64,000 nt of DNA from Candidatus Saccharimonadia bacterium (lineage in GTDB: Bacteria; Patescibacteriota; Saccharimonadia; UBA4664), in assembly GCA_041743505.1 (NCBI GenBank), contig JBGTMQ010000017.1, positions 85,368-149,367 on the forward strand, written 5' to 3'. The translations under genes were made by a program, and so were the position numbers. Of the stretch, positions 1 to 64,000 are shown piece by piece (within the stretch, counting starts at the first letter, position 1; every line of letters starts with the position of its first letter). The notes beneath the pieces were generated by a model, which worked only from the letters and a program-made list of their open reading frames with translations, searched no databases and was not told where the DNA came from.

Positions 1-39
1 ACTCCGGGCTTCCGAGGCTGAGCTGCTATTATCGTAACT

Positions 40-1038
40 ATGACACCAAACTCATGGCGCCCGCTACGCACATTATTACCAGCACTCATTACCTGTATAA
101 CATCTGCCGCTATTGGCACTGGATTGCTGTTCATGCTTTTCACCTACAGCGCGAAGCTTGAGGTATGTGCCGGACTTGCGATAGCCCTATGTATCGGGGT
201 CGGTGGGCTAATTGCAGCCAGCGCAACCTTGGCTTCCGCAGTGGCTGTAGGGCATGGACTACTACAAAGAATACGCATCCAATACGCCGGGTCGCTCATA
301 GCTCTGTCTTACTTCAGCTGGAGCTTGCTTTCAATATGCCTTTACCGCTGGTTGCCGGTAAATTCATTGTTTTTCCTAGCCATCTCCGCCGCCTTATTTG
401 TCAGCAGCTTCATATTCTACGACTGGTACTTAAGCTCGTTTCGGGCACCAAAAAGCCGCAAAGTATGGATAATAATTTTGGCGGCCGTGGCATGTCTGCT
501 GCTGGCGACAGTTGGGCACGACAGGGTCGGAGTCGCATCGGCAACCCGGGCCAGTGAAATCCGGGCAGCATTAGCCGAAAGCGGTATGACATTCCTTGTC
601 CCACCACCCAATTCATCTTACCCTCAACCTTACTCGATCGCGCCTCAATCCACCCGCGATGGCCACACGGATTATCGGGTTGGCGCTTATTTTAGTATAG
701 ATACTGGAAAGCATAACGGTACGACTTTGTACGAGTATAAGTATCCGGACGGTACAGACCCGATTCTAGACTGCCGACGTATTTCGTCACTATTAATTTC
801 AGAGTGGAGTGATCAGAAAGTATGTAGGCTCGTTACAACACTGCCGTCCGGAACCAATATTTATGCATCACCTGGAGGTTCCCCATTGTTTGTTATCAAG
901 AATGGGATCGTCGCGATCTATTCACCGCCAGACACCATGAACGATCAGGAAGCGTATGAATTTTTAGATCATCTTGTGCCGCTCGAAATCAACTCATTCC
1001 TAAAAACACTCCACCAGAAAAACCCAATGAATTACTAG
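40..1038 (+). CDS. hypothetical polytopic membrane protein
   Basis: 332-aa ORF. The N-terminal half has about 5 hydrophobic helices, the C-terminal half is hydrophilic. No recognisable catalytic motif. Confidence 0.45.
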   Translation: MTPNSWRPLRTLLPALITCITSAAIGTGLLFMLFTYSAKLEVCAGLAIALCIGVGGLIAASATLASAVAVGHGLLQRIRIQYAGSLIALSYFSWSLLSICLYRWLPVNSLFFLAISAALFVSSFIFYDWYLSSFRAPKSRKVWIIILAAVACLLLATVGHDRVGVASATRASEIRAALAESGMTFLVPPPNSSYPQPYSIAPQSTRDGHTDYRVGAYFSIDTGKHNGTTLYEYKYPDGTDPILDCRRISSLLISEWSDQKVCRLVTTLPSGTNIYASPGGSPLFVIKNGIVAIYSPPDTMNDQEAYEFLDHLVPLEINSFLKTLHQKNPMNY

Positions 1039-1092
1039 GACTCTACATCAACCTACGCATCATGACCCTATTATTAGGGCAGTCTGCCAATA

Positions 1093-1488
1093 CTAGTTAC
1101 GCTTCAGTTCCCGAGAATAGAGCCCAGCCACAATTAGAGTCAGACCATAAATTACTACTATGGGAACGATCGCTGAACTAGGTTGTTTACCGAATAGCAC
1201 AAAACTGACATAGGTGGGAAAAAACAATACAAACACCCCTAACGCCCAACGATTTCTCCGATATAAACCCGCGATTAGCATTGTAAGTATAGCCCCTGCC
1301 AAAAGCAGCCAAGCACCACTAACGAGAGCTTCTTTTGCTCCACCTGGACCCGAAAGCATGAATAAAAGTCCTGAGCCCACCGCACCCAACAAAGTCACAG
1401 CATAAACCGGGGCAATAAGTAGGCAGACTAAAACAAACCCGAGGGATAATTTTTCAATTTTACGTTGCATATACTTAATATAACGCAA
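1093..1488 (-). CDS. hypothetical small membrane protein
   Basis: 131-aa ORF with 4 predicted TM helices (Gly/Ala/Leu-rich). No motif recognised. Confidence 0.4.
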   Translation of the reverse strand: MRYIKYMQRKIEKLSLGFVLVCLLIAPVYAVTLLGAVGSGLLFMLSGPGGAKEALVSGAWLLLAGAILTMLIAGLYRRNRWALGVFVLFFPTYVSFVLFGKQPSSAIVPIVVIYGLTLIVAGLYSRELKRN

Positions 1489-1623
1489 ATAGGCCTATGG
1501 AAAAACAAAATAAAGAAAAGACATTTACAAAAAACTGAATACATGTTATAGTCTAAAAAGCAGTAGAAAGCTATTGATAAGCTCTCTATTTTTCTGCCTG
1601 CACCTCCACAACTCACAGTAAGG

Positions 1624-2067
1624 ATGAGTGGCCCCATGTCTAGACGAGCCAAGGCTTTGGGCATAGCAACCGTCGGCGCGTTACTGGCGATAATGGGATT
1701 CTTCGTTTTCTTTTCTAGCCCTGAAGGTCCATCTGCACCCGCTAGTAACAACCCGGCTTCACCAACCGCTACGCCTCAGCCTGATCCAATATCAGCCGAG
1801 AATGTGCGGTATCTGGAGCAGGCCCTGAATAGTGACATCCAGACCGAGCAGGCCAAAGTTCTGCCGAGTATGCTGCGTGATGATTTTCTGCGCCAAAACC
1901 AACCTGCCTTGCCGCCCGGTACAACCGTCCAACTCAAAACGGATACATTCGTTGCCGGTGGCGATACTGGCCAGATCGAAGCCGCCGCTTCAAGTGGCGA
2001 ACTCTATATCCTGCACCTCATCCGTGAAAACGGTATGTGGCTGATTCTCTACACGGAGGCAAAATGA
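1624..2067 (+). CDS. hypothetical membrane-anchored/secreted protein
   Basis: 147-aa ORF with an N-terminal TM/signal segment and a Pro/Ala/Ser-rich linker. Its 3' end overlaps the lipase gene start at 2037 by 31 nt, so the two are probably co-transcribed. Confidence 0.45.
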   Translation: MSGPMSRRAKALGIATVGALLAIMGFFVFFSSPEGPSAPASNNPASPTATPQPDPISAENVRYLEQALNSDIQTEQAKVLPSMLRDDFLRQNQPALPPGTTVQLKTDTFVAGGDTGQIEAAASSGELYILHLIRENGMWLILYTEAK

Positions 2068-3389
2068 AACCGGCAATGTGGCGAGCCAGCACTATACTGG
2101 CAGCCTTCGCTCTGTTCTTCGCAGCCTTGGCCTTCCCCGGCCAAGCCAGTCCGGCAGGCTGCGTGCCCGACCTTAGTCAGCGCTTACCCGTAATCCTGGT
2201 GCATGGCTTTAGCGATCGCCCAGCCGTCTGGGGCAGCGCCAATGATCCAAACTCCATGCTGCACACCGTTGGCCGGATCCCAAACACGTATGTCGAAACC
2301 TTCGACTACGAGTCCACTAACAAACGCTGGATCGACGACCCTGCAATTGGACGGAGTTTAGCTAGAAGAATTGCCTGTGTAGCAGCCTCCTCACGCCAGG
2401 CTAATGGACCCGGCAAGGTTATCGTTATCGGTCACTCGATGGGCGGACTAGCAGCTAAGTATGCCGCTACACAAACAGTGGAAGGCCACAAAGTTGCTGG
2501 TGACATTGGCCTAGTGGCAACCATAGGCACACCAAATACTGGTAATGGATGGGCCAATGGTTACGCACTTGTTCGCTCAGCCATTTGTTCAGCTATAACG
2601 ATGGCCAAAGCAGTGCAGTTGCAGTTCTTGTGTGATGGCGATGCAGTCGAAGGTTTACAAAGCCACTCGCAGCAAATCGACGCCCTACCCCCACTCCCTG
2701 GTAACATCCCCGTCATAGCCATTGCCGGCGACGTCACGGTCACCTACTCGTTCTTCCAGCTCACCCTGAAAGACACGGATAGCGATCTGATCGTTACCAA
2801 ACAATCCGCCCTCAAAGGGGCAGCCCATCCTAAATTGGGCGGCGGCGAAGAAGTGGTTGCATGCGAAACCAGCATTCAGGCGCTCGACCATGTCAAGCTT
2901 GGCTCTGCATTACCTGGCAATCCAGTCTTACCCTCCTGCTGGCACAACGGCCTGCCAAGCAACCAAGAGGTCAAGCTTGCGGTAACAAGCACCATCGAGA
3001 AGTACCAACGAGCTCTGGCAGCCAACCAGGCGCTTGCACCATACATCGGCACCTGGACGGTCCATGGCGGTAAGCTGGAGATCCGGCCCGACCGCACGGG
3101 CACTCACACGCTCAACCTCGGTTGTGGCGCTGCTGTCACTAACTGCAACGAGATCGACCAACTCACGTTCACGGGACCGGTCAACGGAACACTCACCGCT
3201 AAGGTAACGGGTGTATCGGTACCAACCGGACAGGCAGCCAACTACAAAGTTGGGGACACGTTTAAGCTCACACTCGAACGTGAAGGTCATATTCTGCGCA
3301 CTGCCTGGTCTGATAACAAAGACCATGGCAACCCTTACTGGTGCGACTCGCACGCGTCAACAAACAGTTTCACTGAATGCGGACAGTAA
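2037..3389 (+). CDS. secreted alpha/beta-hydrolase, lipase/esterase family (GHSMGG nucleophile elbow)
   Basis: N-terminal signal peptide. LVHGF...GHSMGG motif is typical of the bacterial lipase/PGAP1-like fold. The C-terminal ~130 aa is homologous to lipoprotein 32473..33027. Confidence 0.65.
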   Translation: MADSLHGGKMKPAMWRASTILAAFALFFAALAFPGQASPAGCVPDLSQRLPVILVHGFSDRPAVWGSANDPNSMLHTVGRIPNTYVETFDYESTNKRWIDDPAIGRSLARRIACVAASSRQANGPGKVIVIGHSMGGLAAKYAATQTVEGHKVAGDIGLVATIGTPNTGNGWANGYALVRSAICSAITMAKAVQLQFLCDGDAVEGLQSHSQQIDALPPLPGNIPVIAIAGDVTVTYSFFQLTLKDTDSDLIVTKQSALKGAAHPKLGGGEEVVACETSIQALDHVKLGSALPGNPVLPSCWHNGLPSNQEVKLAVTSTIEKYQRALAANQALAPYIGTWTVHGGKLEIRPDRTGTHTLNLGCGAAVTNCNEIDQLTFTGPVNGTLTAKVTGVSVPTGQAANYKVGDTFKLTLEREGHILRTAWSDNKDHGNPYWCDSHASTNSFTECGQ

Positions 3390-3550
3390 ATGAGGTGTCC
3401 CAAGGACGGAAATCTACGGCAAACCAGCCGCTAGGTATCCGTCCTTTTTAGTTGCGCCGGTTAAGCTTAATCCATCTGCCTTCACACTAAATGTAAGGAA
3501 CTTACATTTAAGTTCCCCGTGGTTATATGTAAGTTGCCTACATTTAGTGG

Positions 3551-5119
3551 CTACCTAATTACCCGACCCCTAGCTTGGCTAAGCTCGTGCTCCATCTGAC
3601 GAAAAATCCCGCCATCCTTTATCACCAATTCCACAATCTCATCCGCCCGCTGCTGACTCCCCGCCACACTATAAACCCGCAATTGAGGCGCATTACCCGA
3701 CGGCCGAAAATGCACCACATCGCCGTTATCAAAATAAATTCGCACTCCATCCAGGTGGTTCACCTTCTTAACCGTCCCAAACCCATGCTCAATCGTAAAA
3801 AACTCTCCCAGCTTAGCGTAAACAGCCCCAGTATCATGAGCAAACTCGGCCACAATGGCCCGCGACGCCTCAGCCGGAAAATTATCAACCAGCCCGGCCT
3901 GGCTGTACCGCCGAGGCAGCGCACCAAACAACTCAGACACCGACCGCCCTGACTCCGCTGCGGCCACCAGCGCTACCACAATCGGCAGTATCGCATCCCG
4001 GGTCGGCAATGGCGCCAGCGTCGCACCGTTAACCTCAAGCGGCGTCTGAGTCATAAACCCGCCGTTCACCTCCCAACCCACAGCCAAAGAGCCCGCTCCA
4101 GCTCCTTGAGCCATAGCCGAGATCACGTACGGCGAACCAATCCGGGTATGCCGCCATTCAATCCCCGCCGAGCCCAAGTAGCTGTCCGCCGCATCACTAG
4201 CCGTTACCGGGTAGGCCGCAAACTCAGCCTTCAGCCATACCGCCACCACAGCCCCCAGCACATCCCCGCGATGGAACTCGCCGGCAGCGTCAAACACCAT
4301 GGGCCGGTCACTGTCGCCGTCCGTCGACACAATCGCAAAGCTACCTGGATGTTCCTGCACCAACCGCACCACATATTCTTCGTGGTGAGACGTAATATTT
4401 TCGCTATCAAACGGCACAAACACATCCGACCGGCCCATCGGCACTGCCTCGGCCCCCAAGGCCGTCAAAATCTCAACCACCAGATCCCGGCCCACCGCCG
4501 AATGCTGGTACACCACCACCTTTTTACCCGCCAGCGGCCGCCCTTTAAAAATAGCCTTGAACCGGTCCACATACATCCGCTCTGCCGCCTCCTCGGCCGC
4601 CGGCAAATCCACCACCTCACGAAACTCACCCCGCTCGTCGAAAATCGCCTCCACAGCATCCACCGCATACAACTCCTGCCGCACCGACGCCACTGCCACC
4701 TTTATGGCCGCCTCGTCCTCCTTCAGTACCTCACCGTCAGGCTTATAAAACTTAATCCCGTTCCTATCAGCCGGAATATGGCTCCCCGTCACCATAATCC
4801 CCGCCGATTTGTGGCTTAGCGCAGCCAATCCCAGTGCCGGCGTTGGAATCAAACCACAATAATTAACCCGGCAACCCTCGTCGCCTGCCGCCCGCGCCAC
4901 CGACCGCATAATCCGCGGCGTGCTATCGCGCAAATCCCCGGCCACATACACCACGTCCCCGGCATCTAACTGCTTTGTTTGCTTCAGAAAGCGCAAAAAA
5001 CCTACCGTGTTGATGTAGCATTCCAAATCAGTCATATCCGTTACCAGATCGCGCAACCCCGAGGTCCCAAACGACAGCTCCCGGGGCTTATACGCTAGCA
5101 CATCACGCAGACAGGACAT
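3551..5119 (-). CDS. phosphoglucomutase-like alpha-D-phosphohexomutase
   Basis: FGTSGLRD sugar-phosphate loop and TGSHIPADRNGIKFY phosphoserine loop (a variant of TASHNP). Length fits E. coli Pgm-type enzymes. The ORF extends to 5155, but the start is probably the internal Met (MSCLRD...) at 5119. Confidence 0.7.
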   Translation of the reverse strand: MSCLRDVLAYKPRELSFGTSGLRDLVTDMTDLECYINTVGFLRFLKQTKQLDAGDVVYVAGDLRDSTPRIMRSVARAAGDEGCRVNYCGLIPTPALGLAALSHKSAGIMVTGSHIPADRNGIKFYKPDGEVLKEDEAAIKVAVASVRQELYAVDAVEAIFDERGEFREVVDLPAAEEAAERMYVDRFKAIFKGRPLAGKKVVVYQHSAVGRDLVVEILTALGAEAVPMGRSDVFVPFDSENITSHHEEYVVRLVQEHPGSFAIVSTDGDSDRPMVFDAAGEFHRGDVLGAVVAVWLKAEFAAYPVTASDAADSYLGSAGIEWRHTRIGSPYVISAMAQGAGAGSLAVGWEVNGGFMTQTPLEVNGATLAPLPTRDAILPIVVALVAAAESGRSVSELFGALPRRYSQAGLVDNFPAEASRAIVAEFAHDTGAVYAKLGEFFTIEHGFGTVKKVNHLDGVRIYFDNGDVVHFRPSGNAPQLRVYSVAGSQQRADEIVELVIKDGGIFRQMEHELSQARGRVIR

Positions 5120-6470
5120 TTTGCTCCCTAGTTTTGATAGTAGCCGACAGCGCATCCAGCTTAGCCTGCATCAACCCCGGCGTATTCGCCTCCAGATTCA
5201 GCCGGACAATCGGCTCCGTATTACTCATGCGCAAGTTAAACCACCAGTCAGAGTACTCCACGGTCAACCCGTCCAGCCGGTTTTGCTCTCCATCTTTATG
5301 AAGCTCACTCAAATAATCCAACAATGCCGGCGCATCGCTCACCGTAAAGTTCGTTTCCTCAGGCATGGAATAGCGGTTATACGAATCCACCAGCTCACTT
5401 AGCTTGCATCCGCTTTCAGTCAAAGCCACCATCGTCACAATGGCTCCAATAAGCCCCGAATCAGCATAGAAGTTCTCCTTAAAGAACAAATGCCCCGTCG
5501 TTTCGCCTCCAAACGGCGCCCCGGTCTTCATCATTTCGGCGCCAATACTCACCCGCCCGGCCTTGACACAGGTCGGCCGCCCACCCCATTCACGGATAAA
5601 CTCCCTAGTGGCCCGGCTCGTCCGAACTTCATGAACAATCTCGGCTTCAGGATACAGTTTCAAATAATGCTTTGCCACGATGGTCAATAAAACACTTCCA
5701 TCCACCGGCCGCCCTTTATCGTCCACAAACACCGCCCGGTCCCCGTCACCATCAAAAGCGATACCAAAATCCAAGCTACCTTCCTGGATCGCCGCCTGCA
5801 AATCCCGCAGGTTCTCCAGCTTGCGCGGGTTAGCCTCGTGGTTTGGGAATGTCCCGTCCAGCTCGTAATACAGCTCCTTAACATCCAATGACAATCGTGG
5901 CTGGATATGAGGTAAAATTGCCCCCGCCATGCCATTTCCCGTATCAATAGCGATACGGTACGGTTTCAGCGGCGTTGTCACAAACTGCAGGCAATGCTTC
6001 ACCCAGTCTTCGGTGATATCCCGCGGCCCTACACTTCCCGGTGTTGCCGCCGGCTCCTTATAGCGCGCATCCTTAACCGCGTCTCGAATCTCAGCCAAAC
6101 CGCCGTCCAAACCCACCGGCTGTACCTTGTCCCGGTATATCTTGATCCCGTTATACGCCCCCGGATTATGGCTGGCTGTCACCACTGCGCCACCCGCCAA
6201 GTCATAATGACCGACCGCAAAATAAATCATGTCGCTCGTGACTTCACCGATATCGATCACTTCGCGCCCTTGCTTCATCAAGCCGGCTTTAACCTCACCG
6301 GCCAATTCCTGCGAGTCCGGCCGCATATCATAACCAACGGCTACCGGACCCTCCACCGGCAAAAAGTCGGCCAACGCCCGGCCGATGCCATGGGCCAGCT
6401 CCGGCGTTAATTCTGTTCCTACTAGCCCCCGGACGTCGTACGCTTTAAAAATGTGGGTTGGAAAATTCAT
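5103..6470 (-). CDS. phosphomannomutase/phosphoglucomutase
   Basis: FKAYDVRG N-terminal motif, TASHNPGAYNGIKIY active-site serine loop, GDGDR metal-binding loop; 455 aa. Confidence 0.8.
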   Translation of the reverse strand: MNFPTHIFKAYDVRGLVGTELTPELAHGIGRALADFLPVEGPVAVGYDMRPDSQELAGEVKAGLMKQGREVIDIGEVTSDMIYFAVGHYDLAGGAVVTASHNPGAYNGIKIYRDKVQPVGLDGGLAEIRDAVKDARYKEPAATPGSVGPRDITEDWVKHCLQFVTTPLKPYRIAIDTGNGMAGAILPHIQPRLSLDVKELYYELDGTFPNHEANPRKLENLRDLQAAIQEGSLDFGIAFDGDGDRAVFVDDKGRPVDGSVLLTIVAKHYLKLYPEAEIVHEVRTSRATREFIREWGGRPTCVKAGRVSIGAEMMKTGAPFGGETTGHLFFKENFYADSGLIGAIVTMVALTESGCKLSELVDSYNRYSMPEETNFTVSDAPALLDYLSELHKDGEQNRLDGLTVEYSDWWFNLRMSNTEPIVRLNLEANTPGLMQAKLDALSATIKTREQNVLSA

Positions 6471-6529
6471 ATTCTCAGTGTATCACCAGATATTCCGGCC
6501 GCTTGCCTGTGCGCTATAATGCATGCATT

Positions 6530-7486
6530 ATGACCCGTCACAACCACCTCAACTCACCCGTATCATTAATCGGTATCCCCCTCGACCTCGGCGCCGAAAA
6601 CCTCGGCGTCGATATCGGTCCAGACGCCTTTCGTCACCAAAAAATCATCGACAAACTCAACCGCACCGGCCTCGCCATTACCGACCATGGCAACATCGCC
6701 GTAGCCGGCCGTGCCGGTCTCGACCCGGGCAGCCCCAACCAACGCTACCTGCCCGAAATCCTCAGCGTCAGCCAGCGTTCCGCCGAGCTCACCGAAGCCC
6801 AAATCCGCGCCGGCCACCGCATTGTCGGCCTCGGGGGCGACCATTCCGTCACGCTCGGCCTGGTTTCCGGCGCCCGGGCGGCTCTCACCGGCGCCATCGG
6901 CCTCATTTACTTCGACGCCCACGGCGACATGAACACCCCCGACACCACTCTCACTGGCAACGTCCACGGCATGCATCTAGCTGCTCTGCTCGGCTTCGGC
7001 GAACCAAAGCTCACTAATTTCCATGGCCCCTCACCCAAAATCGAGCCCCAAAACCTGCTCCACATCGCCGGCAACGACTTCGACCAAGCTGAACTCGACC
7101 TCATCGCCCGCGAGCACCTGGCCGCTTTCACCCTCACCGATGTCCTTACCCAAGGCTTAGGCCCGCTCTTCAAACGTATCAACGACCTCGCCGCTCGCGT
7201 CGACCATATCTGGGTCAGCTTCGACCTCGACGCCATCGACCGCCTCTACGCTCCCGGTGCCGGCATGCCCAATCCTGGTGGCCTCACCTACCGCGAAGTC
7301 GCCGCCCTAGCGACCCATATCGGCCAAACCTGTCCCGTTGCCGGACTCGACATCGTCGAATACAATCCGCTCACGGACGAGCACAGTCGCACCGCCGAGC
7401 TAGGCATTGAGCTCATCGCCAAGCTACTAGGTCACGACTACAACTGGTATTCCGATTATCTCGCCCGTAACGACGTCAACCGCTAA
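6530..7486 (+). CDS. arginase family protein (arginase/agmatinase fold)
   Basis: GGDHSVTLG, DAHGDMNTP and SFDLDAIDxxYAPGAGxPNPGGLTYRE manganese-binding motifs. The ORF opens at 6458, but the likely start is ATG 6530 (MTRHNHL...IGIPLDLG). A TATAAT at 6515-6520 lies only 10 nt upstream, suggesting a near-leaderless transcript. Confidence 0.75.
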   Translation: MTRHNHLNSPVSLIGIPLDLGAENLGVDIGPDAFRHQKIIDKLNRTGLAITDHGNIAVAGRAGLDPGSPNQRYLPEILSVSQRSAELTEAQIRAGHRIVGLGGDHSVTLGLVSGARAALTGAIGLIYFDAHGDMNTPDTTLTGNVHGMHLAALLGFGEPKLTNFHGPSPKIEPQNLLHIAGNDFDQAELDLIAREHLAAFTLTDVLTQGLGPLFKRINDLAARVDHIWVSFDLDAIDRLYAPGAGMPNPGGLTYREVAALATHIGQTCPVAGLDIVEYNPLTDEHSRTAELGIELIAKLLGHDYNWYSDYLARNDVNR

Positions 7487-7635
7487 TTACGTGGCCCTGT
7501 CATCCGGTCCAAAAACCGTTTCAGTAACTTCGTGCCAAGTCTAAACAGAACAATTCTTACAATCCATCGCATCAATACCGCCATATCTGACCTCCATCAG
7601 GTTACATTAACCCGTCCACCAACCGGATAAATCAG

Positions 7636-7998
7636 TCAATCCGCTAAATCAGCCGGCTTGCCCAGTAAACGCTCGCGCGCCCGGCTTGCGGCCACCTCCA
7701 TCCGCTCAGTCTCCCACGTCAAAACCTGCCTGCCAAGATCGGTTAGTGCATATATCCGCCTAGGTTTACCCCGGTTTAAAGCCCCGTCATTCTCCAGCTC
7801 ATAAATCAAACCCACTCTCAACAGCTTTCCCAATGCCGGGTACACCATGCCACTATTTGCTTTAAAGTATCGCCCAGCATCAGCTTGGGCCTTTTTTATC
7901 ACGTCATACCCCGTCATATAATTCTCCGCTAGTGCTAGCAAAATATGGTAAGTTTGCGGAGTTAAGGGCAAAAACTCCTCGCGGGAAGTTATATTCAT
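7636..7998 (-). CDS. PadR family transcriptional regulator
   Basis: Winged-HTH pattern YHILLAL..x..GYDV...SGMVYPALGKLLRVGLI. Start moved from 8088 to internal Met 7998, because the extension is occupied by ATGTAAG/CTTACAT operator palindromes. Confidence 0.6.
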   Translation of the reverse strand: MNITSREEFLPLTPQTYHILLALAENYMTGYDVIKKAQADAGRYFKANSGMVYPALGKLLRVGLIYELENDGALNRGKPRRIYALTDLGRQVLTWETERMEVAASRARERLLGKPADLAD

Positions 7999-8118
7999 AC
8001 CCACACTATATGTCAGCAACTTACATTTAGCCACGGGAACCATAAATGTAAGTTCATTACATTTAGCGAGTGGACACAGGGAGAACACTCACGAGTCAGA
8101 CTAATATCCAGCACGACC

Positions 8119-9417
8119 CTACTTCAATCGCCCCCGAATTGCCCCTCGTACCACCTCTGCTTCATCCCAAGGGTGCTCGCCATCCGCCCGCTCTATCATC
8201 TTTTCGTGCCCCTTGCCCAAAAACACCACCATATCACCCGTCCGCGCCTGCCCAATCGCAAAACCAATCGCCTCAGTCCTATCCGCCACCAAAAACAGAT
8301 CCTTATCCCGCGTTTTACCCGAGCTCTCAGCCCCTTCAGCTATCTGGCGCATTATCGCCGCTCCGTCCTCATCCCGGTCATCCTCCTCCGTCACCACTAC
8401 CACATCGGCAAATTTACCGGCCAAACTGCCCTGAATAGCCCGCTTACCAGCATCCCGCCGTCCTGCCGAACCAAACAACACAATCAGCCGGCCCTCAGTT
8501 AATTGCTTCATTTGGGGCAATAATTTCTCAAATGACTGCGGCGTATGCGCAAAGTCCACGATCACCCCATAATCCTGGCCTTCATCAAGGCTATTCATCC
8601 GCCCCGCCACCGTCTCCAGCGCCGCAATCCCGCGCTCAATTCGCTCTGCCGGCAGCCCCACAGCCAAACCCACGCCCACCGCCGCCAGCGAGTTCGACAC
8701 GTTAAACCCACCCGGCAAATTCACCCTCAGCTTTAACGTCTGCTCACCATACGTAACCTCGTACTCACTGCCATCAGCATCACTTTTGAGCTTAGCCGGC
8801 ACCAAATCAGCTTTCCCTAAACCATATCGGATCACGCTAGGCACCGCCGCCGCAAAATACTCCGCACTGGCATCATCCGCATTCACAATTCCCATCCGCA
8901 GTCCCCGCGCATTTCGTCCCGTCAGCTCAAACAACTTCACCTTAGCTGCCCGGTACCGCTCAAACGTCCCGTGATAATCCAGATGCTCGTGCCCCACATT
9001 CGTCATCACCGCCACGCTATACGGTATTCCCCACACTCGGTTCTGCGCCAACGCATGACTCGTCGTCTCCAGCACCAGCCACTCTATTCCCTCGGCCCGC
9101 AGCTCCGCAATCCGCCTAAGCATCGGCAGCGTCTGCATTGTGGTCATGTGGACCTGGTTATCATGCCAGTTTCCCGGCACCCCATAGCCAATCGTCGTCA
9201 TCAACCCCGTCTTCACCCCCGCATCATTGAGCATGGTATAAATCATGGTCGACGTCGTCGTCTTACCATCCGTCCCCGTCACCCCGATCACCTTCATACC
9301 CCGAGCCGGAAAGCCCGTCACCGTCTGCCACAATATTGACTCCAGCAGATGCCCGAACGGCTCAATGGACCTAAACAACCCCCGCGGAATAAGTGCTTTT
9401 ACAAGTTTGCGTAACAT
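8119..9417 (-). CDS. Mur ligase family protein (MurE-like UDP-MurNAc-peptide ligase)
   Basis: GVTGTDGKTTT P-loop, ETTSHAL and VDFAHTP Mur-ligase motifs. The N-terminal domain is short. The position normally holding DNPR/DDPR reads EEDDRDED, so amino-acid specificity is unclear. Confidence 0.65.
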   Translation of the reverse strand: MLRKLVKALIPRGLFRSIEPFGHLLESILWQTVTGFPARGMKVIGVTGTDGKTTTSTMIYTMLNDAGVKTGLMTTIGYGVPGNWHDNQVHMTTMQTLPMLRRIAELRAEGIEWLVLETTSHALAQNRVWGIPYSVAVMTNVGHEHLDYHGTFERYRAAKVKLFELTGRNARGLRMGIVNADDASAEYFAAAVPSVIRYGLGKADLVPAKLKSDADGSEYEVTYGEQTLKLRVNLPGGFNVSNSLAAVGVGLAVGLPAERIERGIAALETVAGRMNSLDEGQDYGVIVDFAHTPQSFEKLLPQMKQLTEGRLIVLFGSAGRRDAGKRAIQGSLAGKFADVVVVTEEDDRDEDGAAIMRQIAEGAESSGKTRDKDLFLVADRTEAIGFAIGQARTGDMVVFLGKGHEKMIERADGEHPWDEAEVVRGAIRGRLK

Positions 9418-9566
9418 AATAATTCCCTATTGCTTAGCTCATTATCGCACACCCTCAGACCAAAATGAGTGCTTATGCTTGCATTATTTTGCATTGTGTG
9501 TTATTATATTAATGTTCGATACCACTGGTGCCTCATGGCACTTGCACTCTAGAAAATGAGGTTCCC

Positions 9567-10013
9567 GTGACCGCAAAGCAACGCGTTAACCCGGACACCG
9601 TCGGCAGGGTAGCCTGCGTCCTAATCGTGTTCGTCGCCGCCCTCTGCTTAGTTGTTCCCGAGATCGCGTCGTACTTCAACTACCAGGCCATTGTCACGGT
9701 GTGCAATAAAGACACCGAGTTGCGCCCCGACGGGCTTGGTTCGTACCAGGTATTCACCCCCACCGGTGACTACACGATGGAAAACAGCTCGTGGCTAACC
9801 ATGGGCAGTAAGGAGTACGACCAAACCAGCACCGAGATTTACAACAACTGGTCGGCGCTCAAGCACGGAACCACCTACATTGTCACCATCGAGGGACTAT
9901 CCTGGACACCTCACTGGATGTCTAACAACATCATAAAGGCTGTCCCGGCCCCTGCTATCCAGCAACGCCCGGATCTCTGCTCCCCCAGAACAGAGAAGCT
10001 GAGAACCGCATGA
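9567..10013 (+). CDS. hypothetical membrane-anchored protein
   Basis: ORF from GTG 9528. A GAGG RBS 5 nt before GTG 9567 favours the shorter start. One TM helix then a hydrophilic domain. Followed by a structured terminator. Confidence 0.4.
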   Translation: MTAKQRVNPDTVGRVACVLIVFVAALCLVVPEIASYFNYQAIVTVCNKDTELRPDGLGSYQVFTPTGDYTMENSSWLTMGSKEYDQTSTEIYNNWSALKHGTTYIVTIEGLSWTPHWMSNNIIKAVPAPAIQQRPDLCSPRTEKLRTA

Positions 10014-10023
10014 ATAGCACCCG

Positions 10024-10077
10024 GACCCGAAGCGTGTCAGGCAATCCAGCCTGTACACCGATTCGGGTCCTTTTTTG
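10024..10077 (+). terminator. structured rho-independent terminator (conserved element, copy 1)
   Basis: GACCCGAA...TCAGGCAATCCAGCCTG...TTCGGGTC stem plus a T6 run. A second copy is at 12151..12200. Confidence 0.55.
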
Positions 10078-10101
10078 AAGCTAACCTGTCAACCTCAAGA
10101 G

Positions 10102-10938
10102 CTACCCGCTGGGATCATCTCCCTTCCAATCATCATCTAATATTGGCTTTCTAGCGGCCAAACGAGGCAATTCATCATAATCCGGCCGCAGCCTCAAGCC
10201 ACTACTAATTAATCCAAACAACTGCCGCATCGCCTCTGCGATCTGCGGGCTTTCAATGATCATACCCATCGCTTCACGGCCAAACGAGATGATCGACATT
10301 TTGTTGCCATATATCCCCCATTCGACCGGCGCCGTGTAGTCGCCCGCTGGGATCCAGGTACGCGTCAACAACATCAACGGATCCGTCACCTTATAGTTTG
10401 CCGCCGCCGTTGGCACATCCGCAATTATGGCGTAGCGCTTAATGCCCGCCTTCCGGGCTTTGTTCCGGATATAATGCACATACTCAAAATCATAAAATTC
10501 CAGATCTGCCGCTGTATGGATCAAGTAGATCGGCTCACCAGTCTCAATCTGATCCTCGTAAATCTTCTTCGTCTCCTCCTGCCCCTCAAACAGCCGTATC
10601 CCGGGACGCTCGTTATGAGTATTAAAAAACCGCAACAGCTCCGGCAACGATTGCTCAAAAGCCTTCTCCCGCTCCAACGCCTCATTTCGTTGCTGCCGTA
10701 CCAACTCCTCCAAAGCCACCGGGTTCAGCGCCCGGAACGTCACCTTTCGGGTATCCTTCACCCGCTCTGCTAAGCCAAGTTCAACCAGTCTGTCCAGCAC
10801 TGTGTAGGCATTCGTCCTCGTTTCGCCGCTAAAACCGGCAGTTTGAGGCGCCGTCGAATCACCATGCTCAATCAACGCCAGATACACACTAGCCTGAGCC
10901 GGGTTCAAGCCAAATCGGGTAAGCAGCTTTCGATCCAT
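10102..10938 (-). CDS. TrmB-like transcriptional regulator
   Basis: N-terminal LLTRFGLNPAQASVYLALIEHG...AYTVLDRLVELGLAERV matches the TrmB-type wHTH, followed by a coiled-coil and a C-terminal domain. Alternative start at 10974. Confidence 0.5.
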   Translation of the reverse strand: MDRKLLTRFGLNPAQASVYLALIEHGDSTAPQTAGFSGETRTNAYTVLDRLVELGLAERVKDTRKVTFRALNPVALEELVRQQRNEALEREKAFEQSLPELLRFFNTHNERPGIRLFEGQEETKKIYEDQIETGEPIYLIHTAADLEFYDFEYVHYIRNKARKAGIKRYAIIADVPTAAANYKVTDPLMLLTRTWIPAGDYTAPVEWGIYGNKMSIISFGREAMGMIIESPQIAEAMRQLFGLISSGLRLRPDYDELPRLAARKPILDDDWKGDDPSG

Positions 10939-11128
10939 AAATGCAAGCTTAACATGTCGGATTGCATCCGACAAACAATCATCATAGGTTCGATAACTTG
11001 CGTTAATTCAATGTATTAGTGTTGACAATAATGTTAATTCGTGCTAAACTGCTCCTGTTCTGTTTTCACAATGAAACACGCTGTTTTGACAATCCAGGCC
11101 ACCCCCATCGAAAGAAGGCGAGTCAGCC

Positions 11129-12124
11129 ATGCTGGCCACTACCGAGCCGTTCACTGTCCGCCATGACGGCCACCTCCGCCAGTTGTTCAAGCTCACAGAC
11201 ATACCTTGGTCCGACGACCAAGCTACCAATGCTAAGGCCGCGGCCCAGCGGTGGCTAGGCGGTGAGCATGGCAAGACTGTCGTTAAATACCCGTCGCCTA
11301 TTCTCACGGCTGTATTGCCTCTAGGCGAGGCCATGGGCATGCGTGATGCCACCTCTCCCCCGCCTGGTACCGTCCTGGATGGTACCAACAACCTCGGTGG
11401 AACTATCACGGCCGCCATCAAGCGCTACGAGCTCAACAAAAAGCTGAAGGCCGAGGGCTACCGCCTTGGTCCTATCACCGGCTGGTATGGCCAGCGGCTC
11501 CGGCAGGTCGAGCGCGAAGGCGCCGTCAATGACATTGTCGCTCGCCTTGAAGCCCAAAATCTGCTAAACCACCCCTGGGTGAAGCATCAGCTCACGCTTG
11601 GCGGGAGCCCCAACCCATGGAGGCAGCCGTTCGCCACCGAGTATGAGATCGGCATCGTTGCCGCTATCCTTGTCTTCGGCATCAATGTCAGCATCGCTCA
11701 TACCGAAGAGATTGAGGAGGCATCACGCCTTCCAGGCGTACCTGGCCGAGCCATCCTTTGGCAACGCCTGACACTGCCGGATGATTCCAGCTTGTACGTC
11801 CTCAACTGCGCCGCTCAAGAACGAATTCTCGATGGCCGTCCGTCCGATCCCCGGCCTACCACCGAGTCATCCGCCCAAGAGTGGCTCACCGTCTTCCACC
11901 CGAAATTCGGCAGCAGCATCGGTTTAGTTTCCGGCAATCCCCATACCGAACGGACCATTGGGGATGTCGATCGCATTTTCGCTCGCTCAGGTAGGAGCGA
12001 CCTCAAGATTACGGTCATCGGCACCGCTGCCACTGCTGCCACCGAAGCCGCAGAGCTTCAGCTAGCTAGGGCCATGCTCGGTGAAATCGCCCGCCTGCTC
12101 AATAACGAGCAACGAGACAACTGA
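11129..12124 (+). CDS. hypothetical protein
   Basis: 331-aa ORF with consistent coding character. No motif recognised. Followed by copy 2 of the conserved terminator element. Confidence 0.45.
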   Translation: MLATTEPFTVRHDGHLRQLFKLTDIPWSDDQATNAKAAAQRWLGGEHGKTVVKYPSPILTAVLPLGEAMGMRDATSPPPGTVLDGTNNLGGTITAAIKRYELNKKLKAEGYRLGPITGWYGQRLRQVEREGAVNDIVARLEAQNLLNHPWVKHQLTLGGSPNPWRQPFATEYEIGIVAAILVFGINVSIAHTEEIEEASRLPGVPGRAILWQRLTLPDDSSLYVLNCAAQERILDGRPSDPRPTTESSAQEWLTVFHPKFGSSIGLVSGNPHTERTIGDVDRIFARSGRSDLKITVIGTAATAATEAAELQLARAMLGEIARLLNNEQRDN

Positions 12125-12150
12125 GCAACAACTCACGCAACAGCGTTTCA

Positions 12151-12200
12151 GACCCGAAAGCTATCAGGCAATCCAGCCTGGTGCCTTCGGGTCTTTTTCT
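12151..12200 (+). terminator. structured rho-independent terminator (conserved element, copy 2)
   Basis: GACCCGAAAGCTATCAGGCAATCCAGCCTGGTGCCTTCGGGTC plus a T-run. The central loop TCAGGCAATCCAGCCTG is identical to copy 1. Confidence 0.55.
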
Positions 12201-12269
12201 TTGTTTATTTGGCAATGATGTGTCATTATTTTCGCTACGACATTCACTTTCTACACACTAGGAGTCGAA

Positions 12270-13109
12270 ATGGTCAAGTACCCCTACAAAGTAAGCTTCC
12301 CAAGTGCCCTCTATAAGCCAATTCCGACGATGCATGAACTGCGTCAACGCAAAATCGGCTACCGGGACATACCCATTGATAGAAGCAATTCACGCTACAA
12401 TGAGCCAGTCGTTGACCTAGCCGGCCTCGGTTTAGCCGGTCAAGCCTACTACTCCCGCTCTAATGCCACGCTCGATCAAGCTGTACCGGGAGTAAACCCC
12501 AAGCTATACTTGCGCCGCTCCATAGCGCAAGAACTAGCTCGTATCAATACTTCGCTCGCCAACCCGGTCATTGTTGACCTGTTTGGTAGCTCAGTAGAGC
12601 TGTATTTCGAGGACGCACTGCGGCCGGTCAGCTTGCAACAGCAACTCCATGACCAGGTCTTCCCTGACCTCCTAACCAAAGCCGGATTATCAGGTGCTGA
12701 GCTCGAACAACGGCGCAGCGAGCTCATTGCCGCTCCGTCACACGACCCTGATAGCCCACCTCCCCACAGTACCGGCGGCGCCTTCGATGTGCGCCTGCGG
12801 TATACCCAGTCCACCCGGCTCTATGTACCTGATGTTAACGTCTGGCTGGGCTACGAAGATGCCGAAACAACCGAACGCGTTAATCCTGATTACTACGAGT
12901 GGAAGCTTCCGGCTACAGCAGCCGATGCTACCGCCCAAAGGCATCGTCGCGCCTTTTACGCCATTTTGACCGGCGCAGCCTTCGGAGTCGAAACCGGTTT
13001 TGTGGTCAATCCCACCGAATCGTGGCACTACAGCCGCGGTGACCAGATGTGGGCCCGGCTAAGCGGAAATCACGCAGCCTACTATTCTCGGGTAGAAACC
13101 CCCGGCTAG
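12270..13109 (+). CDS. D-Ala-D-Ala dipeptidase-like peptidase, M15D (VanX/DdpX family)
   Basis: SHDP...HSTGGAFDV (the SxHxxGxAxD zinc motif) and ESWHY (the VanX EWWH-like motif), with a ~90-aa N-terminal extension. Confidence 0.65.
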   Translation: MVKYPYKVSFPSALYKPIPTMHELRQRKIGYRDIPIDRSNSRYNEPVVDLAGLGLAGQAYYSRSNATLDQAVPGVNPKLYLRRSIAQELARINTSLANPVIVDLFGSSVELYFEDALRPVSLQQQLHDQVFPDLLTKAGLSGAELEQRRSELIAAPSHDPDSPPPHSTGGAFDVRLRYTQSTRLYVPDVNVWLGYEDAETTERVNPDYYEWKLPATAADATAQRHRRAFYAILTGAAFGVETGFVVNPTESWHYSRGDQMWARLSGNHAAYYSRVETPG

Positions 13110-13198
13110 GAAGCGTTTATTCTCAGCAGCATCACCCAAGACAGTATTCCGTCCTTGCGCCGTCACTACCCCGAGCTGGTCTAGCATAGAATGAGGCT

Positions 13199-13480
13199 GT
13201 GATGCCTGAATACTCCCCTGTCTTTTCCATTCTGCTATTCCTCGTTGGAGCCGCCATTGGCTACACCATCTACCGGATCGGCCAACGCCCCACCGCCGAG
13301 CGGCGGATAGCAGTCTTAGCTGTCATCGAGCTCTCGCCTGAAGGCATCACCTTCGACAAGCTCCAAAACCGGCTATATCTTAACCCACGGACACTTCAAA
13401 GCACCCTCGACATCCTCGTCGACAAGACCGGCGTGGTCTATCTGGACGACAACTCGCGCTACCACGTTCGACACTACTAA
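13199..13480 (+). CDS. hypothetical small membrane-anchored protein with a possible winged-helix segment
   Basis: 93 aa. N-terminal TM helix, then GITFDKLQNRLYLNPRTLQSTLDILVDKTGVVYL, which is wHTH-like. Confidence 0.3.
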   Translation: MMPEYSPVFSILLFLVGAAIGYTIYRIGQRPTAERRIAVLAVIELSPEGITFDKLQNRLYLNPRTLQSTLDILVDKTGVVYLDDNSRYHVRHY

Positions 13481-13550
13481 CAGTCCATCCGCAACAAAGC
13501 TCCCCGGCTAACTCAGTCGGGGAGCACATTATTTTTTAAGCTCCAAATTT

Positions 13551-14597
13551 TCAGTACAAAAACTTTTCCGGTGACCGGTTGGCCAGTTTTGTGGCTATGC
13601 GTTCACCAAATTTGCGCCAAAACCGGTACTTTTGCGAACTCAGCGGCAGATCCCAGCAACCAATAAACTCGGTAATCTCAGGATTAAACTTAGACTTAAA
13701 TGCGTACAAACCGTCCCGCGGATCACCAGTACCAATCTGGTCAGGGTTGGGTACGCCCACCAGGTCATAGCTGGTAACCCCCCGGCTTTTCAGCCATCGC
13801 ATTGCTTCCCATTGGATCAAATAACTAGCCTGCAGCTCACGCTTAACATCAAACGAGCCACCGTCCTTGTACCATCCCCGCTGACCTAAAAACGTTACAA
13901 AAATACCTGCCAGCACCTCACCCTCGTGCTTAGCAAACAAAATCTGCCCCTGGCCAGCCCGGGTTTGCAACCGCCAATAGTGCTGGAAATACTTTTTAGG
14001 TCGCAAACCGTACTTGGCCCGCACCTCAGTCGCCTTCATCAATTCAAACATCTGGTCCAGATTTTCCGGTGTAAGCTCTGCCGGCTCCACCACCACACTG
14101 CCAGCCTGGCTCTTGCGGATATTGCGTCGGGCCGATTGATTAAAACTCGCCAGAATCTCGTCTTCACCCGGCGCCAGATCAACAAACACGGTCGATTTCG
14201 AGCCCGGGTCCCGGTTCGCCCGCACAACACCCAACCGTAACAAGCCATTTTTATCTGCTAAATCGTCATCCGGCACCTCGCTCTCAAACCGCACAAACGC
14301 CGCAGGTAATTTAGCCGCCTTAGTTTGAGCCACAATCTCGTAGAAATCGGCCACCGTAGCCACACCTGGTCCTTTTGGGCAATACCAGACTTCCCCCTGC
14401 AATGGCACCTGCCTCACCAGCCATTGCGCCGCTACCACCCGGCCACCCGCAAGTTGGTAGGTGTACCGGCGCGGTTGCCAACCCCATTTCGATTTGAACT
14501 CACCCCAAGCCTTAGTTTGCAACGCCATCCCACCGTCCGGGTTAGCGGCAACAAGTTCATCCCAGCGGGCTAGTTCGTCATCAGTGGCAGTTCGCAT
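13551..14597 (-). CDS. FemAB-family peptidoglycan peptide-bridge aminoacyltransferase
   Basis: 348 aa, two GNAT-like halves. N-terminal ALQTKAWGEFKSKWGW and overall architecture typical of FemX/FemAB (lipid II aminoacyl transferase). Confidence 0.65.
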   Translation of the reverse strand: MRTATDDELARWDELVAANPDGGMALQTKAWGEFKSKWGWQPRRYTYQLAGGRVVAAQWLVRQVPLQGEVWYCPKGPGVATVADFYEIVAQTKAAKLPAAFVRFESEVPDDDLADKNGLLRLGVVRANRDPGSKSTVFVDLAPGEDEILASFNQSARRNIRKSQAGSVVVEPAELTPENLDQMFELMKATEVRAKYGLRPKKYFQHYWRLQTRAGQGQILFAKHEGEVLAGIFVTFLGQRGWYKDGGSFDVKRELQASYLIQWEAMRWLKSRGVTSYDLVGVPNPDQIGTGDPRDGLYAFKSKFNPEITEFIGCWDLPLSSQKYRFWRKFGERIATKLANRSPEKFLY

Positions 14598-14666
14598 TTG
14601 TATTATTGTACCTCAACCATTACTCATCACACGCCTTCAACCAAACCCTTTTAGGCCCAGGCCTTC

Positions 14667-15692
14667 TTAAGTATGCCGCCGCCCCAAAAGCCGCCGCCCA
14701 ATCGGCTTAGCTAGCGGCCATAACCGCTCCCACAACTTATAACCAAACTTATTCAACGGATAATCCCATGTGCCTATATAATCCGTCTCATCCGGACCAA
14801 ATCCGTCCTTAAAGCGGGAAACTCCCTCATTCAGCCGGCCGTTAAAGTCGTACACATGATATCCGGCCACCTTCATATCCATCATGACCCGCCATTTCAA
14901 AAAGTAGTTAGCCTTCAACTCCTGGCCCTCAACCGTCACGCCACCATACAGCTCGTAAGCAGTCTCCCCGGCTGTCCCCAACCATAAAAATGCCACCGGC
15001 CGCCCCCCAACCCGTGCATAATACAACCAACCCTGCGGTCCAAATTGGCTATACAGAACCGAATAATAGTCCTCTGTGTGAATGCCAAAACCAGCCCGTT
15101 TCGCCGTTTCTCCGTAAATCTCGTACATCGGCCCCAGATCACCAGCCGTTTCCCGCATCACCTCCACGCCGTCACGCTCAGCCTTGCGAATGTACTGACG
15201 ATGCTTGCGCGCCATCGGCGCAAGTATCGCCTCCTCGGGCTTCGTCAGGTCAATGGTGTAAGTCTCACCCAGCTGAATCTGGTTCACCGCCTTCACCCAC
15301 CCGGGCGGCAGTTTAGCCTTAGTCCAAGCCGGCTCCAGCCTCACATACAGCACCCGGTGCGCCTTGGCCCACTCCGCCAGTTGCCGCAACAACATCACCA
15401 TAGCCGGATTAGTCGGATCTACTACCGGCCCACGCGGCACATACGCCACAAACCGGCCGGTATGCGGTATGGGCCACAGCAGCACCTGCACCGCCGCCGC
15501 CCACTCGCTGCCGGCCTGCAGCGCCAGGCGGTACGGCACCCAGCTGTTGGTTCGTTTAGCCTCGCCCCAACCCCAAAGCTGCAACGGATGGCCTTGCGGA
15601 TGCCCGGCTACATATGCGTCCCAGGTCCCAGCATCAGTTATTTCGACGATTTGCATAGCCGCATTGTACCCGATTTGCCACCGCTTGTTCAT
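14667..15692 (-). CDS. FemAB-family peptidoglycan peptide-bridge aminoacyltransferase (paralog)
   Basis: 341 aa, same architecture as 13551..14597 (LQLWGWGEAKRTNSW...). Tandem paralog. Confidence 0.65.
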   Translation of the reverse strand: MNKRWQIGYNAAMQIVEITDAGTWDAYVAGHPQGHPLQLWGWGEAKRTNSWVPYRLALQAGSEWAAAVQVLLWPIPHTGRFVAYVPRGPVVDPTNPAMVMLLRQLAEWAKAHRVLYVRLEPAWTKAKLPPGWVKAVNQIQLGETYTIDLTKPEEAILAPMARKHRQYIRKAERDGVEVMRETAGDLGPMYEIYGETAKRAGFGIHTEDYYSVLYSQFGPQGWLYYARVGGRPVAFLWLGTAGETAYELYGGVTVEGQELKANYFLKWRVMMDMKVAGYHVYDFNGRLNEGVSRFKDGFGPDETDYIGTWDYPLNKFGYKLWERLWPLAKPIGRRLLGRRHT

Positions 15693-15760
15693 CCACTAGT
15701 TGACCATCACACCTAACGCATGCTATCAACTCGATATGGCATCACTTCGGGGGAGGGTCC

Positions 15761-16123
15761 ATGGACGCCATTTGCGGTATTTGGTCGGCCCAAGTGCCGG
15801 CCATCATCACCGACCACCATAGCTTAAGGGCTAAAGGCCAGGTAGTTCTCATCTACGATACCAGTGAACCGCTGCATATTGAGGTTTTGCTAGGCCGGAC
15901 CCGTGGCTTACCCGCGCATATCTGGCAACTCAGCTACAACCTCTTCTACGGGCCGTTTGAAGAATTCACCTTTCACGCTCGTAAGGACCGGCTCTCCATC
16001 ACGCTCCTTAATGAATCCATCCATTTATTCCTCGACAGCCTGGAGATAATGCGCCAAATTGGCGCCGATAGCGTCCCTTCAGCCTGGGACGAGCTCCTGG
16101 ATCGCCTGCGCGAAACCAGTTGA
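15761..16123 (+). CDS. hypothetical protein
   Basis: 120-aa soluble ORF. No motif recognised with confidence. Confidence 0.35.
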   Translation: MDAICGIWSAQVPAIITDHHSLRAKGQVVLIYDTSEPLHIEVLLGRTRGLPAHIWQLSYNLFYGPFEEFTFHARKDRLSITLLNESIHLFLDSLEIMRQIGADSVPSAWDELLDRLRETS

Positions 16124-16216
16124 GCCCATTCTCGAATTCGTTCGAGAGTGGGCTCCATTTATGCTCAGGCTCACACAATTTCGCATATTCCGCTCCAACA
16201 CGTTAAAATCAAGCTC

Positions 16217-17260
16217 ATGAAAATACTCGGCATCGAAACCAGCTGCGACGAAACTGCCGCCGCCCTCGTCCAGGACGGCCGCCACGTCCTGTCCAACGTT
16301 ATCGCCAGCCAAATCGACATTCACACCGAATACGGCGGCGTCGTCCCCGAAGTCGCTGCCAGAAGCCACATCGAGGTCATATTGCCCGTCATCCACCAGG
16401 CCCTTGACCAAGCCAATACTACCTGGGACGACATCGACGGCATCGCCGTCACCCACGGCCCCGGCCTGCTTGGCTCACTCCTCATCGGCACTATGACCGC
16501 CCGCTCCATCGCCCTAGCCCGCCACAAGCCACTCTACGCCGTCAATCACGTCGTCGCCCACACCTTCGCCAACGCCCTCATCCCCCAAACCGCCGGCTTT
16601 ACACCAGATCTCTTTCCCCTACTCTCCCTCTCCGCCTCAGGCAAGCACTCCGACCTGCTTCTATTCGAATCCCCCCTCAAATACCGCTTGCTCGGTCAAT
16701 CCCGCGACGACGCCGCCGGCGAAGCCTTCGACAAAGTCGCCCGTCTCCTCGGCCTCGCCTATCCCGGCGGCCCCAAGATCGACCAAATGGCCCCTCTCGG
16801 CAATCCAAACGTCTTTAAGCTCCCCAAAGCCAACCTCGGAGGCTCATACGATTTTAGTTTCTCGGGCTTAAAAACCGCCGTCCTGCGCCAACTCCAAGCC
16901 GCTGTCGGCGGCGACTTCCGTACTCACTCCACCGAAATACCGGCCCGACTCACCGACCAACAAAAGCACGACATGGCCGCTAGCTTCCAGCAAACTATCT
17001 ACGAAACCATGGCCGGCCAACTCCACCGCGCTTACGTGGAATTCCAACCCAAAACTGTAGTTATCGCCGGTGGCGTGGCCGCCAGCCGCCGTCTACGCGA
17101 GATTGTTTCACAACAAATTCCCCTCGAAATGAACTACGCCCCCATGCAATACTGCACCGACAACGGCGCCATGGTCGCAGCTCTCGGCTATCACCTTGCC
17201 CAAGCCGGCCACTCCGTAGATCCCCTCACCCTTAAAACCAACCCCAGCTTAGAGGTCTAA
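16217..17260 (+). CDS. tsaD: tRNA N6-adenosine threonylcarbamoyltransferase TsaD (Kae1/Gcp)
   Basis: MKILGIETSCDETAAALV N-terminus and Kae1/TsaD metal-binding His motifs (HVVAH..). The ORF opens at 16148, but the conserved start is 16217. Confidence 0.85.
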   Translation: MKILGIETSCDETAAALVQDGRHVLSNVIASQIDIHTEYGGVVPEVAARSHIEVILPVIHQALDQANTTWDDIDGIAVTHGPGLLGSLLIGTMTARSIALARHKPLYAVNHVVAHTFANALIPQTAGFTPDLFPLLSLSASGKHSDLLLFESPLKYRLLGQSRDDAAGEAFDKVARLLGLAYPGGPKIDQMAPLGNPNVFKLPKANLGGSYDFSFSGLKTAVLRQLQAAVGGDFRTHSTEIPARLTDQQKHDMAASFQQTIYETMAGQLHRAYVEFQPKTVVIAGGVAASRRLREIVSQQIPLEMNYAPMQYCTDNGAMVAALGYHLAQAGHSVDPLTLKTNPSLEV

Positions 17261-17323
17261 CCGCCATAAAGCTGTTATAATATGTCCTCTCCGCACGTCT
17301 TAGGGCCTTAGAAATGAGCGGTT

Positions 17324-18595
17324 CTACTCTGCATCGTTCGACTGCCACCACTTATCCCACTGCTGCTTTACTGCATCCCGGTCGCTCTTAGGTAGGGTAC
17401 CAAGAATAAATACCTTGCCATTATCGGCAAATAGCTGGTTGAAGACGGTTAGAATCTCGGCCCTGGTGATGCCTTGAATGACGGCACACAGGTCGGCAAT
17501 AGATACCGTCTCACCGGTGAGCTGGTAATACCAGGCCAACGTATCGAGCTCGTTTCTGGGGAAGTATCGGTCGATCATCATGGTTGTTGTGCGATGATGC
17601 ACGTAGGCCCCGTATTGCTCGTCGGTAAGATCACGGCTGAATGCTCGTAAACCCTGCTCGAGCGCCATGTAGAAGGGCAGCACCTTACCGGGCGCAAAGC
17701 TCGCCACAATCTCAAATGTACCGCAAAAGTTAAGGGTGTTGGCATCGACCGCCAAATCATAAATCAGGCCCTTATCCCGCAAATAACGCCAGAGGTACGC
17801 CTGAAGCATCTCGGCGAGCAGATCGACCGTTGCATCATCCTTCAGGGTGCGCCACGGGTAAAAATGAATGTATCCGAACCTGACTTGCTCGGCTTTGTAC
17901 GATTTCAGCGCTAAGCTCTTGTTGTGCGAATTGGGGCCCATCAGCTCGAGCGGTGCAGCCGCATAGGTAGAACCTTCCGGCACGACTCGTTCGAGTTCGG
18001 CGGCAAAGGCCTGGGTGTCGATCTCACCAGCAACCGCCAGGATTGCACCGTCCGGCAGATAGTAGCGTTTGCGAAACTCAAGCACCGCGCCGACCGACTC
18101 GGGCATATCAAATGCTTCCGGGTCGCGGCCAAGCGATGAATCCAAGCCGTAAAAGCCTTCGAGCGTGTAGGCATTATGCCGTGACTCAAGTGTATCGCGC
18201 TCCCCTAGCGACTCCTCCGTAATGACACCAAATTGGGTCTGTAATTTGTCATCGGGCAGATCAATGGGTGCAAATATAGTTTGGATTGCAGCAATGGCTT
18301 GGGAAAGATCCTCTTTAGGAACCGCAAACGAATAAATCGTATTCATCGAGTACACCGCCGCCGAAAACGTATCCCGGATATATACCGGTATCCAGCTTGC
18401 TTGGTCAAAGGAATCATGCAGCTTATCTGAGATAACATGCTCGATTAGGTGGGAAAATCCATGCTCCCCGTCTCCCTCATGGGCCGCACCGACCGGCAAG
18501 GACAATTGGAAATAGACCGCCTCGAGTTTGGAGTAGTCGGATACGGTAATGAGTGTAAGCCCATTGGATAATGTCTTGGTGGTGGCTGATTTCAT
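17324..18595 (-). CDS. M16 family (pitrilysin/insulinase-like) zinc peptidase
   Basis: HxxEH inverted zinc motif (GFSHLIEHV), size 423 aa. Confidence 0.65.
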   Translation of the reverse strand: MKSATTKTLSNGLTLITVSDYSKLEAVYFQLSLPVGAAHEGDGEHGFSHLIEHVISDKLHDSFDQASWIPVYIRDTFSAAVYSMNTIYSFAVPKEDLSQAIAAIQTIFAPIDLPDDKLQTQFGVITEESLGERDTLESRHNAYTLEGFYGLDSSLGRDPEAFDMPESVGAVLEFRKRYYLPDGAILAVAGEIDTQAFAAELERVVPEGSTYAAAPLELMGPNSHNKSLALKSYKAEQVRFGYIHFYPWRTLKDDATVDLLAEMLQAYLWRYLRDKGLIYDLAVDANTLNFCGTFEIVASFAPGKVLPFYMALEQGLRAFSRDLTDEQYGAYVHHRTTTMMIDRYFPRNELDTLAWYYQLTGETVSIADLCAVIQGITRAEILTVFNQLFADNGKVFILGTLPKSDRDAVKQQWDKWWQSNDAE

Positions 18596-18625
18596 ACGGT
18601 GATTATAGCGGATTTAAAACAAAGC

Positions 18626-18668
18626 AGAGTCGGTGAGGTAGCAAAAACACTACCTCACCGACTCCTTC
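18626..18668 (-). terminator. rho-independent terminator
   Basis: Perfect 15-bp stem GAGTCGGTGAGGTAG/CTACCTCACCGACTC, followed on the minus strand by a T-rich tract. It lies downstream of the 18691..18864 gene. Confidence 0.6.
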
Positions 18669-18690
18669 AAAATTCAAACAATCATACTAC

Positions 18691-18864
18691 TTAGCGGCCG
18701 CCACGGCCGCTATTACCACCCTGGCCGGTGCGCCGGTCAGTCCCGTGGGTCTTGTTGGTCTGACGACCGGAACCGGTACCAGTATCGGTCTTGAACAGCT
18801 TGCCGACGGAGGTGCCGCCGCCCTTCGGCGTCTGCCCACCCTTATACCACGGCTTCTTGCCCAT
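18691..18864 (-). CDS. small glycine-rich basic protein, KGG-repeat stress-protein-like
   Basis: MGKKPWYKGGQTPKGGG... with KGG repeats. A GAGAGGG RBS lies 7 nt upstream of Met 18864. The ORF extends to 18900. Confidence 0.4.
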   Translation of the reverse strand: MGKKPWYKGGQTPKGGGTSVGKLFKTDTGTGSGRQTNKTHGTDRRTGQGGNSGRGGR

Positions 18865-18990
18865 GTAGTTCACCCTCTCGAGAGGTGTAGGGAGTAGCAC
18901 CTAATGGCTGTCGTTTCCCCGCTCGAATGCCGAGAAACCAAGGTGCTCGCCGTAGAATACTATACAGATTGGGGTTTGTCAAGAGGAAAT

Positions 18991-19581
18991 CTAACCCAGC
19001 AAATGTCTGCCGCGCTCGTCAATCTCAACCGCACCCTGTCGGATAACCTCAATCTCATCAGCCACCACCCGAATAATCGTCGAAGGCGCCCGCCCTGACA
19101 AATCGCCCTTGTCTACGTAAAAATCCACCTTGTCACCAAAATAATCCCGCGCTTCCTGCAAAACAGTCGCGCCAGGCTCACCAGGCTGATTTGCACTCGA
19201 AGTCACCAACGGACCTGTCTGTTCAAGAACTTGCCGCACGTGCTCATCAGCCACCACCCGGAACCCCTGCCTCCCCGTATCCTGATGCAAATAGGCCAAG
19301 TCCTCGCCCAATGGCGTTTCCACGCTCAGCGGATTCGGCCACCACCGCTCAACCCGGCGCAAATGCTGCTCAGGCACCCCCAACTCAATCAGCTGCTCCA
19401 CACTCGCCGCAATCACTGTCCCCGGCTTCCGCTCCCGTCGCTTCAGCGCGTACAGCCGCGCCACAGCCGCCTTATCAGCCGCCCGGGCCACCAATCCATA
19501 CACCGTATCCGTCGGCATCACACCCACGCCGCCCGCATTCAGGATGGCTACCGCGTCTTCAGCTAAGTGTGTTGTTATCAT
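18991..19581 (-). CDS. tsaC: L-threonylcarbamoyladenylate synthase TsaC/YrdC/Sua5 family
   Basis: PTDTVYGL...KxRxxxKP YrdC signature. Conserved start at Met 19581; the ORF extends to 19713. Confidence 0.8.
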   Translation of the reverse strand: MITTHLAEDAVAILNAGGVGVMPTDTVYGLVARAADKAAVARLYALKRRERKPGTVIAASVEQLIELGVPEQHLRRVERWWPNPLSVETPLGEDLAYLHQDTGRQGFRVVADEHVRQVLEQTGPLVTSSANQPGEPGATVLQEARDYFGDKVDFYVDKGDLSGRAPSTIIRVVADEIEVIRQGAVEIDERGRHLLG

Positions 19582-19725
19582 CCGCTCTATTATAATTACC
19601 TTGCCAAAAGTGTCAATTGGTGGCATATTATCCAAGGACAAACCGGTCGCATCACCAGTCAGCCCGCACCTACTCATCTGGCAGGTCCAAAAGACGCTGC
19701 CAAGACTACGCAAAGGAGCATAACC

Positions 19726-20046
19726 ATGTCAGCTACGGTCACGTCGAGCCCACACTATCAGGTCTCGACCGAGCCCGGGCAGCATGATGGCCTTACCGCA
19801 GACCAGCTAACCGAGATCGACGTTGAATTCATCGTTGCGCTCGGCAATCTCGTCAAACCGGGTACAGATCCGAAAACTATCATTCCGGCGCTGGCAAGCC
19901 GGCTAAGGTACTTTCCGCCTGAGCACATTGCCCTGGCTCTCGATCGTAGCCGCGCAACCGGAGGTCTTGCTCGCCTGGTTAGTTTGTACAAAGATGAGCA
20001 TCCTCCCGTGGTAACGGACGCGCTCGACCGCTGCTACCATCGGTAA
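19726..20046 (+). CDS. hypothetical protein
   Basis: ATG 19726 is preceded by an AAAGGAG RBS; 106 aa, no motif recognised. Confidence 0.4.
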   Translation: MSATVTSSPHYQVSTEPGQHDGLTADQLTEIDVEFIVALGNLVKPGTDPKTIIPALASRLRYFPPEHIALALDRSRATGGLARLVSLYKDEHPPVVTDALDRCYHR

Positions 20047-20217
20047 TCTTTCTCAACAAGCGTTATAATAACGCTTACGCACCCACAAAAGGAGGTGAAA
20101 AATGAGCCGGAGGCATGGAGGCGGCAACTGCCAATTGCTTGGCGGCAGCGAGAGCGGCAACTAGCCAAAACATCCGCTCAACAGGGCCGGAGAACACATC
20201 AGTTCTCCGGCCCTCAT

Positions 20218-21408
20218 TCATTTCCTCTGCCTCCGCTTCCGCTCTGGTTTTACCCAGCCGTTTGGGACCGCCTCGGGATCATCAATCGTCTCGTCATCCC
20301 AAGCCATGGGCGGCGGGAATCTCCCGCGCCGTTTGGCGCCGCCCTCACAATCAGAGTTATCAGCATAAAAGGCCATGACCGCTTCAAACGTCCTGGTTCG
20401 CACCCATTCGTACTGACCACTGCTAATCTTGGCCACGGTTACGTAACCAACGCCGGCGCCGGCAGCGATCTCTCGAAGCCGCCACTTATTCCATTGCAGT
20501 GCCTGAATTCTCCGCCGGGCTCCCAACGCCCGGACACCCTTGTCGACTGCCAGCGGGTCAAAGCCAACCGCAATTATTGCCGCCGCATCGGCCGCATTAA
20601 CCCACTTTAGGCCTCTGTTCTTGGCTTTGTATAGGATCCCGAACACTCTGGTATAAGGCCGCTTAGCCCCCCGCGCAATCGCTCCCATCGGCATGCCTTG
20701 GTCAAGCAGCAGCTCAATGTGCCGTACCACCGGACCCACCCGCACCCGCTTCGCTGTCAGGCTTCCATCTCTCAGCGACGCTAAATGCAGTTGCTCAACA
20801 TGCACGGTGAGCTCTCGCCTGATCGCACCAGCATCCACGAGGCTCCAATCCGGCTGGCTTTTCGGATCATCGATCGAACTATCCGGCCATGCTTCCGCCG
20901 GCGGATATTGCTTAAGCTCGGCCCGGTCATGTGCAGTCAGCGAATCACCAAGCTCAAACTTGTGGGCCTGATAAAACTCGTCAAGCAATCCAGCCACCGC
21001 CGTCGAGAGTTTCCGCTCTGTACCACGCATAATGTCCGCCACGGTCGCGCAGCCGACGCCAGAACCATCCGCCACGGTTACAAGCCGCCACCCACGCCGG
21101 GCCAAGGCAAACAATCGTCGTCGAAACCGGAAGGCGTTAGGACCAGCCGCAGCCAAATGGTCCCTCCTGGCCTCCAAAGCAAAGATCCGCTCCGCCTTTT
21201 CAGCCAAAATTCGCTTCGGTCTCGGCTTACCAGTCGTTCCGCGCATTATCACCGTCACGTCACTTGGCGACAGATTAGCTGCCTGCTCAATCTCCCGTGC
21301 CGTAATCTGTTGATCCAGGAGGATTTGAATCGTGACGCGGACCAGCCCGGCGTCAACCCAGCAAGCCATTCGGGCTCCTTTTCTCTTTTCACAAGGTGCT
21401 CTGATCAC
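20218..21408 (-). CDS. hypothetical protein with 3-4 tandem helix-turn-helix-like repeats
   Basis: Internal repeats of the form W-R/L-x-V/I-A-x-G-x-G-V-G-x-x-T-V-A-x-I, e.g. IAAGAGVGYVTVAKISSG and VTVADGSGVGCATVADIMRG. Basic C-terminal tail. Confidence 0.45.
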   Translation of the reverse strand: MIRAPCEKRKGARMACWVDAGLVRVTIQILLDQQITAREIEQAANLSPSDVTVIMRGTTGKPRPKRILAEKAERIFALEARRDHLAAAGPNAFRFRRRLFALARRGWRLVTVADGSGVGCATVADIMRGTERKLSTAVAGLLDEFYQAHKFELGDSLTAHDRAELKQYPPAEAWPDSSIDDPKSQPDWSLVDAGAIRRELTVHVEQLHLASLRDGSLTAKRVRVGPVVRHIELLLDQGMPMGAIARGAKRPYTRVFGILYKAKNRGLKWVNAADAAAIIAVGFDPLAVDKGVRALGARRRIQALQWNKWRLREIAAGAGVGYVTVAKISSGQYEWVRTRTFEAVMAFYADNSDCEGGAKRRGRFPPPMAWDDETIDDPEAVPNGWVKPERKRRQRK

Positions 21409-21556
21409 TTAATTATTTGCACACGCTAGCTGGCAACACAACCTCCATGGCTCCGGTCTCATGCCAATGCCCCCGCACGGTAAAACCAGTACGGGGGCAT
21501 TTTATCCCAAGGATCTCGCCACCCGAATCCCTGAAATTATCAAAGCCGCCACGAAG

Positions 21557-22342
21557 CTAAGCCTCGGGCATAGCTAGGCCAACGACATGAAAACCTCCGT
21601 CAACGTGCACGATTTCGCCGGTAGTCGCCGGAAACCAATCCGACAATAACGCCACGCAAGCCCGGGCTGCCGGAGTCTGGTTCCTGGTATCCCAACCCAA
21701 GGGCGCGCGAGTGCTCCAGGGGCCAGCGATACTATCGAAACCCGGGATCGACTTGGCTGCCATCGTAGCCAATGGGCCGGCTGATACAAGATTGACCCGA
21801 ACTTGGTAAGGCCCAAGATAAACCGCCAAGTAGCGGGCGGTAGCCTCCAAAGCTGCCTTGGCTACACCCATCCAGTCATAGGCCGGCCAAGTTCGGCTGG
21901 CGTCAAAGTCCAATCCCACGATTGAACCACCGTGCTCCTGCATCAACGGCAGCAAAGCACCAGCCAATGCCTTGAGGGAGAAAGCAGAGGTTTGCAACGC
22001 CACTGACACGTCTGACCACGGCGCACCGAGAAAATCCCCTCCCAAGCAAGAACTCGGCGCGAAGGCCACGCTATGGAGTAATCCATCCAGCTTACCCCAC
22101 CGCCGGCCAAGCTCTCCTGATACCTCGGACAGGTGATCAGGATTGTTTACATCAAGCTCCAGCACATCCGGTGGAGCTGGTAATTTCTTGGCCACTCGGC
22201 GGGTCAAGTTTAACCCCCGCCCAAAGCCTGTCAACGCCAGCTCAGCGCCTTGCTCTTGAGCCACGCGTGCCACTTCATAGGCAATGGAGCCCTCAGTTAA
22301 GACGCCGGTTATCAACAATGACTTATTATCCAACAGCCCCAT
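21557..22342 (-). CDS. fabI: enoyl-[acyl-carrier-protein] reductase (NADH) FabI
   Basis: LLxNKSLLITGVLTEGSIAYEVARVAQEQGAEL N-terminal Rossmann/FabI signature; 261 aa. Confidence 0.85.
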   Translation of the reverse strand: MGLLDNKSLLITGVLTEGSIAYEVARVAQEQGAELALTGFGRGLNLTRRVAKKLPAPPDVLELDVNNPDHLSEVSGELGRRWGKLDGLLHSVAFAPSSCLGGDFLGAPWSDVSVALQTSAFSLKALAGALLPLMQEHGGSIVGLDFDASRTWPAYDWMGVAKAALEATARYLAVYLGPYQVRVNLVSAGPLATMAAKSIPGFDSIAGPWSTRAPLGWDTRNQTPAARACVALLSDWFPATTGEIVHVDGGFHVVGLAMPEA

Positions 22343-22546
22343 CGGGGCCTCCTTAAGTCAGATGGGACGGACAGTTTAAGTATTAACATGGGCAAGCATC
22401 GATCCGCAATTAAACTAACCTCCATGCCTGCATACCGCTCTCATGCTCTCTCTGTAACGTGCTACACTGATGCGCATGATGAGCTCAAGATAACCATCTG
22501 AGTGTAATCTCTCACCACATAACGACAACGTTTGAGAGGAGCCTAA

Positions 22547-25099
22547 ATGCCCCACCAACTCGACAAAACCTACGATCCCACCAAACACGAAGCTAAAATA
22601 TATCAACGCTGGGAAGACTCCGGTGCCTTCAAACCGAACCCTAAAGCCAAAAAAGATCCATTTAGCATCATTCTGCCCCCACCTAACGCCAACGGCCACA
22701 TCCACGTCGGCACGGCCATGTTCACCATCGAGGACATCATGATCCGCTACCGTCGCATGCAAGGCCACCCGGCCCTGTGGCTGCCAGGAATGGATCATGC
22801 CGGTATCGAAACCCAAGTTGTCTACGAACGTGAGCTCGCCAAAGAGGGCAAATCTCGCTTTGATTTCACCCGTGAGCAGTTCTACAACAACGTCATGGAC
22901 TACACCAAGACTAACCAGTCCATCATGATCGCCGAGCTCAAAAGCATGGGCTTTAGCCTAGATTGGAGCCGCCTCAAGTTCACCCTCGACCCTGATATCA
23001 CCGAAATCGTCTACGACACCTTCAAACGCCTCCATGACGCCGGCTACATCTATCGCGGCAACCGCATCGTCAATTGGTGCCCTTTCTGCCGCTCCGCCTT
23101 CGCCGACATCGAGGTCAAATACCGCGAGCAACTCGATCCGCTGTACTACATCAAATATGGTCCCTTCGTGCTCGCCACCGTCCGCCCCGAAACCAAATTT
23201 GGTGACACCGCTGTAGCCGTTAACCCCAAAGACCAGCGCTACACCAAATACGTCGGTCAAGAAATCGAAGCCGAAAGCGTGCTCGGGCACAAATTCAAAC
23301 TCAAAGTCATCGCCGACGACCATGTCGATCCCGAATTCGGCACCGGCGTCGTCAAAGTCACTCCCGCCCACGACCCCAACGACTGGGAAATGGGCTTGCG
23401 CCATAATCTGGAAGTCAAACAAGCCATCGGCACCGACGGCCGCCTAACCGGGCTCACCGGCAAGTACGCCGGCATGCCTGCCACTGAGGCCCGCGCCCAA
23501 ATCGCCCATGACATGGAAGAACGCGGCCTCATGGACCACATCGACATGAATTATAAACACAGCGTCGGCTACCACGATCGCTGCGGCACCCTCATAGAGC
23601 CCCTCGTAGTGGAGCAGTGGTGGTTGCGCGTCGGTGAGCTCAAAAAACCGGCTATCCAGGCCATCAAATCCGGCGAAATCAAATTCGTGCCCGAACGCTT
23701 CACCAAAGCTGCCCTCGACTGGCTGGAAAATCTTCGCGACTGGAACATCAGCCGTCAGAACTGGTGGGGCATGCGCGTCCCGGTCTACTACAATGCTTCC
23801 GGCGACAAATCCAAACCCGAATACATCATCGGCACCGAAGAAGATGCCGTCAAAACCTACGGCAAAGGCGGCTACGAAGCCGAAACCGACAATTTCGACA
23901 CCTGGTTCAGCTCCGGCCAGTGGCCCTTTGCCACGCTCATGGCCACTGGCGACTTCGATAAGGGCTCCTACCCTACCTCAGTCATGGAAACCGGCCGTGA
24001 CATCCTCTTCCTCTGGGTCACCCGCATGATGATGCTCGGCCTCTTCCGCACCGGCGAAGTTCCCTTCCGCACCGTCTACCTGCATGGCATGGTCACCGAC
24101 GCCCACGGCAAAAAAATGTCCAAATCCAAGGGTAATGTCATTAACCCCCTGGAAATGACCGGCAAATACGGCACCGACGCGTTGCGCCTGGCCCTCACCA
24201 TCGGCATCACCCCCGGCAACGACGGTGCAATCTCGGAGCAAAAAATCGAAGGTTACCGCAACTTCAATAACAAACTCTGGAACGTTGCCCGCTTCATCCT
24301 CGGCCAATTACCCGAAGATTACCTCCCCGCTGAGCCCAAGCTCACTTCCCCCGCTGATCATTGGATGATGGCCAAGCTCAACACAGCCACCCGCGACACC
24401 ACCAAGGCCATCGGGGACTACCGCTTCTCTGAAGCCGGCCAAATCATCTATTCCCTACTCTGGGACGACTTCGCTGATTGGTACCTGGAAGCCTCCAAGG
24501 TCTCACCCAACCACGACTTGCTCATCTACGGCCTCGAAACCATCCTCAAACTGGTCCATCCCATCGCCCCATTTGTATCTGAAGCCATCTGGAGCCAGCT
24601 CCCCTGGCAAAAACAACAGCTCATCGTCACGCCCTGGCCTGAACCCGCCACCATCAAAACCAGCAATAAAGCCGCACTTGAGTTCGAAAACCTGAAACAA
24701 GTCGTCCAAGCCACCCGCACCGTCGCCGCCGAAGAACAATTATCCAAACCAACCATCCTCACCACCAATGACCAGCTCATCCAATCAGCCGGCCTCATCC
24801 AGCGCCTCGCTAGGGCAGGGGAGGTTAAGCGGGTAGAGCAGGGAAGTGGCCTCTACCTCGATACAACCGCCGATGCCTGGCTCCAGGCCGACGACAAGCT
24901 CATCAACGCTCGCCGCCGCCGCCTCACTGGGCAACGCAACGAAAAAGCCGCCTACCTCAAAACCCTCGAATCCAAGCTAGGCAACACCAAATACGTCGAA
25001 TCCGCCCCGGCTAACATCGTCCAAGAAACCCGTGATCGCCGCAATGAGACCGCCCAACTGCTCGAAAAACTCGATAGTCAACTCAAAACATTAAATTAG
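22547..25099 (+). CDS. valS: valine--tRNA ligase
   Basis: PPPNANGxIHVGTA HIGH-type motif, KMSKSKGNVI, TWFSSGQWPF, and a C-terminal coiled-coil tail; 850 aa. Confidence 0.9.
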   Translation: MPHQLDKTYDPTKHEAKIYQRWEDSGAFKPNPKAKKDPFSIILPPPNANGHIHVGTAMFTIEDIMIRYRRMQGHPALWLPGMDHAGIETQVVYERELAKEGKSRFDFTREQFYNNVMDYTKTNQSIMIAELKSMGFSLDWSRLKFTLDPDITEIVYDTFKRLHDAGYIYRGNRIVNWCPFCRSAFADIEVKYREQLDPLYYIKYGPFVLATVRPETKFGDTAVAVNPKDQRYTKYVGQEIEAESVLGHKFKLKVIADDHVDPEFGTGVVKVTPAHDPNDWEMGLRHNLEVKQAIGTDGRLTGLTGKYAGMPATEARAQIAHDMEERGLMDHIDMNYKHSVGYHDRCGTLIEPLVVEQWWLRVGELKKPAIQAIKSGEIKFVPERFTKAALDWLENLRDWNISRQNWWGMRVPVYYNASGDKSKPEYIIGTEEDAVKTYGKGGYEAETDNFDTWFSSGQWPFATLMATGDFDKGSYPTSVMETGRDILFLWVTRMMMLGLFRTGEVPFRTVYLHGMVTDAHGKKMSKSKGNVINPLEMTGKYGTDALRLALTIGITPGNDGAISEQKIEGYRNFNNKLWNVARFILGQLPEDYLPAEPKLTSPADHWMMAKLNTATRDTTKAIGDYRFSEAGQIIYSLLWDDFADWYLEASKVSPNHDLLIYGLETILKLVHPIAPFVSEAIWSQLPWQKQQLIVTPWPEPATIKTSNKAALEFENLKQVVQATRTVAAEEQLSKPTILTTNDQLIQSAGLIQRLARAGEVKRVEQGSGLYLDTTADAWLQADDKLINARRRRLTGQRNEKAAYLKTLESKLGNTKYVESAPANIVQETRDRRNETAQLLEKLDSQLKTLN

Positions 25100-25123
25100 C
25101 GATAAATTCGGGTATGAAAATAG

Positions 25124-25150
25124 GGGACCGGGAATTATCTCCCGGTCCCC
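25124..25150. terminator. bidirectional terminator hairpin
   Basis: GGGGACCGGG-loop-CCCGGTCCCC between the convergent genes valS and 25164..25682. Confidence 0.5.
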
Positions 25151-25163
25151 TTAAAGATCCTGG

Positions 25164-25682
25164 CTAGTCTAGATTAAGCAGCTGAAACGACCAGTTCGGG
25201 CGGTTGCCGCTCACGGTCAGAAGAGTCGAATTCTCAACCAACCAGACCTCCACCTGGTCACCCGCTAGCAGCAGTTGGTTTATCGCATCGGTCTTAGTAC
25301 TACCAAATACCTCGGCCACCTCATCGACTGCTGAACACACCCGCTCCAGGAGAATGAATGTCTCCTTGGTATTTACCGGCTTCCGGCGAAGACCAACCTT
25401 CACCAAGAGGCCATAGAACCAGCCCTTAATTACTGCTCGCCGGCTTGGGTCATTAACCTTATAAAACTCAATATTGTCGCTATCCGGTCGCCGCAGTCCA
25501 ATCTGCAGGCCGTTCACCATCGGCAGCGTAATTTGAGCCCCACGCCATATAAGCCGGTTAGCGGCCTCCTCGCGATCACCGCCGTATCTGGCAACAGACC
25601 GGCCAATCGCTCGTTCCGCCCGCGGAGTCAGGAAAACCGTCATAGCCGTATCTTCGCCATCCCAGTGAAAGATATCCTGCAT
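25164..25682 (-). CDS. hypothetical protein
   Basis: 172-aa ORF, no motif recognised. Confidence 0.4.
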   Translation of the reverse strand: MQDIFHWDGEDTAMTVFLTPRAERAIGRSVARYGGDREEAANRLIWRGAQITLPMVNGLQIGLRRPDSDNIEFYKVNDPSRRAVIKGWFYGLLVKVGLRRKPVNTKETFILLERVCSAVDEVAEVFGSTKTDAINQLLLAGDQVEVWLVENSTLLTVSGNRPNWSFQLLNLD

Positions 25683-25814
25683 GGTCTCACTCCATTCCGG
25701 AGCCGCCTGGTCAATTCAAAGAACGTAATGAAGCTTATACCATATAACCCCCGCAATTCAAGTTCATGTCCCACGATCACTGCCACGAAACGCTCATGCT
25801 ACTATCAAAGCTAG

Positions 25815-26651
25815 ATGAGTAACTCAAAGCCCTCCAGTCGTAGTAACGTCGGTTTCTGGCTCGCCGCCGGCCTGATCACCGTCTCAGCCGCCGGGCTGGC
25901 CGCCTCAGCCTGGCCGCTGGTCATGGCCACCGCCCACACTCAATCCGACCGGCTGTTTGAAGCAGGGAAGACCGCACAGGGGAGTGAGGCCCAGCTCAAC
26001 TTTGACCTGGCCGTCCGTCTCAACCCCAGCAACCAGCCGGCAGCCCTTGAGCTCGCCCGCACCCAAATAGCCGCCGGTCAGAGTCAACAAGCCACCCGGA
26101 CCCTCGGGCGGGCAGGGGAGGGGACTGAGGCACTACGCCTCCGGCTCAAATCACAGCTGGAACTCGGCCGGCTCAACGATGCCGCCGCCTCAGCCAACAA
26201 ACTAGCTACTACCGTCTCCACTACCAACGATGATCTGGTCTTAGCCGCCCTCACCAACATTCTCAACGCCAATAGCGAGCGCAACCAGAACCTGGTAGGC
26301 CGTATAACCGCACCAGAGGCCGCTGGACGCGTTGCAGCCGCGCAGTCGGACAAAATAACCCTGGCACGAGAACTATACGCCAGCGGGCTTCTAGAGAGCT
26401 CAAAACGCTTGCTCGTGAAACAACCGCCCTCGTACGAGCGTGATTACCTCCTGGCTAACATCGATTATACCCAGCCCACCTCGGATAACCTGACCTCGGC
26501 TGAAAAGCACGCAACTACCGCCGTCGCGCTCAACCCAGTCAGCCAACCAGCCCGCCAACTCCTCATCCGCATACTAAACGCCAGCGATAAAACCGAAGCC
26601 GCTGCCAAACAACAGCGGCTCCTAGCTCAATTAAAAAGCGGCCGGCCCTAA
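25815..26651 (+). CDS. hypothetical membrane-anchored protein, helical-repeat (TPR-like) ectodomain
   Basis: N-terminal TM helix, then an Ala/Leu-rich helical-repeat region. Confidence 0.4.
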   Translation: MSNSKPSSRSNVGFWLAAGLITVSAAGLAASAWPLVMATAHTQSDRLFEAGKTAQGSEAQLNFDLAVRLNPSNQPAALELARTQIAAGQSQQATRTLGRAGEGTEALRLRLKSQLELGRLNDAAASANKLATTVSTTNDDLVLAALTNILNANSERNQNLVGRITAPEAAGRVAAAQSDKITLARELYASGLLESSKRLLVKQPPSYERDYLLANIDYTQPTSDNLTSAEKHATTAVALNPVSQPARQLLIRILNASDKTEAAAKQQRLLAQLKSGRP

Positions 26652-27295
26652 AATCGGCTGCCACCCGAAGCAGATCCCAGCCAGGTATGGGGGTTGCCAT
26701 CCCAACACCAGCCAAGATTCGGGCACTTCTGTCCATTAATCCAAATAGCCGGAACTCGCTTATCACCACTATGACGGGAAGCCAGCAACGAAAAACAGCT
26801 ATTCTTCCTTAAAAAATCCGGAAATTGAGTAACAATCGCCACTCCCTCGTCAATGGTGAGGGGTAAGCGGTTATCATTCACGATCAGTTTCATCGCCTCA
26901 CTCGGCGGTAAATTGATAGTATCCTTCCCTCGGTCTATATCAATCAACAAGTAGGCCTTAGCTTTGGGAATAAGGGCACCTTGAATCGGCAGAAAGTCTT
27001 TCGGCTCATGAGGATATAACTTTATGACCCCGCGCTTACCTTCGCGCTCCACAAGCGCCATAGCGGCATCCGTACCCACTAAGTCGCTTTTGATAACGAT
27101 CACGAACGGCAGCCGCCCTGCCTCTAGATCAACCTCGGGAGCAACCAAATCTGCCAGCTTTAATCTAAGCGGCTCAATGTGGGCCAAAAACTCCTCAGCC
27201 GGCAATCCAGCCGCATCAGCGTAGCCTTTTTGAAGCAGATTATTCACCTGCCTGTCGAAATTCTTGATTAGTTCGCCTGATCCATTGCTCATCAT
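26648..27295 (-). CDS. hypothetical protein
   Basis: The ORF extends to 27340, but that would overlap tRNA-Ser. The likely start is Met 27295 (MSNGSGEL...). Confidence 0.4.
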   Translation of the reverse strand: MMSNGSGELIKNFDRQVNNLLQKGYADAAGLPAEEFLAHIEPLRLKLADLVAPEVDLEAGRLPFVIVIKSDLVGTDAAMALVEREGKRGVIKLYPHEPKDFLPIQGALIPKAKAYLLIDIDRGKDTINLPPSEAMKLIVNDNRLPLTIDEGVAIVTQFPDFLRKNSCFSLLASRHSGDKRVPAIWINGQKCPNLGWCWDGNPHTWLGSASGGSRF

Positions 27296-27312
27296 TATTG
27301 AATAAATCCTTT

Positions 27313-27402
27313 TGGCGGAGAGGGTGGGATTCGAACCCACGGAAGCCTTGCGGCCTCACCGCATTTCGAGTGCGGCGCACTAGTCCACTATGCGACCTCT
27401 CC
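27313..27402 (-). tRNA. tRNA-Ser (anticodon CGA)
   Basis: Cloverleaf GGAGAGG...CCTCTCCGCCA with a long variable arm, anticodon loop CTCGAAA, encoded CCA. Confidence 0.8.
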
Positions 27403-27549
27403 AGATATAATCAAACCGCACTGTTTCGACGTGAAACATCAGTTTGGCTCTCAAGTTGAACCCACCTAAGGTAGCATATTTTCATCCGTTTGTTGAGGCG
27501 CGCCCAAGTAAATAGCGGCTGGATTGTGTCCAACCGCTACCATCGCCAC

Positions 27550-28167
27550 TCAAGCGGCAAAACGAAACTCCTTCGGCAGCAATTGTTTTAGGCGCTCCCG
27601 CGCACGGAGCGCCAGGGCATTAACTGCTACCCGATTACGGCTCATCACAATCGCAGTCTCTGCTGACGACAAACCCTGAAAGTACCTCAGCCTGATACAT
27701 TCCTGCTGTTCAGGAGTCAACATCCTAATACAACGCCTGAGCTCAGCATGAACGATTAACTCAACCACTTCATGCTCTGGACCACCGCTATCAGAGCCAG
27801 CATCAAGTATCTCAGCGGTGGTCATCTCCAGCCTATGCTGGCTAGACTTCACATGATCCAATATGAGATTACGGGCAATAGTAACCAACCAGGCCCCAAT
27901 ATCTTGACCCTGATAACGAACCGAAGCTATCCGGCGCAACGCTCGCAAAAAGGTCTCGCTGGTTATGTCCTCTGCTAATGAACGGTCGCTGAGACGGAAT
28001 AAAGCAAACCGGAAAATAACGTCACGGTATCTGTCATAAAGCTGCCCATATGCCTCCATGTCGCCTTTCTGAGCAGCCCAGACCAGGTTCCATTGGTCCA
28101 GCAAGGCGCTATCAATCTCGTCAGGCTCTACCGCAGGCTCAATTGCTACTTCCGTCTGAGCGGTCAT
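27550..28167 (-). CDS. RNA polymerase sigma factor, ECF (sigma-70 family group 4)
   Basis: Region 2 (DRYRDVIFRFALFRL..AEDITSETFLRAL) and region 4 HTH (YFQGLSSAETAIVMSRNRVAVNALALRAR); 205 aa. Confidence 0.8.
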   Translation of the reverse strand: MTAQTEVAIEPAVEPDEIDSALLDQWNLVWAAQKGDMEAYGQLYDRYRDVIFRFALFRLSDRSLAEDITSETFLRALRRIASVRYQGQDIGAWLVTIARNLILDHVKSSQHRLEMTTAEILDAGSDSGGPEHEVVELIVHAELRRCIRMLTPEQQECIRLRYFQGLSSAETAIVMSRNRVAVNALALRARERLKQLLPKEFRFAA

Positions 28168-28337
28168 GGTTTACTCCCTTCAGGATCACTCCAGTCCTTG
28201 CGATTGAAAATGAAAATGTGTGAGTACTACTTACGGTCTTCTTTATATTCGCACAGATAAACCAATAATGACCAGCCTTATGCTTACCTGGGGTGCTTCC
28301 CTAAAGTATCAAATTATGGTAATCTCCTAGGGTCCTT

Positions 28338-28413
28338 GCGCTTGTAGCTCAGTGGATAGAGCATCAGCTTGCGGTGCTGAGGGTCGGAGGTTCAAGTCCT
28401 CCCAAGCGCACCA
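28338..28413 (+). tRNA. tRNA-Arg (anticodon GCG as read; 76 nt, CCA encoded)
   Basis: Canonical cloverleaf: acceptor GCGCTTG/CAAGCGC, anticodon stem TCAGC/GCTGA, loop TTGCGGT. A terminator-like hairpin follows. Confidence 0.65.
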
Positions 28414-28499
28414 AGAAAAGTGTCCGAGCCAGTCTCGGGCCTTTTTCTTGGTTACTTCCTGCGCTTGACAGATATAAAACCAGCTATTACATTACTCGA

Positions 28500-28574
28500 G
28501 CGCTTGTAGCTCAATTTGGATAGAGCACTCGGTTTCTAACCGAGGGGTTGTGGGTTCGAGTCCTGCCAAGCGCG
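28500..28574 (+). tRNA. tRNA-Arg (anticodon TCT), possibly divergent
   Basis: Same acceptor and D-arm as the preceding tRNA, anticodon loop TTTCTAA. The T-stem GTGGG/CCTGC needs two G-U pairs and there is no encoded CCA. Confidence 0.55.
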
Positions 28575-28722
28575 CTACATCAAAGTCAATCTAACCGCTC
28601 AGCGGTTTCCGGCTTCGATTCTCCGGTCAACCCGGTCAGGTCACTGACCGGGTTCTTCTTTTAACCAAAGCCTCTCTACAATAAAAACGGCCGGACGATC
28701 GCTCGTCCGGCCTTAACCGTGC

Positions 28723-30510
28723 CTATGGCACAAATACTTGATGAATCGCGGTGATCCTGTTTCGGTCGATCACCACACGGTAGTAGCTGTTGGGGTTGGA
28801 TATAAATATCCCCCTGAGCTCGCTCAGCGTCGACGGCACGCCCTCAACCACCCCCCTGCCAGTACTCTGCCACTTCGTGATGGTAGCGCCGGGCGCAACC
28901 TCCATAATGCGCAGCAATGGATTATTGTTGCGCGTGTAGACCATATTGCAGGCAGCAATCGGCGCCTCGTTACCGTCCTCGCGGCAGGCCTTCGCGGCCG
29001 CGGCCCCCACAAACCACTGAACAACGTCGAATGTAACCACAGCCCGGTTCGGATCTACGTCTTTCAGAAAAGCATAATGCTCGCCCTGCAGGCCGTTTGC
29101 AGTCGGGTTCTCACCGATCTCCGGAGCCTTTTCCAAGTAAACACTGACCACACCGGCATTCTGCGGTGCTAGACCAGCCACCAGCCCCTCGACCCAGGCA
29201 GTCAGGACGCCAGGGTTGCTCCAGATGTTCTTGAACTGAGTGATCTGACGGGCCAGCGGCGTAATAGTTACGCCCTTGACCGCCTTTCCGGCACTCTTAC
29301 CCTTGTTGAGGACCTTTTCCCAGGTACCGTGAACCGCCTTGCCTGTCGGCTCGGCGCACTTGGTCAAGACCTCGTCGATAAACTGAGCTGCCTTCTTGCG
29401 GCCTTCCTCGCCTTCGAACTCCTTCGGATTGCGCGTAGCCTGGTACTCACGGGCAGCCGCCGCAAAACACTCCGTGATCTGCTGCAACTTCGCGTGGTTA
29501 TCCTTGTACTTGCGCAGCTCCTTCCAGGCAGCGCCCTTTTGGTCAATACCCATCCCGACGGTCCACAGAGCCATGTCCGCCATCAGTAGACCGGCATCAA
29601 CTCGCGTCGTAATCCGGGCGCCAGGTTCCAGCTCGTCAGTCTTAACGGTCAACTTCACGCTCTTACCACCACGCAGGAAAAATTCGTCTGCGTATGTCGC
29701 CTGAGCGATCAGCTGGCTCATCACCTCCTCAAAGCTGTCACCCTCGGGCACAGCCGCCTCAACCGTCACGCCCTTCGGCAGCTTAACGAGAGTGGGGTAG
29801 TAGTGCGTGTTGGCCAAAATCAGCCGCGCCTCGCCAGTCCGTCCGGTATCTTCGGTGCAAGCCGGCCTTGCGTTGGGCAGGCCATAGTCAACCACCCTCA
29901 CATTGAGTAAATCGCTTGGTTTAGCGCAGCTCGCGTCAGGTGTTTCAGGCCACATTCTGGAGACATACCCGTTGGTAGGGCTCCCATCATTGCGCAAGGT
30001 GTCCTTCGTGGCACTGATGGCAAAATCCTTAGCCGCCTTAACAGCAGCCGGATCCTGAGCCACCGGATCCCACGTCGAGAAGTGGTCAGTCTGGACAATC
30101 AGCCGGCGATTTTCCCGGTCAACCGTAAATGGCACCGGCAACCTGGCCTGCAGTTCTTCACTGTAGACCGTCACCATCAAATCCTCCGGCGTCACGCCAC
30201 CTGGCAGCGGGTCAGGATACGCAAAACTAAGCGTAGCCTGGCCGTTCAGCTCACCTTGGGTCGGCTCAATATCCACCGGGGGCGAAATCTGAATTACGTT
30301 CGGCCAGGTAGCAGCCAGATCTGGCGAGTCCAGCGCCGGGCTAATACGAATGCTTGCGCCCGGCTCAAGACTACCGGGATCAGCCGTAGCCGAAACCCCG
30401 TTCACCGCGGCAGACGCTCCATCACCCGAACCGGCCGAACAACCAGCCGTCGTGATAACCAAAGCTGCCGCAGCAGCAAGAGTGGGAACACATCTCCAAG
30501 ACCGTTTCAT
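28723..30510 (-). CDS. hypothetical large lipoprotein
   Basis: MKRSWRCVPTLAAAAALVITTAGCSAG gives a lipobox when started at Met 30510; the ORF extends to 30588. 595 aa, no catalytic motif recognised. Confidence 0.5.
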   Translation of the reverse strand: MKRSWRCVPTLAAAAALVITTAGCSAGSGDGASAAVNGVSATADPGSLEPGASIRISPALDSPDLAATWPNVIQISPPVDIEPTQGELNGQATLSFAYPDPLPGGVTPEDLMVTVYSEELQARLPVPFTVDRENRRLIVQTDHFSTWDPVAQDPAAVKAAKDFAISATKDTLRNDGSPTNGYVSRMWPETPDASCAKPSDLLNVRVVDYGLPNARPACTEDTGRTGEARLILANTHYYPTLVKLPKGVTVEAAVPEGDSFEEVMSQLIAQATYADEFFLRGGKSVKLTVKTDELEPGARITTRVDAGLLMADMALWTVGMGIDQKGAAWKELRKYKDNHAKLQQITECFAAAAREYQATRNPKEFEGEEGRKKAAQFIDEVLTKCAEPTGKAVHGTWEKVLNKGKSAGKAVKGVTITPLARQITQFKNIWSNPGVLTAWVEGLVAGLAPQNAGVVSVYLEKAPEIGENPTANGLQGEHYAFLKDVDPNRAVVTFDVVQWFVGAAAAKACREDGNEAPIAACNMVYTRNNNPLLRIMEVAPGATITKWQSTGRGVVEGVPSTLSELRGIFISNPNSYYRVVIDRNRITAIHQVFVP

Positions 30511-30686
30511 CTGAACCCCTTCTGCGAAAACAATGGTCAATGAACAAGCAACTCGTTTCGAGCAACCTCGTGCTCTATTAATACACAATAATCTTAGTTA
30601 GTCAAGAATCTGGGGCGAGCCCTCAAACACCGGATAACCAACAATAGACACTCATATCGGCCGGGCCTGGCTGATATGAGTGTCTA

Positions 30687-30716
30687 TTGACATATAGGTA
30701 AATAACATGATATAAT
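30687..30716 (+). promoter_or_regulatory. sigma70-like promoter overlapped by a 16-bp inverted repeat
   Basis: TTGACA-17/18-ATATAAT. The perfect IR AATAGACACTCATATC(N14)GATATGAGTGTCTATT at 30643..30688 overlaps the -35. Confidence 0.5.
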
Positions 30717-30760
30717 ATAATCATTGCCATTCCGGTCGTACCCTACGAAAAGAGCCCACC

Positions 30761-31261
30761 ATGACTCAGTCCAACCTCCCGGCCATCAATCAGCTAGACC
30801 AGTGGCTCCGCCAAGCTCACAACGAGCTTGTCGAGAGTCTCGCCCCGGTCCTGGATATTGAGGCCGGCCTTCGCGAGGTCCTCGGGCGAGGTAGTCTCCG
30901 GTTTAGTCTGAAAGATGAACCTGCCCCCGACGTCAACGCCAGCCAAGATTTTTTTGGCAGCCTCATGGATGTGCTTGACCACGCGCTCCGTCAAATCCCA
31001 CCGCTCGTCCCCTCGTCGCCATTCCCGACGCCCGGTGAAGTGGACGCCCGCTGGAAGGCAAAGCTCAAAGCCGCTTACGAATCGCTCGTACGTCTCGTGA
31101 ACGAGAAGCTCAATGAAGAGCCTAGAGGCGTTTACTCAGTCGAGATCCCCCAGGGCACCCACCAGAGCGTAGTGCGCCGGGTATGCGGTGAGCTGGAGCG
31201 TACAGGCTGGTGCACGAGCTCCAGCAAGGCACTCATCCGGTTCTATCGAGCGGCTCGCTAG
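30761..31261 (+). CDS. hypothetical protein
   Basis: 166-aa soluble ORF downstream of the promoter/IR. Confidence 0.4.
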   Translation: MTQSNLPAINQLDQWLRQAHNELVESLAPVLDIEAGLREVLGRGSLRFSLKDEPAPDVNASQDFFGSLMDVLDHALRQIPPLVPSSPFPTPGEVDARWKAKLKAAYESLVRLVNEKLNEEPRGVYSVEIPQGTHQSVVRRVCGELERTGWCTSSSKALIRFYRAAR

Positions 31262-31553
31262 GTAGTCCGCCCGGGGCAACAACCCCCGGCACCACCAATG
31301 TCCACGACATCCATGAAAGGATGATCCCGATGAACTGGGCGATAACGGATAGCGGCGGCGGCAAGGCGGTGTTTAGCACCTCAAGAGATCACGAAAACTG
31401 CGATCATGAAGGCGACCATCAGCGGCAGTATTCAGGCGGCCAGACCCCACCTCCTGATCCAGTCCAGCAAGCACAGGCGGAAGATGACGCTCCCTAACAG
31501 ATTCCGGGCAACAACCACCCGATCAGTTTCCGCTGGTCGGGTTTTCTCTTTAC

Positions 31554-32195
31554 CTAGAAGCGCAGGTAGCGGGTGAGGCGCTCAACAAAGTCAGGCTCAC
31601 GGTCAGCCCGAGGCAAGTGAGCCTCCAGATGCGCCACGATATCATCAAAGTCTTCATCGCTAAAAAGCACCGTCAAGCGGGGCATAAAGCGCTTAGTCGG
31701 CTCCAAATCAATAGTGTGCCATGATTCATCACTCAGCACACCGAACGAGCGGAATGTATTGAACGGGTAAGCCTTGCCCTCAATCGTAATATTCTTCGCA
31801 TCCAGCTCATAAGTCAGCACCCTCGGTGGTTTATGGGCGTATACGGCAATCGCCACCCCCATCGCCAGGAAAACCCCGACACTAAGCCACAGTTTGAACA
31901 CAACCGCTGCCAGCAACAATACGGCCACCAGCAAAAACAGGCCGGCATACCATCCAACCCCTTTATGGTGATGAACATACTCAGAAGCCTGCCAGCTAAA
32001 TGTTTCGTTGGCCAGCGGGTTTATGTCCTCTTCATCCTCGTACACTTCATCGTCACCAAGCTCTGCCTCGGCCGGCTCTTGGTCGGCCTGAGGCTGCTCA
32101 AGCTCGGCCAGCTCCTGCTCAACCGCCGGCTGAACCTCAGGCTGCTCTTCTGCAGATTGCGGCCCAATCTGGTTTGTTTGCTTCTCTGGCGGCAT
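31554..32195 (-). CDS. hypothetical membrane protein with acidic N-terminal region
   Basis: Glu/Gln/Pro-rich N-terminus, two TM helices, C-terminal globular part. Confidence 0.4.
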   Translation of the reverse strand: MPPEKQTNQIGPQSAEEQPEVQPAVEQELAELEQPQADQEPAEAELGDDEVYEDEEDINPLANETFSWQASEYVHHHKGVGWYAGLFLLVAVLLLAAVVFKLWLSVGVFLAMGVAIAVYAHKPPRVLTYELDAKNITIEGKAYPFNTFRSFGVLSDESWHTIDLEPTKRFMPRLTVLFSDEDFDDIVAHLEAHLPRADREPDFVERLTRYLRF

Positions 32196-32472
32196 ACCCT
32201 GTTCCTATTTCACAATCATTATGGCTCATATCGCGCCACAAGTACACATTTACGCTTATGGCTACAAGGCCGAGATTAATAAAGCTTCCTAGCATAGGGT
32301 AGTGCACTCGATGCAGTGTAACCAGATAGGGACACTGCACTCAATGCACTAGGTAAGGTTAGGGAAATGCCATAACTCTCAGCTCCTAAACTCAAGCATA
32401 TTTACAAGACAAGCCAGTTATGCTATAATTAACTATTGCACCTCCACAACCCACGAAAAGGACTGATCGCTA

Positions 32473-33027
32473 ATGTTCATGCGAGCGGGAATCATCATCT
32501 TTACCCTGTTCTGCGCCATCGCAGCAGCAGGATGCAGTAGCTCCCTCGCTGGATCCAGCCCTGATACTGCTAGTCTTCCTGGTCGCGAGGACCGTACGGT
32601 TGTCCTCAACGATGCGAGATTCGGATCATACGTTGGCACCTGGAGCCTGCATGGCGCCACCCTGGTCATCGACCGGCAGCGCACGGGCACCCAAACCACC
32701 AACCTCGGGGAATGCTTCCCGGACCCCAACGCCGAGTCAACCGCCATGTGCAATGAAGTTGCTCACCTCAAGTTCACCGAGCCAACCGCCGACGGCATCA
32801 CCGCCACGGTCACCTCGGTGGAATACAAGGAATGGGGCGAGGATACAGCACCCGAGGGCTATCGCCCCAACCCCAACGTCGGCCTACAAACCGGCGACTC
32901 GTTCAGGCTAGCTCTTCACGGCCAAAACACCCTCCTCACCACGTGGCTCGGCCGCAAAGAGCACCTCAACACCGGCGTCAATCCCAATTGGTGCAAGAAC
33001 GGCACCACCTCCGAATGCGGTGCGTAA
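32473..33027 (+). CDS. hypothetical lipoprotein sharing a domain with the C-terminus of the 2037..3389 lipase
   Basis: Lipobox FTLFCAIAAAGCSSS. Residues ~50-184 align with the lipase C-terminal domain (W..HG..L.I.R.RTGT.T.NLG.C...C.E...L.FT.P..G.TA.VT.V...GD.F.L.L....L.T.W.....G.NP.WC......EC). Confidence 0.55.
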   Translation: MFMRAGIIIFTLFCAIAAAGCSSSLAGSSPDTASLPGREDRTVVLNDARFGSYVGTWSLHGATLVIDRQRTGTQTTNLGECFPDPNAESTAMCNEVAHLKFTEPTADGITATVTSVEYKEWGEDTAPEGYRPNPNVGLQTGDSFRLALHGQNTLLTTWLGRKEHLNTGVNPNWCKNGTTSECGA

Positions 33028-33123
33028 CGGCACATAACAATGCGCCCCCAGGACGGAATCCACAGCAATCCAGCTGTGAGATCTCCGTCCTTTTTATTTT
33101 GCTTTCACGAACAAATAATTGCT

Positions 33124-33209
33124 TGGCGGAAGGGGTGGGATTCGAACCCACGAGGCGTTAGCCCGCTGGTTTTCAAGACCAGTGCCATCAACCACTCGGC
33201 CACCCTTCC
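33124..33209 (-). tRNA. tRNA-Ser (anticodon TGA)
   Basis: Long variable arm, anticodon loop CTTGAAA, T-loop TTCGAAT, encoded CCA. Confidence 0.8.
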
Positions 33210-33282
33210 GTACTGTGCTATTGGGGCCCACAATCAGGCCCTGATACAAGAATAACCTCTGGTCGCTTCCAGGGGTCATTCT

Positions 33283-33376
33283 GGCGGAGAGGGAGAGATT
33301 CGAACTCTCGCGGGGGATTACTCCCCCCTACAGGTTTAGCAAACCCGCCCCTTCAGCCACTTGGGTACCTCTCCAC
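33283..33376 (-). tRNA. tRNA-Ser (anticodon GCT)
   Basis: Long variable arm, anticodon loop TTGCTAA, T-loop TTCGAAT, encoded CCA. Confidence 0.8.
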
Positions 33377-33644
33377 TTCACGAACTCGACTACTATACCG
33401 CGAGGCAGCGTTTTGCTCAAGCCCTTTTAGCCATAAAAAATTAGCCCGGCACAAAGGCCGGGCATAAACGCCAATGCCCAAGCATTAACGAAAAGGTACA
33501 GGCAATGAAGTTAATCAGCTAACGGTGGCGGCAGGCGATCCCCGCACGGATCTTACGTGCCTGCCGCCACCTCCCTTCTCCCTCCACCCATTTCGAAAGG
33601 AGAAAGTCTCGGACCTGCTATAAATGTAAGCCCAAATTAGTTCT

Positions 33645-33929
33645 CTATTCAACCCGTTGATGCAATATCAGAGTAGTCCGGCCAAACCGATGCTTTTCGC
33701 TAACAAGAACTGCGCGCCCCTTTTGGGTAAGCCGGTAGCAGCGGGTTTGCGGCACTTTAATAGTAAAACCCTCCTGTACCAGGCGATTAATGGCCTTATA
33801 AAGCGACCGCTCACTCGCAAGCACAATGCTCTGAGTATCTTCAGCGATTTGTTGGTGAATACCCGGTACATCAAGTTCATCTACAGTGAGGGCAAGCAAG
33901 ACATATAAGGTTAATGGAGATGGCGGCAT
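33645..33929 (-). CDS. PadR-like winged-helix transcriptional regulator
   Basis: LYVLLAL...x...SLYKAINRLVQEGF pattern. Start placed at Met 33929; the ORF extends to 33983. Confidence 0.45.
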   Translation of the reverse strand: MPPSPLTLYVLLALTVDELDVPGIHQQIAEDTQSIVLASERSLYKAINRLVQEGFTIKVPQTRCYRLTQKGRAVLVSEKHRFGRTTLILHQRVE

Positions 33930-34137
33930 AAAGGTATTTCTAATTATTCTAACGAGGGTACTGTACCGAGGGCAGTAAATCAAATATAGGCATCTATTTA
34001 TTGCTTACATAAGGCAAAATATAACACCCATCCATTGCTCACTGCCCTGAGGGCAGAAGGTAGCCACAGGGAAAACAGAAAAGATCAGGGAATCCCGCCG
34101 AATTCAACCCATTTCAAGTTCAACCCGTATTCCCGTA

Positions 34138-34860
34138 TTAATGTCGCGCCACCGCCGCACCCCACACCTCACTAGCCCCGGCCTCGCGCAATACCCAAGC
34201 ACATTCATCGAGCGTAGCACCCGTCGTCACCACGTCATCCACAATCAAAACCCGCTCACCACGCCCCTTACCAACCGCATAAAACGCTCCTTGAACTCCA
34301 ACCAACCGTTCAATCCGGCTCCGCCCCATCTGGTGCTCAGTCGTAGTTCGTCCGAGCAGCGAACGGTAGGGAAGCCGCAAATGTCGCGCCAATACCCGCC
34401 CAATCAGCTCAGACTGGTTATACCCACGCTCCCGGTAACGTCCCGGCGCAATTGGCACTGCCGTCACCACATCAAACACCAGCCCGCCTTCCAGCCCCGA
34501 AAGCAATAACTGCGCCGCCACTCCAGCCCCGGACCGGGTACGTTCAAACTTGAGGCTCAAAATCAGTTTCTTAACCGCCCCCTCGTACCGGGCGGCCACG
34601 CTCACTCCGGCCAATACCTTCTGTTCAAAGCACCCGCCACACGTCAACCCAAGCCGCGAGCTTCGATGGCAGAAACAGCAGATCTCCACCGGCCGCCGCA
34701 CCCCATTTCGGCAATCCACACACAACAAAACACCTTGGCTCCCGCACCCCAAACACTCCGGCGGCGCAAGCATTTCTATCAGTTGGCGAAGCGGCATCGG
34801 TGTTCCTTGCGTTCCATCTGGCAATTCGCCTATAATAGGCAAAAGATGCCCGCAGCGCAA
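34138..34860 (-). CDS. comFC: ComF family protein (ComFC, phosphoribosyltransferase-domain competence protein)
   Basis: N-terminal CxxC...CxxC zinc finger plus C-terminal PRTase motif VLIVDDVVTTGATL. Possible alternative start at Met 34797. Confidence 0.7.
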   Translation of the reverse strand: MRCGHLLPIIGELPDGTQGTPMPLRQLIEMLAPPECLGCGSQGVLLCVDCRNGVRRPVEICCFCHRSSRLGLTCGGCFEQKVLAGVSVAARYEGAVKKLILSLKFERTRSGAGVAAQLLLSGLEGGLVFDVVTAVPIAPGRYRERGYNQSELIGRVLARHLRLPYRSLLGRTTTEHQMGRSRIERLVGVQGAFYAVGKGRGERVLIVDDVVTTGATLDECAWVLREAGASEVWGAAVARH

Positions 34861-34916
34861 ATAAAAAACCGCGGGCCTAAAACTTAGCTAGTTATCTAAA
34901 GTGGAGATTCATCTAA

Positions 34917-35354
34917 ATGCCGGGTAAGAAAAACGCTTCCCAGACCGATCCAGAGAACGTATTACAGGATGACTTCCTCGATACTACTATGGAAGGCGAG
35001 GACGACTGGATGGCGGAGGCCGAAGGCCAGCTAGCCGTCGACGTCTATCAGACCAAAGAAAACGTTGTCATTAAGGCGCCCATCGCCGGCGTCACTCCTG
35101 ACAAGATCGACATCGAAGTCGCCGAAGACGTCGTCACCATCCGTGGTGAGCGGGTCGAAGAGAAGGAAGTCGACCGTGAGCACTACTACGTCCAAGAGTG
35201 CTACTGGGGTTCATTCTCTCGCTCAGTCATCCTACCGACCTCAACCATCGCCGAAAAAGCCGCCGCCAGCCTCAAAGACGGCGTATTAACGGTTACCATC
35301 CCCAAAGTCGCCCAAGACAAAGTCAAGAAGATCAAGGTCAAGCCGCTAGTCTAA
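34917..35354 (+). CDS. Hsp20/alpha-crystallin family small heat-shock protein
   Basis: Alpha-crystallin domain (AVDVYQTKENVVIKAPIAGVTPDKIDIEV...GVLTVTIPK). Confidence 0.85.
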   Translation: MPGKKNASQTDPENVLQDDFLDTTMEGEDDWMAEAEGQLAVDVYQTKENVVIKAPIAGVTPDKIDIEVAEDVVTIRGERVEEKEVDREHYYVQECYWGSFSRSVILPTSTIAEKAAASLKDGVLTVTIPKVAQDKVKKIKVKPLV

Positions 35355-35374
35355 CCACCAGCTCAGCCGACCTT

Positions 35375-35402
35375 AAAAACCGCCCACCCGGGCGGTTTTT
35401 TA
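35375..35402 (+). terminator. rho-independent terminator of hsp20
   Basis: CCGCCCACCCGGGCGG hairpin followed by T6. Confidence 0.6.
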
Positions 35403-35419
35403 ATCGCAAAGCATCAACT

Positions 35420-35452
35420 AAAAAGAGCCCCGCAGGGCTCTTTTCTAAAACT
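35420..35452 (-). terminator. rho-independent terminator of the pilin gene array
   Basis: AGAGCCC-CGCA-GGGCTCT hairpin with a T-run when read on the minus strand; it sits just 3' of the 35463 stop. Confidence 0.5.
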
Positions 35453-35462
35453 CGGGGAGAGT

Positions 35463-35906
35463 CTACTGAGCGTTATTCAACGCATTGATGACGAACTGGA
35501 CCGCTGCGAAGGACAAGATGGCTACCACGATACCCACGATGGCGTAGGTGATGGTGTTCTTGGCCGCTTCAACGTTCTTCGGATCACCATTGGAGACAGC
35601 GTAGCGCAGACCACCAACGATCAAAAACAGCACCGCTACGGCACCGACCAGGAAGATCAAAGTGTTAGCAGCCACCTGGAAGATGCCACCCTGACCAAAC
35701 AAGTTATCTTTGGTGCCATCAGCCTGCGAACATGCCGCTCCACTACTGATATTCAAGTTGGTGGTATTACAGTCGCCTTGCGCAGCCAAAGCCGGCGCCG
35801 GAGCCATCGTCGCGACGGTGGCCAAGCTAAAAACTCCAAACCCAAAGGCGAGAGTAAGAGCCTGAAATGTTACGGCAATTTTCTTGCCAAGAGTTGTGAT
35901 GCTCAT
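35463..35906 (-). CDS. VirB2/TrbC-like pilin paralog 1 (signal peptide plus two C-terminal TM helices)
   Basis: 147 aa. N-terminal signal-like segment, then LIFLVGAVAVLFLIVGGLRYAVSNGDPKNVEAAKNTITYAIVGIVVAILSFAAVQF. Two hydrophobic helices separated by a short basic loop is the VirB2-type topology. Confidence 0.55.
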   Translation of the reverse strand: MSITTLGKKIAVTFQALTLAFGFGVFSLATVATMAPAPALAAQGDCNTTNLNISSGAACSQADGTKDNLFGQGGIFQVAANTLIFLVGAVAVLFLIVGGLRYAVSNGDPKNVEAAKNTITYAIVGIVVAILSFAAVQFVINALNNAQ

Positions 35907-35988
35907 CTGAACCTAAAGACTCCTTTATAATTTCAATCAGTTAGTTTGAGCTGAATTTACCATAAGCATAAGGCAAAAGGCAAATCAT

Positions 35989-36306
35989 CTACTTATTGAA
36001 GGTTGTAACCACGAAGTTAACGATTGCGTATGCGGCAATGGCCAAAATAAGACCAATTACTGAGTACAAAATGGTGTTTCGTGCAGCTTCTGCCTGCTTA
36101 GGATCACCATTCGACGTTATGTAGCGCAAGGCCCCAATAATAATCATTATAACCGCCAGCGCACCGATCAAAAAAATCAGCGCGTTCGAAACAGCCGAAA
36201 AAATGACATTGATGTCTTTATTACCACAAGCCGTTTTGCAAGCGGCACCGGCACCACCACCAATAACGTTTGTAGCGTTATCGGCTAATTTAAAAAACTT
36301 TTCCAT
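35989..36306 (-). CDS. VirB2/TrbC-like pilin paralog 2
   Basis: 105 aa; LIFLIGALAVIMIIIGALRYITSNGDPKQAEAARNTILYSVIGLILAIAAYAIVNF. No obvious signal peptide. Confidence 0.55.
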   Translation of the reverse strand: MEKFFKLADNATNVIGGGAGAACKTACGNKDINVIFSAVSNALIFLIGALAVIMIIIGALRYITSNGDPKQAEAARNTILYSVIGLILAIAAYAIVNFVVTTFNK

Positions 36307-36322
36307 GAAACCTAAATACTCC

Positions 36323-36628
36323 TTAACTTAGTCTGGTACCAATAAACGTAACAGCCGCATACGCAGCAATAGCCACAACGAGGCCCACAATGGCATAAAT
36401 AATCGTTTCGCGGCCTTGCTTGACACGGGTTGGGCTACCAGCCGCTGTCACAATCTGAAGACCACCAACGATGATAAAGATTATCGCCAAAGCGCCGATA
36501 ATGTAAACCAGTAGTTCCACTATGTTACCTAAAGCGTCACTTACGTTCTGGGTAGAGTCCGGCAGCCCGGTCTCACCTTTGAGCGATATTCCCGCTACAT
36601 ATAGGTGGGTCAAAGCCGACTGCATCAT
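36323..36628 (-). CDS. VirB2/TrbC-like pilin paralog 3
   Basis: 101 aa; LVYIIGALAIIFIIVGGLQIVTAAGSPTRVKQGRETIIYAIVGLVVAIAAYAAVTF. Confidence 0.5.
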   Translation of the reverse strand: MMQSALTHLYVAGISLKGETGLPDSTQNVSDALGNIVELLVYIIGALAIIFIIVGGLQIVTAAGSPTRVKQGRETIIYAIVGLVVAIAAYAAVTFIGTRLS

Positions 36629-36975
36629 TAGAACCTACTCGCAATAAACGTGACCCCAGCGTATGCCACCATCACGATAATCAGCCCGGTTACAGCTTGA
36701 GTTATAATCTCTTTGGCCCGCTTCAGCCGCGCCGGGTCACCAATCGCCGTCACATAATAAATGCCGCCCACAATAATAAAAATCACCGCCAGGGCGCCGG
36801 CGAAAGCCATGAGAATCCGAACGAGATTGCCCAAAATAATAATGATGTCATAGACACCCGTAATCTTAACGTCATTACCAGGACAGCTAATACCGTCCCA
36901 AATACTCGGAAAAATTCCTGTCTTAGTGCCGCATGCATTGGCTGCCACTTTAAAGAACTGAAGTATCGGCTCCAT
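36628..36975 (-). CDS. VirB2/TrbC-like pilin paralog 4
   Basis: 115 aa; AFAGALAVIFIIVGGIYYVTAIGDPARLKRAKEIITQAVTGLIIVMVAYAGVTF. Its stop and start overlap the neighbouring genes. Confidence 0.5.
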   Translation of the reverse strand: MEPILQFFKVAANACGTKTGIFPSIWDGISCPGNDVKITGVYDIIIILGNLVRILMAFAGALAVIFIIVGGIYYVTAIGDPARLKRAKEIITQAVTGLIIVMVAYAGVTFIASRF

Positions 36976-37485
36976 CTACAGAATTCCTCCCGGTACCACG
37001 AAGCTTAGTATCGCAAAGGCTAGTATGAACAAAACCAAGGCCGTAACGGCATTTATCAGCCGGTCCTTCGCATCAGTAATTGCCTTGGGATCGCCATTAG
37101 ACACGATGTACTGGATACCCGCCACAATCACCATCAAAACTACTGCCGCGCCAACCGTAGCGGACAAGAACTGCAAAATGGTTTTCAGGTAATTAACAAC
37201 TATGCCGCCACCACTATTATCGACGCAATTTGAACCACCGCCCGGGTTTTTCGTAATCGGGACACCAATAGCCACCTGCCCTTCCGGACAGGTAATGTTA
37301 GACGGCTGTGGCGCTGTAGCACACTCGTTGATATTGCCGGAAGTGTCACAGGCCGGTTCCGCAGCCAAAGCCACCGTCGGCAAAGCTAGCGTCGGCAAAG
37401 CTAGCGCCGTAACTGCCGCCACAGTCAGTAAAATTTTGGCCAGGAAGCGTCTCATTGGCTGAAATTGTAGCCAAGCCCAAAGCAT
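36976..37485 (-). CDS. VirB2/TrbC-like pilin paralog 5 (signal peptide with a tandem-repeat segment)
   Basis: 169 aa; ...VGAAVVLMVIVAGIQYIVSNGDPKAITDAKDRLINAVTALVLFILAFAILSF. Signal peptide LALPTLALPTVALAA is encoded by an 18-nt tandem DNA repeat. Alternative start at Met 37455. Confidence 0.5.
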   Translation of the reverse strand: MLWAWLQFQPMRRFLAKILLTVAAVTALALPTLALPTVALAAEPACDTSGNINECATAPQPSNITCPEGQVAIGVPITKNPGGGSNCVDNSGGGIVVNYLKTILQFLSATVGAAVVLMVIVAGIQYIVSNGDPKAITDAKDRLINAVTALVLFILAFAILSFVVPGGIL

Positions 37486-37528
37486 AAGTCAAAACATTCT
37501 TTGACAAACGAGTCAAAACCTGTTACTT

Positions 37529-40051
37529 TTGTTGATTGTGTTTTTGGTGAATCACATCTGGGGGAGGGCAGCTAGACAATCGCTGTGGGCGATCCTGTTT
37601 GCTGTGCTCTTGTGCCTGGTGCCTCAAGCCGTTTCCGCCGCCGGCGAATCCTACACCTGGCAAGGCACAGGTGACGCCAGCATTGTAGCCTCCGGCGGTA
37701 ACTTCGGGGTCAATAAAACCACCTTCGCCAAGACCGCCGACGCCGGCGGAAGCGCCACCTTTACCGCCAACGCCACCTATGAATGTAGCGGCAAAACCGT
37801 CACCGGCCCGCTTACCATCACAGTGGCTGCCGACAAGTACAAAAAAGCCTACCCCACCGAAGGAAGCGTTACGGGCGCCGGCGCTGCCTGTGCCTTTACG
37901 GCCGCGGTAATCAGCAAAGCCAACGTCGATCAGGTCACCGGCCAGCCCGTCCCCGCCGCCGGCCAGGACCCACGGGAAAGCTGCGACCAAGGCGGGTTTA
38001 CCTGGCTGTTCTGCCCCGTCATCGACAATATATCCTCAGCCGTTGCCGGCCTGGCCCGGGACGTGCTGGGGCCCATGCTTGAGGTCAAACCAATCAGCCC
38101 AGAAACCACACCGGATCTCTACAAAACCTGGACTCATATCCGTGACTTTGCTGTAGTCCTGTTTATTCTCGTGTTTTTTGCCATTATCGGCGCCACACTC
38201 ATACAACAAGATATCGGCGGCTTCGACCAATATACCGTCAAAAAGATCTTGCCCCGACTGGTTATTGCCTCAATCATGGTACAGTTTAGCTTCCTCATCT
38301 CAGGCATTATTGTCGATATCGGAAATGTCCTTGGAGGTGGCATCGGCCACTTGCTGTCTGCGGTCACTGATCCATCCAAAGGCCCGGCCAGCTTCACCAA
38401 CCTGGTCGGCAACCTGGTCACCGGAAGTGTAGCCTCGGTTGCAGGACTGGGCGCCGTCGCCGTCCTGGCGTCGTGGACTGTCGCAATCCCTGTGCTGCTC
38501 GGCCTGCTCTTGAGCCTGCTGACCGTCTTCCTGACGCTTGGCGCCCGCTTCCTCATCCTGGCCGTCCTGATCGCCATCTCACCGATAGCCATGCTCGCCT
38601 GGGTCCTCCCGAACACTCGCGATTTTGCCGCCGCCTGGTTCGAGTTTTTCGTCCGGCTCGTCCTAATGTACCCGCTGGTTATCCTCATCATCTCCGTAGC
38701 CGGCATCGTCAACCAAATACTGCCGTTTAGTGGCGACACCGCCAATAGCGGCAGCGCAGCAGTCGCAGTAGCCCTCATCAAGCCGCTTGTCGTCATTGCC
38801 GCCTTCCTCATTATTCCCATCAGCTTCAAGCTCGCCGGGCTAGCCCTGAGCCGTATCCATGGCCTGCTCACCGGCGTTGCCCAACAGGGTAAAGGCCTCA
38901 TCAAGGGCAGCGATATGTACCAACGGGGCCTCGAGGACCGTCAGGGACGCAAGAATACCTACATGGGCCGCGTCCTCAACTCCAAAACCATCAGCTCACT
39001 CCAAAATAAGGGGCGCGGCGGCCAAGCAGTCGGCGGTTTCATGAGCGGCGCCGCCGCCGTAGCCTTAATGCGCGCCCCCGCCAGCAAAGCCGCTTTGCAA
39101 CGCAGTAACTCTGCACTAGTGGCCAAGCGGGAAAAGAATCTGACCGAAATCAAAGAGGCCCAAAACCCCAACAACCTCAAAGCCGCTTTAGCCGCCATGA
39201 ATGGCGACGAAAGCGCCCGGGCCAAGCTGCAAAGAACCGCTCCAGACTTACTCCGCCTGGCTTCAACCGCTTCCGGCCGCGAAGCCATGTTCAACCGCCT
39301 TCTCGCCACTGAGTTCGCCGACAGCAAAGACCTTGACCAGTTCCGCACAACCGCACCAAAACGCGGCCTCAAATACTTTGGTGTCACCGGTGATACATCC
39401 GCGGAATGGCGCTCCCTGCGTGACGCCGGCCAGGCCAAACGTAACCAGTTACCGACCATCGTACAGCGGCTCGAACAAGCCAAAACCTACGACGTGGTTG
39501 ACCGCGCCGGCAACACGCTCAAGACCATTTCCCGTGACATGGGCGCCGTTGATATGAATGGCGTCTCCAAGTCATTCGCCAAATACACCGCTGCCAAGCT
39601 GGCCGATGTCTCGCCGGATGTCTTTGAAATGATGACCGACACCGCCAACCCAATCGCCGCCATGGATGCTGCCGAGGCCATGGCCATTGGATTGGAGCCA
39701 CGGCAACTCGCCAAAGTCTTCGACCCCAATGACCGCAACCCGGCTCCCCCTGAGCGCAAGATCGCTATCGCTAAAGCTATGCGGGCCCAATATGAGAACG
39801 TCTGGAACACCAACGATGAATACCGCTCCACCTTCGACGCCATGCATCATCAATTGGTCCGCGACGACAAGCTTGGCGTCCAGCTAACCCGTACCGCCGG
39901 CGCCACCGAAACCCAGCTCCGTGCCCTCTCAAACGAAGGCCAATCCTACGTTGCCTCGCGCTGGCTCAAAGACAAGAACTTCAAGTACTCAGATCTAAGC
40001 GGCATGACCGTCGCCGACATCAACGCCGCCGGCCATGCCCTCCGGAGATAA
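37529..40051 (+). CDS. VirB6/TrbL-like polytopic T4SS membrane protein with long hydrophilic C-terminal extension (paralog A)
   Basis: TTG start (the exact start is uncertain). Signal peptide, then a Cys-containing exported segment (CDQGGFTWLFCPVIDN), at least 6 TM helices (DQYTVKKILPRLVIASIMVQFSFLISGIIVDIGN...), then a ~400-aa Ala/Lys-rich soluble tail. Confidence 0.55.
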   Translation: MLIVFLVNHIWGRAARQSLWAILFAVLLCLVPQAVSAAGESYTWQGTGDASIVASGGNFGVNKTTFAKTADAGGSATFTANATYECSGKTVTGPLTITVAADKYKKAYPTEGSVTGAGAACAFTAAVISKANVDQVTGQPVPAAGQDPRESCDQGGFTWLFCPVIDNISSAVAGLARDVLGPMLEVKPISPETTPDLYKTWTHIRDFAVVLFILVFFAIIGATLIQQDIGGFDQYTVKKILPRLVIASIMVQFSFLISGIIVDIGNVLGGGIGHLLSAVTDPSKGPASFTNLVGNLVTGSVASVAGLGAVAVLASWTVAIPVLLGLLLSLLTVFLTLGARFLILAVLIAISPIAMLAWVLPNTRDFAAAWFEFFVRLVLMYPLVILIISVAGIVNQILPFSGDTANSGSAAVAVALIKPLVVIAAFLIIPISFKLAGLALSRIHGLLTGVAQQGKGLIKGSDMYQRGLEDRQGRKNTYMGRVLNSKTISSLQNKGRGGQAVGGFMSGAAAVALMRAPASKAALQRSNSALVAKREKNLTEIKEAQNPNNLKAALAAMNGDESARAKLQRTAPDLLRLASTASGREAMFNRLLATEFADSKDLDQFRTTAPKRGLKYFGVTGDTSAEWRSLRDAGQAKRNQLPTIVQRLEQAKTYDVVDRAGNTLKTISRDMGAVDMNGVSKSFAKYTAAKLADVSPDVFEMMTDTANPIAAMDAAEAMAIGLEPRQLAKVFDPNDRNPAPPERKIAIAKAMRAQYENVWNTNDEYRSTFDAMHHQLVRDDKLGVQLTRTAGATETQLRALSNEGQSYVASRWLKDKNFKYSDLSGMTVADINAAGHALRR

Positions 40052-40084
40052 AACTGCTCACCAGAGCCACAAACCACAAGCAGT

Positions 40085-40113
40085 TTGACATTTTTGTAGG
40101 CTTGGTGTATAAT
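40085..40113 (+). promoter_or_regulatory. consensus sigma70 promoter
   Basis: TTGACA-17 nt-TATAAT read directly in the sequence, about 100 nt upstream of the 40212 gene. Confidence 0.6.
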
Positions 40114-40211
40114 GTAGTTATGATTTGGAAGCAATACTAAAACTCCAAATCTGTTGATCCGGCATCCGCTGGATTTGACAACTCACGAGACATAGCCCGA
40201 GGGGGGCCGAA

Positions 40212-40907
40212 ATGTCTGCACCACTGAAGGACCAGCCACGGCTATACGAGACGCCGGCCTCACCGCCGGCTCGCGACAAGTTCCGGCACCGTCACCCAGT
40301 TATCTTCTGGGGCTTGATCTTAAGCCCGGTGCCATTACTTATCATTGCCTTCATGGCATTGGTACTACTGGCCAGCGCGCTGCCTGATGTCCCATCCGCG
40401 GCATCACCAGCTCCCGGCAGCATCAGCTCCACCCAGGGACAGGTAACCGCGCCGGCGCCACAGCGGGCCGACCCCACCAAGCAATACGATCTGTCCACGC
40501 CCACGGGTAAGATCGCGGCCTCAGATGCAATTGTGGCCATGGGCCCGCTCAAGACTGAATACTACCTCGATGCTACCGCCAGCGAGGTCGAAATCCGGGA
40601 CTGGGTCATAGACGTCGTGTTCATGCACTGCAACCCTTCAAACCGCTTTACCCGGTTTGACCTTCTGGCGCCGAACATCATTGCCGATCCCGTCCCCGGG
40701 AATTCGGTATATGATCTCTTCGACAACTGTGCCACTATCGGCACTCCAACCACGCAGTACCAGTACATGCTCAACCCCGTTCCAAATAAACCGGTCCGCC
40801 AGTACGACTGGGTCCTGGTCCGCCCGGGTCAACCGGACACCATGGCCACCGTACACCTCACCTGGAGGTCTGACCATTGGCTCATCACGGCAGTCAGCCC
40901 CCACTGA
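40212..40907 (+). CDS. hypothetical bitopic membrane protein (VirB8-like topology)
   Basis: 231 aa. Short cytoplasmic N-terminus, one TM helix, ~160-aa extracytoplasmic domain. The size and topology resemble VirB8, but no sequence motif confirms it. Confidence 0.4.
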   Translation: MSAPLKDQPRLYETPASPPARDKFRHRHPVIFWGLILSPVPLLIIAFMALVLLASALPDVPSAASPAPGSISSTQGQVTAPAPQRADPTKQYDLSTPTGKIAASDAIVAMGPLKTEYYLDATASEVEIRDWVIDVVFMHCNPSNRFTRFDLLAPNIIADPVPGNSVYDLFDNCATIGTPTTQYQYMLNPVPNKPVRQYDWVLVRPGQPDTMATVHLTWRSDHWLITAVSPH

Positions 40908-41013
40908 CCAGTCCGCGAAACAGCCCGCCCTAGCGACGTAGATACCCATCTACGGAGCTAGGGCATTTTTTGTTTTGATACATTGATTCCGCTCATGCTA
41001 AAATCGAGTCATC

Positions 41014-43716
41014 ATGGTGGATCAAACAGCAGCGGGCAAGCGCTTTATGAACCAGCGGTCTTCCGTCTGGCAACGAACCGTTTTTGGCCTCGCGCTAATC
41101 GCCGTCAGCCTCCTTGGCAACCTGCTGCTCATTGCCACAGCTTCGGCCGCCCCCGGCCGCCCCGAGGTCTACACGAAAATCAGCGAAGACGTCATTGCAG
41201 TCACAGGCGGCTATTTCGTAGACAAAACCTACAACCTTACGAAAATTCCAGGCACAAATAACTACCGGGGCGGTGTCCATGCCCCGGAATTTGACTATCC
41301 GTTCGCCAAATGTCTCTTTAGACACACCATCAACGTCGACGACGCCAATCCCCACAAAGGTGTAGTTGAAATCGAAACGGGCTTCGGAAACGGCAGCAAC
41401 TGTACCACCCAGCCTGAGAACTTTGAATGGGGCCCCGTCATCATCGCCCAGCCAGGTCAAACCCAAGAACAAGCCGCCGCTGCCGCCGGTGGTGGCGGTG
41501 CCGCCGGAGCCAATGAAATCGTAGCCACCTGCGACGCCGGCGCCTTCACCTGGCTCCTCTGCCCATTCATCGTCATCGCCCAAGACGGTGTCCGGATCCT
41601 CCAGGGCTGGGTCGAAAACGTCCTCGTCGTCACCCCGTTCAATACCAGCTCCCCGCTCTATTCCGCCTGGTCCGCCTTCCGCAACCTGGCCGACGTCTTC
41701 TTCGTCCTCATTTTCTTCGTCATCATCTTTGGCACCGGCCTCGGTCTAGACAACTACACTGTCAAAAAGATCCTGCCACGCTTAATAGCTGCCGCCATCC
41801 TCGTCCAATTTTCATACATCCTCTCCAGTATCGCCGTCGATTTCTCTAACATACTAGGTCTCGGTTTAAGCCAACTTGTTGCGTCAGCTGTGCCCGCCCA
41901 GTTTAACGCCGAGAAGAGTACCTATCTCCAGGTTGCTGCCCCCATTGCCGGCCTTCTAACCCTTGGTGTGGCCGGCGGAACCATTATCGCCATTGGCGCA
42001 CTGGTACCCGTTATGCTAGCTCTCGCTTCTGCATTCCTATCAATGCTAGCAGTCTTCGTCACGCTCGAGATCCGGCTTATCCTCATCAACTTCCTGGTTG
42101 TTATCTCCCCATTCGCCTTTGTATTCTGGGTACTACCCAACACCCAGCAGTATTTCAAAATGTGGTGGGAATATTTCAGCAAACTCCTTTTAATGTTCCC
42201 AATCATCATGCTCATGTTCACCGCCGCCAACCTGTTCAACCAAGTCACCATCACCACCAACACCGGCGACTTTAACGGCGACATAGCCAAAAACATCATT
42301 GCCTCCCTCCTGCCAATCTTCGTCTTCTTCCTCGTACCAGCCACCTTTAAACTCGCCGGCAGCGCCCTAGCCTTCGGCCATGGCTTAGTCACCCGAGCCG
42401 GCGGCGGTACCAACAAGGGCCTCCAAAGTGCCTTCTGGGGCAAGGATCAGCAGGAACGAAGCAAGCTTAAAGGTCAACAGAAACTTATGAATTTACGAGA
42501 CCAAGGACCTGCTAGCACCCGACTAGGTCGGTTTGCGCAAAACGCACAAAAACAAGCCGCTCAAAAACGTTCAGGATTCGGGTTTGGTGCCGATAAAGGC
42601 TTAAAGGGGCTTCAAATGAACCGAGCCCTCGATAAAACCGCCAGCGAACTCGCCCAATCGGCAGCAACAAAGGACTTCCACGCCCAGTACGGCAAACAAA
42701 CCTATGCGAATACTATGGCAAACCGCAAAGCAGCCGAAATGGACAAAATGCTCACTCAAAGCGCAAACGAAGCCTTCCTGAATCAAGAAGTAGATGTTGG
42801 AGGGGTCAATCTAAAAATTAAAGATGTCAACCTAAACGAAAGCGGCATCAAATCACTGAAGGACAAGGTTAAATCAGCCCTCAGTGACGGCGACCACGCT
42901 ACAGCTATAGCCGCCATGACAAAGCTCAGTCAATCGCAAAGCGGCGAAGACGCACTACAACAGCTTCGGGCAGATCCAAATGTATTCGGAGGCACAGACA
43001 CTGAACCTGTAATAAATAAGTTAAAAGATGTTTGGTCAAAAGGCACTGCAAACGCCAAAAGTCCTGACTTTAAAAAACCACCACAGAATGCCTGGAGCGA
43101 CCTAAGCCAAGAAGAAATAACAAGCATGAGCAATAAACAAGTAAATCGTGCTCTTGAGTATTACAATCGGAACGCTAGTGATCCAAAAGCACAAAAAGCT
43201 GCCAAACAATTTAGCGATAACTTCCAGAAAATACTTGCTAACCCTAACACCGCCAGCAAAATTAATCCGGATAGTGTTGATGCCGTCCAAAATTATCAGT
43301 GGGCCAAAGACACGACTACCGGCAAAGTCCTTACAGGGACTCCGCATCAAGACAGAACAGTATTTAGTAGCACCTCAGACTACCAGGCAGCAGCACATGC
43401 AGCTTCGTTATATACCAAACCGGGTTCAGCCACACCACCCCCAGCACAACCAGCCCCTCAGCCCGCAGCTCCACCACCACAACCAACTCCAACTCCGCTT
43501 ACACAACCAACCGTCAACGTAAATGTCCAGCCGACAAAGCCGACTATCATAACCGCTCCTCGCGCCGGTACACAGTTCCAACAGCCAACTCCTGGCTCCC
43601 TCTACGTCCCGAGCTCATACCAACCACCAACCACCAACCCGCGGCCACCCAAGGTTGATGTTGCCGTCGAAGAACACCGTGACGATCAAATCGGTGACGA
43701 CCGTAGTATCAGCTAA
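41014..43716 (+). CDS. VirB6/TrbL-like polytopic T4SS membrane protein with long hydrophilic C-terminal extension (paralog B)
   Basis: Paralog of 37529..40051 (CDAGAFTWLLCPFIV...; DNYTVKKILPRLIAAAILVQFSYILSSIAVDFSN...). 900 aa, with a Pro/Gln/Thr-rich C-terminus. Alternative start at Met 41047. Confidence 0.55.
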   Translation: MVDQTAAGKRFMNQRSSVWQRTVFGLALIAVSLLGNLLLIATASAAPGRPEVYTKISEDVIAVTGGYFVDKTYNLTKIPGTNNYRGGVHAPEFDYPFAKCLFRHTINVDDANPHKGVVEIETGFGNGSNCTTQPENFEWGPVIIAQPGQTQEQAAAAAGGGGAAGANEIVATCDAGAFTWLLCPFIVIAQDGVRILQGWVENVLVVTPFNTSSPLYSAWSAFRNLADVFFVLIFFVIIFGTGLGLDNYTVKKILPRLIAAAILVQFSYILSSIAVDFSNILGLGLSQLVASAVPAQFNAEKSTYLQVAAPIAGLLTLGVAGGTIIAIGALVPVMLALASAFLSMLAVFVTLEIRLILINFLVVISPFAFVFWVLPNTQQYFKMWWEYFSKLLLMFPIIMLMFTAANLFNQVTITTNTGDFNGDIAKNIIASLLPIFVFFLVPATFKLAGSALAFGHGLVTRAGGGTNKGLQSAFWGKDQQERSKLKGQQKLMNLRDQGPASTRLGRFAQNAQKQAAQKRSGFGFGADKGLKGLQMNRALDKTASELAQSAATKDFHAQYGKQTYANTMANRKAAEMDKMLTQSANEAFLNQEVDVGGVNLKIKDVNLNESGIKSLKDKVKSALSDGDHATAIAAMTKLSQSQSGEDALQQLRADPNVFGGTDTEPVINKLKDVWSKGTANAKSPDFKKPPQNAWSDLSQEEITSMSNKQVNRALEYYNRNASDPKAQKAAKQFSDNFQKILANPNTASKINPDSVDAVQNYQWAKDTTTGKVLTGTPHQDRTVFSSTSDYQAAAHAASLYTKPGSATPPPAQPAPQPAAPPPQPTPTPLTQPTVNVNVQPTKPTIITAPRAGTQFQQPTPGSLYVPSSYQPPTTNPRPPKVDVAVEEHRDDQIGDDRSIS

Positions 43717-43739
43717 CAATCCCCCGACAACTTGCTTAC

Positions 43740-43768
43740 TTGCTAATTATTAGTAAATATGCTATAAT
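43740..43768 (+). promoter_or_regulatory. sigma70 promoter with extended -10
   Basis: TTGCTA-17-TGcTATAAT upstream of the 43846 gene. Confidence 0.55.
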
Positions 43769-43845
43769 AAATAATCTATTTGTGCTTCTTTTTTATATGA
43801 ACACATATAGCGCCCCCGACAGCCTCGACAAGACAGGAAAAGCTA

Positions 43846-44532
43846 ATGAGCAAGCAAGGTTGGGAAGCGTACAAAGCAGACGCCCTCAAGCGGCTTGAAG
43901 GTCGTGACGTACAAGCGCCGAGTCAACCAACCCAGACGCTGGGTCAGACACCTCAAGCGCCAACGACTGCACAGGCACCAACTGCTGAGTTTGATCCTGC
44001 GGCAGCATTCCGCGCACACCAAGCCACCGAGCAAACACGTCAACGTGAGCTCGCACAACAGCACGCAGCAGAACGTGAGCTTACTCAAACAAGAGCCCGA
44101 GAGCTTTCAGCTTTCATCGAACGCCTTCGGATGCTCCTGTCCAAAAAAGGCTCACCTGGGCTAACAAGCTTCGAGATTCAGTTAACATATTCCATGTATG
44201 AACCAGCGGTACGGCGAAGGAGTGGTCGTATAATTTCTCCCGAAAAAGAAACACCCCCGACATATCGGACAGAATGGGGCTGGGAGATTGCAAGTATTCA
44301 AGGCCCCGGTGACTATATCTCGTCGCCTCGTTATAATCTCATGCTCTGTAGAGATGGAGCACTATGGGTTACTCTTGGAGCTAGAACATACCTCGATATA
44401 AGTGACGAAACCGGCAATTTCACCCTGACTTGCCGACAAACATCACTTTCACTAGCTAGGCTAGAAGCCGACATCATTCCGGGAGTGGCGAGGTTAGTTG
44501 ATAACCTCAATCTCCAGTGGGATGGCAACTAG
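43846..44532 (+). CDS. hypothetical protein, cassette paralog 1 (candidate T4SS-associated substrate)
   Basis: 228 aa. N-terminus MSKQGWEAYKADALKRLEGR, then a Q/P/T-rich low-complexity segment, a coiled coil, and a C-terminal globular domain (TEWGW.IA...NLMLC.DG.LWVTLG...DIIPGV.RL...L.WDGN). No signal peptide. Confidence 0.5.
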   Translation: MSKQGWEAYKADALKRLEGRDVQAPSQPTQTLGQTPQAPTTAQAPTAEFDPAAAFRAHQATEQTRQRELAQQHAAERELTQTRARELSAFIERLRMLLSKKGSPGLTSFEIQLTYSMYEPAVRRRSGRIISPEKETPPTYRTEWGWEIASIQGPGDYISSPRYNLMLCRDGALWVTLGARTYLDISDETGNFTLTCRQTSLSLARLEADIIPGVARLVDNLNLQWDGN

Positions 44533-44540
44533 CTGTCCAC

Positions 44541-44575
44541 CCCGCCCCTTGCGAACTGCAGGGGGTCTTATTATT
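44541..44575 (+). terminator. conserved terminator element, copy 1
   Basis: CCACCCCGCCCCTTGCGAACTGCAGGGGGTCTTATTATTT: stem CCCCTTGC/GCAGGGGG plus a T-run. Confidence 0.6.
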
Positions 44576-44630
44576 TACCAATAAATGCTCCGCAAAGCCG
44601 CTGTTTGTGGGCGAATTCCTTCTTACACGC

Positions 44631-44659
44631 TTGCAAGAATTGCAGAAATATGTTATAAT
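44631..44659 (+). promoter_or_regulatory. sigma70 promoter with extended -10
   Basis: TTGCAA-17-TGtTATAAT. The -10 region ATGTTATAATTAACTAT is nearly identical to the one at 32421..32437. Confidence 0.55.
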
Positions 44660-44722
44660 TAACTATCTATCACTCTCCTGAGTTGTTAGTGCACCAACTT
44701 CCGCTACAGACAGGACAACCCG

Positions 44723-45388
44723 ATGAGCAAGCAAGGCTGGGAATCGTACGTACAAGATGCCCTCAAGCGACTCAAAGCACGTCAGGCGCCTACAACAAGT
44801 CAACCAACCCAACTGGCTCAGCCTAGCCAGCCAGCTTCAACATCTAGGGACCCTGCAACCCAACTTCGAGCACATCAAGCTGAAATGCAAACTCGTCAAC
44901 GTGAGGAAACGAAACGCCAAGCGACCGAGCTCCTAGAAGCTGAGCAAGAAAACCAAGAGCTGGCAGCCTTCCTAGAACGGCTTCAACGCTTTTTGTTGAA
45001 GCACAACTCACCAGGACTATCAAGCTTCAGTATTCAAACTGGCGGCCACGAAAATAAGAAACTACCTTCAGAGCCCACGGGTCCGCTAGCCGGACGGAGG
45101 AAAGAAGATACAACTTACTCGGTGCCAATAAGCCGAACTGAATGGGGTTGGCAAATAGCCACCCAGAGAGATAGCAGTGGCGAGTCACCAAATACCAACC
45201 TCATGTTGTGTCAGGACGGAACACTTTGGGTTACGCTCGGGTCTACCGTCTACTTTGATGGTTCAGATGGAACCGGCCGGCACACTCTAGGCCACAAAAC
45301 AATTGACACGGTCGGTCTATACATCGATATCATCCCTGGCGTCACCCGACTCCTAAGCGAGCTCGGTCTAGAGTGGGATGGCAACTAA
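44723..45388 (+). CDS. hypothetical protein, cassette paralog 2
   Basis: 221 aa, same architecture as 43846..44532 (MSKQGWESYVQDALKRLKAR...TEWGWQIA...NLMLCQDGTLWVTLG...DIIPGVTRL...LEWDGN). Confidence 0.5.
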   Translation: MSKQGWESYVQDALKRLKARQAPTTSQPTQLAQPSQPASTSRDPATQLRAHQAEMQTRQREETKRQATELLEAEQENQELAAFLERLQRFLLKHNSPGLSSFSIQTGGHENKKLPSEPTGPLAGRRKEDTTYSVPISRTEWGWQIATQRDSSGESPNTNLMLCQDGTLWVTLGSTVYFDGSDGTGRHTLGHKTIDTVGLYIDIIPGVTRLLSELGLEWDGN

Positions 45389-45398
45389 CCCATCAGCC

Positions 45399-45432
45399 CC
45401 GCCCCCTGCGAAACTGCAGGGGGTCTTTTTAA
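45399..45432 (+). terminator. conserved terminator element, copy 2
   Basis: CAGCCCCGCCCCCTGCGAAACTGCAGGGGGTCTTTTT. Confidence 0.6.
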
Positions 45433-45452
45433 TAAAAACATACGCGTAAAGA

Positions 45453-45481
45453 TTGACAAAATATTAAATACAATATATAAT
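45453..45481 (+). promoter_or_regulatory. consensus sigma70 promoter
   Basis: TTGACA-17-TATAAT upstream of the 45578 gene. Confidence 0.6.
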
Positions 45482-45577
45482 ATAGGATTCAACAACTGCA
45501 TTAGCCGTACCGCCGCCTGCAGCAAGACGAAACTTTTCATCGATACCGATAACACCTCCGATCTGAAAGGCTAAATC

Positions 45578-46240
45578 ATGTGGCCCTTCCGTAACCGACG
45601 AACCAGAATGCAGCCCACTACAGACAAAGGCGAACCAACGAGCTTGATGGGCTGGAGAAGCAACCGTGCCAAGCGAATCGCAGAGGTACAAGCACGAACC
45701 GCCGAAAGACGCAAGCGAACCGCAGAAGTACAAGCACGAACCCTTGCAAGACTACGTCGAACCTTGGGTCCTCAGAGTGTATCAACTGACTCTGCTACAT
45801 CCAATCTTGCATCCACTGGCTCCTCAAATACGACCGACACAGTCAGCGTATTCGATCGGGCGAAGCAAGCCGCTCAAGCGGACGACGCTGCTAGCACTCA
45901 GATTGCTGCTGCTCGCTATCAGGAAGACGCGGATGCCGTTCAAGCAGCAGCCGCTGATTGGTTTATCCGCATGGGCGTGAGGCCAGTACCGGTAACAACC
46001 GGCAGAGGCGGGGGAGTAGATGTAGAATTTCTCACCGCTTACTGGGAACTAGAAGGACGGAGCTTCCGGGGTACTATGTTACTAACCGGCAGTGGCTCTT
46101 ATGGAACCCTCAGGGTTGAGATCAAAGTAGAGCCAGTATGGTGCAGCTATCCAAAAGGTCGCTGTCAATACTGCCCTCACGAAAGCTGGAGAGATGCAAA
46201 CAACTTGACGGAGTTAGGTCTAGCTCTCCGTAGTTCTTAA
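45578..46240 (+). CDS. hypothetical protein, cassette gene 3 (basic N-terminus with tandem repeat)
   Basis: 220 aa. N-terminal Arg-rich segment with a ~39-nt DNA tandem repeat (AEVQARTAERRKR / AEVQARTLARLRR). Unrelated to paralogs 1 and 2 but flanked by the same promoter and terminator architecture. Confidence 0.45.
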   Translation: MWPFRNRRTRMQPTTDKGEPTSLMGWRSNRAKRIAEVQARTAERRKRTAEVQARTLARLRRTLGPQSVSTDSATSNLASTGSSNTTDTVSVFDRAKQAAQADDAASTQIAAARYQEDADAVQAAAADWFIRMGVRPVPVTTGRGGGVDVEFLTAYWELEGRSFRGTMLLTGSGSYGTLRVEIKVEPVWCSYPKGRCQYCPHESWRDANNLTELGLALRSS

Positions 46241-46249
46241 CCCGTCCAC

Positions 46250-46287
46250 CCCCGCCCCTTGCGAAACTGCAAGGGGCCTTCTTTTTA
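46250..46287 (+). terminator. conserved terminator element, copy 3
   Basis: CCACCCCCGCCCCTTGCGAAACTGCAAGGGGCCTTCTTTTT. Confidence 0.6.
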
Positions 46288-46405
46288 CCCAAATATTGAA
46301 ATGTTCCGGTTCACAGATTCGTATATTTAGCATAACCATTCGCAATAAATGGCACTTTATCGCTACTCCATTTGCAATAATAGGAAAATTTACCCCCAAA
46401 ATCAC

Positions 46406-46434
46406 TTGCCCCCACAGCAATCTGGCGATACAAT
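46406..46434 (+). promoter_or_regulatory. sigma70-like promoter upstream of the virB3/virB4-like operon
   Basis: TTGCCC-17-TACAAT. Preceded by direct repeats ATTCGCAATAAATGG / ATTTGCAATAATAGG. Confidence 0.4.
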
Positions 46435-46506
46435 GACCCATTCGCTTGGAGTCGAAGGCGATATAGCGTAAGCTTATTACAAGTAGTGGTGTGAGTTCAG
46501 GAGCCA

Positions 46507-47352
46507 ATGGGACAGTATAAAGTTCCTCAAGACGTCGAGTCCGAAGATAAAATCCTTGGGCCGTTAACGTTCAAACAGTTTATTTACGCCTTGGTCGGGT
46601 TCGGTTGGGCCATCGTGTGCTTTGGTGTTTTTCAAAAAATACCTGTTGTAATGATTTTATTGGGATTGCCGCCTACAACGCTATTCTTGCTGCTGGCTTT
46701 TTACCGGCGCGATGGCCAGAACTTCGAGCAATTACTCATCGCCATGGTCGGCTTCTTCGGTAACGACCGCAAACGGCTCTGGCGCAAGGATGACGTGGCG
46801 GAGACGTTCCACATTGAGCCGCACAAGATCATCAAGGAGCAGAGCCAGCGCAACCCGGTCGAAGTCCGCAGTGAGCTAGAGCGCCTGGCTACCATGATCG
46901 ACGCCCGTGGCTGGAACCAAACGCCTGTCCCGGCCGCCGAGGTCATCTCGCCCATCGGCTACAATGCCGGCGACCGGCTGGTAGCACCGGACAGCACGCC
47001 GGCCAACAGCAACCTGCCCCAGCCTCAAGCCAGCGAAGACATGCTAGACCTACAACACAGCCCACTGGCCCAAAACCTGGCCAGCCTCATCGAGACGGCA
47101 GCTGCTGACGTCCGCGAAGAGGCCATCGGCCAAATGAAAGCCCGCCAAACCGCCGCCCAGCGTCAAGCCGCTACTGCCGCTGCCACTCCCGCCCAGAGCA
47201 TAAGCGGCGTGACAGCAACCAACCCGAACGATATAATGAGATTAGCAACGGAGAGGGATGACTTGACCGTCTCGCAGCTGGCCGCGACCGCCACTCGGAA
47301 CGCGCCCCTGCAAGAAGGTCAGTCAGTGAGTGTACGCGCAAATGGTCAATAA
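46507..47352 (+). CDS. VirB3/PrgI-like T4SS membrane protein
   Basis: An AGGAG RBS. Two closely spaced TM helices near the N-terminus (LTFKQFIYALVGFGWAIVCFGVF...VMILLGLPPTTLFLLLAFY), immediately upstream of the VirB4-like ATPase. Long hydrophilic C-terminal tail. Confidence 0.5.
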   Translation: MGQYKVPQDVESEDKILGPLTFKQFIYALVGFGWAIVCFGVFQKIPVVMILLGLPPTTLFLLLAFYRRDGQNFEQLLIAMVGFFGNDRKRLWRKDDVAETFHIEPHKIIKEQSQRNPVEVRSELERLATMIDARGWNQTPVPAAEVISPIGYNAGDRLVAPDSTPANSNLPQPQASEDMLDLQHSPLAQNLASLIETAAADVREEAIGQMKARQTAAQRQAATAAATPAQSISGVTATNPNDIMRLATERDDLTVSQLAATATRNAPLQEGQSVSVRANGQ

Positions 47353-48088
47353 CCAGTCAACCAGTAACCCAGCCAACACCGGCAAGAGCACTCAGGGCAG
47401 CTTGCTGATTTCTGAAATCAAAGACGGCGTGGTCGTAATGCGCGACGGCTCGTTGCGCGGCGTCATCCTCGGCTCGGCCATTAACTTCGACCTCATGAGC
47501 TCGCAGGAGCAGGAGGCCGTCGAATTTGCTTACCAGGGCTTTATTAACTCATTGCACTTTCCCGTCCAAATCAGTATCAAGAGCCAGAAAATAGACCTGG
47601 ACGGATATCTCGAAAAGTTAACCGCCCTGCGCAGTGCCCAGCCCAATGAGCTGCTCGGCCTGCTCATGGACGACTACATGGCTAACATCAAGGCCCTGGT
47701 CGACGAGGTCAACATTATGGACAAGCAGTTCTACGTCACCGTGCCGTTCTTCCCGCCGGTAAATCCCACCAAAACGGTTAGCCTCATTGCCGGCATCAAA
47801 GCCGCCTTACAACCCGTCCCGATTATTACGGTTGAAGAAGATGAGTTCAAAAAGTACAAGCAAGAGCTGTCGCAGCGCATGGCCTTGGTCTCAAGCGGCA
47901 TGTCCCAAATGGGCATCCGGGCGCTAGCCTTGGGTACCCAGGAGCTGGTTGACCTGTATTACGGCTGGTACAACCCGGATGTGGCCGTCAACGAGAAACT
48001 CATCGACACTTCACAGCTCACCTCACCGGTAGTTACCAAGGGTGACGGCGCCGCGCCCCGCGGACCATTACCGGGAGCACCAGTATGA
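47342..48088 (+). CDS. VirB4-like ATPase, N-terminal domain encoded as a separate ORF
   Basis: ISEIKDGVVVMRDGSLRGVILGSAINFDLMSSQEQEAVEFAYQGFINSLHFPVQISIKSQKIDLDGYLEKL matches the conserved VirB4/TrbE/CagE N-terminal region. The start overlaps the upstream stop. Confidence 0.55.
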   Translation: MVNNQSTSNPANTGKSTQGSLLISEIKDGVVVMRDGSLRGVILGSAINFDLMSSQEQEAVEFAYQGFINSLHFPVQISIKSQKIDLDGYLEKLTALRSAQPNELLGLLMDDYMANIKALVDEVNIMDKQFYVTVPFFPPVNPTKTVSLIAGIKAALQPVPIITVEEDEFKKYKQELSQRMALVSSGMSQMGIRALALGTQELVDLYYGWYNPDVAVNEKLIDTSQLTSPVVTKGDGAAPRGPLPGAPV

Positions 48089-48224
48089 GACGGTTCCGCC
48101 ACGCGTACCTGGATGCAGTACCAGGAAAGAGCGAAGCCCGGAGTGAGGCGTACTTAAACGTACGCCAAGCGAGGACTGTAGCTCATGACGCCGTAATGCG
48201 CCAGGTACGCGGGGAGGATAGCTA

Positions 48225-50114
48225 ATGGCTATATTTGGCAAAAAACAAGAACCAATGACACCAGGCGGCCTGGCCGCAGCTCAACAAGCTCAAGAGCAGC
48301 GCGAAGCCGAGTTAATCTACCGCCAAGGCATTGTCACCATGCGCGACCTCATCGCGCCACCATCACTCGAGATCGAGTCAGGCTACATTCGGCTAGGCAA
48401 GCGCTTCGCCAAGACCATTTACGTCTACGGTTTTCCCCGCCAGGTCTTTACCGGCTGGCTATCGCCCATTATCAACCTGGACGAAATTATCGACATTTCG
48501 CTGTTTATTTATCCCGTAGAGAGCAAGGTCGTGCTGGAAAACCTGCGCAAAAAAGTCGGTCAGCTGGAGGCCAGTTACTCGATCAACCAGGAGAAGGGCA
48601 AAGTCCGCGACCCTGGACTCGAAGCCGCCATCCAAGACGCCGAGGAACTGCGTGACAAACTCCAGGTAGGGGAGGAGCGCTTCTTCCGCTTCGGCTTGTA
48701 CCTCACCATGTATGCCGATTCACTCGACGAGCTCACCCAAGTCACCCGCAAAATCGAGGGCATTTTCGGCCAGTCACTGGTCTACACCAAGCCGGCCACC
48801 ATGCAGATGGAGCAGGGCTTCAACTCCACCACACCGCTCGGCTCAGACCAGCTCGGCATCTCCCGCAACATGAACACCGGCGCCCTGTCTACCAGTTTCC
48901 CGTTCACCTCGGCCGAATTGAGCCGCAACGAAGGAGTGTTGTACGGCCTCAACCGGCACAACAACGGTTTGGTTTTGTTTGACCGCTTCTCGCTCGAAAA
49001 CGCCAACATGGTCGTGTTCGCCAAGTCCGGCGCCGGTAAGTCCTTCGCTATCAAGCTCGAAGCCCTACGTAGCCTCATGATGGGCACCGAAATCATCATC
49101 ATCGACCCGGAGAACGAGTACAAAACCCTCGCAGAGGCCGTCGGCGGCAGCTACCTGCGCCTGTCCCTGGCTGCCACCACCCGCATCAATCCCTTTGACC
49201 TGCCGCGCGTCTTTGACCAGGAAGAGGCCGACAACGCCTTGCAGGCCAACATTATCACTCTGCACGGCCTGCTGCGCCTCATGATGGGTGGTGCCTCCGT
49301 CAACACCACCACCGGCGCCACGCTCACCACACCACTGACTCCGGCCGAAGACGCCGACCTGGACGTGGCTATCATCAACACCTACGCCCGCGCCGGCATC
49401 ACCAAAGACCCGTTGACCCACAACGTCATGCCGCCAACCATGAATGACCTCTATAACACCCTGGCCTCCATGACCGGCAACGGCCCCGGACTGGCCCAGC
49501 GCCTGCGCAAATACACCACCGGCACATTCAGTGGTATCTTCTCAGAACAGTCCAACGTCAAACTCGACAACCCGTTCCTGGTCTTCAACATCCGCGACCT
49601 CGAAGACGAACTGCGGCCCGTCGGCATGTACATCGTCCTAAATTACATCTGGAACAAGGTCAAATCCGACAAGCGTAGGCGCATCCTCATCGTGGACGAG
49701 GCTTGGCAGCTCATGAAATACGACGACTCGGCTGCCTTCATGTTCTCTCTGGCCAAACGTGCCCGCAAGTACTTCCTCGGCCTTACCACCATCTCCCAGG
49801 ACGTGGAAGACTTCTTGAGTAACAAAATGGGCCGGGCAGTCGTGGCCAACTCCTCGCTACAGCTCTTGCTCAAGCAAGCCCCCAGCGCCATCGACATCGT
49901 GGCCGACACCTTCAAGCTCACCAGCGAGGAGAAAAACCGCCTCAGCCAGTTCCCGGTCGGTGAAGGATTGTTCTTTGCCGGTCTCAACCACGTCATCATT
50001 CGCATTCTCGCCTCACAAACCGAAGCCGAGCTCATCTCAACCAACCCGCAAGCTCTCCAAGCCGCCCGCCAGGAGCAGGCTGAGGCTGATGCCGGTCGCC
50101 AAGGAGCAGCCTGA
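48225..50114 (+). CDS. VirB4/TrbE-like T4SS ATPase, central and C-terminal ATPase part
   Basis: A GGGGAGGA RBS; Walker A FAKSGAGKSF; Walker B RRILIVDEAWQLM; conserved VirB4 middle region (IAPPSLEIESGYIRLGKRFAKTIYVYGFP). Confidence 0.8.
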   Translation: MAIFGKKQEPMTPGGLAAAQQAQEQREAELIYRQGIVTMRDLIAPPSLEIESGYIRLGKRFAKTIYVYGFPRQVFTGWLSPIINLDEIIDISLFIYPVESKVVLENLRKKVGQLEASYSINQEKGKVRDPGLEAAIQDAEELRDKLQVGEERFFRFGLYLTMYADSLDELTQVTRKIEGIFGQSLVYTKPATMQMEQGFNSTTPLGSDQLGISRNMNTGALSTSFPFTSAELSRNEGVLYGLNRHNNGLVLFDRFSLENANMVVFAKSGAGKSFAIKLEALRSLMMGTEIIIIDPENEYKTLAEAVGGSYLRLSLAATTRINPFDLPRVFDQEEADNALQANIITLHGLLRLMMGGASVNTTTGATLTTPLTPAEDADLDVAIINTYARAGITKDPLTHNVMPPTMNDLYNTLASMTGNGPGLAQRLRKYTTGTFSGIFSEQSNVKLDNPFLVFNIRDLEDELRPVGMYIVLNYIWNKVKSDKRRRILIVDEAWQLMKYDDSAAFMFSLAKRARKYFLGLTTISQDVEDFLSNKMGRAVVANSSLQLLLKQAPSAIDIVADTFKLTSEEKNRLSQFPVGEGLFFAGLNHVIIRILASQTEAELISTNPQALQAARQEQAEADAGRQGAA

Positions 50115-50136
50115 TGAGGCACAAGGAGGGTAAGTA

Positions 50137-53088
50137 GTGGCAGAACCAGCACGGCCACTCGACTCTGATCAACCCGAATACCTGGATTCACGGGCCGCAC
50201 GTAAAGCCCGCATGCGTGGTGGCTCTATCGAAGGTGGCGGTGAGGGCGGCGAACCAGTCAACCGCGACCTCCGGGCAGTTCCCGAATCCGAGACCAAGCC
50301 CGAAGCCCCGGCCAACGAGATGGGGGACAACGCAAAAAATCAGGGCCGCCCTAACCTCCGGGTAATCCCGGGAGGCAAAAGCGATAATGCCGGTTCGCGG
50401 ACCGGCGGAGCCCCAGACCCCGGCGCCTCAGGCGGCCAAAATAACCCCGCTGGTGGGCCCGGCTCCAAGAGCAGCAAAGGCGGCGTCGGCGGCAAACTGG
50501 GGCAAATGTTCGGCCGCAACAAGAAAAAAATGATAGCCGGCGGTGGCATCGGCGCCGTTCTCATAAGTGCAATCCTCGGCGTCATCGCTCTTCTGCCCCT
50601 CAAAATGGAATCGTTAATCCAAAACGTCATCAAGGATGAGTTCAAGCGTGCTAACTATGCGGTTGGTGAGCGGGCCGAAGTGCTCGCGGTCTATTACTTG
50701 GCCCGTAAAGCCAATGTTGACATTGGCAGAAATATTGTAACCGGCGGTCCCGTCGATCTCCTGTTCGGCAATATGGCCAAGAACGACTTCGAAAAAACAC
50801 TTCTCAAAAACCATGGTATTAAAGTTGAAGCAGGTTCCGCCAGGGGTCGCATTAAGGTTACGTATACAGGACCGTACGAGACTAAGAGCATCGACGATCC
50901 GCTTAGTGAGTATATTAACCAAGACCTCAGTAGCAACGATTCCCGTGCATTCTTAAAAGCCGCCACGAAAGAATATACCAGAAGTGCCACCAAATACCCG
51001 CTTGTGCTTATCCGACGCCACATCCGGTCCTGGATGCGCAACGCCTACGGCATTCGTAAATGGAAGCTTTATGACGGCAAAAAGGGCAAAGAGGCCAGTA
51101 AATTTATTGATGGTGAAATCCGGACTGCAGCCATGAGTTCCTATGGAGATCGTGTAGGTAGAGGTTTGAGTTGTATCTTGGGCGATAAAGCCAGTTGTCC
51201 CGACGCGGCCAAAGCCAACCCCAATCCAAACGAGGGCCGGCCCGCCAATGCCGATGGCGAAGCTGCCAGACTGGCGCTAAACGAAGCCATCTCTGAGGTA
51301 GCTGGGAGCGAAGAAACCTTGACTACCGATGCCGTGACAAAAAAAGTTAGCGAAAGCTTACTCAAGCAAACCGCCACCAAAGCCATCCCCATCATTGGCT
51401 GGATCGACCTCGCTGCCCGCATCGATGATGTCGTCTGGCATAATATTATCGGCCAAATCATCGCCGACTACCGCGCTGCGCAATACGCCGCCACCTTCGC
51501 CATCTTCGCCACCGCCGCCGACAACCAAAAGGAGGGCATAGACGGCACTACCAAGAACCGTGCCTCCGGCGACGAAGTCAACGCCGTCATGCTCAAGGTA
51601 GCTGATGTTCATAAGTCAGCCGACTTCCAGCGAATTTTTTTTAACCGGGCCGGCGGTCAAAAGCTGCCTCCAGAAAAACAAGTCAACAGCGCCAACGCTG
51701 CCAGCTTTACCGCCGGCTATCAAAAGGAAATGTTCATCTTCCATTACGGTATCTTCGTTCCATACCTAGCCACTATTGGCCAAGTTGTCAACTTCCTTGG
51801 CGACCTTATCGGCGGGGTTCTCGGGGTAATTGGCGACGCCCTCACCGCGGTGCTGCCGTTTTTGAACGACGTCAAAAAATTCATAGGTGAAGTCATGATG
51901 AAAGTATTTCAATGGATCTTCCCGCCGGTAGTAACCGGCGCCGAACGCGACGGAGAACTCTTTACCGCCATCGACACCGGCGCCGATGTCACCGCCAACG
52001 ATTTCTGCAAAGGTGTCTTGGGCTGTGTCAAAGTATCACCCACCGCCGCCGCCGAAGCTGACCGCCGAATAGCTATAAATGAAGCCACCGAGTTTAGACA
52101 GCAGGACCTTATTTCCCGCATTACCGATATTCAGAACCCCAACGCCTTCGGTGCCCGTTTCCTCGCCCTCATGCCCACCAGCGTCGGCAGTGTTACTAGT
52201 CAAACTCAAGACTATTTGGCGTCCATTTTTTCCAACCCCTTACGATTCTTTGCGCCATTCCTGGGTGTACTGTCTCACACCTTAGCGCATGGTGTCAGCG
52301 CTGACGCGCCCATTCCCAAAGAGCATGGTGTCCAACAGTACAATGTAACCCAAGAAATGATCGATGCCCCCTTGAACGAGCTCGTCGCCAGCGGCAAGGC
52401 CAAAACCCGCGAAGACTGTCTCAACCCGTCCATAAATCCCGAAGCCGCCAACCCCGAAGGACCCAATAGCTGTCTCTTGGAGCTAGCCGCCGTTCAAGCT
52501 ATGAATGCCGTTTACACCAAAGACAATGACGGTGGTCTCGAGCCCGAAGCCGGCGCACCCGCCGGCGGTGGCGGTATCATCAATGGACCTGGCGGCAATA
52601 TAGCCACAGCCGGCTGCAACGACGCTAGAACCTGCGCCCAAAAAATCCTAGCTCTTGTACCAAGCAAAATTACCTTCCAGCAACCCAGCGACCGGTCAGA
52701 CATGGAAAAAGTTGCCAACGGCCAACCAGTCGTTTACTGCCAGGTCAATGGCCCCATCAACACCACGCTGCTCCAAGCCATCGTCGTGGCCGGCCAGACC
52801 TACAGCTTTAGCATCAACGCCCTAGCCTCCGGTCACGGCAAATGTGACGGCGCCTTCCACGACAAGGGCCGAGCCGTTGACGTCGGCAACGTGAACGGCG
52901 TCCAAGCCACCCAATCAAACCTTGGCACCGCCACCTACAAACAATTTGCTCAATTCATTGCCAATCTCTTACCAAACGGCGGTCTTGGCCAAATGCAATG
53001 CCTCGGTTCACTCAGCCCTGCGCCCCACCGCTACTTTGAAGATGGTTGCAACCACATTCACTTCGATGTCGGGGCTGGTGCCCCTTGA
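50137..53088 (+). CDS. large bitopic membrane protein with a C-terminal M15-like (Hedgehog/DD-peptidase fold) zinc-peptidase motif
   Basis: GTG start after an AAGGAGGG RBS. Gly-rich disordered cytoplasmic N-terminus, one TM helix (IGAVLISAILGVIALLPL), an ~830-aa extracytoplasmic region, and a C-terminal SGHGKCDGAFHDKGRAVDV...GCNHIHFDV stretch that resembles H-x7-D...H-x-H zinc ligands. Confidence 0.45.
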   Translation: MAEPARPLDSDQPEYLDSRAARKARMRGGSIEGGGEGGEPVNRDLRAVPESETKPEAPANEMGDNAKNQGRPNLRVIPGGKSDNAGSRTGGAPDPGASGGQNNPAGGPGSKSSKGGVGGKLGQMFGRNKKKMIAGGGIGAVLISAILGVIALLPLKMESLIQNVIKDEFKRANYAVGERAEVLAVYYLARKANVDIGRNIVTGGPVDLLFGNMAKNDFEKTLLKNHGIKVEAGSARGRIKVTYTGPYETKSIDDPLSEYINQDLSSNDSRAFLKAATKEYTRSATKYPLVLIRRHIRSWMRNAYGIRKWKLYDGKKGKEASKFIDGEIRTAAMSSYGDRVGRGLSCILGDKASCPDAAKANPNPNEGRPANADGEAARLALNEAISEVAGSEETLTTDAVTKKVSESLLKQTATKAIPIIGWIDLAARIDDVVWHNIIGQIIADYRAAQYAATFAIFATAADNQKEGIDGTTKNRASGDEVNAVMLKVADVHKSADFQRIFFNRAGGQKLPPEKQVNSANAASFTAGYQKEMFIFHYGIFVPYLATIGQVVNFLGDLIGGVLGVIGDALTAVLPFLNDVKKFIGEVMMKVFQWIFPPVVTGAERDGELFTAIDTGADVTANDFCKGVLGCVKVSPTAAAEADRRIAINEATEFRQQDLISRITDIQNPNAFGARFLALMPTSVGSVTSQTQDYLASIFSNPLRFFAPFLGVLSHTLAHGVSADAPIPKEHGVQQYNVTQEMIDAPLNELVASGKAKTREDCLNPSINPEAANPEGPNSCLLELAAVQAMNAVYTKDNDGGLEPEAGAPAGGGGIINGPGGNIATAGCNDARTCAQKILALVPSKITFQQPSDRSDMEKVANGQPVVYCQVNGPINTTLLQAIVVAGQTYSFSINALASGHGKCDGAFHDKGRAVDVGNVNGVQATQSNLGTATYKQFAQFIANLLPNGGLGQMQCLGSLSPAPHRYFEDGCNHIHFDVGAGAP

Positions 53089-54419
53089 AAAAGGTCATCC
53101 TTCGATTCATTGTCATTAGCATCATGGCAACACTCATACCATCGGGTGTTTTTGCCGTTTCGCCGGAGGACCGCCATGCCATCTATAACAATACGGTCTG
53201 GTATGACCCCTATGCCGTCGAGTGCGGCCCAATCGGTACGGGCATCACCCCTGGCGGCGGTGGACCAGCCGCTCCAGGATCGGATAACATGGAAGAAATC
53301 TGGAACAACCTCATCACCAGACTGACACCGTTCCAAGTAGCCGGCATCATGGGTAACATGCAGTCCGAATCCGGGTTTGACCCCTACATTGTCCAGGGTG
53401 GTGGCCATTCACAAAACCCGTCAGTTGCGGGTGAAGGCGTGGGTTACGGCCTGGTGCAATGGACACCCGGCTCCAAGCTCACCACACTGCTAGCCGGTAA
53501 ACCACCCACCATCCCCAACCAAATCGATGCCTTATGGGTCCAGCTAACCGGCACCGGCGCCCATTCCGAAAAAAAAGCCGGCGACAATTTACGAGCCACC
53601 ACCAGCATTGATGACGCCACAGTAGTTTTCGAGCTTCAGTACGAACGGCACGCCGGCGGGGCCCAGCCGGCCCGCAAAACCCAGGCTCATGCCATCCACA
53701 AACTCGCTCAAGAAAAAGGCTGGAACATGGGCACCGCCGTAGTAGTGCCGGTTGGCAGCGGCGGACCCGGCGGGGGACCAGGCGGCGGCCCGGCTAGTAC
53801 AACACCCCAATCAGCCGCCAACTGTACAGCACCAGCTGGTGCCGGTGGTGTCGGTTGCACCAACGGCGCCAACATATTGCCAGTGCCCCCAGGGGGGAAG
53901 GGAACACCTGCCTGCTACTTCAACCAATCCGACCTCAGTGGCGGCAACTACGATTGGCCCGAATGTGGCTGCCTGCCGACCTCAGCTCTCATCATCCGGG
54001 CCTCGGTCGAAAACAATCCAACCCTTGATCCGGTCAGTGTGCTTGAGGGCGTCCGCTCCAAAGGCGGGGTCCATGAGGGGGGATGCTTGGGTGTACATGG
54101 AGGCGCCATCAACTACATCCAGTCACTAGGCTACCAAACCCAAACCATTGTTCCGTGGCATGGAACAATTACCGATGCCTCAATCGCCACAATAACTAAT
54201 ATGCTTGGACAAGGTTTCATGTTCATGACCCATACTTCTAAATCAATTGACAGCGCCGGCTCTAAAGACACCCCGGGCCACTTCCTAGTCATCCATGCCG
54301 TCGATGCCCAAGGCAATTTCTACGTCGCAAACCCCGGAGCCCGGGCCGATAACAATAAACCTGTTCCAGCCTCCAGAGTAAAAGTCTGGCTGGACATGGC
54401 GGTAGCATTCAAAAAATGA
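53046..54419 (+). CDS. secreted cell-wall hydrolase (VirB1 functional analogue): lysozyme-like domain plus C-terminal CHAP-like peptidase
   Basis: Signal peptide (alternative TTG start at 53085). The AGIMGNMQSESGFDP...GYGLVQWTPG motif is typical of the phage-tail-lysozyme-type muramidase domain found in Gram-positive conjugation hydrolases. The C-terminal Cys...His region (GHFLVIHAVDAQGNFYVANPG) is CHAP-like. Confidence 0.55.
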   Translation: MQPHSLRCRGWCPLKKVILRFIVISIMATLIPSGVFAVSPEDRHAIYNNTVWYDPYAVECGPIGTGITPGGGGPAAPGSDNMEEIWNNLITRLTPFQVAGIMGNMQSESGFDPYIVQGGGHSQNPSVAGEGVGYGLVQWTPGSKLTTLLAGKPPTIPNQIDALWVQLTGTGAHSEKKAGDNLRATTSIDDATVVFELQYERHAGGAQPARKTQAHAIHKLAQEKGWNMGTAVVVPVGSGGPGGGPGGGPASTTPQSAANCTAPAGAGGVGCTNGANILPVPPGGKGTPACYFNQSDLSGGNYDWPECGCLPTSALIIRASVENNPTLDPVSVLEGVRSKGGVHEGGCLGVHGGAINYIQSLGYQTQTIVPWHGTITDASIATITNMLGQGFMFMTHTSKSIDSAGSKDTPGHFLVIHAVDAQGNFYVANPGARADNNKPVPASRVKVWLDMAVAFKK

Positions 54420-54934
54420 TGGACTACCTACGCAATCACCCAATCCTGTCTCTGTTAGTCGGCGGTGGTATTGTGCTAATCGCCATCATTGCAGTAACCG
54501 TCCAAGCGCTCCAATCCAACGATCCCAAAGCAGATCAAGACCCCCAACAAGCTACCAGCTTCTACAGTCCCTTAGCCCAAACCTCAGATAGTCTGCTCGT
54601 AAACTACGGTGGTAGCGCCGACCCCAACCAGGACGCCGTCCATGGACGGTTCAAAGTCCTCGGTCTTGACGCCATGCCGCTACCCCAGTCCGTCAAAGAC
54701 TCCCTGTCATCATCACTAACCACGTCTCTGGAAAAAGTCATAACACCCACGTACTCTTTGGCCTATATTCACATAGACCGCAGTAGTATTAACTGCCACA
54801 CCCAATTTGATTGCCGTTTCTCGCTCTACATAGATAGCCCCGAAAGCTACCACTCTTACCACTCTTACCTCAAACCGGATGGCAGCCAAGCCTACTCGCT
54901 CACCGCTCAACCATTCCCGGGAGCCGGCCAATGA
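54416..54934 (+). CDS. hypothetical bitopic membrane protein
   Basis: 172 aa, one N-terminal TM helix. Translationally coupled (the start overlaps the upstream stop). Confidence 0.4.
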   Translation: MMDYLRNHPILSLLVGGGIVLIAIIAVTVQALQSNDPKADQDPQQATSFYSPLAQTSDSLLVNYGGSADPNQDAVHGRFKVLGLDAMPLPQSVKDSLSSSLTTSLEKVITPTYSLAYIHIDRSSINCHTQFDCRFSLYIDSPESYHSYHSYLKPDGSQAYSLTAQPFPGAGQ

Positions 54935-56277
54935 ATACAGGTATATTAATCCGGCGCGCCATTCTCGGCCTGATACTAATCGGCGCCTTAACCGGCTTTT
55001 GGTACTTCACGATTAGTCATAGTTTTGTGCAATTGACCTTGCCATCAGGAACCGACAAAGCTGAGGTCACCAATAGCCAAACCGGCCGTACCATCACCAC
55101 CCGCGCCAGCTCAGGCTGGATCAACCTGCCCACGGGTGACTACGTCATCACCTACTACCAGGCAGGACAAGCAACCAATATGCAATTCACTCACATCGGG
55201 CCGTTGTCTGTGCAATCCGTCAAACCATCCCAGGCCCAGCCCGGCCAAAAACCGTTAACCGTACTCAACCACGCCGCTGACCTCGTAACGCCGCTTGGTA
55301 ATGGCTACTTGTATCTGGACAAAGCAACCCGCGGACTCAGCTATGCGGATGCGGCCGGAACCACCGACATCAGTGCCCGCTTCCACCTCACAACCAATCC
55401 CGGGGCCAGTCTGGCAGTCAGTGACCAGTCGATCCTCAACACCGTTATTGGCCTCGAACCGGTCACCGGCGGGGGAGTCGTCGTTACCACCACCCGGGGA
55501 GTTTTTACCGCTAGTAGCCCAACCAACATAACCCAGCTCCCGGTTTTTCCTACCGCTAACTTGAACCACACCTCCAGCGCCTACGACCGCCAAACTGGTA
55601 GCCTGTTCGTGCTCTCCAGCTACTCCAAAACCCTCTACCGCTACAATCTCAATAAACCAGCTGCCGCTCCGGCCGTCTTCTATCAAGGCAAACTCGAACT
55701 CAACCGCCTAGCAGCCGGGGGTGGCAAAGTGGTCGCCTACTTCGACTCAGTTCCATCCACCGAGCCAGCTGTGCTCGCCCAGTACGCCTTTAAACGCCAA
55801 CTCAACCCGCTCGTCATCGATGCAGACGGCCAACTCATCAAAGAACTAACCGGCTTCCAACCCGCCACCTATCTCTCGGTATCAGCCAGCGGTAACTACC
55901 TGGCTATCAAGAAGAAACTGGCCGGGTCAATCACCATCTACGATCTGGCTTCAAACAAAACTACTACGATACCCAGCCATGACACTGGCGGCGCCGGCTG
56001 GCGCGGCGACACGTTCTATCTGGCTCGAGACAACGCCATTTGGTCGTATAATACTATTGACGACGATGGCCTCACAAAAGTCGCTGGTACTAATGCACCC
56101 GTAACTCGACTGGTATTAACGCCTAGCCAAACCATTTTGACCACCAATCAAAATACAACCGCCAGCCTAGAAAAAACCGGGGCCACGAAAACACCTGTCA
56201 CTGTTCCATCCGCCCCCGGAACACCGGACCCTGCGCGCTACATTTACTACGCGCCACCACCGGAAACCGGCCGCTAA
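54931..56277 (+). CDS. hypothetical bitopic membrane protein with a large beta-rich ectodomain
   Basis: 448 aa, N-terminal TM helix, Thr/Ser/Gly-rich ectodomain. The start overlaps the upstream stop. Confidence 0.4.
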   Translation: MNTGILIRRAILGLILIGALTGFWYFTISHSFVQLTLPSGTDKAEVTNSQTGRTITTRASSGWINLPTGDYVITYYQAGQATNMQFTHIGPLSVQSVKPSQAQPGQKPLTVLNHAADLVTPLGNGYLYLDKATRGLSYADAAGTTDISARFHLTTNPGASLAVSDQSILNTVIGLEPVTGGGVVVTTTRGVFTASSPTNITQLPVFPTANLNHTSSAYDRQTGSLFVLSSYSKTLYRYNLNKPAAAPAVFYQGKLELNRLAAGGGKVVAYFDSVPSTEPAVLAQYAFKRQLNPLVIDADGQLIKELTGFQPATYLSVSASGNYLAIKKKLAGSITIYDLASNKTTTIPSHDTGGAGWRGDTFYLARDNAIWSYNTIDDDGLTKVAGTNAPVTRLVLTPSQTILTTNQNTTASLEKTGATKTPVTVPSAPGTPDPARYIYYAPPPETGR

Positions 56278-56295
56278 TATTATCAGGAGAGTACC

Positions 56296-56745
56296 ATGCC
56301 GAATAATCGTAAGATAATTATGATCGTAGCGGTGGCCATACTCATCGCCCTCGCCGCCTTCATCACCATCACCAGCTCACCGTCAGGATCCAAAGTCGGC
56401 TCAACACCGTCACCCACCCCGGGACCAGGCGTTCAGTATTCCGGCACCGATGCCCTTATTCGACAAGGCGTCTCGTCAAACAATCTCGAAAACCTCAAAT
56501 TCGCCATTTTCAAATTTAACCGCGATGCCAAAACGGTTACCATCGCCAACGCTGATCATGCCCACAGCATGGCCCCGGATGGCGCCGCCATAGACTCAGT
56601 AGCCTTTGACATAACCATCGACCAAACCACCTACAAAGGTGACCTCCTTAGTGTTGGCCTTGAATCCGCCAAACTAACCCTTAAAGACCCCAAAACCAAA
56701 ACCCTGGTATACGACTCAGGAGTGGTTAAGGTCGATCGCAAATAA
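56296..56745 (+). CDS. hypothetical bitopic membrane protein
   Basis: 149 aa, N-terminal TM helix. Last gene of the plus-strand T4SS-like block. Confidence 0.4.
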   Translation: MPNNRKIIMIVAVAILIALAAFITITSSPSGSKVGSTPSPTPGPGVQYSGTDALIRQGVSSNNLENLKFAIFKFNRDAKTVTIANADHAHSMAPDGAAIDSVAFDITIDQTTYKGDLLSVGLESAKLTLKDPKTKTLVYDSGVVKVDRK

Positions 56746-56756
56746 TAACGGTTTAC

Positions 56757-57017
56757 TTACAAACTCTGGATACTGATCGCCAGCCGCGTATCAGCTAGAT
56801 CATGCCGCCGCAACAATTCAATCTGGCGCATCCTAAGCTCCGACGCCACCGCCGAATTCGGCGTAATAATCCGCAACGTTCCCTGATGCAACTGCTTCAC
56901 CCGGGCTTGTCCCGAATACCATTCATCCAGCGTCGCCTGAACCTGAGTCAACACGTCCGCCCGGTCCATACCCAACTGCTCCCGCTTTTTGGCAAAATAA
57001 TCCTCAAACATGCACAC
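56757..57017 (-). CDS. DUF721 domain protein (DciA-like), recF-associated
   Basis: 86 aa, located immediately downstream of recF as in many dnaA-dnaN-recF-DUF721-gyrB clusters. The TLRIITPNSAVASEL core matches DUF721. Confidence 0.5.
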   Translation of the reverse strand: MCMFEDYFAKKREQLGMDRADVLTQVQATLDEWYSGQARVKQLHQGTLRIITPNSAVASELRMRQIELLRRHDLADTRLAISIQSL

Positions 57018-58080
57018 CCTCAGCCGTCGAAATAATACTATGCGGCGCCTTAATCTCCCGCGTCACTGCATCCGCGTCCGTCGTCGTAATCAGCGTCTGG
57101 TGATCCCGCAAACGCTCTAGTAAATACCCGCGCCGGTTACGGTCCAACTCGCTAAACACGTCATCCAAAAGCAAGATCGGCCGGATACCGGTTTTAGTCT
57201 CCGCATAGCCCACCTCAGCCAGCTTCAGGGCCAACACCACCGTGCGCGTCTCGCCCCGCGACGCCACAGCCGAAATGTCATTGTTTTTAAAATGTACCCT
57301 AAAATCCTCGCGGTGCGGCCCGATAGTCGTAAACCCGGCGCCCAGATCCCGCATCAAGTTGTTATTAAGCGCCTCCATAAAGGCATCTCCGTACGAATCA
57401 CCCGCCACACTAGGCAGATACTCCAGCTCTAGATCTACCACCGAACCGGCAATATCGCCGTACAGGCCGGGCAGGGAAGCATTAAGCTGGACCAGCAAGT
57501 CCTGGCGCTGCTGATAAATCTCCGAGGCTAGCTCCGTCAGCTTCAGATCCCAGGCAAAGATCTGCCGGCGCAAAGCTTCCATCTCCAGTCCCTCCAGGAG
57601 CGCGTTGCGCTGCTTCAGGACGCGCCGGTATGCCTGAAGCGTCTTCAGATACCCCCGGTCGGTCTGGCACAACAAAAAATCCAAGTATTTGCGGCGCCCA
57701 TCCGGCGGCCCAGCCGTCAGCTCCAAATCAGTCGGCTCAAACAACGTCACCTGAATCTGCCCCACATGACCCACCAGCGTGCGCTTGGTTCCGTCATGCG
57801 TAATACGCTTCTCAAGCGGACCACCCGCTACACTCAAACCCAGCGCATATTCCACCTCATCCCCAGATCCCACAATCCGAAAATGGTCCTGCTCATGCCG
57901 GATCAGGTCCCGGTCCTTCGCCCGAAACGATTTCGTCGATGCCAGCGTATACAAACTCTCCAGCAAATTAGTCTTACCGCTGGCATTCGGGCCCACCACC
58001 AGCGTCACCGCCGGATGCAGCTCATACCGCGCCCGCTCATAGGACCTAAAATTCGTTAACTCCAGCTCGCGCATCGTCAT
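57004..58080 (-). CDS. recF: DNA replication and repair protein RecF
   Basis: LELTNFRSYE...VVGPNASGKTNLLESL Walker A, plus an ABC-type signature region. 358 aa. Confidence 0.85.
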   Translation of the reverse strand: MTMRELELTNFRSYERARYELHPAVTLVVGPNASGKTNLLESLYTLASTKSFRAKDRDLIRHEQDHFRIVGSGDEVEYALGLSVAGGPLEKRITHDGTKRTLVGHVGQIQVTLFEPTDLELTAGPPDGRRKYLDFLLCQTDRGYLKTLQAYRRVLKQRNALLEGLEMEALRRQIFAWDLKLTELASEIYQQRQDLLVQLNASLPGLYGDIAGSVVDLELEYLPSVAGDSYGDAFMEALNNNLMRDLGAGFTTIGPHREDFRVHFKNNDISAVASRGETRTVVLALKLAEVGYAETKTGIRPILLLDDVFSELDRNRRGYLLERLRDHQTLITTTDADAVTREIKAPHSIISTAEGVHV

Positions 58081-58306
58081 AGCTACATTGTATCTGATAT
58101 TCGCACGCGACCTACCCCGGTAACCTCAGCTCATCTTTTGCACCCCAGCCACGCCTCAAGCTTCGCCATTTCCATGTACGCTACCTACTAGAATTTTTCT
58201 AGTCATTGTATTTTTCAAGTAATATATTATAATAAATACCTTGGCAAAGCCACAATTAATCAAGTCTTTTCGCTTACGCTCGCTCAACTAGAAAAATTCT
58301 AGTACC

Positions 58307-58642
58307 ATGCCAGCCATGTCATCTCTTGCTCCGCTCCAATCAATCCGGTTTTGCATCCTGCTCGCTCTAGCCAAAGCACCAATGTGCGGCGCCGATATCG
58401 AACGCCAAATCATGGAAGATAGCCGTAGCAGCATTTACATTCATTTCACGACAATCTATAAAACACTCAAATCTCTCAAGCAAAAAGGTTTGATCACCCA
58501 AGCATCACGCCCGTACAGTCTATTATTTGGCCACCCAACAACGACCTATCAACTCACCAACCAAGGCCAACGCATCCTCAAAAACGAAATTTTGCGCCTA
58601 AAATCCGCCCTAACCATCGCCAATCAACGAATTACAGAATAA
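58307..58642 (+). CDS. PadR-like winged-helix transcriptional regulator
   Basis: FCILLALAKAPMCGADIERQI...IYKTLKSLKQKGLI pattern. Two ACTAGAAnnnnnTTCTAGT palindromes lie in its upstream region. Confidence 0.45.
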   Translation: MPAMSSLAPLQSIRFCILLALAKAPMCGADIERQIMEDSRSSIYIHFTTIYKTLKSLKQKGLITQASRPYSLLFGHPTTTYQLTNQGQRILKNEILRLKSALTIANQRITE

Positions 58643-58661
58643 TAACCACCCCACCCAAAAC

Positions 58662-59771
58662 CTAAGTTCTAAGCGGCATCACAATATGAATATAATCATC
58701 AGCCGCTTCATCGCCAGCAGGAGACAAGACGCACGGGTTCAGCTTACCGCTAATCGCAAATGTCACCCGCGGCGACTTAATCACACTCAGCGCATCCTGC
58801 AAATAGCGGGCATTGAGCGAAATCTCTCCATCCTCGCCCGCAACTTCACATTCAGCCGTACTCTTATTGCCACCCACCTCTGAGTCACTAGTCACAATAC
58901 TTACTTCGCCCTCAGGCTTAATCTCAAGCTTAATACTCCCGGCACTCTCGCGCGCAAACAGGCTGGCCACCTTGGTAATACGGCTAAACTCGGCCGTATC
59001 AATATCAAACGACGTCTCTGCCCGCTGTGGAATAATCTGGCGGTAGCTAATAAACTTGCCCTCAATCAACCGCGAAATAAGCTCAACCTCACCCACCCGA
59101 AACATTACCTGGTTCTCGTCCAAGTACAACTCCACATCGCCACTAGACTCATTCAGAAGCCGTACCAGCTCTTGTATTGTCCGGACCGGCACAATCACCG
59201 ACAACTCACGTGACGGCTCCTCAGCCAGCTCTAAACGCTTCTCAGCCAAGCGGTATGAGTCGGTTGCCACGGCATACAGCACCGCGCCCTCAGTATACAA
59301 ATGCACGCCGGCCAAAACCGGCCGGGCTTCATCAACCGAAGCTGCCACTACCACCTGTGCCAGCGCCTCACGCAAAACCCCGTTATCCAATTTCAATACC
59401 GGATCGGACGCCACTTGCGGTATAGTTGGAAACTCTTCGGCCGTGATGCCATTAATCGTTGATTCATAATGAGGCGTTCGCACTGTCAAGTTAGCCTCGT
59501 CTGCTTCCAAATCAATATTCCCGTGCGGCAGACTCGAAACAAACTCCGCAAACAAACGGGCGGGAACTGTTAATGACCCCTGTTGGTCAATTTTAGAGCC
59601 AATCCAATAATTAATCCCAATCTCCAAATTAGTCGCCGACAACCGCAGCCGGTTACCATCCGTCGTTAGGAGTACATTTGATAGCACTGGCAAGCTGGAG
59701 CGGCTGGATACAACCCGGCCAACACTAGCCAGGGCACGAGATAAATTCTCCTGAGTTAGGCTAAGCCTCAT
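58662..59771 (-). CDS. dnaN: DNA polymerase III subunit beta (sliding clamp)
   Basis: 369 aa, three-domain clamp. N-terminal LSLTQENLSRALASVGRVVSSRSSLPVLSNVLL. Confidence 0.85.
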   Translation of the reverse strand: MRLSLTQENLSRALASVGRVVSSRSSLPVLSNVLLTTDGNRLRLSATNLEIGINYWIGSKIDQQGSLTVPARLFAEFVSSLPHGNIDLEADEANLTVRTPHYESTINGITAEEFPTIPQVASDPVLKLDNGVLREALAQVVVAASVDEARPVLAGVHLYTEGAVLYAVATDSYRLAEKRLELAEEPSRELSVIVPVRTIQELVRLLNESSGDVELYLDENQVMFRVGEVELISRLIEGKFISYRQIIPQRAETSFDIDTAEFSRITKVASLFARESAGSIKLEIKPEGEVSIVTSDSEVGGNKSTAECEVAGEDGEISLNARYLQDALSVIKSPRVTFAISGKLNPCVLSPAGDEAADDYIHIVMPLRT

Positions 59772-60120
59772 CTTTCCACTCCTTAACCGATTTACTTCAT
59801 TATACAGATAATACTTAAAAATAATCGTAATAATAGTAAGCTCTGTGGAAACTGGGCAAAAGTCTGTTTTTGGCTTAAACCCATCTATAAAACGCCAATG
59901 CTAATTGAGGATAACCAGTGGGTAGCCCTGGGGTACGCCTGTGTCCGCATCCGGGAAAAGATATTCTCAGCCTGTGGGAAACCAACCAAAATGCTTGTGT
60001 TTCCCACACCATTCCCCAGGTTTTACCCACCATTTTTACCCAGTCGGGGATAATCAAAATTAAAGGGGCCGTAGCCCCTCCAACCTAACTAGATTGATCC
60101 GGGACTACGGCCACATAAAA

Positions 60121-60675
60121 TCATTGATGCATACTCGATGGCGGCAACGATGGGGCATTCCCATATACAACCACACCATCAAGACGTTCATCAGCCTCCA
60201 GCACTCTCGAGTAGTCGGTGGTATAGGGGTCTTTAAGAGTAACTCGTGGGTTGATACCACTGCGGGTAAGCAGGGTCACCGCCTTCCATTCAATTGGCAG
60301 CTTGGCTGACCAACTGGCATAAACGACGCGGGTGCGCTCGTCAAATGCCACCTCAACACTTGCCGCGTCTACCCTAACGCCGCGGCCGTCACACAGTCTC
60401 TGAAGGGTGAAGCTCTTTTTCTCGCCACTAAGAGAAATGGTGAGGTATGCCACGATATTATCGCCAGTGTCTTCCCGGGGTGGGTCTAATCCCGGGTCGC
60501 AAACCGCACTGGTGATCGGAGGTGGATTATCGAGGCGGTGGTAGTACCACGGAATCCCGATGGCCACCAGTCCGAGACAAAGCAAGCTAACAAACAACGC
60601 CGCAATGCTAAACGCCAGGGTGGAATTGATCTTCTTCAAAGGAACTCCCTGATAGTAGGAATAAACCAGACGCAC
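60121..60675 (-). CDS. hypothetical membrane-anchored protein
   Basis: 184 aa, N-terminal TM helix. Located between dnaA and dnaN. Confidence 0.4.
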   Translation of the reverse strand: MRLVYSYYQGVPLKKINSTLAFSIAALFVSLLCLGLVAIGIPWYYHRLDNPPPITSAVCDPGLDPPREDTGDNIVAYLTISLSGEKKSFTLQRLCDGRGVRVDAASVEVAFDERTRVVYASWSAKLPIEWKAVTLLTRSGINPRVTLKDPYTTDYSRVLEADERLDGVVVYGNAPSLPPSSMHQ

Positions 60676-60718
60676 AGAGTAATAGTTAATTATAGCACAT
60701 TTACATACAATTGTCTAC

Positions 60719-62104
60719 TCAAGCTACTTGAGCAAGCTGCTCTTTTATAGCACTCACATCCATCCGCAAGTTCTCATCATCCTCAATTTGCTTCTCAATC
60801 TTACTCACCGAGTGCATAGCCGTAGTATGGTCTCGCCCGCCCACAGCTGCCGCGATCTTCGGAAAACTCAACCCCATCTCGTGGCGCATCAAATACATTA
60901 CGATCTGTCGCGGCACTACAATCTCCTTGTCGCGCTTACTGCCAAGAATGTCCGCCATCTGTAAGTCAAAATAAGCCGCTGTCCGTTCAATCACCACTTT
61001 CGGCGTCATCGGCTTAAACTTAGGCTTCGCTGCCGCCTGTCCAGCCAAAAGCTGCGTGGCCAAAGGCACGTTGGGCTCGATACCCCGTACCTCACAGGCT
61101 CCTAATAATTGCGTCAAAGAGCCTTCTAGCTCCCGAATGTTCTGAGGCATTTGGCGAGCCAAATAATCAATTACATCCAGGGGCAAGATTTTTCCTTGAG
61201 AAGCTGCTTTGGCCTGCAGGATTGCCGAGCGCGTCTCCAGGTCCGGCGGTTGTACGTCGGCCGTCATACCCATGGCAAACCGTGATCGCAACCGGTCCTC
61301 AAGCTGCACCAACAGTTGTGGTGGCTTGTCACTAGAAATAATTATCTGCTTATTGGTTTGGTGCAGTGCGTTAAAGGTATGAAAGAATTCATCCTGAGTT
61401 GCCTCCTTGCCGGCCAGAAACTGCATATCATCAATAATTAACACATCTACATTGCGGTACTTATCAACAAAGGCTGAATTCTTCTTCTTTTGAATAGCGC
61501 CAATAAATTCATTGGTAAAGCTTTCGCTCGATACATACTCAATGCGTTTAGACGGGTCATGCCGCAAAATTTCATTACCCACGGCTTGCATCAAGTGCGT
61601 CTTGCCCAGGCCCACGCCGCCATACAAATACAACGGGTTGTACTTAGTGCCCGGACTCTTGGCCACCGCCTGGCATGCCGCATAAGCCAGCTCATTAGAT
61701 GACCCGACCACAAATGAAGCAAAGGTGTAGCGAGGGTTTAGATTGGTGTTTGGACTAGCTGCCTGAATGGGTAAGCTCGCTTGAGCAGTTTTGGGTTTGG
61801 CTGCCGGCACCTCGGTCCGCTTAGTTGCATGTCCGGCTGGAGCCGTGGCTGGTATCGAGCTAACCTTATATTCAACCGTCTGGACGCCGGTATTCATCTT
61901 GGCCAGCGTAGTTTTTATATCGTTGTGGAACTTGTCTTCCAGCCATTTTTTAGCCATAGCATGAGGCACCGCAATAGTAATATGCCCATTCTCGTTTCCG
62001 ATAATAGTGGTGTTTTTAAACCAGGTAGCAAAGTTAGCCCGGGAAATAGTGACCTCAAGTTCACCCAGGACAGCCTGCCACAACACCTTATGATCCATAC
62101 ACAC
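60719..62104 (-). CDS. dnaA: chromosomal replication initiator protein DnaA
   Basis: AAA+ Walker A GGVGLGKTHL, Walker B LIIDDMQF, C-terminal DNA-binding domain; 461 aa. Confidence 0.9.
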   Translation of the reverse strand: MCMDHKVLWQAVLGELEVTISRANFATWFKNTTIIGNENGHITIAVPHAMAKKWLEDKFHNDIKTTLAKMNTGVQTVEYKVSSIPATAPAGHATKRTEVPAAKPKTAQASLPIQAASPNTNLNPRYTFASFVVGSSNELAYAACQAVAKSPGTKYNPLYLYGGVGLGKTHLMQAVGNEILRHDPSKRIEYVSSESFTNEFIGAIQKKKNSAFVDKYRNVDVLIIDDMQFLAGKEATQDEFFHTFNALHQTNKQIIISSDKPPQLLVQLEDRLRSRFAMGMTADVQPPDLETRSAILQAKAASQGKILPLDVIDYLARQMPQNIRELEGSLTQLLGACEVRGIEPNVPLATQLLAGQAAAKPKFKPMTPKVVIERTAAYFDLQMADILGSKRDKEIVVPRQIVMYLMRHEMGLSFPKIAAAVGGRDHTTAMHSVSKIEKQIEDDENLRMDVSAIKEQLAQVA

Positions 62105-62337
62105 TCCTCAAACGTTGGTACCTATCATAACGGAGCACGAGCCTTTTCCACAACCAGTGTTTTCTATCCCAAATGTAGCCTGATTTATACACAGTTTCAC
62201 ACTTCCAACAGATAAAGCTATAGTGGATAAGTCCGGGGATAAGTGGGGAAAAGGCTGGGGAATTGGTTGTGGTTTTGAAGCCTGGCCATAGCCCGGTCAT
62301 TGACTTATGCACTCTCATACCATAAAATATCCAGGTT
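62105..62337. promoter_or_regulatory. oriC-like dnaA/rpmH intergenic region with DnaA-box-like 9-mers
   Basis: TTATCCACT (reverse complement of AGTGGATAA at ~62223), TTATCCCC (~62236), TTTTCCACA (~62144), TTATACACA (~62195). Also holds the rpmH promoter TTGACT-17-TAAAAT at 62300..62328. Confidence 0.55.
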
Positions 62338-62475
62338 ATGTCGAAGCGAACGTACCAGCCAAAGAAAAGCCGCCGCCAGCGGGTCCATGGGTTCTTAGAA
62401 CGCATGGCTAGCCGCGCCGGGCGTCTTGTCCTCAAGCGCCGCCGGCTCAAGCGCCGCAAGCGCGTTGCCATCTAG
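62338..62475 (+). CDS. rpmH: 50S ribosomal protein L34
   Basis: [45 protein letters not shown], 45 aa. It is below the ORF-track size cutoff and is followed by a strong terminator hairpin. Confidence 0.9.
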
Positions 62476-62510
62476 CAAATAAGCCGCTGTCAGCGGCTTA
62501 TTTGCTAGTT
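62476..62510 (+). terminator. rho-independent terminator of rpmH
   Basis: CAAATAAGCCGCTG-TCA-CAGCGGCTTATTTG perfect hairpin. Confidence 0.6.
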
Positions 62511-62532
62511 TAGATAAGAGTAGAATAATCGT

Positions 62533-62880
62533 ATGCTCGGCCCCCAAAACCGTCTCCGCAAACCCCGTGACATTACCCGTGTTTACAAACGGGGCGTCTA
62601 TGGTGGGGCGGAAGGGCTCTTGAGTTTAAAAGCCGTCACCAGTGGCGATGCCCAGTCTCGCGCTGTTATTGTAGTGAGCAAAAAAGTCGATAAAAGGGCT
62701 GTCCTGCGCAATAAAATCCGCCGCCGTCTATCGGCTGCCCTAGCCGAAATTTGGGCGACAGTGCCCGGCGGTTACGATATAGTAGTAAGTGTTCATTCAG
62801 ATATAAGTGGTCTGCCGGCAGCCCGGTTGCGCGAGTTATTGCAGCTCGCGCTGAAACGTGCCCACCTCACCACCGCCTAA
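62533..62880 (+). CDS. rnpA: ribonuclease P protein component
   Basis: 115 aa basic protein, LRKPRDITRVYKRG...KKVDKRAVLRNKIRRRL (RNR motif region). Confidence 0.8.
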   Translation: MLGPQNRLRKPRDITRVYKRGVYGGAEGLLSLKAVTSGDAQSRAVIVVSKKVDKRAVLRNKIRRRLSAALAEIWATVPGGYDIVVSVHSDISGLPAARLRELLQLALKRAHLTTA

Positions 62881-62891
62881 TCGGAGTTTTC

Positions 62892-63710
62892 ATGTTTAAT
62901 ACCCTTTTGGTTGAGCCCTTATTCAACCTATTGGCCGTTATCTACGCCTACCTGCCTATCCACGACTTTGGCCTTGCCATCATCGTCCTCACCATCATCG
63001 TCCGCATCATTTTGTGGCCGCTCGTCAATAAGCAGCTACATTCACAGAAGGCCATGCAAGAATTACAGCCGGAACTTGTGCGCATTCGCTCCGAGGCTAA
63101 GGGCGACAAGCAGCTTGAGGGCCGCATGGTTATGGAGCTCTACAAAGAAAAAGAAATCAACCCGTTCGCCTCATTTCTACCCATCCTCATTCAATTACCC
63201 ATCTTTTTTGCCTTATTCATCGTTCTAAGTGATCTGGTCAAGCCCAACGAGATCGCAAAATTGGCCTATGACCCGGTGGCACAGCTGGGACCTATCGCCG
63301 ACATCATCAAAAGCACTAAGTTCCACCCGGAATTGCTCGGCCTAGTTGACCTTGCCAAACCCTCGGCTGTGGTAGCCGCAATTGCCGCTCTGGCTCAGTT
63401 CTACCAAACCAAACAGCTTCAGCCCAAGCACCCGTCCGACGACCCCCAGGCCCGGATGATGGCCACCATGATCTACCTGTTTCCCATCCTGACCTTTGGT
63501 GCCGGCCTTTACCTGCCTGCCGCCCTCGCCTTGTACTGGGCTACTACTAGCATAGTAGCCATCTGGCAGCAGTACCTGGTGCTAAACCGCGACGTTGTTG
63601 AACTCGAAGCCTCCATCGACCAGCCGAAGCCAAAGCCGGTTGCTAAACTCAAGTCCGGATCCAAGAACAAGGGCGGCCACAAGGCGAAAGCCAAAGGAGG
63701 CAAAGCATGA
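62892..63710 (+). CDS. yidC: membrane protein insertase YidC (short form)
   Basis: MFNTLLVEPLFNLL..., with YidC/Oxa1 core TM helices (IIVLTIIVRIILWPL, PILIQLPIFFALF) and a basic C-terminus. The ORF opens at 62751, but the conserved start is 62892. Confidence 0.8.
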   Translation: MFNTLLVEPLFNLLAVIYAYLPIHDFGLAIIVLTIIVRIILWPLVNKQLHSQKAMQELQPELVRIRSEAKGDKQLEGRMVMELYKEKEINPFASFLPILIQLPIFFALFIVLSDLVKPNEIAKLAYDPVAQLGPIADIIKSTKFHPELLGLVDLAKPSAVVAAIAALAQFYQTKQLQPKHPSDDPQARMMATMIYLFPILTFGAGLYLPAALALYWATTSIVAIWQQYLVLNRDVVELEASIDQPKPKPVAKLKSGSKNKGGHKAKAKGGKA

Positions 63711-64000
63711 CTGAACAAACAACTCTAGAGTTAGCCAAAAAACGGCTCGAGGAGCTGGTATCTTTTTTTGGAGTGAATGCGGATGTTGAGGCGCGGGAAA
63801 CCGATGAAGGCATTGAGCTCGATGTAGGCACGTCTCCCGTCACCCCGCGCCTGATCGGTCATCGTGGTGATACACTGAGGGCCATCGAATTTCTCGTCAA
63901 TCAAATGGTCAAGCACGCCGACGGCGAAGCCCCCCGTGTTTCTGTGGACGTAGCCGGCTACAAGCAAGCCCGTCGCGCCGCCCTGGAAGAAATGGCCCGT
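63707..64000 (+). CDS. jag: Jag/KhpB-like RNA-binding protein (Jag_N plus KH), 3' partial
   Basis: The ATG overlaps the yidC stop. MTEQTTLELAKKRLEELVSFFGV...GHRGDTLRAIEFLVN (KH-like). It runs off the window end. Confidence 0.65.
   Translation, partial: MTEQTTLELAKKRLEELVSFFGVNADVEARETDEGIELDVGTSPVTPRLIGHRGDTLRAIEFLVNQMVKHADGEAPRVSVDVAGYKQARRAALEEMAR

Follow-up and report, generated by a model that had tools for sequence, protein, structure and literature searches.

Two adjacent plus-strand genes in the window, the 64,000-nucleotide stretch of Candidatus Saccharimonadia DNA analyzed here, encode a membrane-anchored protein with a predicted C-terminal zinc-peptidase domain (ORF1, 50137 to 53088) and a predicted secreted two-domain hydrolase (ORF2, 53085 to 54419). 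[quoted passage not shown] Both open reading frames exist as claimed in the original prediction, and the sequence strings quoted there were found in them.

Genomic context

ORF1 is directly preceded by a VirB4-type ATPase gene (48225 to 50114, plus strand), which matched the NCBIfam model conju_CD1110 with 352.7 bits against a cutoff of 325 and the Pfam family P-loop_TraG with an E value of 5.6e-26. The order in the window is PrgI, TrsD/TraC-like protein, VirB4, ORF1, and ORF2, with recF, dnaN, and dnaA further on, and VirB6 (37529 to 40051) and five T4SS pilin genes (35463 to 37485) are also present. The order VirB4, ORF1-like gene, hydrolase, recF, dnaN, with PrgI and TrsD-like genes ahead of it, recurs in three other contigs (L003, L004, and L005), in two of the three with dnaA. 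This gene content supports the placement of both hydrolases in a Patescibacteria-type T4SS block, as had been proposed.

ORF1, a membrane-anchored protein with a Hedgehog/DD-peptidase-like domain

ORF1 encodes 983 amino acids from a GTG start, which is supported by the agreement of its N terminus (MAEPAR..) with those of the homologues P0007, P0010, and P0011. Searches with the whole protein against Pfam, NCBIfam, and PDB sequences gave zero matches. Its homologues are 760 to 1,496 amino acids long and have residues ∼130 to 800 in common, and of 95 long proteins having the C-terminal domain, 87 matched the N-terminal profile as well. A transmembrane anchor is predicted at residues ∼134 to 156 (50536 to 50604, plus strand; Kyte-Doolittle window maximum, 2.48), with a KKK cluster and a Gly/Pro-rich tail of ∼130 residues on its N-terminal side; the positive charges ahead of the segment suggest an N-in orientation. 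A second hydrophobic stretch (residues 532 to 579; 51730 to 51873, plus strand), with a hydropathy of 1.3 to 1.9 across 48 residues, is a possible membrane hairpin. The description of ORF1 as bitopic therefore agrees with its one strong transmembrane segment, but the second stretch makes the topology uncertain.

The last ∼160 residues (824 to 983; 52606 to 53085, plus strand) belong to a large domain family comprising 1,710 clusters (50%-identity clusters, E ≤ 1e-3). In 151 sequences of this family, H908, G911, H973, and H975 are 100% conserved, D915 and D969 are 99% conserved, and A913 is 92% conserved. The motif HDKGRAVD (52858 to 52881, plus strand) holds the predicted zinc ligands H908 and D915 and aligns with SLHYEGRAVD of Sonic hedgehog. 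In the motif DGCNHIH (53041 to 53061, plus strand), D969 and H973 are predicted to be catalytic and H975 to be a zinc ligand. The actual spacing is H908-x6-D915, not the H-x7-D originally given, and the second motif reads D969-x3-H973-x-H975. HMMER paired NHIH with AHIH of Sonic hedgehog, although this stretch scores below 0. The family has, in addition, a cysteine pair conserved at ∼94% (C955 and C971) and its own helical part at the N terminus.

The AlphaFold2 model of the domain (pLDDT, 78.6; pTM, 0.82; disordered loop at residues 135 to 150) was compared with the PDB using Foldseek. Hedgehog N-domains took the first six places, and M15C peptidases (ChiX, RB49 peptidase, and LysB4) came next; the fold match was weak (probability, 0.92; TM, 0.36; E, 0.015). 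A profile search against the PDB (E, 0.0057) returned Hedgehog or phage T5 L-Ala-D-Glu peptidase in 24 of 24 matches. Among the viral models matched by the domain, the named ones are mostly M15A peptidases, “Peptidase,” or MepK, and the same matches also include tape-measure, tail-terminator, and other unrelated entries. The Pfam M15 models, put forward as a check, matched neither ORF1 nor five of its homologues, as was the case for the HH_signal model, and an hhalign comparison with one single VanY domain was not significant. Among the homologues, P0005 has a VanY domain (E, 5e-15) and P0006 an M23 domain at the same C-terminal position.

The identification of the ORF1 C terminus as a Hedgehog/DD-peptidase (LAS, M15-like) zinc-peptidase domain is supported by the invariance of its ligand residues, by matches that, although weak, are confined to Hedgehog and M15 proteins, and by the replacement of the domain by VanY or M23 in homologues. 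The proposed M15/Hedgehog type thus stands, with its residues conserved and its best fold match as foreseen, however weak that match is. Since the Pfam M15 models are unmatched, the term “M15” applies to its fold and active site only.

ORF2, a predicted secreted muramidase with a C39-like cysteine peptidase domain

The longest possible ORF2 (53046 to 54419) and the 444-residue version from 53085 both begin with TTG. The TTG at 53085 is most likely the start, because it overlaps the ORF1 stop (TTGA), gives a typical signal peptide, and agrees with homologue N termini, such as that of P0013, which begins MKRLILIF. The signal peptide, MKKVILRFIVISIMATLIPSGVFA (53085 to 53156, plus strand), was read from the sequence and compared with homologue N termini and is predicted to be cleaved before VS. 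On an identical public contig, a gene caller placed the start of the gene at window position 53289; this would lose the signal peptide, and protein-level conservation upstream argues against it. The TTGA overlap suggests that ORF1 and ORF2 are translationally coupled.

The lysozyme domain, of the phi29 gp13 type, spans residues 67 to 204 (53283 to 53696, plus strand) and matches PF18013 with an E value of 2.9e-26 and a score of 92.8 bits, the Pfam cutoff being 28.2. This score, like the family conservation in ORF1, places the motifs of the two proteins beyond chance. In the comparison with PDB 3csr (E, 7.7e-6), GNMQSES lined up with the motif of gp13 in which Glu45, its catalytic residue (PMC10394673), lies. 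This alignment points to Glu95 (53367 to 53369, plus strand) as the catalytic residue of ORF2, and Gln54 was matched too. The motif GNMQSESGFDP therefore marks a muramidase, as predicted, with its catalytic Glu conserved. Its attribution to the CwlT/PrgK/TcpG kind was not sustained: no other Pfam family matched the lysozyme at an E value of ≤1, including SLT (PF01464), glucosaminidase (PF01832), and the CwlT-type lysozyme, which we take to be PF13702. Given the match to PF18013 only, the lysozyme is a functional analogue of CwlT, PrgK, and TcpG and not a member of their families.

Residues 261 to 444 (53865 to 54416, plus strand) form a C39-like cysteine peptidase domain of papain fold. Pfam PF13529 (Peptidase_C39_2), which is listed among the peptidase domains of phage lysins, matched the ORF2 domain alone right at threshold (24.3 bits against a cutoff of 24) and 8 of 9 homologues. 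The AlphaFold2 model (pLDDT, 90.1) has the ComA peptidase domain (5xe9) as its best Foldseek match (E, 5.4e-4; probability, 1.00), and the predicted Q281, C296 (53970 to 53972), H399 (54279 to 54281), and N416 (all plus strand) are invariant in A3. The forecast of a secreted muramidase continuing into a Cys/His region is borne out by the predicted signal peptide and the two domains. The label “CHAP-like” gives way to C39-like, since the CHAP profile PF05257 did not match ORF2.

Proposed role in secretion

In the role that we consider probable, ORF1 would be anchored in the membrane by its N-terminal segment and would display a large ectodomain ending in the zinc peptidase, whose targets would be the stem peptides or cross-links of peptidoglycan. 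ORF2 would be exported by Sec, its muramidase cutting glycan strands and its cysteine peptidase cutting peptide stems or bridges. Encoded after virB4 by genes that are probably coupled in translation, the two proteins would together make a local gap in the murein that gives passage to the T4SS and its pilus, as VirB1, CwlT, PrgK, and TcpG do in other systems.

It is possible, though we hold it with some doubt, that the two proteins instead act outward. They would then break down the peptidoglycan of the host where the two bacteria touch, giving the epibiont's pilus or channel access to the host membrane. The lysozyme is of a phage tail type, used by phages to enter walls from outside, and catalytic domains are swapped on a constant scaffold, as in phage lysins: LAS, VanY, or two EEP domains plus M23 in the ORF1 family and, behind the ORF2-type lysozyme, C39-like, CHAP, NlpC/P60, M23, VanY, or amidase domains. 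If this is so, the swappable domains would track host wall chemistry. The genes at these positions in Southlakia epibionticum are essential for epibiotic growth, and action of a hydrolase from the donor on the recipient has been considered in the case of CwlT. However, domain swapping is just as common in housekeeping autolysins, the reach of ORF1 is limited by its anchoring in the producer membrane, and the window data give no sign of secretion through the T4SS. The producer also makes murein of its own, as shown by Mur ligase and FemAB genes in the window, and this murein needs passage as well. The two FemAB genes (13551 to 15692) give a factual footing to the original remark on a FemAB-bridged envelope, whose connection to the two hydrolases is conjectural.

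General autolysins for growth or division, standing beside T4SS genes near oriC by chance and having no specific secretion role, are an unlikely explanation. The small genomes of Patescibacteria encode few hydrolases, essentiality in transposon sequencing is equally expected of division hydrolases, and genes near oriC may gain from high gene dosage (PMC12102498). Nevertheless, four independent contigs keep the place right after virB4, with start and stop codons that overlap, the ORF1 scaffold is kept in most long proteins carrying the C-terminal domain, and the other PF18013 protein of S. epibionticum (SEML1_0667), located elsewhere, is nonessential.

Classical C39 peptidases process leader peptides and not murein. 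That the ORF2 domain likewise serves in the maturation of exported proteins, the T4SS pilins or others, in the manner of C39 domains that cleave double-glycine leaders, fits its closeness to the ComA leader-peptide peptidase and the pilin genes in the same locus. This is nonetheless very improbable: in every case a muramidase (PF18013 or PF06737) precedes the domain in the same chain, CHAP fills the same slot in close homologues, PF13529 is a recognized phage lysin module, and an ABC-transporter context is absent.

We give equally little credence to the ORF1 C terminus being a noncatalytic module of Hedgehog-like fold that binds murein or a partner, since the near-invariant ligand positions and D-x3-H pair in diverse sequences and the VanY or M23 domains in the same slot outweigh its nearest solved structures being signaling domains and not enzymes, whose metal site has, to our knowledge, no physiological substrate, and the precedent of PrgK with its inactive LytM-like domain.

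Comparison with known systems

The proposed module, a pair of wall hydrolases serving the T4SS, resembles CwlT of ICEBs1, Orf14 of Tn916, PrgK of pCF10, and TcpG of pCW3, which likewise combine muramidase and cysteine peptidase in one protein within a VirB4-containing monoderm-type locus; cwlT is required for conjugation. Their domain pairings are a CwlT-type lysozyme and NlpC/P60, SLT and CHAP, or glucosaminidase and NlpC/P60, in contrast to PF18013 and C39-like PF13529 in ORF2. The window also splits the activities over two genes, one of which encodes a ∼1,000-residue membrane protein without counterpart in those systems.

The phi29 tail protein gp13 (PDB 3csq/3csr), whose N-terminal lysozyme is homologous to that of ORF2, also joins it to a LAS-superfamily metallopeptidase (M23). 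However, gp13 is a virion component, and ORF2 itself pairs the lysozyme with a cysteine peptidase, the metallopeptidase being on the neighboring ORF1.

ORF1 shares the H-x6-D and H-x-H zinc-site motifs of LAS metallopeptidases (MEROPS M15: VanX, VanY, the T5 and RB49 L-Ala-D-Glu peptidases, ChiX, and MepK; and the Hedgehog N-terminal domain), and an acidic residue precedes the first His by four positions, like that in the E-x3-H-x-H of Sonic hedgehog. M15/Hedgehog proteins are its only structural and profile matches; the unmatched Pfam models, the cysteine pair, and the helical part set it apart. ORF2 has the papain fold and the conserved Gln, Cys, His, and Asn positions of C39 and C39-like peptidases (ComA peptidase domain, PF13529, and the N5 domain of mycobacteriophage endolysins) but is secreted and fused to a muramidase instead of attached to an ABC transporter.

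The closest parallel is found in S. epibionticum ML1 (Wang et al. 2023, PMC10633639; Quinonero-Coronel et al. 2025, PMC12102498), where a matching pair likewise lies between virB4 and recF-dnaN-dnaA and the T4SS locus also encodes PrgI, a TrsD-like protein, VirB6, and an array of pilins. The window differs in three extra paralogous genes of ∼220 codons upstream of PrgI and in other small downstream genes. Like ORF1, SEML1_0007 is a protein of ∼1,000 to 1,100 residues without a Pfam match, its C-terminal ∼155 residues being annotated from structure as “Hedgehog/DD-peptidase” (PMC10633639). The adjacent SEML1_0006, annotated likewise as “lysozyme-like x2 + cysteine proteinases,” has a PF18013 lysozyme and a “cysteine proteinases” domain as ORF2 does, but at 643 residues is longer and carries a further lysozyme domain, of glucosaminidase type (PF01832). 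Both genes were classed as growth-defective and then essential in transposon sequencing (PMC10633639; summarized in PMC12102498). Judged by synteny and architecture, ORF1 and ORF2 appear to be orthologous to SEML1_0007 and SEML1_0006, respectively. Because the annotation of such a pair, and its essentiality, are already on record for a cultured relative, the pair in the window is largely an ordinary case.

Genetic context of the hydrolase genes

Both ORFs named in the original prediction are present in the region and read in one direction. ORF1 (50137 to 53088, forward strand, GTG start) encodes a protein of 983 aa with a predicted C-terminal zinc-peptidase domain, and ORF2 (53085 to 54419, forward strand) encodes a protein of 444 aa that combines a lysozyme domain with a Cys/His peptidase domain. 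[quoted passage not shown] Upstream are the genes for PrgI (from 46507) and for a TrsD/TraC-like protein (47330 to 48088), which corresponds to the VirB4 N-terminal region as a separate gene. The gene call of the identical public contig has an ORF of 46 aa between the latter gene and virB4. This block is preceded by genes for proteins of 900 and 231 aa, and further upstream lies the VirB6 gene (37529 to 40051). Five T4SS pilin genes (PF18895; 35463 to 37485, reverse strand) are divergent from it, as reported for Saccharimonadia. ORF1 was also considered as a VirB6 homologue and rejected, since VirB6/TrbL is the 840-aa gene at 37529 to 40051.

In the interval from the 900-aa gene to that of PrgI, three paralogous genes for proteins of ∼220 aa stand in tandem (43846 to 46240). 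Of their products, two start with MSKQGWE.Y..DALKRL and end with WDGN; these genes have no Pfam match and no evident counterpart among the listed genes of Southlakia epibionticum.

ORF2 is followed by genes for three small to medium membrane-anchored proteins (172, 448, and 149 aa; 54416 to 56745), which have no significant Pfam match, and beyond these by recF and dnaN. A 461-aa ORF on the reverse strand (60719 to 62104) is, from its position only, presumably dnaA. The order PrgI, TraC-like protein, VirB4, ORF1-like protein, hydrolase and, further on, recF and dnaN was also found in three other contigs, with dnaA next in two of them, and both hydrolase slots of these contigs hold differing catalytic domains.

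Gene starts and membrane topology

The GTG start of ORF1 is supported by the N-terminal residues MAEPAR.., which are common to the homologues P0007, P0010, and P0011. For ORF2, the longest possible frame is 53046 to 54419. The TTG codon at 53085 overlaps the ORF1 stop codon (TTGA) and yields MKKVILRFIVISIMATLIPSGVFA|VS, an N-terminus in line with the homologues, both in the signal peptide and in the conserved motif that follows it. The public gene call, which starts at 53289 and would lack the signal peptide, is probably wrong, and TTG 53085 is preferred. The two genes after ORF2 likewise begin on ATGA overlaps. These overlapping junctions make it probable that ORF1, ORF2, and the next two genes form one co-translated operon behind virB4.

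Hydropathy analysis of ORF1 revealed one strong transmembrane segment at approximately residues 134 to 156, after KKK and a Gly/Pro-rich tail, as would be expected of the bitopic protein that had been proposed. A second hydrophobic stretch at residues 532 to 579 nevertheless makes this topology plausible rather than established. The predicted cytoplasmic tail (residues 1 to 133; 50137 to 50535), which in the family starts with MAEPAR, is of low complexity and rich in Gly and Pro. It contains a motif conserved within the family, RPNLRV(I/V)xGG, through which the protein may contact the ATPase.

The C-terminal domain of ORF1

Searches with the single ORF1 sequence against Pfam (E ≤ 1), NCBIfam, and PDB sequences gave no match, and a full-length profile of ten homologues gave no meaningful match in the PDB for the ectodomain of ∼650 aa. 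The curated models PF01427, PF02557, PF08291, PF13539, and PF01085 matched neither ORF1 (E ≤ 1) nor six sequences of its C-terminal domain, residues 824 to 983 (E ≤ 10).

Five of the 11 ORF1 homologues found end in the same domain. In P0005 its place is taken by a VanY domain (M15B, E = 5e-15); hhalign of the domain profile with this VanY domain gave no significant result, the alignment covering no more than the HxxGxAxD stretch. P0006, P0008 (at 8001 to 12491 of contig L004), and P0009 carry at this end two endonuclease/exonuclease/phosphatase (EEP, PF03372) domains and an M23 domain. This arrangement adds to the T4SS-linked scaffold an activity not directed at murein, possibly that of a nuclease or phosphodiesterase. 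A profile of six domain sequences retrieved 1,710 clusters at 50% identity with E ≤ 1e-3 (587 with E ≤ 1e-10), and among the top matches, the N-terminal ORF1 profile also matched 87 of the 95 proteins of more than 700 aa.

Four residues (H908, G911, H973, and H975) do not vary across 151 domain sequences; conservation is 99% at D915 and D969 and ∼94% at C955 and C971. The Hedgehog/DD-peptidase (LAS, M15-like) group of zinc peptidases is recognized by a first zinc motif H-x(3-6)-D, found here as H908-x6-D915, which aligns with SLHYEGRAVD of Sonic hedgehog. The third ligand and a catalytic residue come from a second motif, H-x-H (or E/D-x-x-H), which is found as D969-x3-H973-x-H975. The C-terminal strings quoted in the original prediction are present, with their H...D and H-x-H elements; the H...D spacing is x6, not the proposed x7.

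Profiles of the domain matched in the PDB only Hedgehog N-terminal domains and the phage T5 L-Ala-D-Glu peptidase, with an E value of 0.16 for six sequences and 0.0057 for 31, and the ligand motifs of the domain and these matches align to one another. An AlphaFold2 model (pLDDT 78.6, pTM 0.82, one disordered loop) was compared with the PDB using Foldseek. Hedgehog domains led the ranking (probability 0.92, TM ∼0.36), followed by the M15 peptidases ChiX, RB49 peptidase, and LysB4. Among viral models, several named matches were "Peptidase M15A" or "Murein endopeptidase K", amid unrelated entries. Each of these lines is weak to moderate singly; since they agree, we conclude that the domain is a predicted LAS-type (M15-like) zinc peptidase outside the present Pfam M15 models. 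The proposed M15 relationship therefore reaches as far as the active site and, less firmly, the fold, and does not extend to the Pfam families. Zinc binding and peptidase activity on D-amino-acid peptides are likewise predictions.

The lysozyme and C39-like domains of ORF2

Residues 67 to 204 of ORF2 match PF18013 with E = 2.9e-26 and 92.8 bits (cutoff, 28.2), covering model positions 1 to 136 of 140. The lysozyme domain of phi29 gp13 is matched with E = 7.7e-6; the motif GNMQSES, which holds the catalytic Glu45, is identical in the two proteins, and Gln54 is matched as well. In gp13, Glu45 is catalytic and Gln54 stabilizes the substrate (PMC10394673). The predicted muramidase motif is thereby borne out, with a score above the gathering threshold and the catalytic Glu kept. 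Its assignment to the type found in CwlT, PrgK, or TcpG is not, as the domain is of the gp13-type PF18013 family. Other PF18013 proteins bear NlpC/P60, M23, VanY, or amidase domains.

A Gly/Pro linker joins the lysozyme domain to residues 261 to 444. Peptidase_C39_2 (PF13529; gathering threshold, 24 bits) matched with 21.5 bits within full ORF2 and 24.3 bits with the domain alone, and it matched eight of nine homologous domains (best E = 4.7e-7). The papain-type active-site positions Q281, C296, H399, and N416 are invariant in the alignment of this domain. In its model (pLDDT 90.1), C296 opens a helix and H399 directly precedes a strand. The best structural match in the PDB was the C39 peptidase domain of ComA (E = 5.4e-4, probability 1.00), followed by papain-fold enzymes including interpain, staphopain, and cathepsins; a profile of the domain gave no match to PDB sequences. 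A homologue search with this domain by itself retrieved nothing, the word index having offered too few candidates, and a search for related loci with its alignment yielded a single weak actinobacterial match. CHAP (PF05257) matched neither ORF2 (E ≤ 1) nor the nine homologous domains, and no CHAP domain was among the 50 structural matches listed for the model. The CHAP identity proposed for this region is hence replaced by a C39-like one, with PF13529 at threshold and a ComA fold match.

In the homologues, the C39-like domain always stands behind a muramidase domain, PF18013 or PF06737. In P0022 a weak CHAP match occupies its slot. Catalogues of phage lysins and of mycobacteriophage endolysins list PF13529 among the peptidase modules. 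Taken together, these observations make a murein peptidase role the best inference for the domain.

Directly after the signal peptide of ORF2 there is a motif of ∼25 residues (residues ∼25 to 52; 53157 to 53240) with the pattern acidic, x, hydrophobic, N, x2, two hydrophobic, Y/F … acidic, C, G. It is common to P0013 to P0022, P0031, P0047, P0127, and P0155, secreted hydrolases with very different catalytic domains, and might serve for docking or targeting.

Proposed function and alternatives

The lifestyle of Patescibacteria is one of attachment to other bacteria. Their T4SS, which is essential for it, must cross one or two murein layers. The best-supported reading of ORF1 and ORF2 is a T4SS-linked murein-opening module, in which an anchored metallopeptidase (ORF1) and a secreted glycosidase/cysteine peptidase (ORF2) would open murein for the secretion system. 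That the pair is needed for T4SS assembly or function is suggested indirectly by the literature on the S. epibionticum genes at the same position, which are essential in Tn-seq.

The wall that is opened may be the producer's own or that of the host. The host-directed reading draws on the phage-tail type of the ORF2 lysozyme and on the domain shuffling in the hydrolase slots, which resembles that of lysins. However, the producer makes its own murein, as judged from a Mur ligase gene (8119 to 9417, reverse strand) and two tandem FemAB-family genes (13551 to 15692, reverse strand). These genes suggest that this murein probably has an interpeptide bridge, which the peptidases might cleave. Less likely readings are housekeeping autolysins, a protease for processing rather than a murein hydrolase, and a non-catalytic Hedgehog-like binding domain.

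Beyond the murein-opening module, a bolder proposal, which we hold to be rather improbable, is that the ORF1 family is a Patescibacteria-specific T4SS subunit, an anchored scaffold with interchangeable heads (LAS, VanY, M23, or EEP nuclease/phosphodiesterase), which breaches the host wall together with secreted second-slot hydrolases sharing the post-signal motif. If this were true, the domain repertoire would be a host-range determinant in epibiotic Saccharibacteria.

In substance the original prediction holds, with the corrections given above for the Cys/His domain, the lysozyme type, and the M15 label. The window confirms two hydrolase genes as a fixed part of the locus, one for a metallopeptidase and one for a lysozyme/cysteine peptidase, with exchangeable catalytic heads. 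The LAS-type family is delimited to ∼1,700 clusters, matched here by no Pfam model, and the residues and constructs for biochemical tests are now concrete.

Comparison with known systems

ORF1 and ORF2 have no SLT, NlpC/P60, or CHAP Pfam match that would indicate homology of the VirB1/SLT, TrsG, or CD419 type, and the S. epibionticum pair was not retrieved with VirB1 profiles in a published survey (PMC12102498). As a murein-opening module, the two proteins would be analogous, not homologous, to VirB1, CwlT, PrgK, and TcpG.

The layout of the locus is that of the Patescibacteria T4SS (Quinonero-Coronel et al. 2025, PMC12102498). In the supplementary tables of Wang et al. (2023, PMC10633639), SEML1_0007 of S. 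epibionticum ML1 (3,342 nt) is entered with no Pfam match; its residues 951 to 1105 are assigned to ECOD "Hedgehog/DD-peptidase", and the structural neighbors named are M15B and M23 proteins. SEML1_0006 is entered there with PF18013, PF01832, and a "cysteine proteinases" domain, and both genes are given as growth-defective, then essential in Tn-seq (PMC10633639). SEML1_0007 and SEML1_0006 were matched to ORF1 and ORF2, respectively, through synteny and architecture. In place of the three genes after ORF2, S. epibionticum has the PEGA and prealbumin-like SEML1_0005 and SEML1_0004. Since these fold assignments had been made before for S. epibionticum, the current picture is unchanged, and the pair in the window adds a member to a kind known by annotation from a cultured relative.
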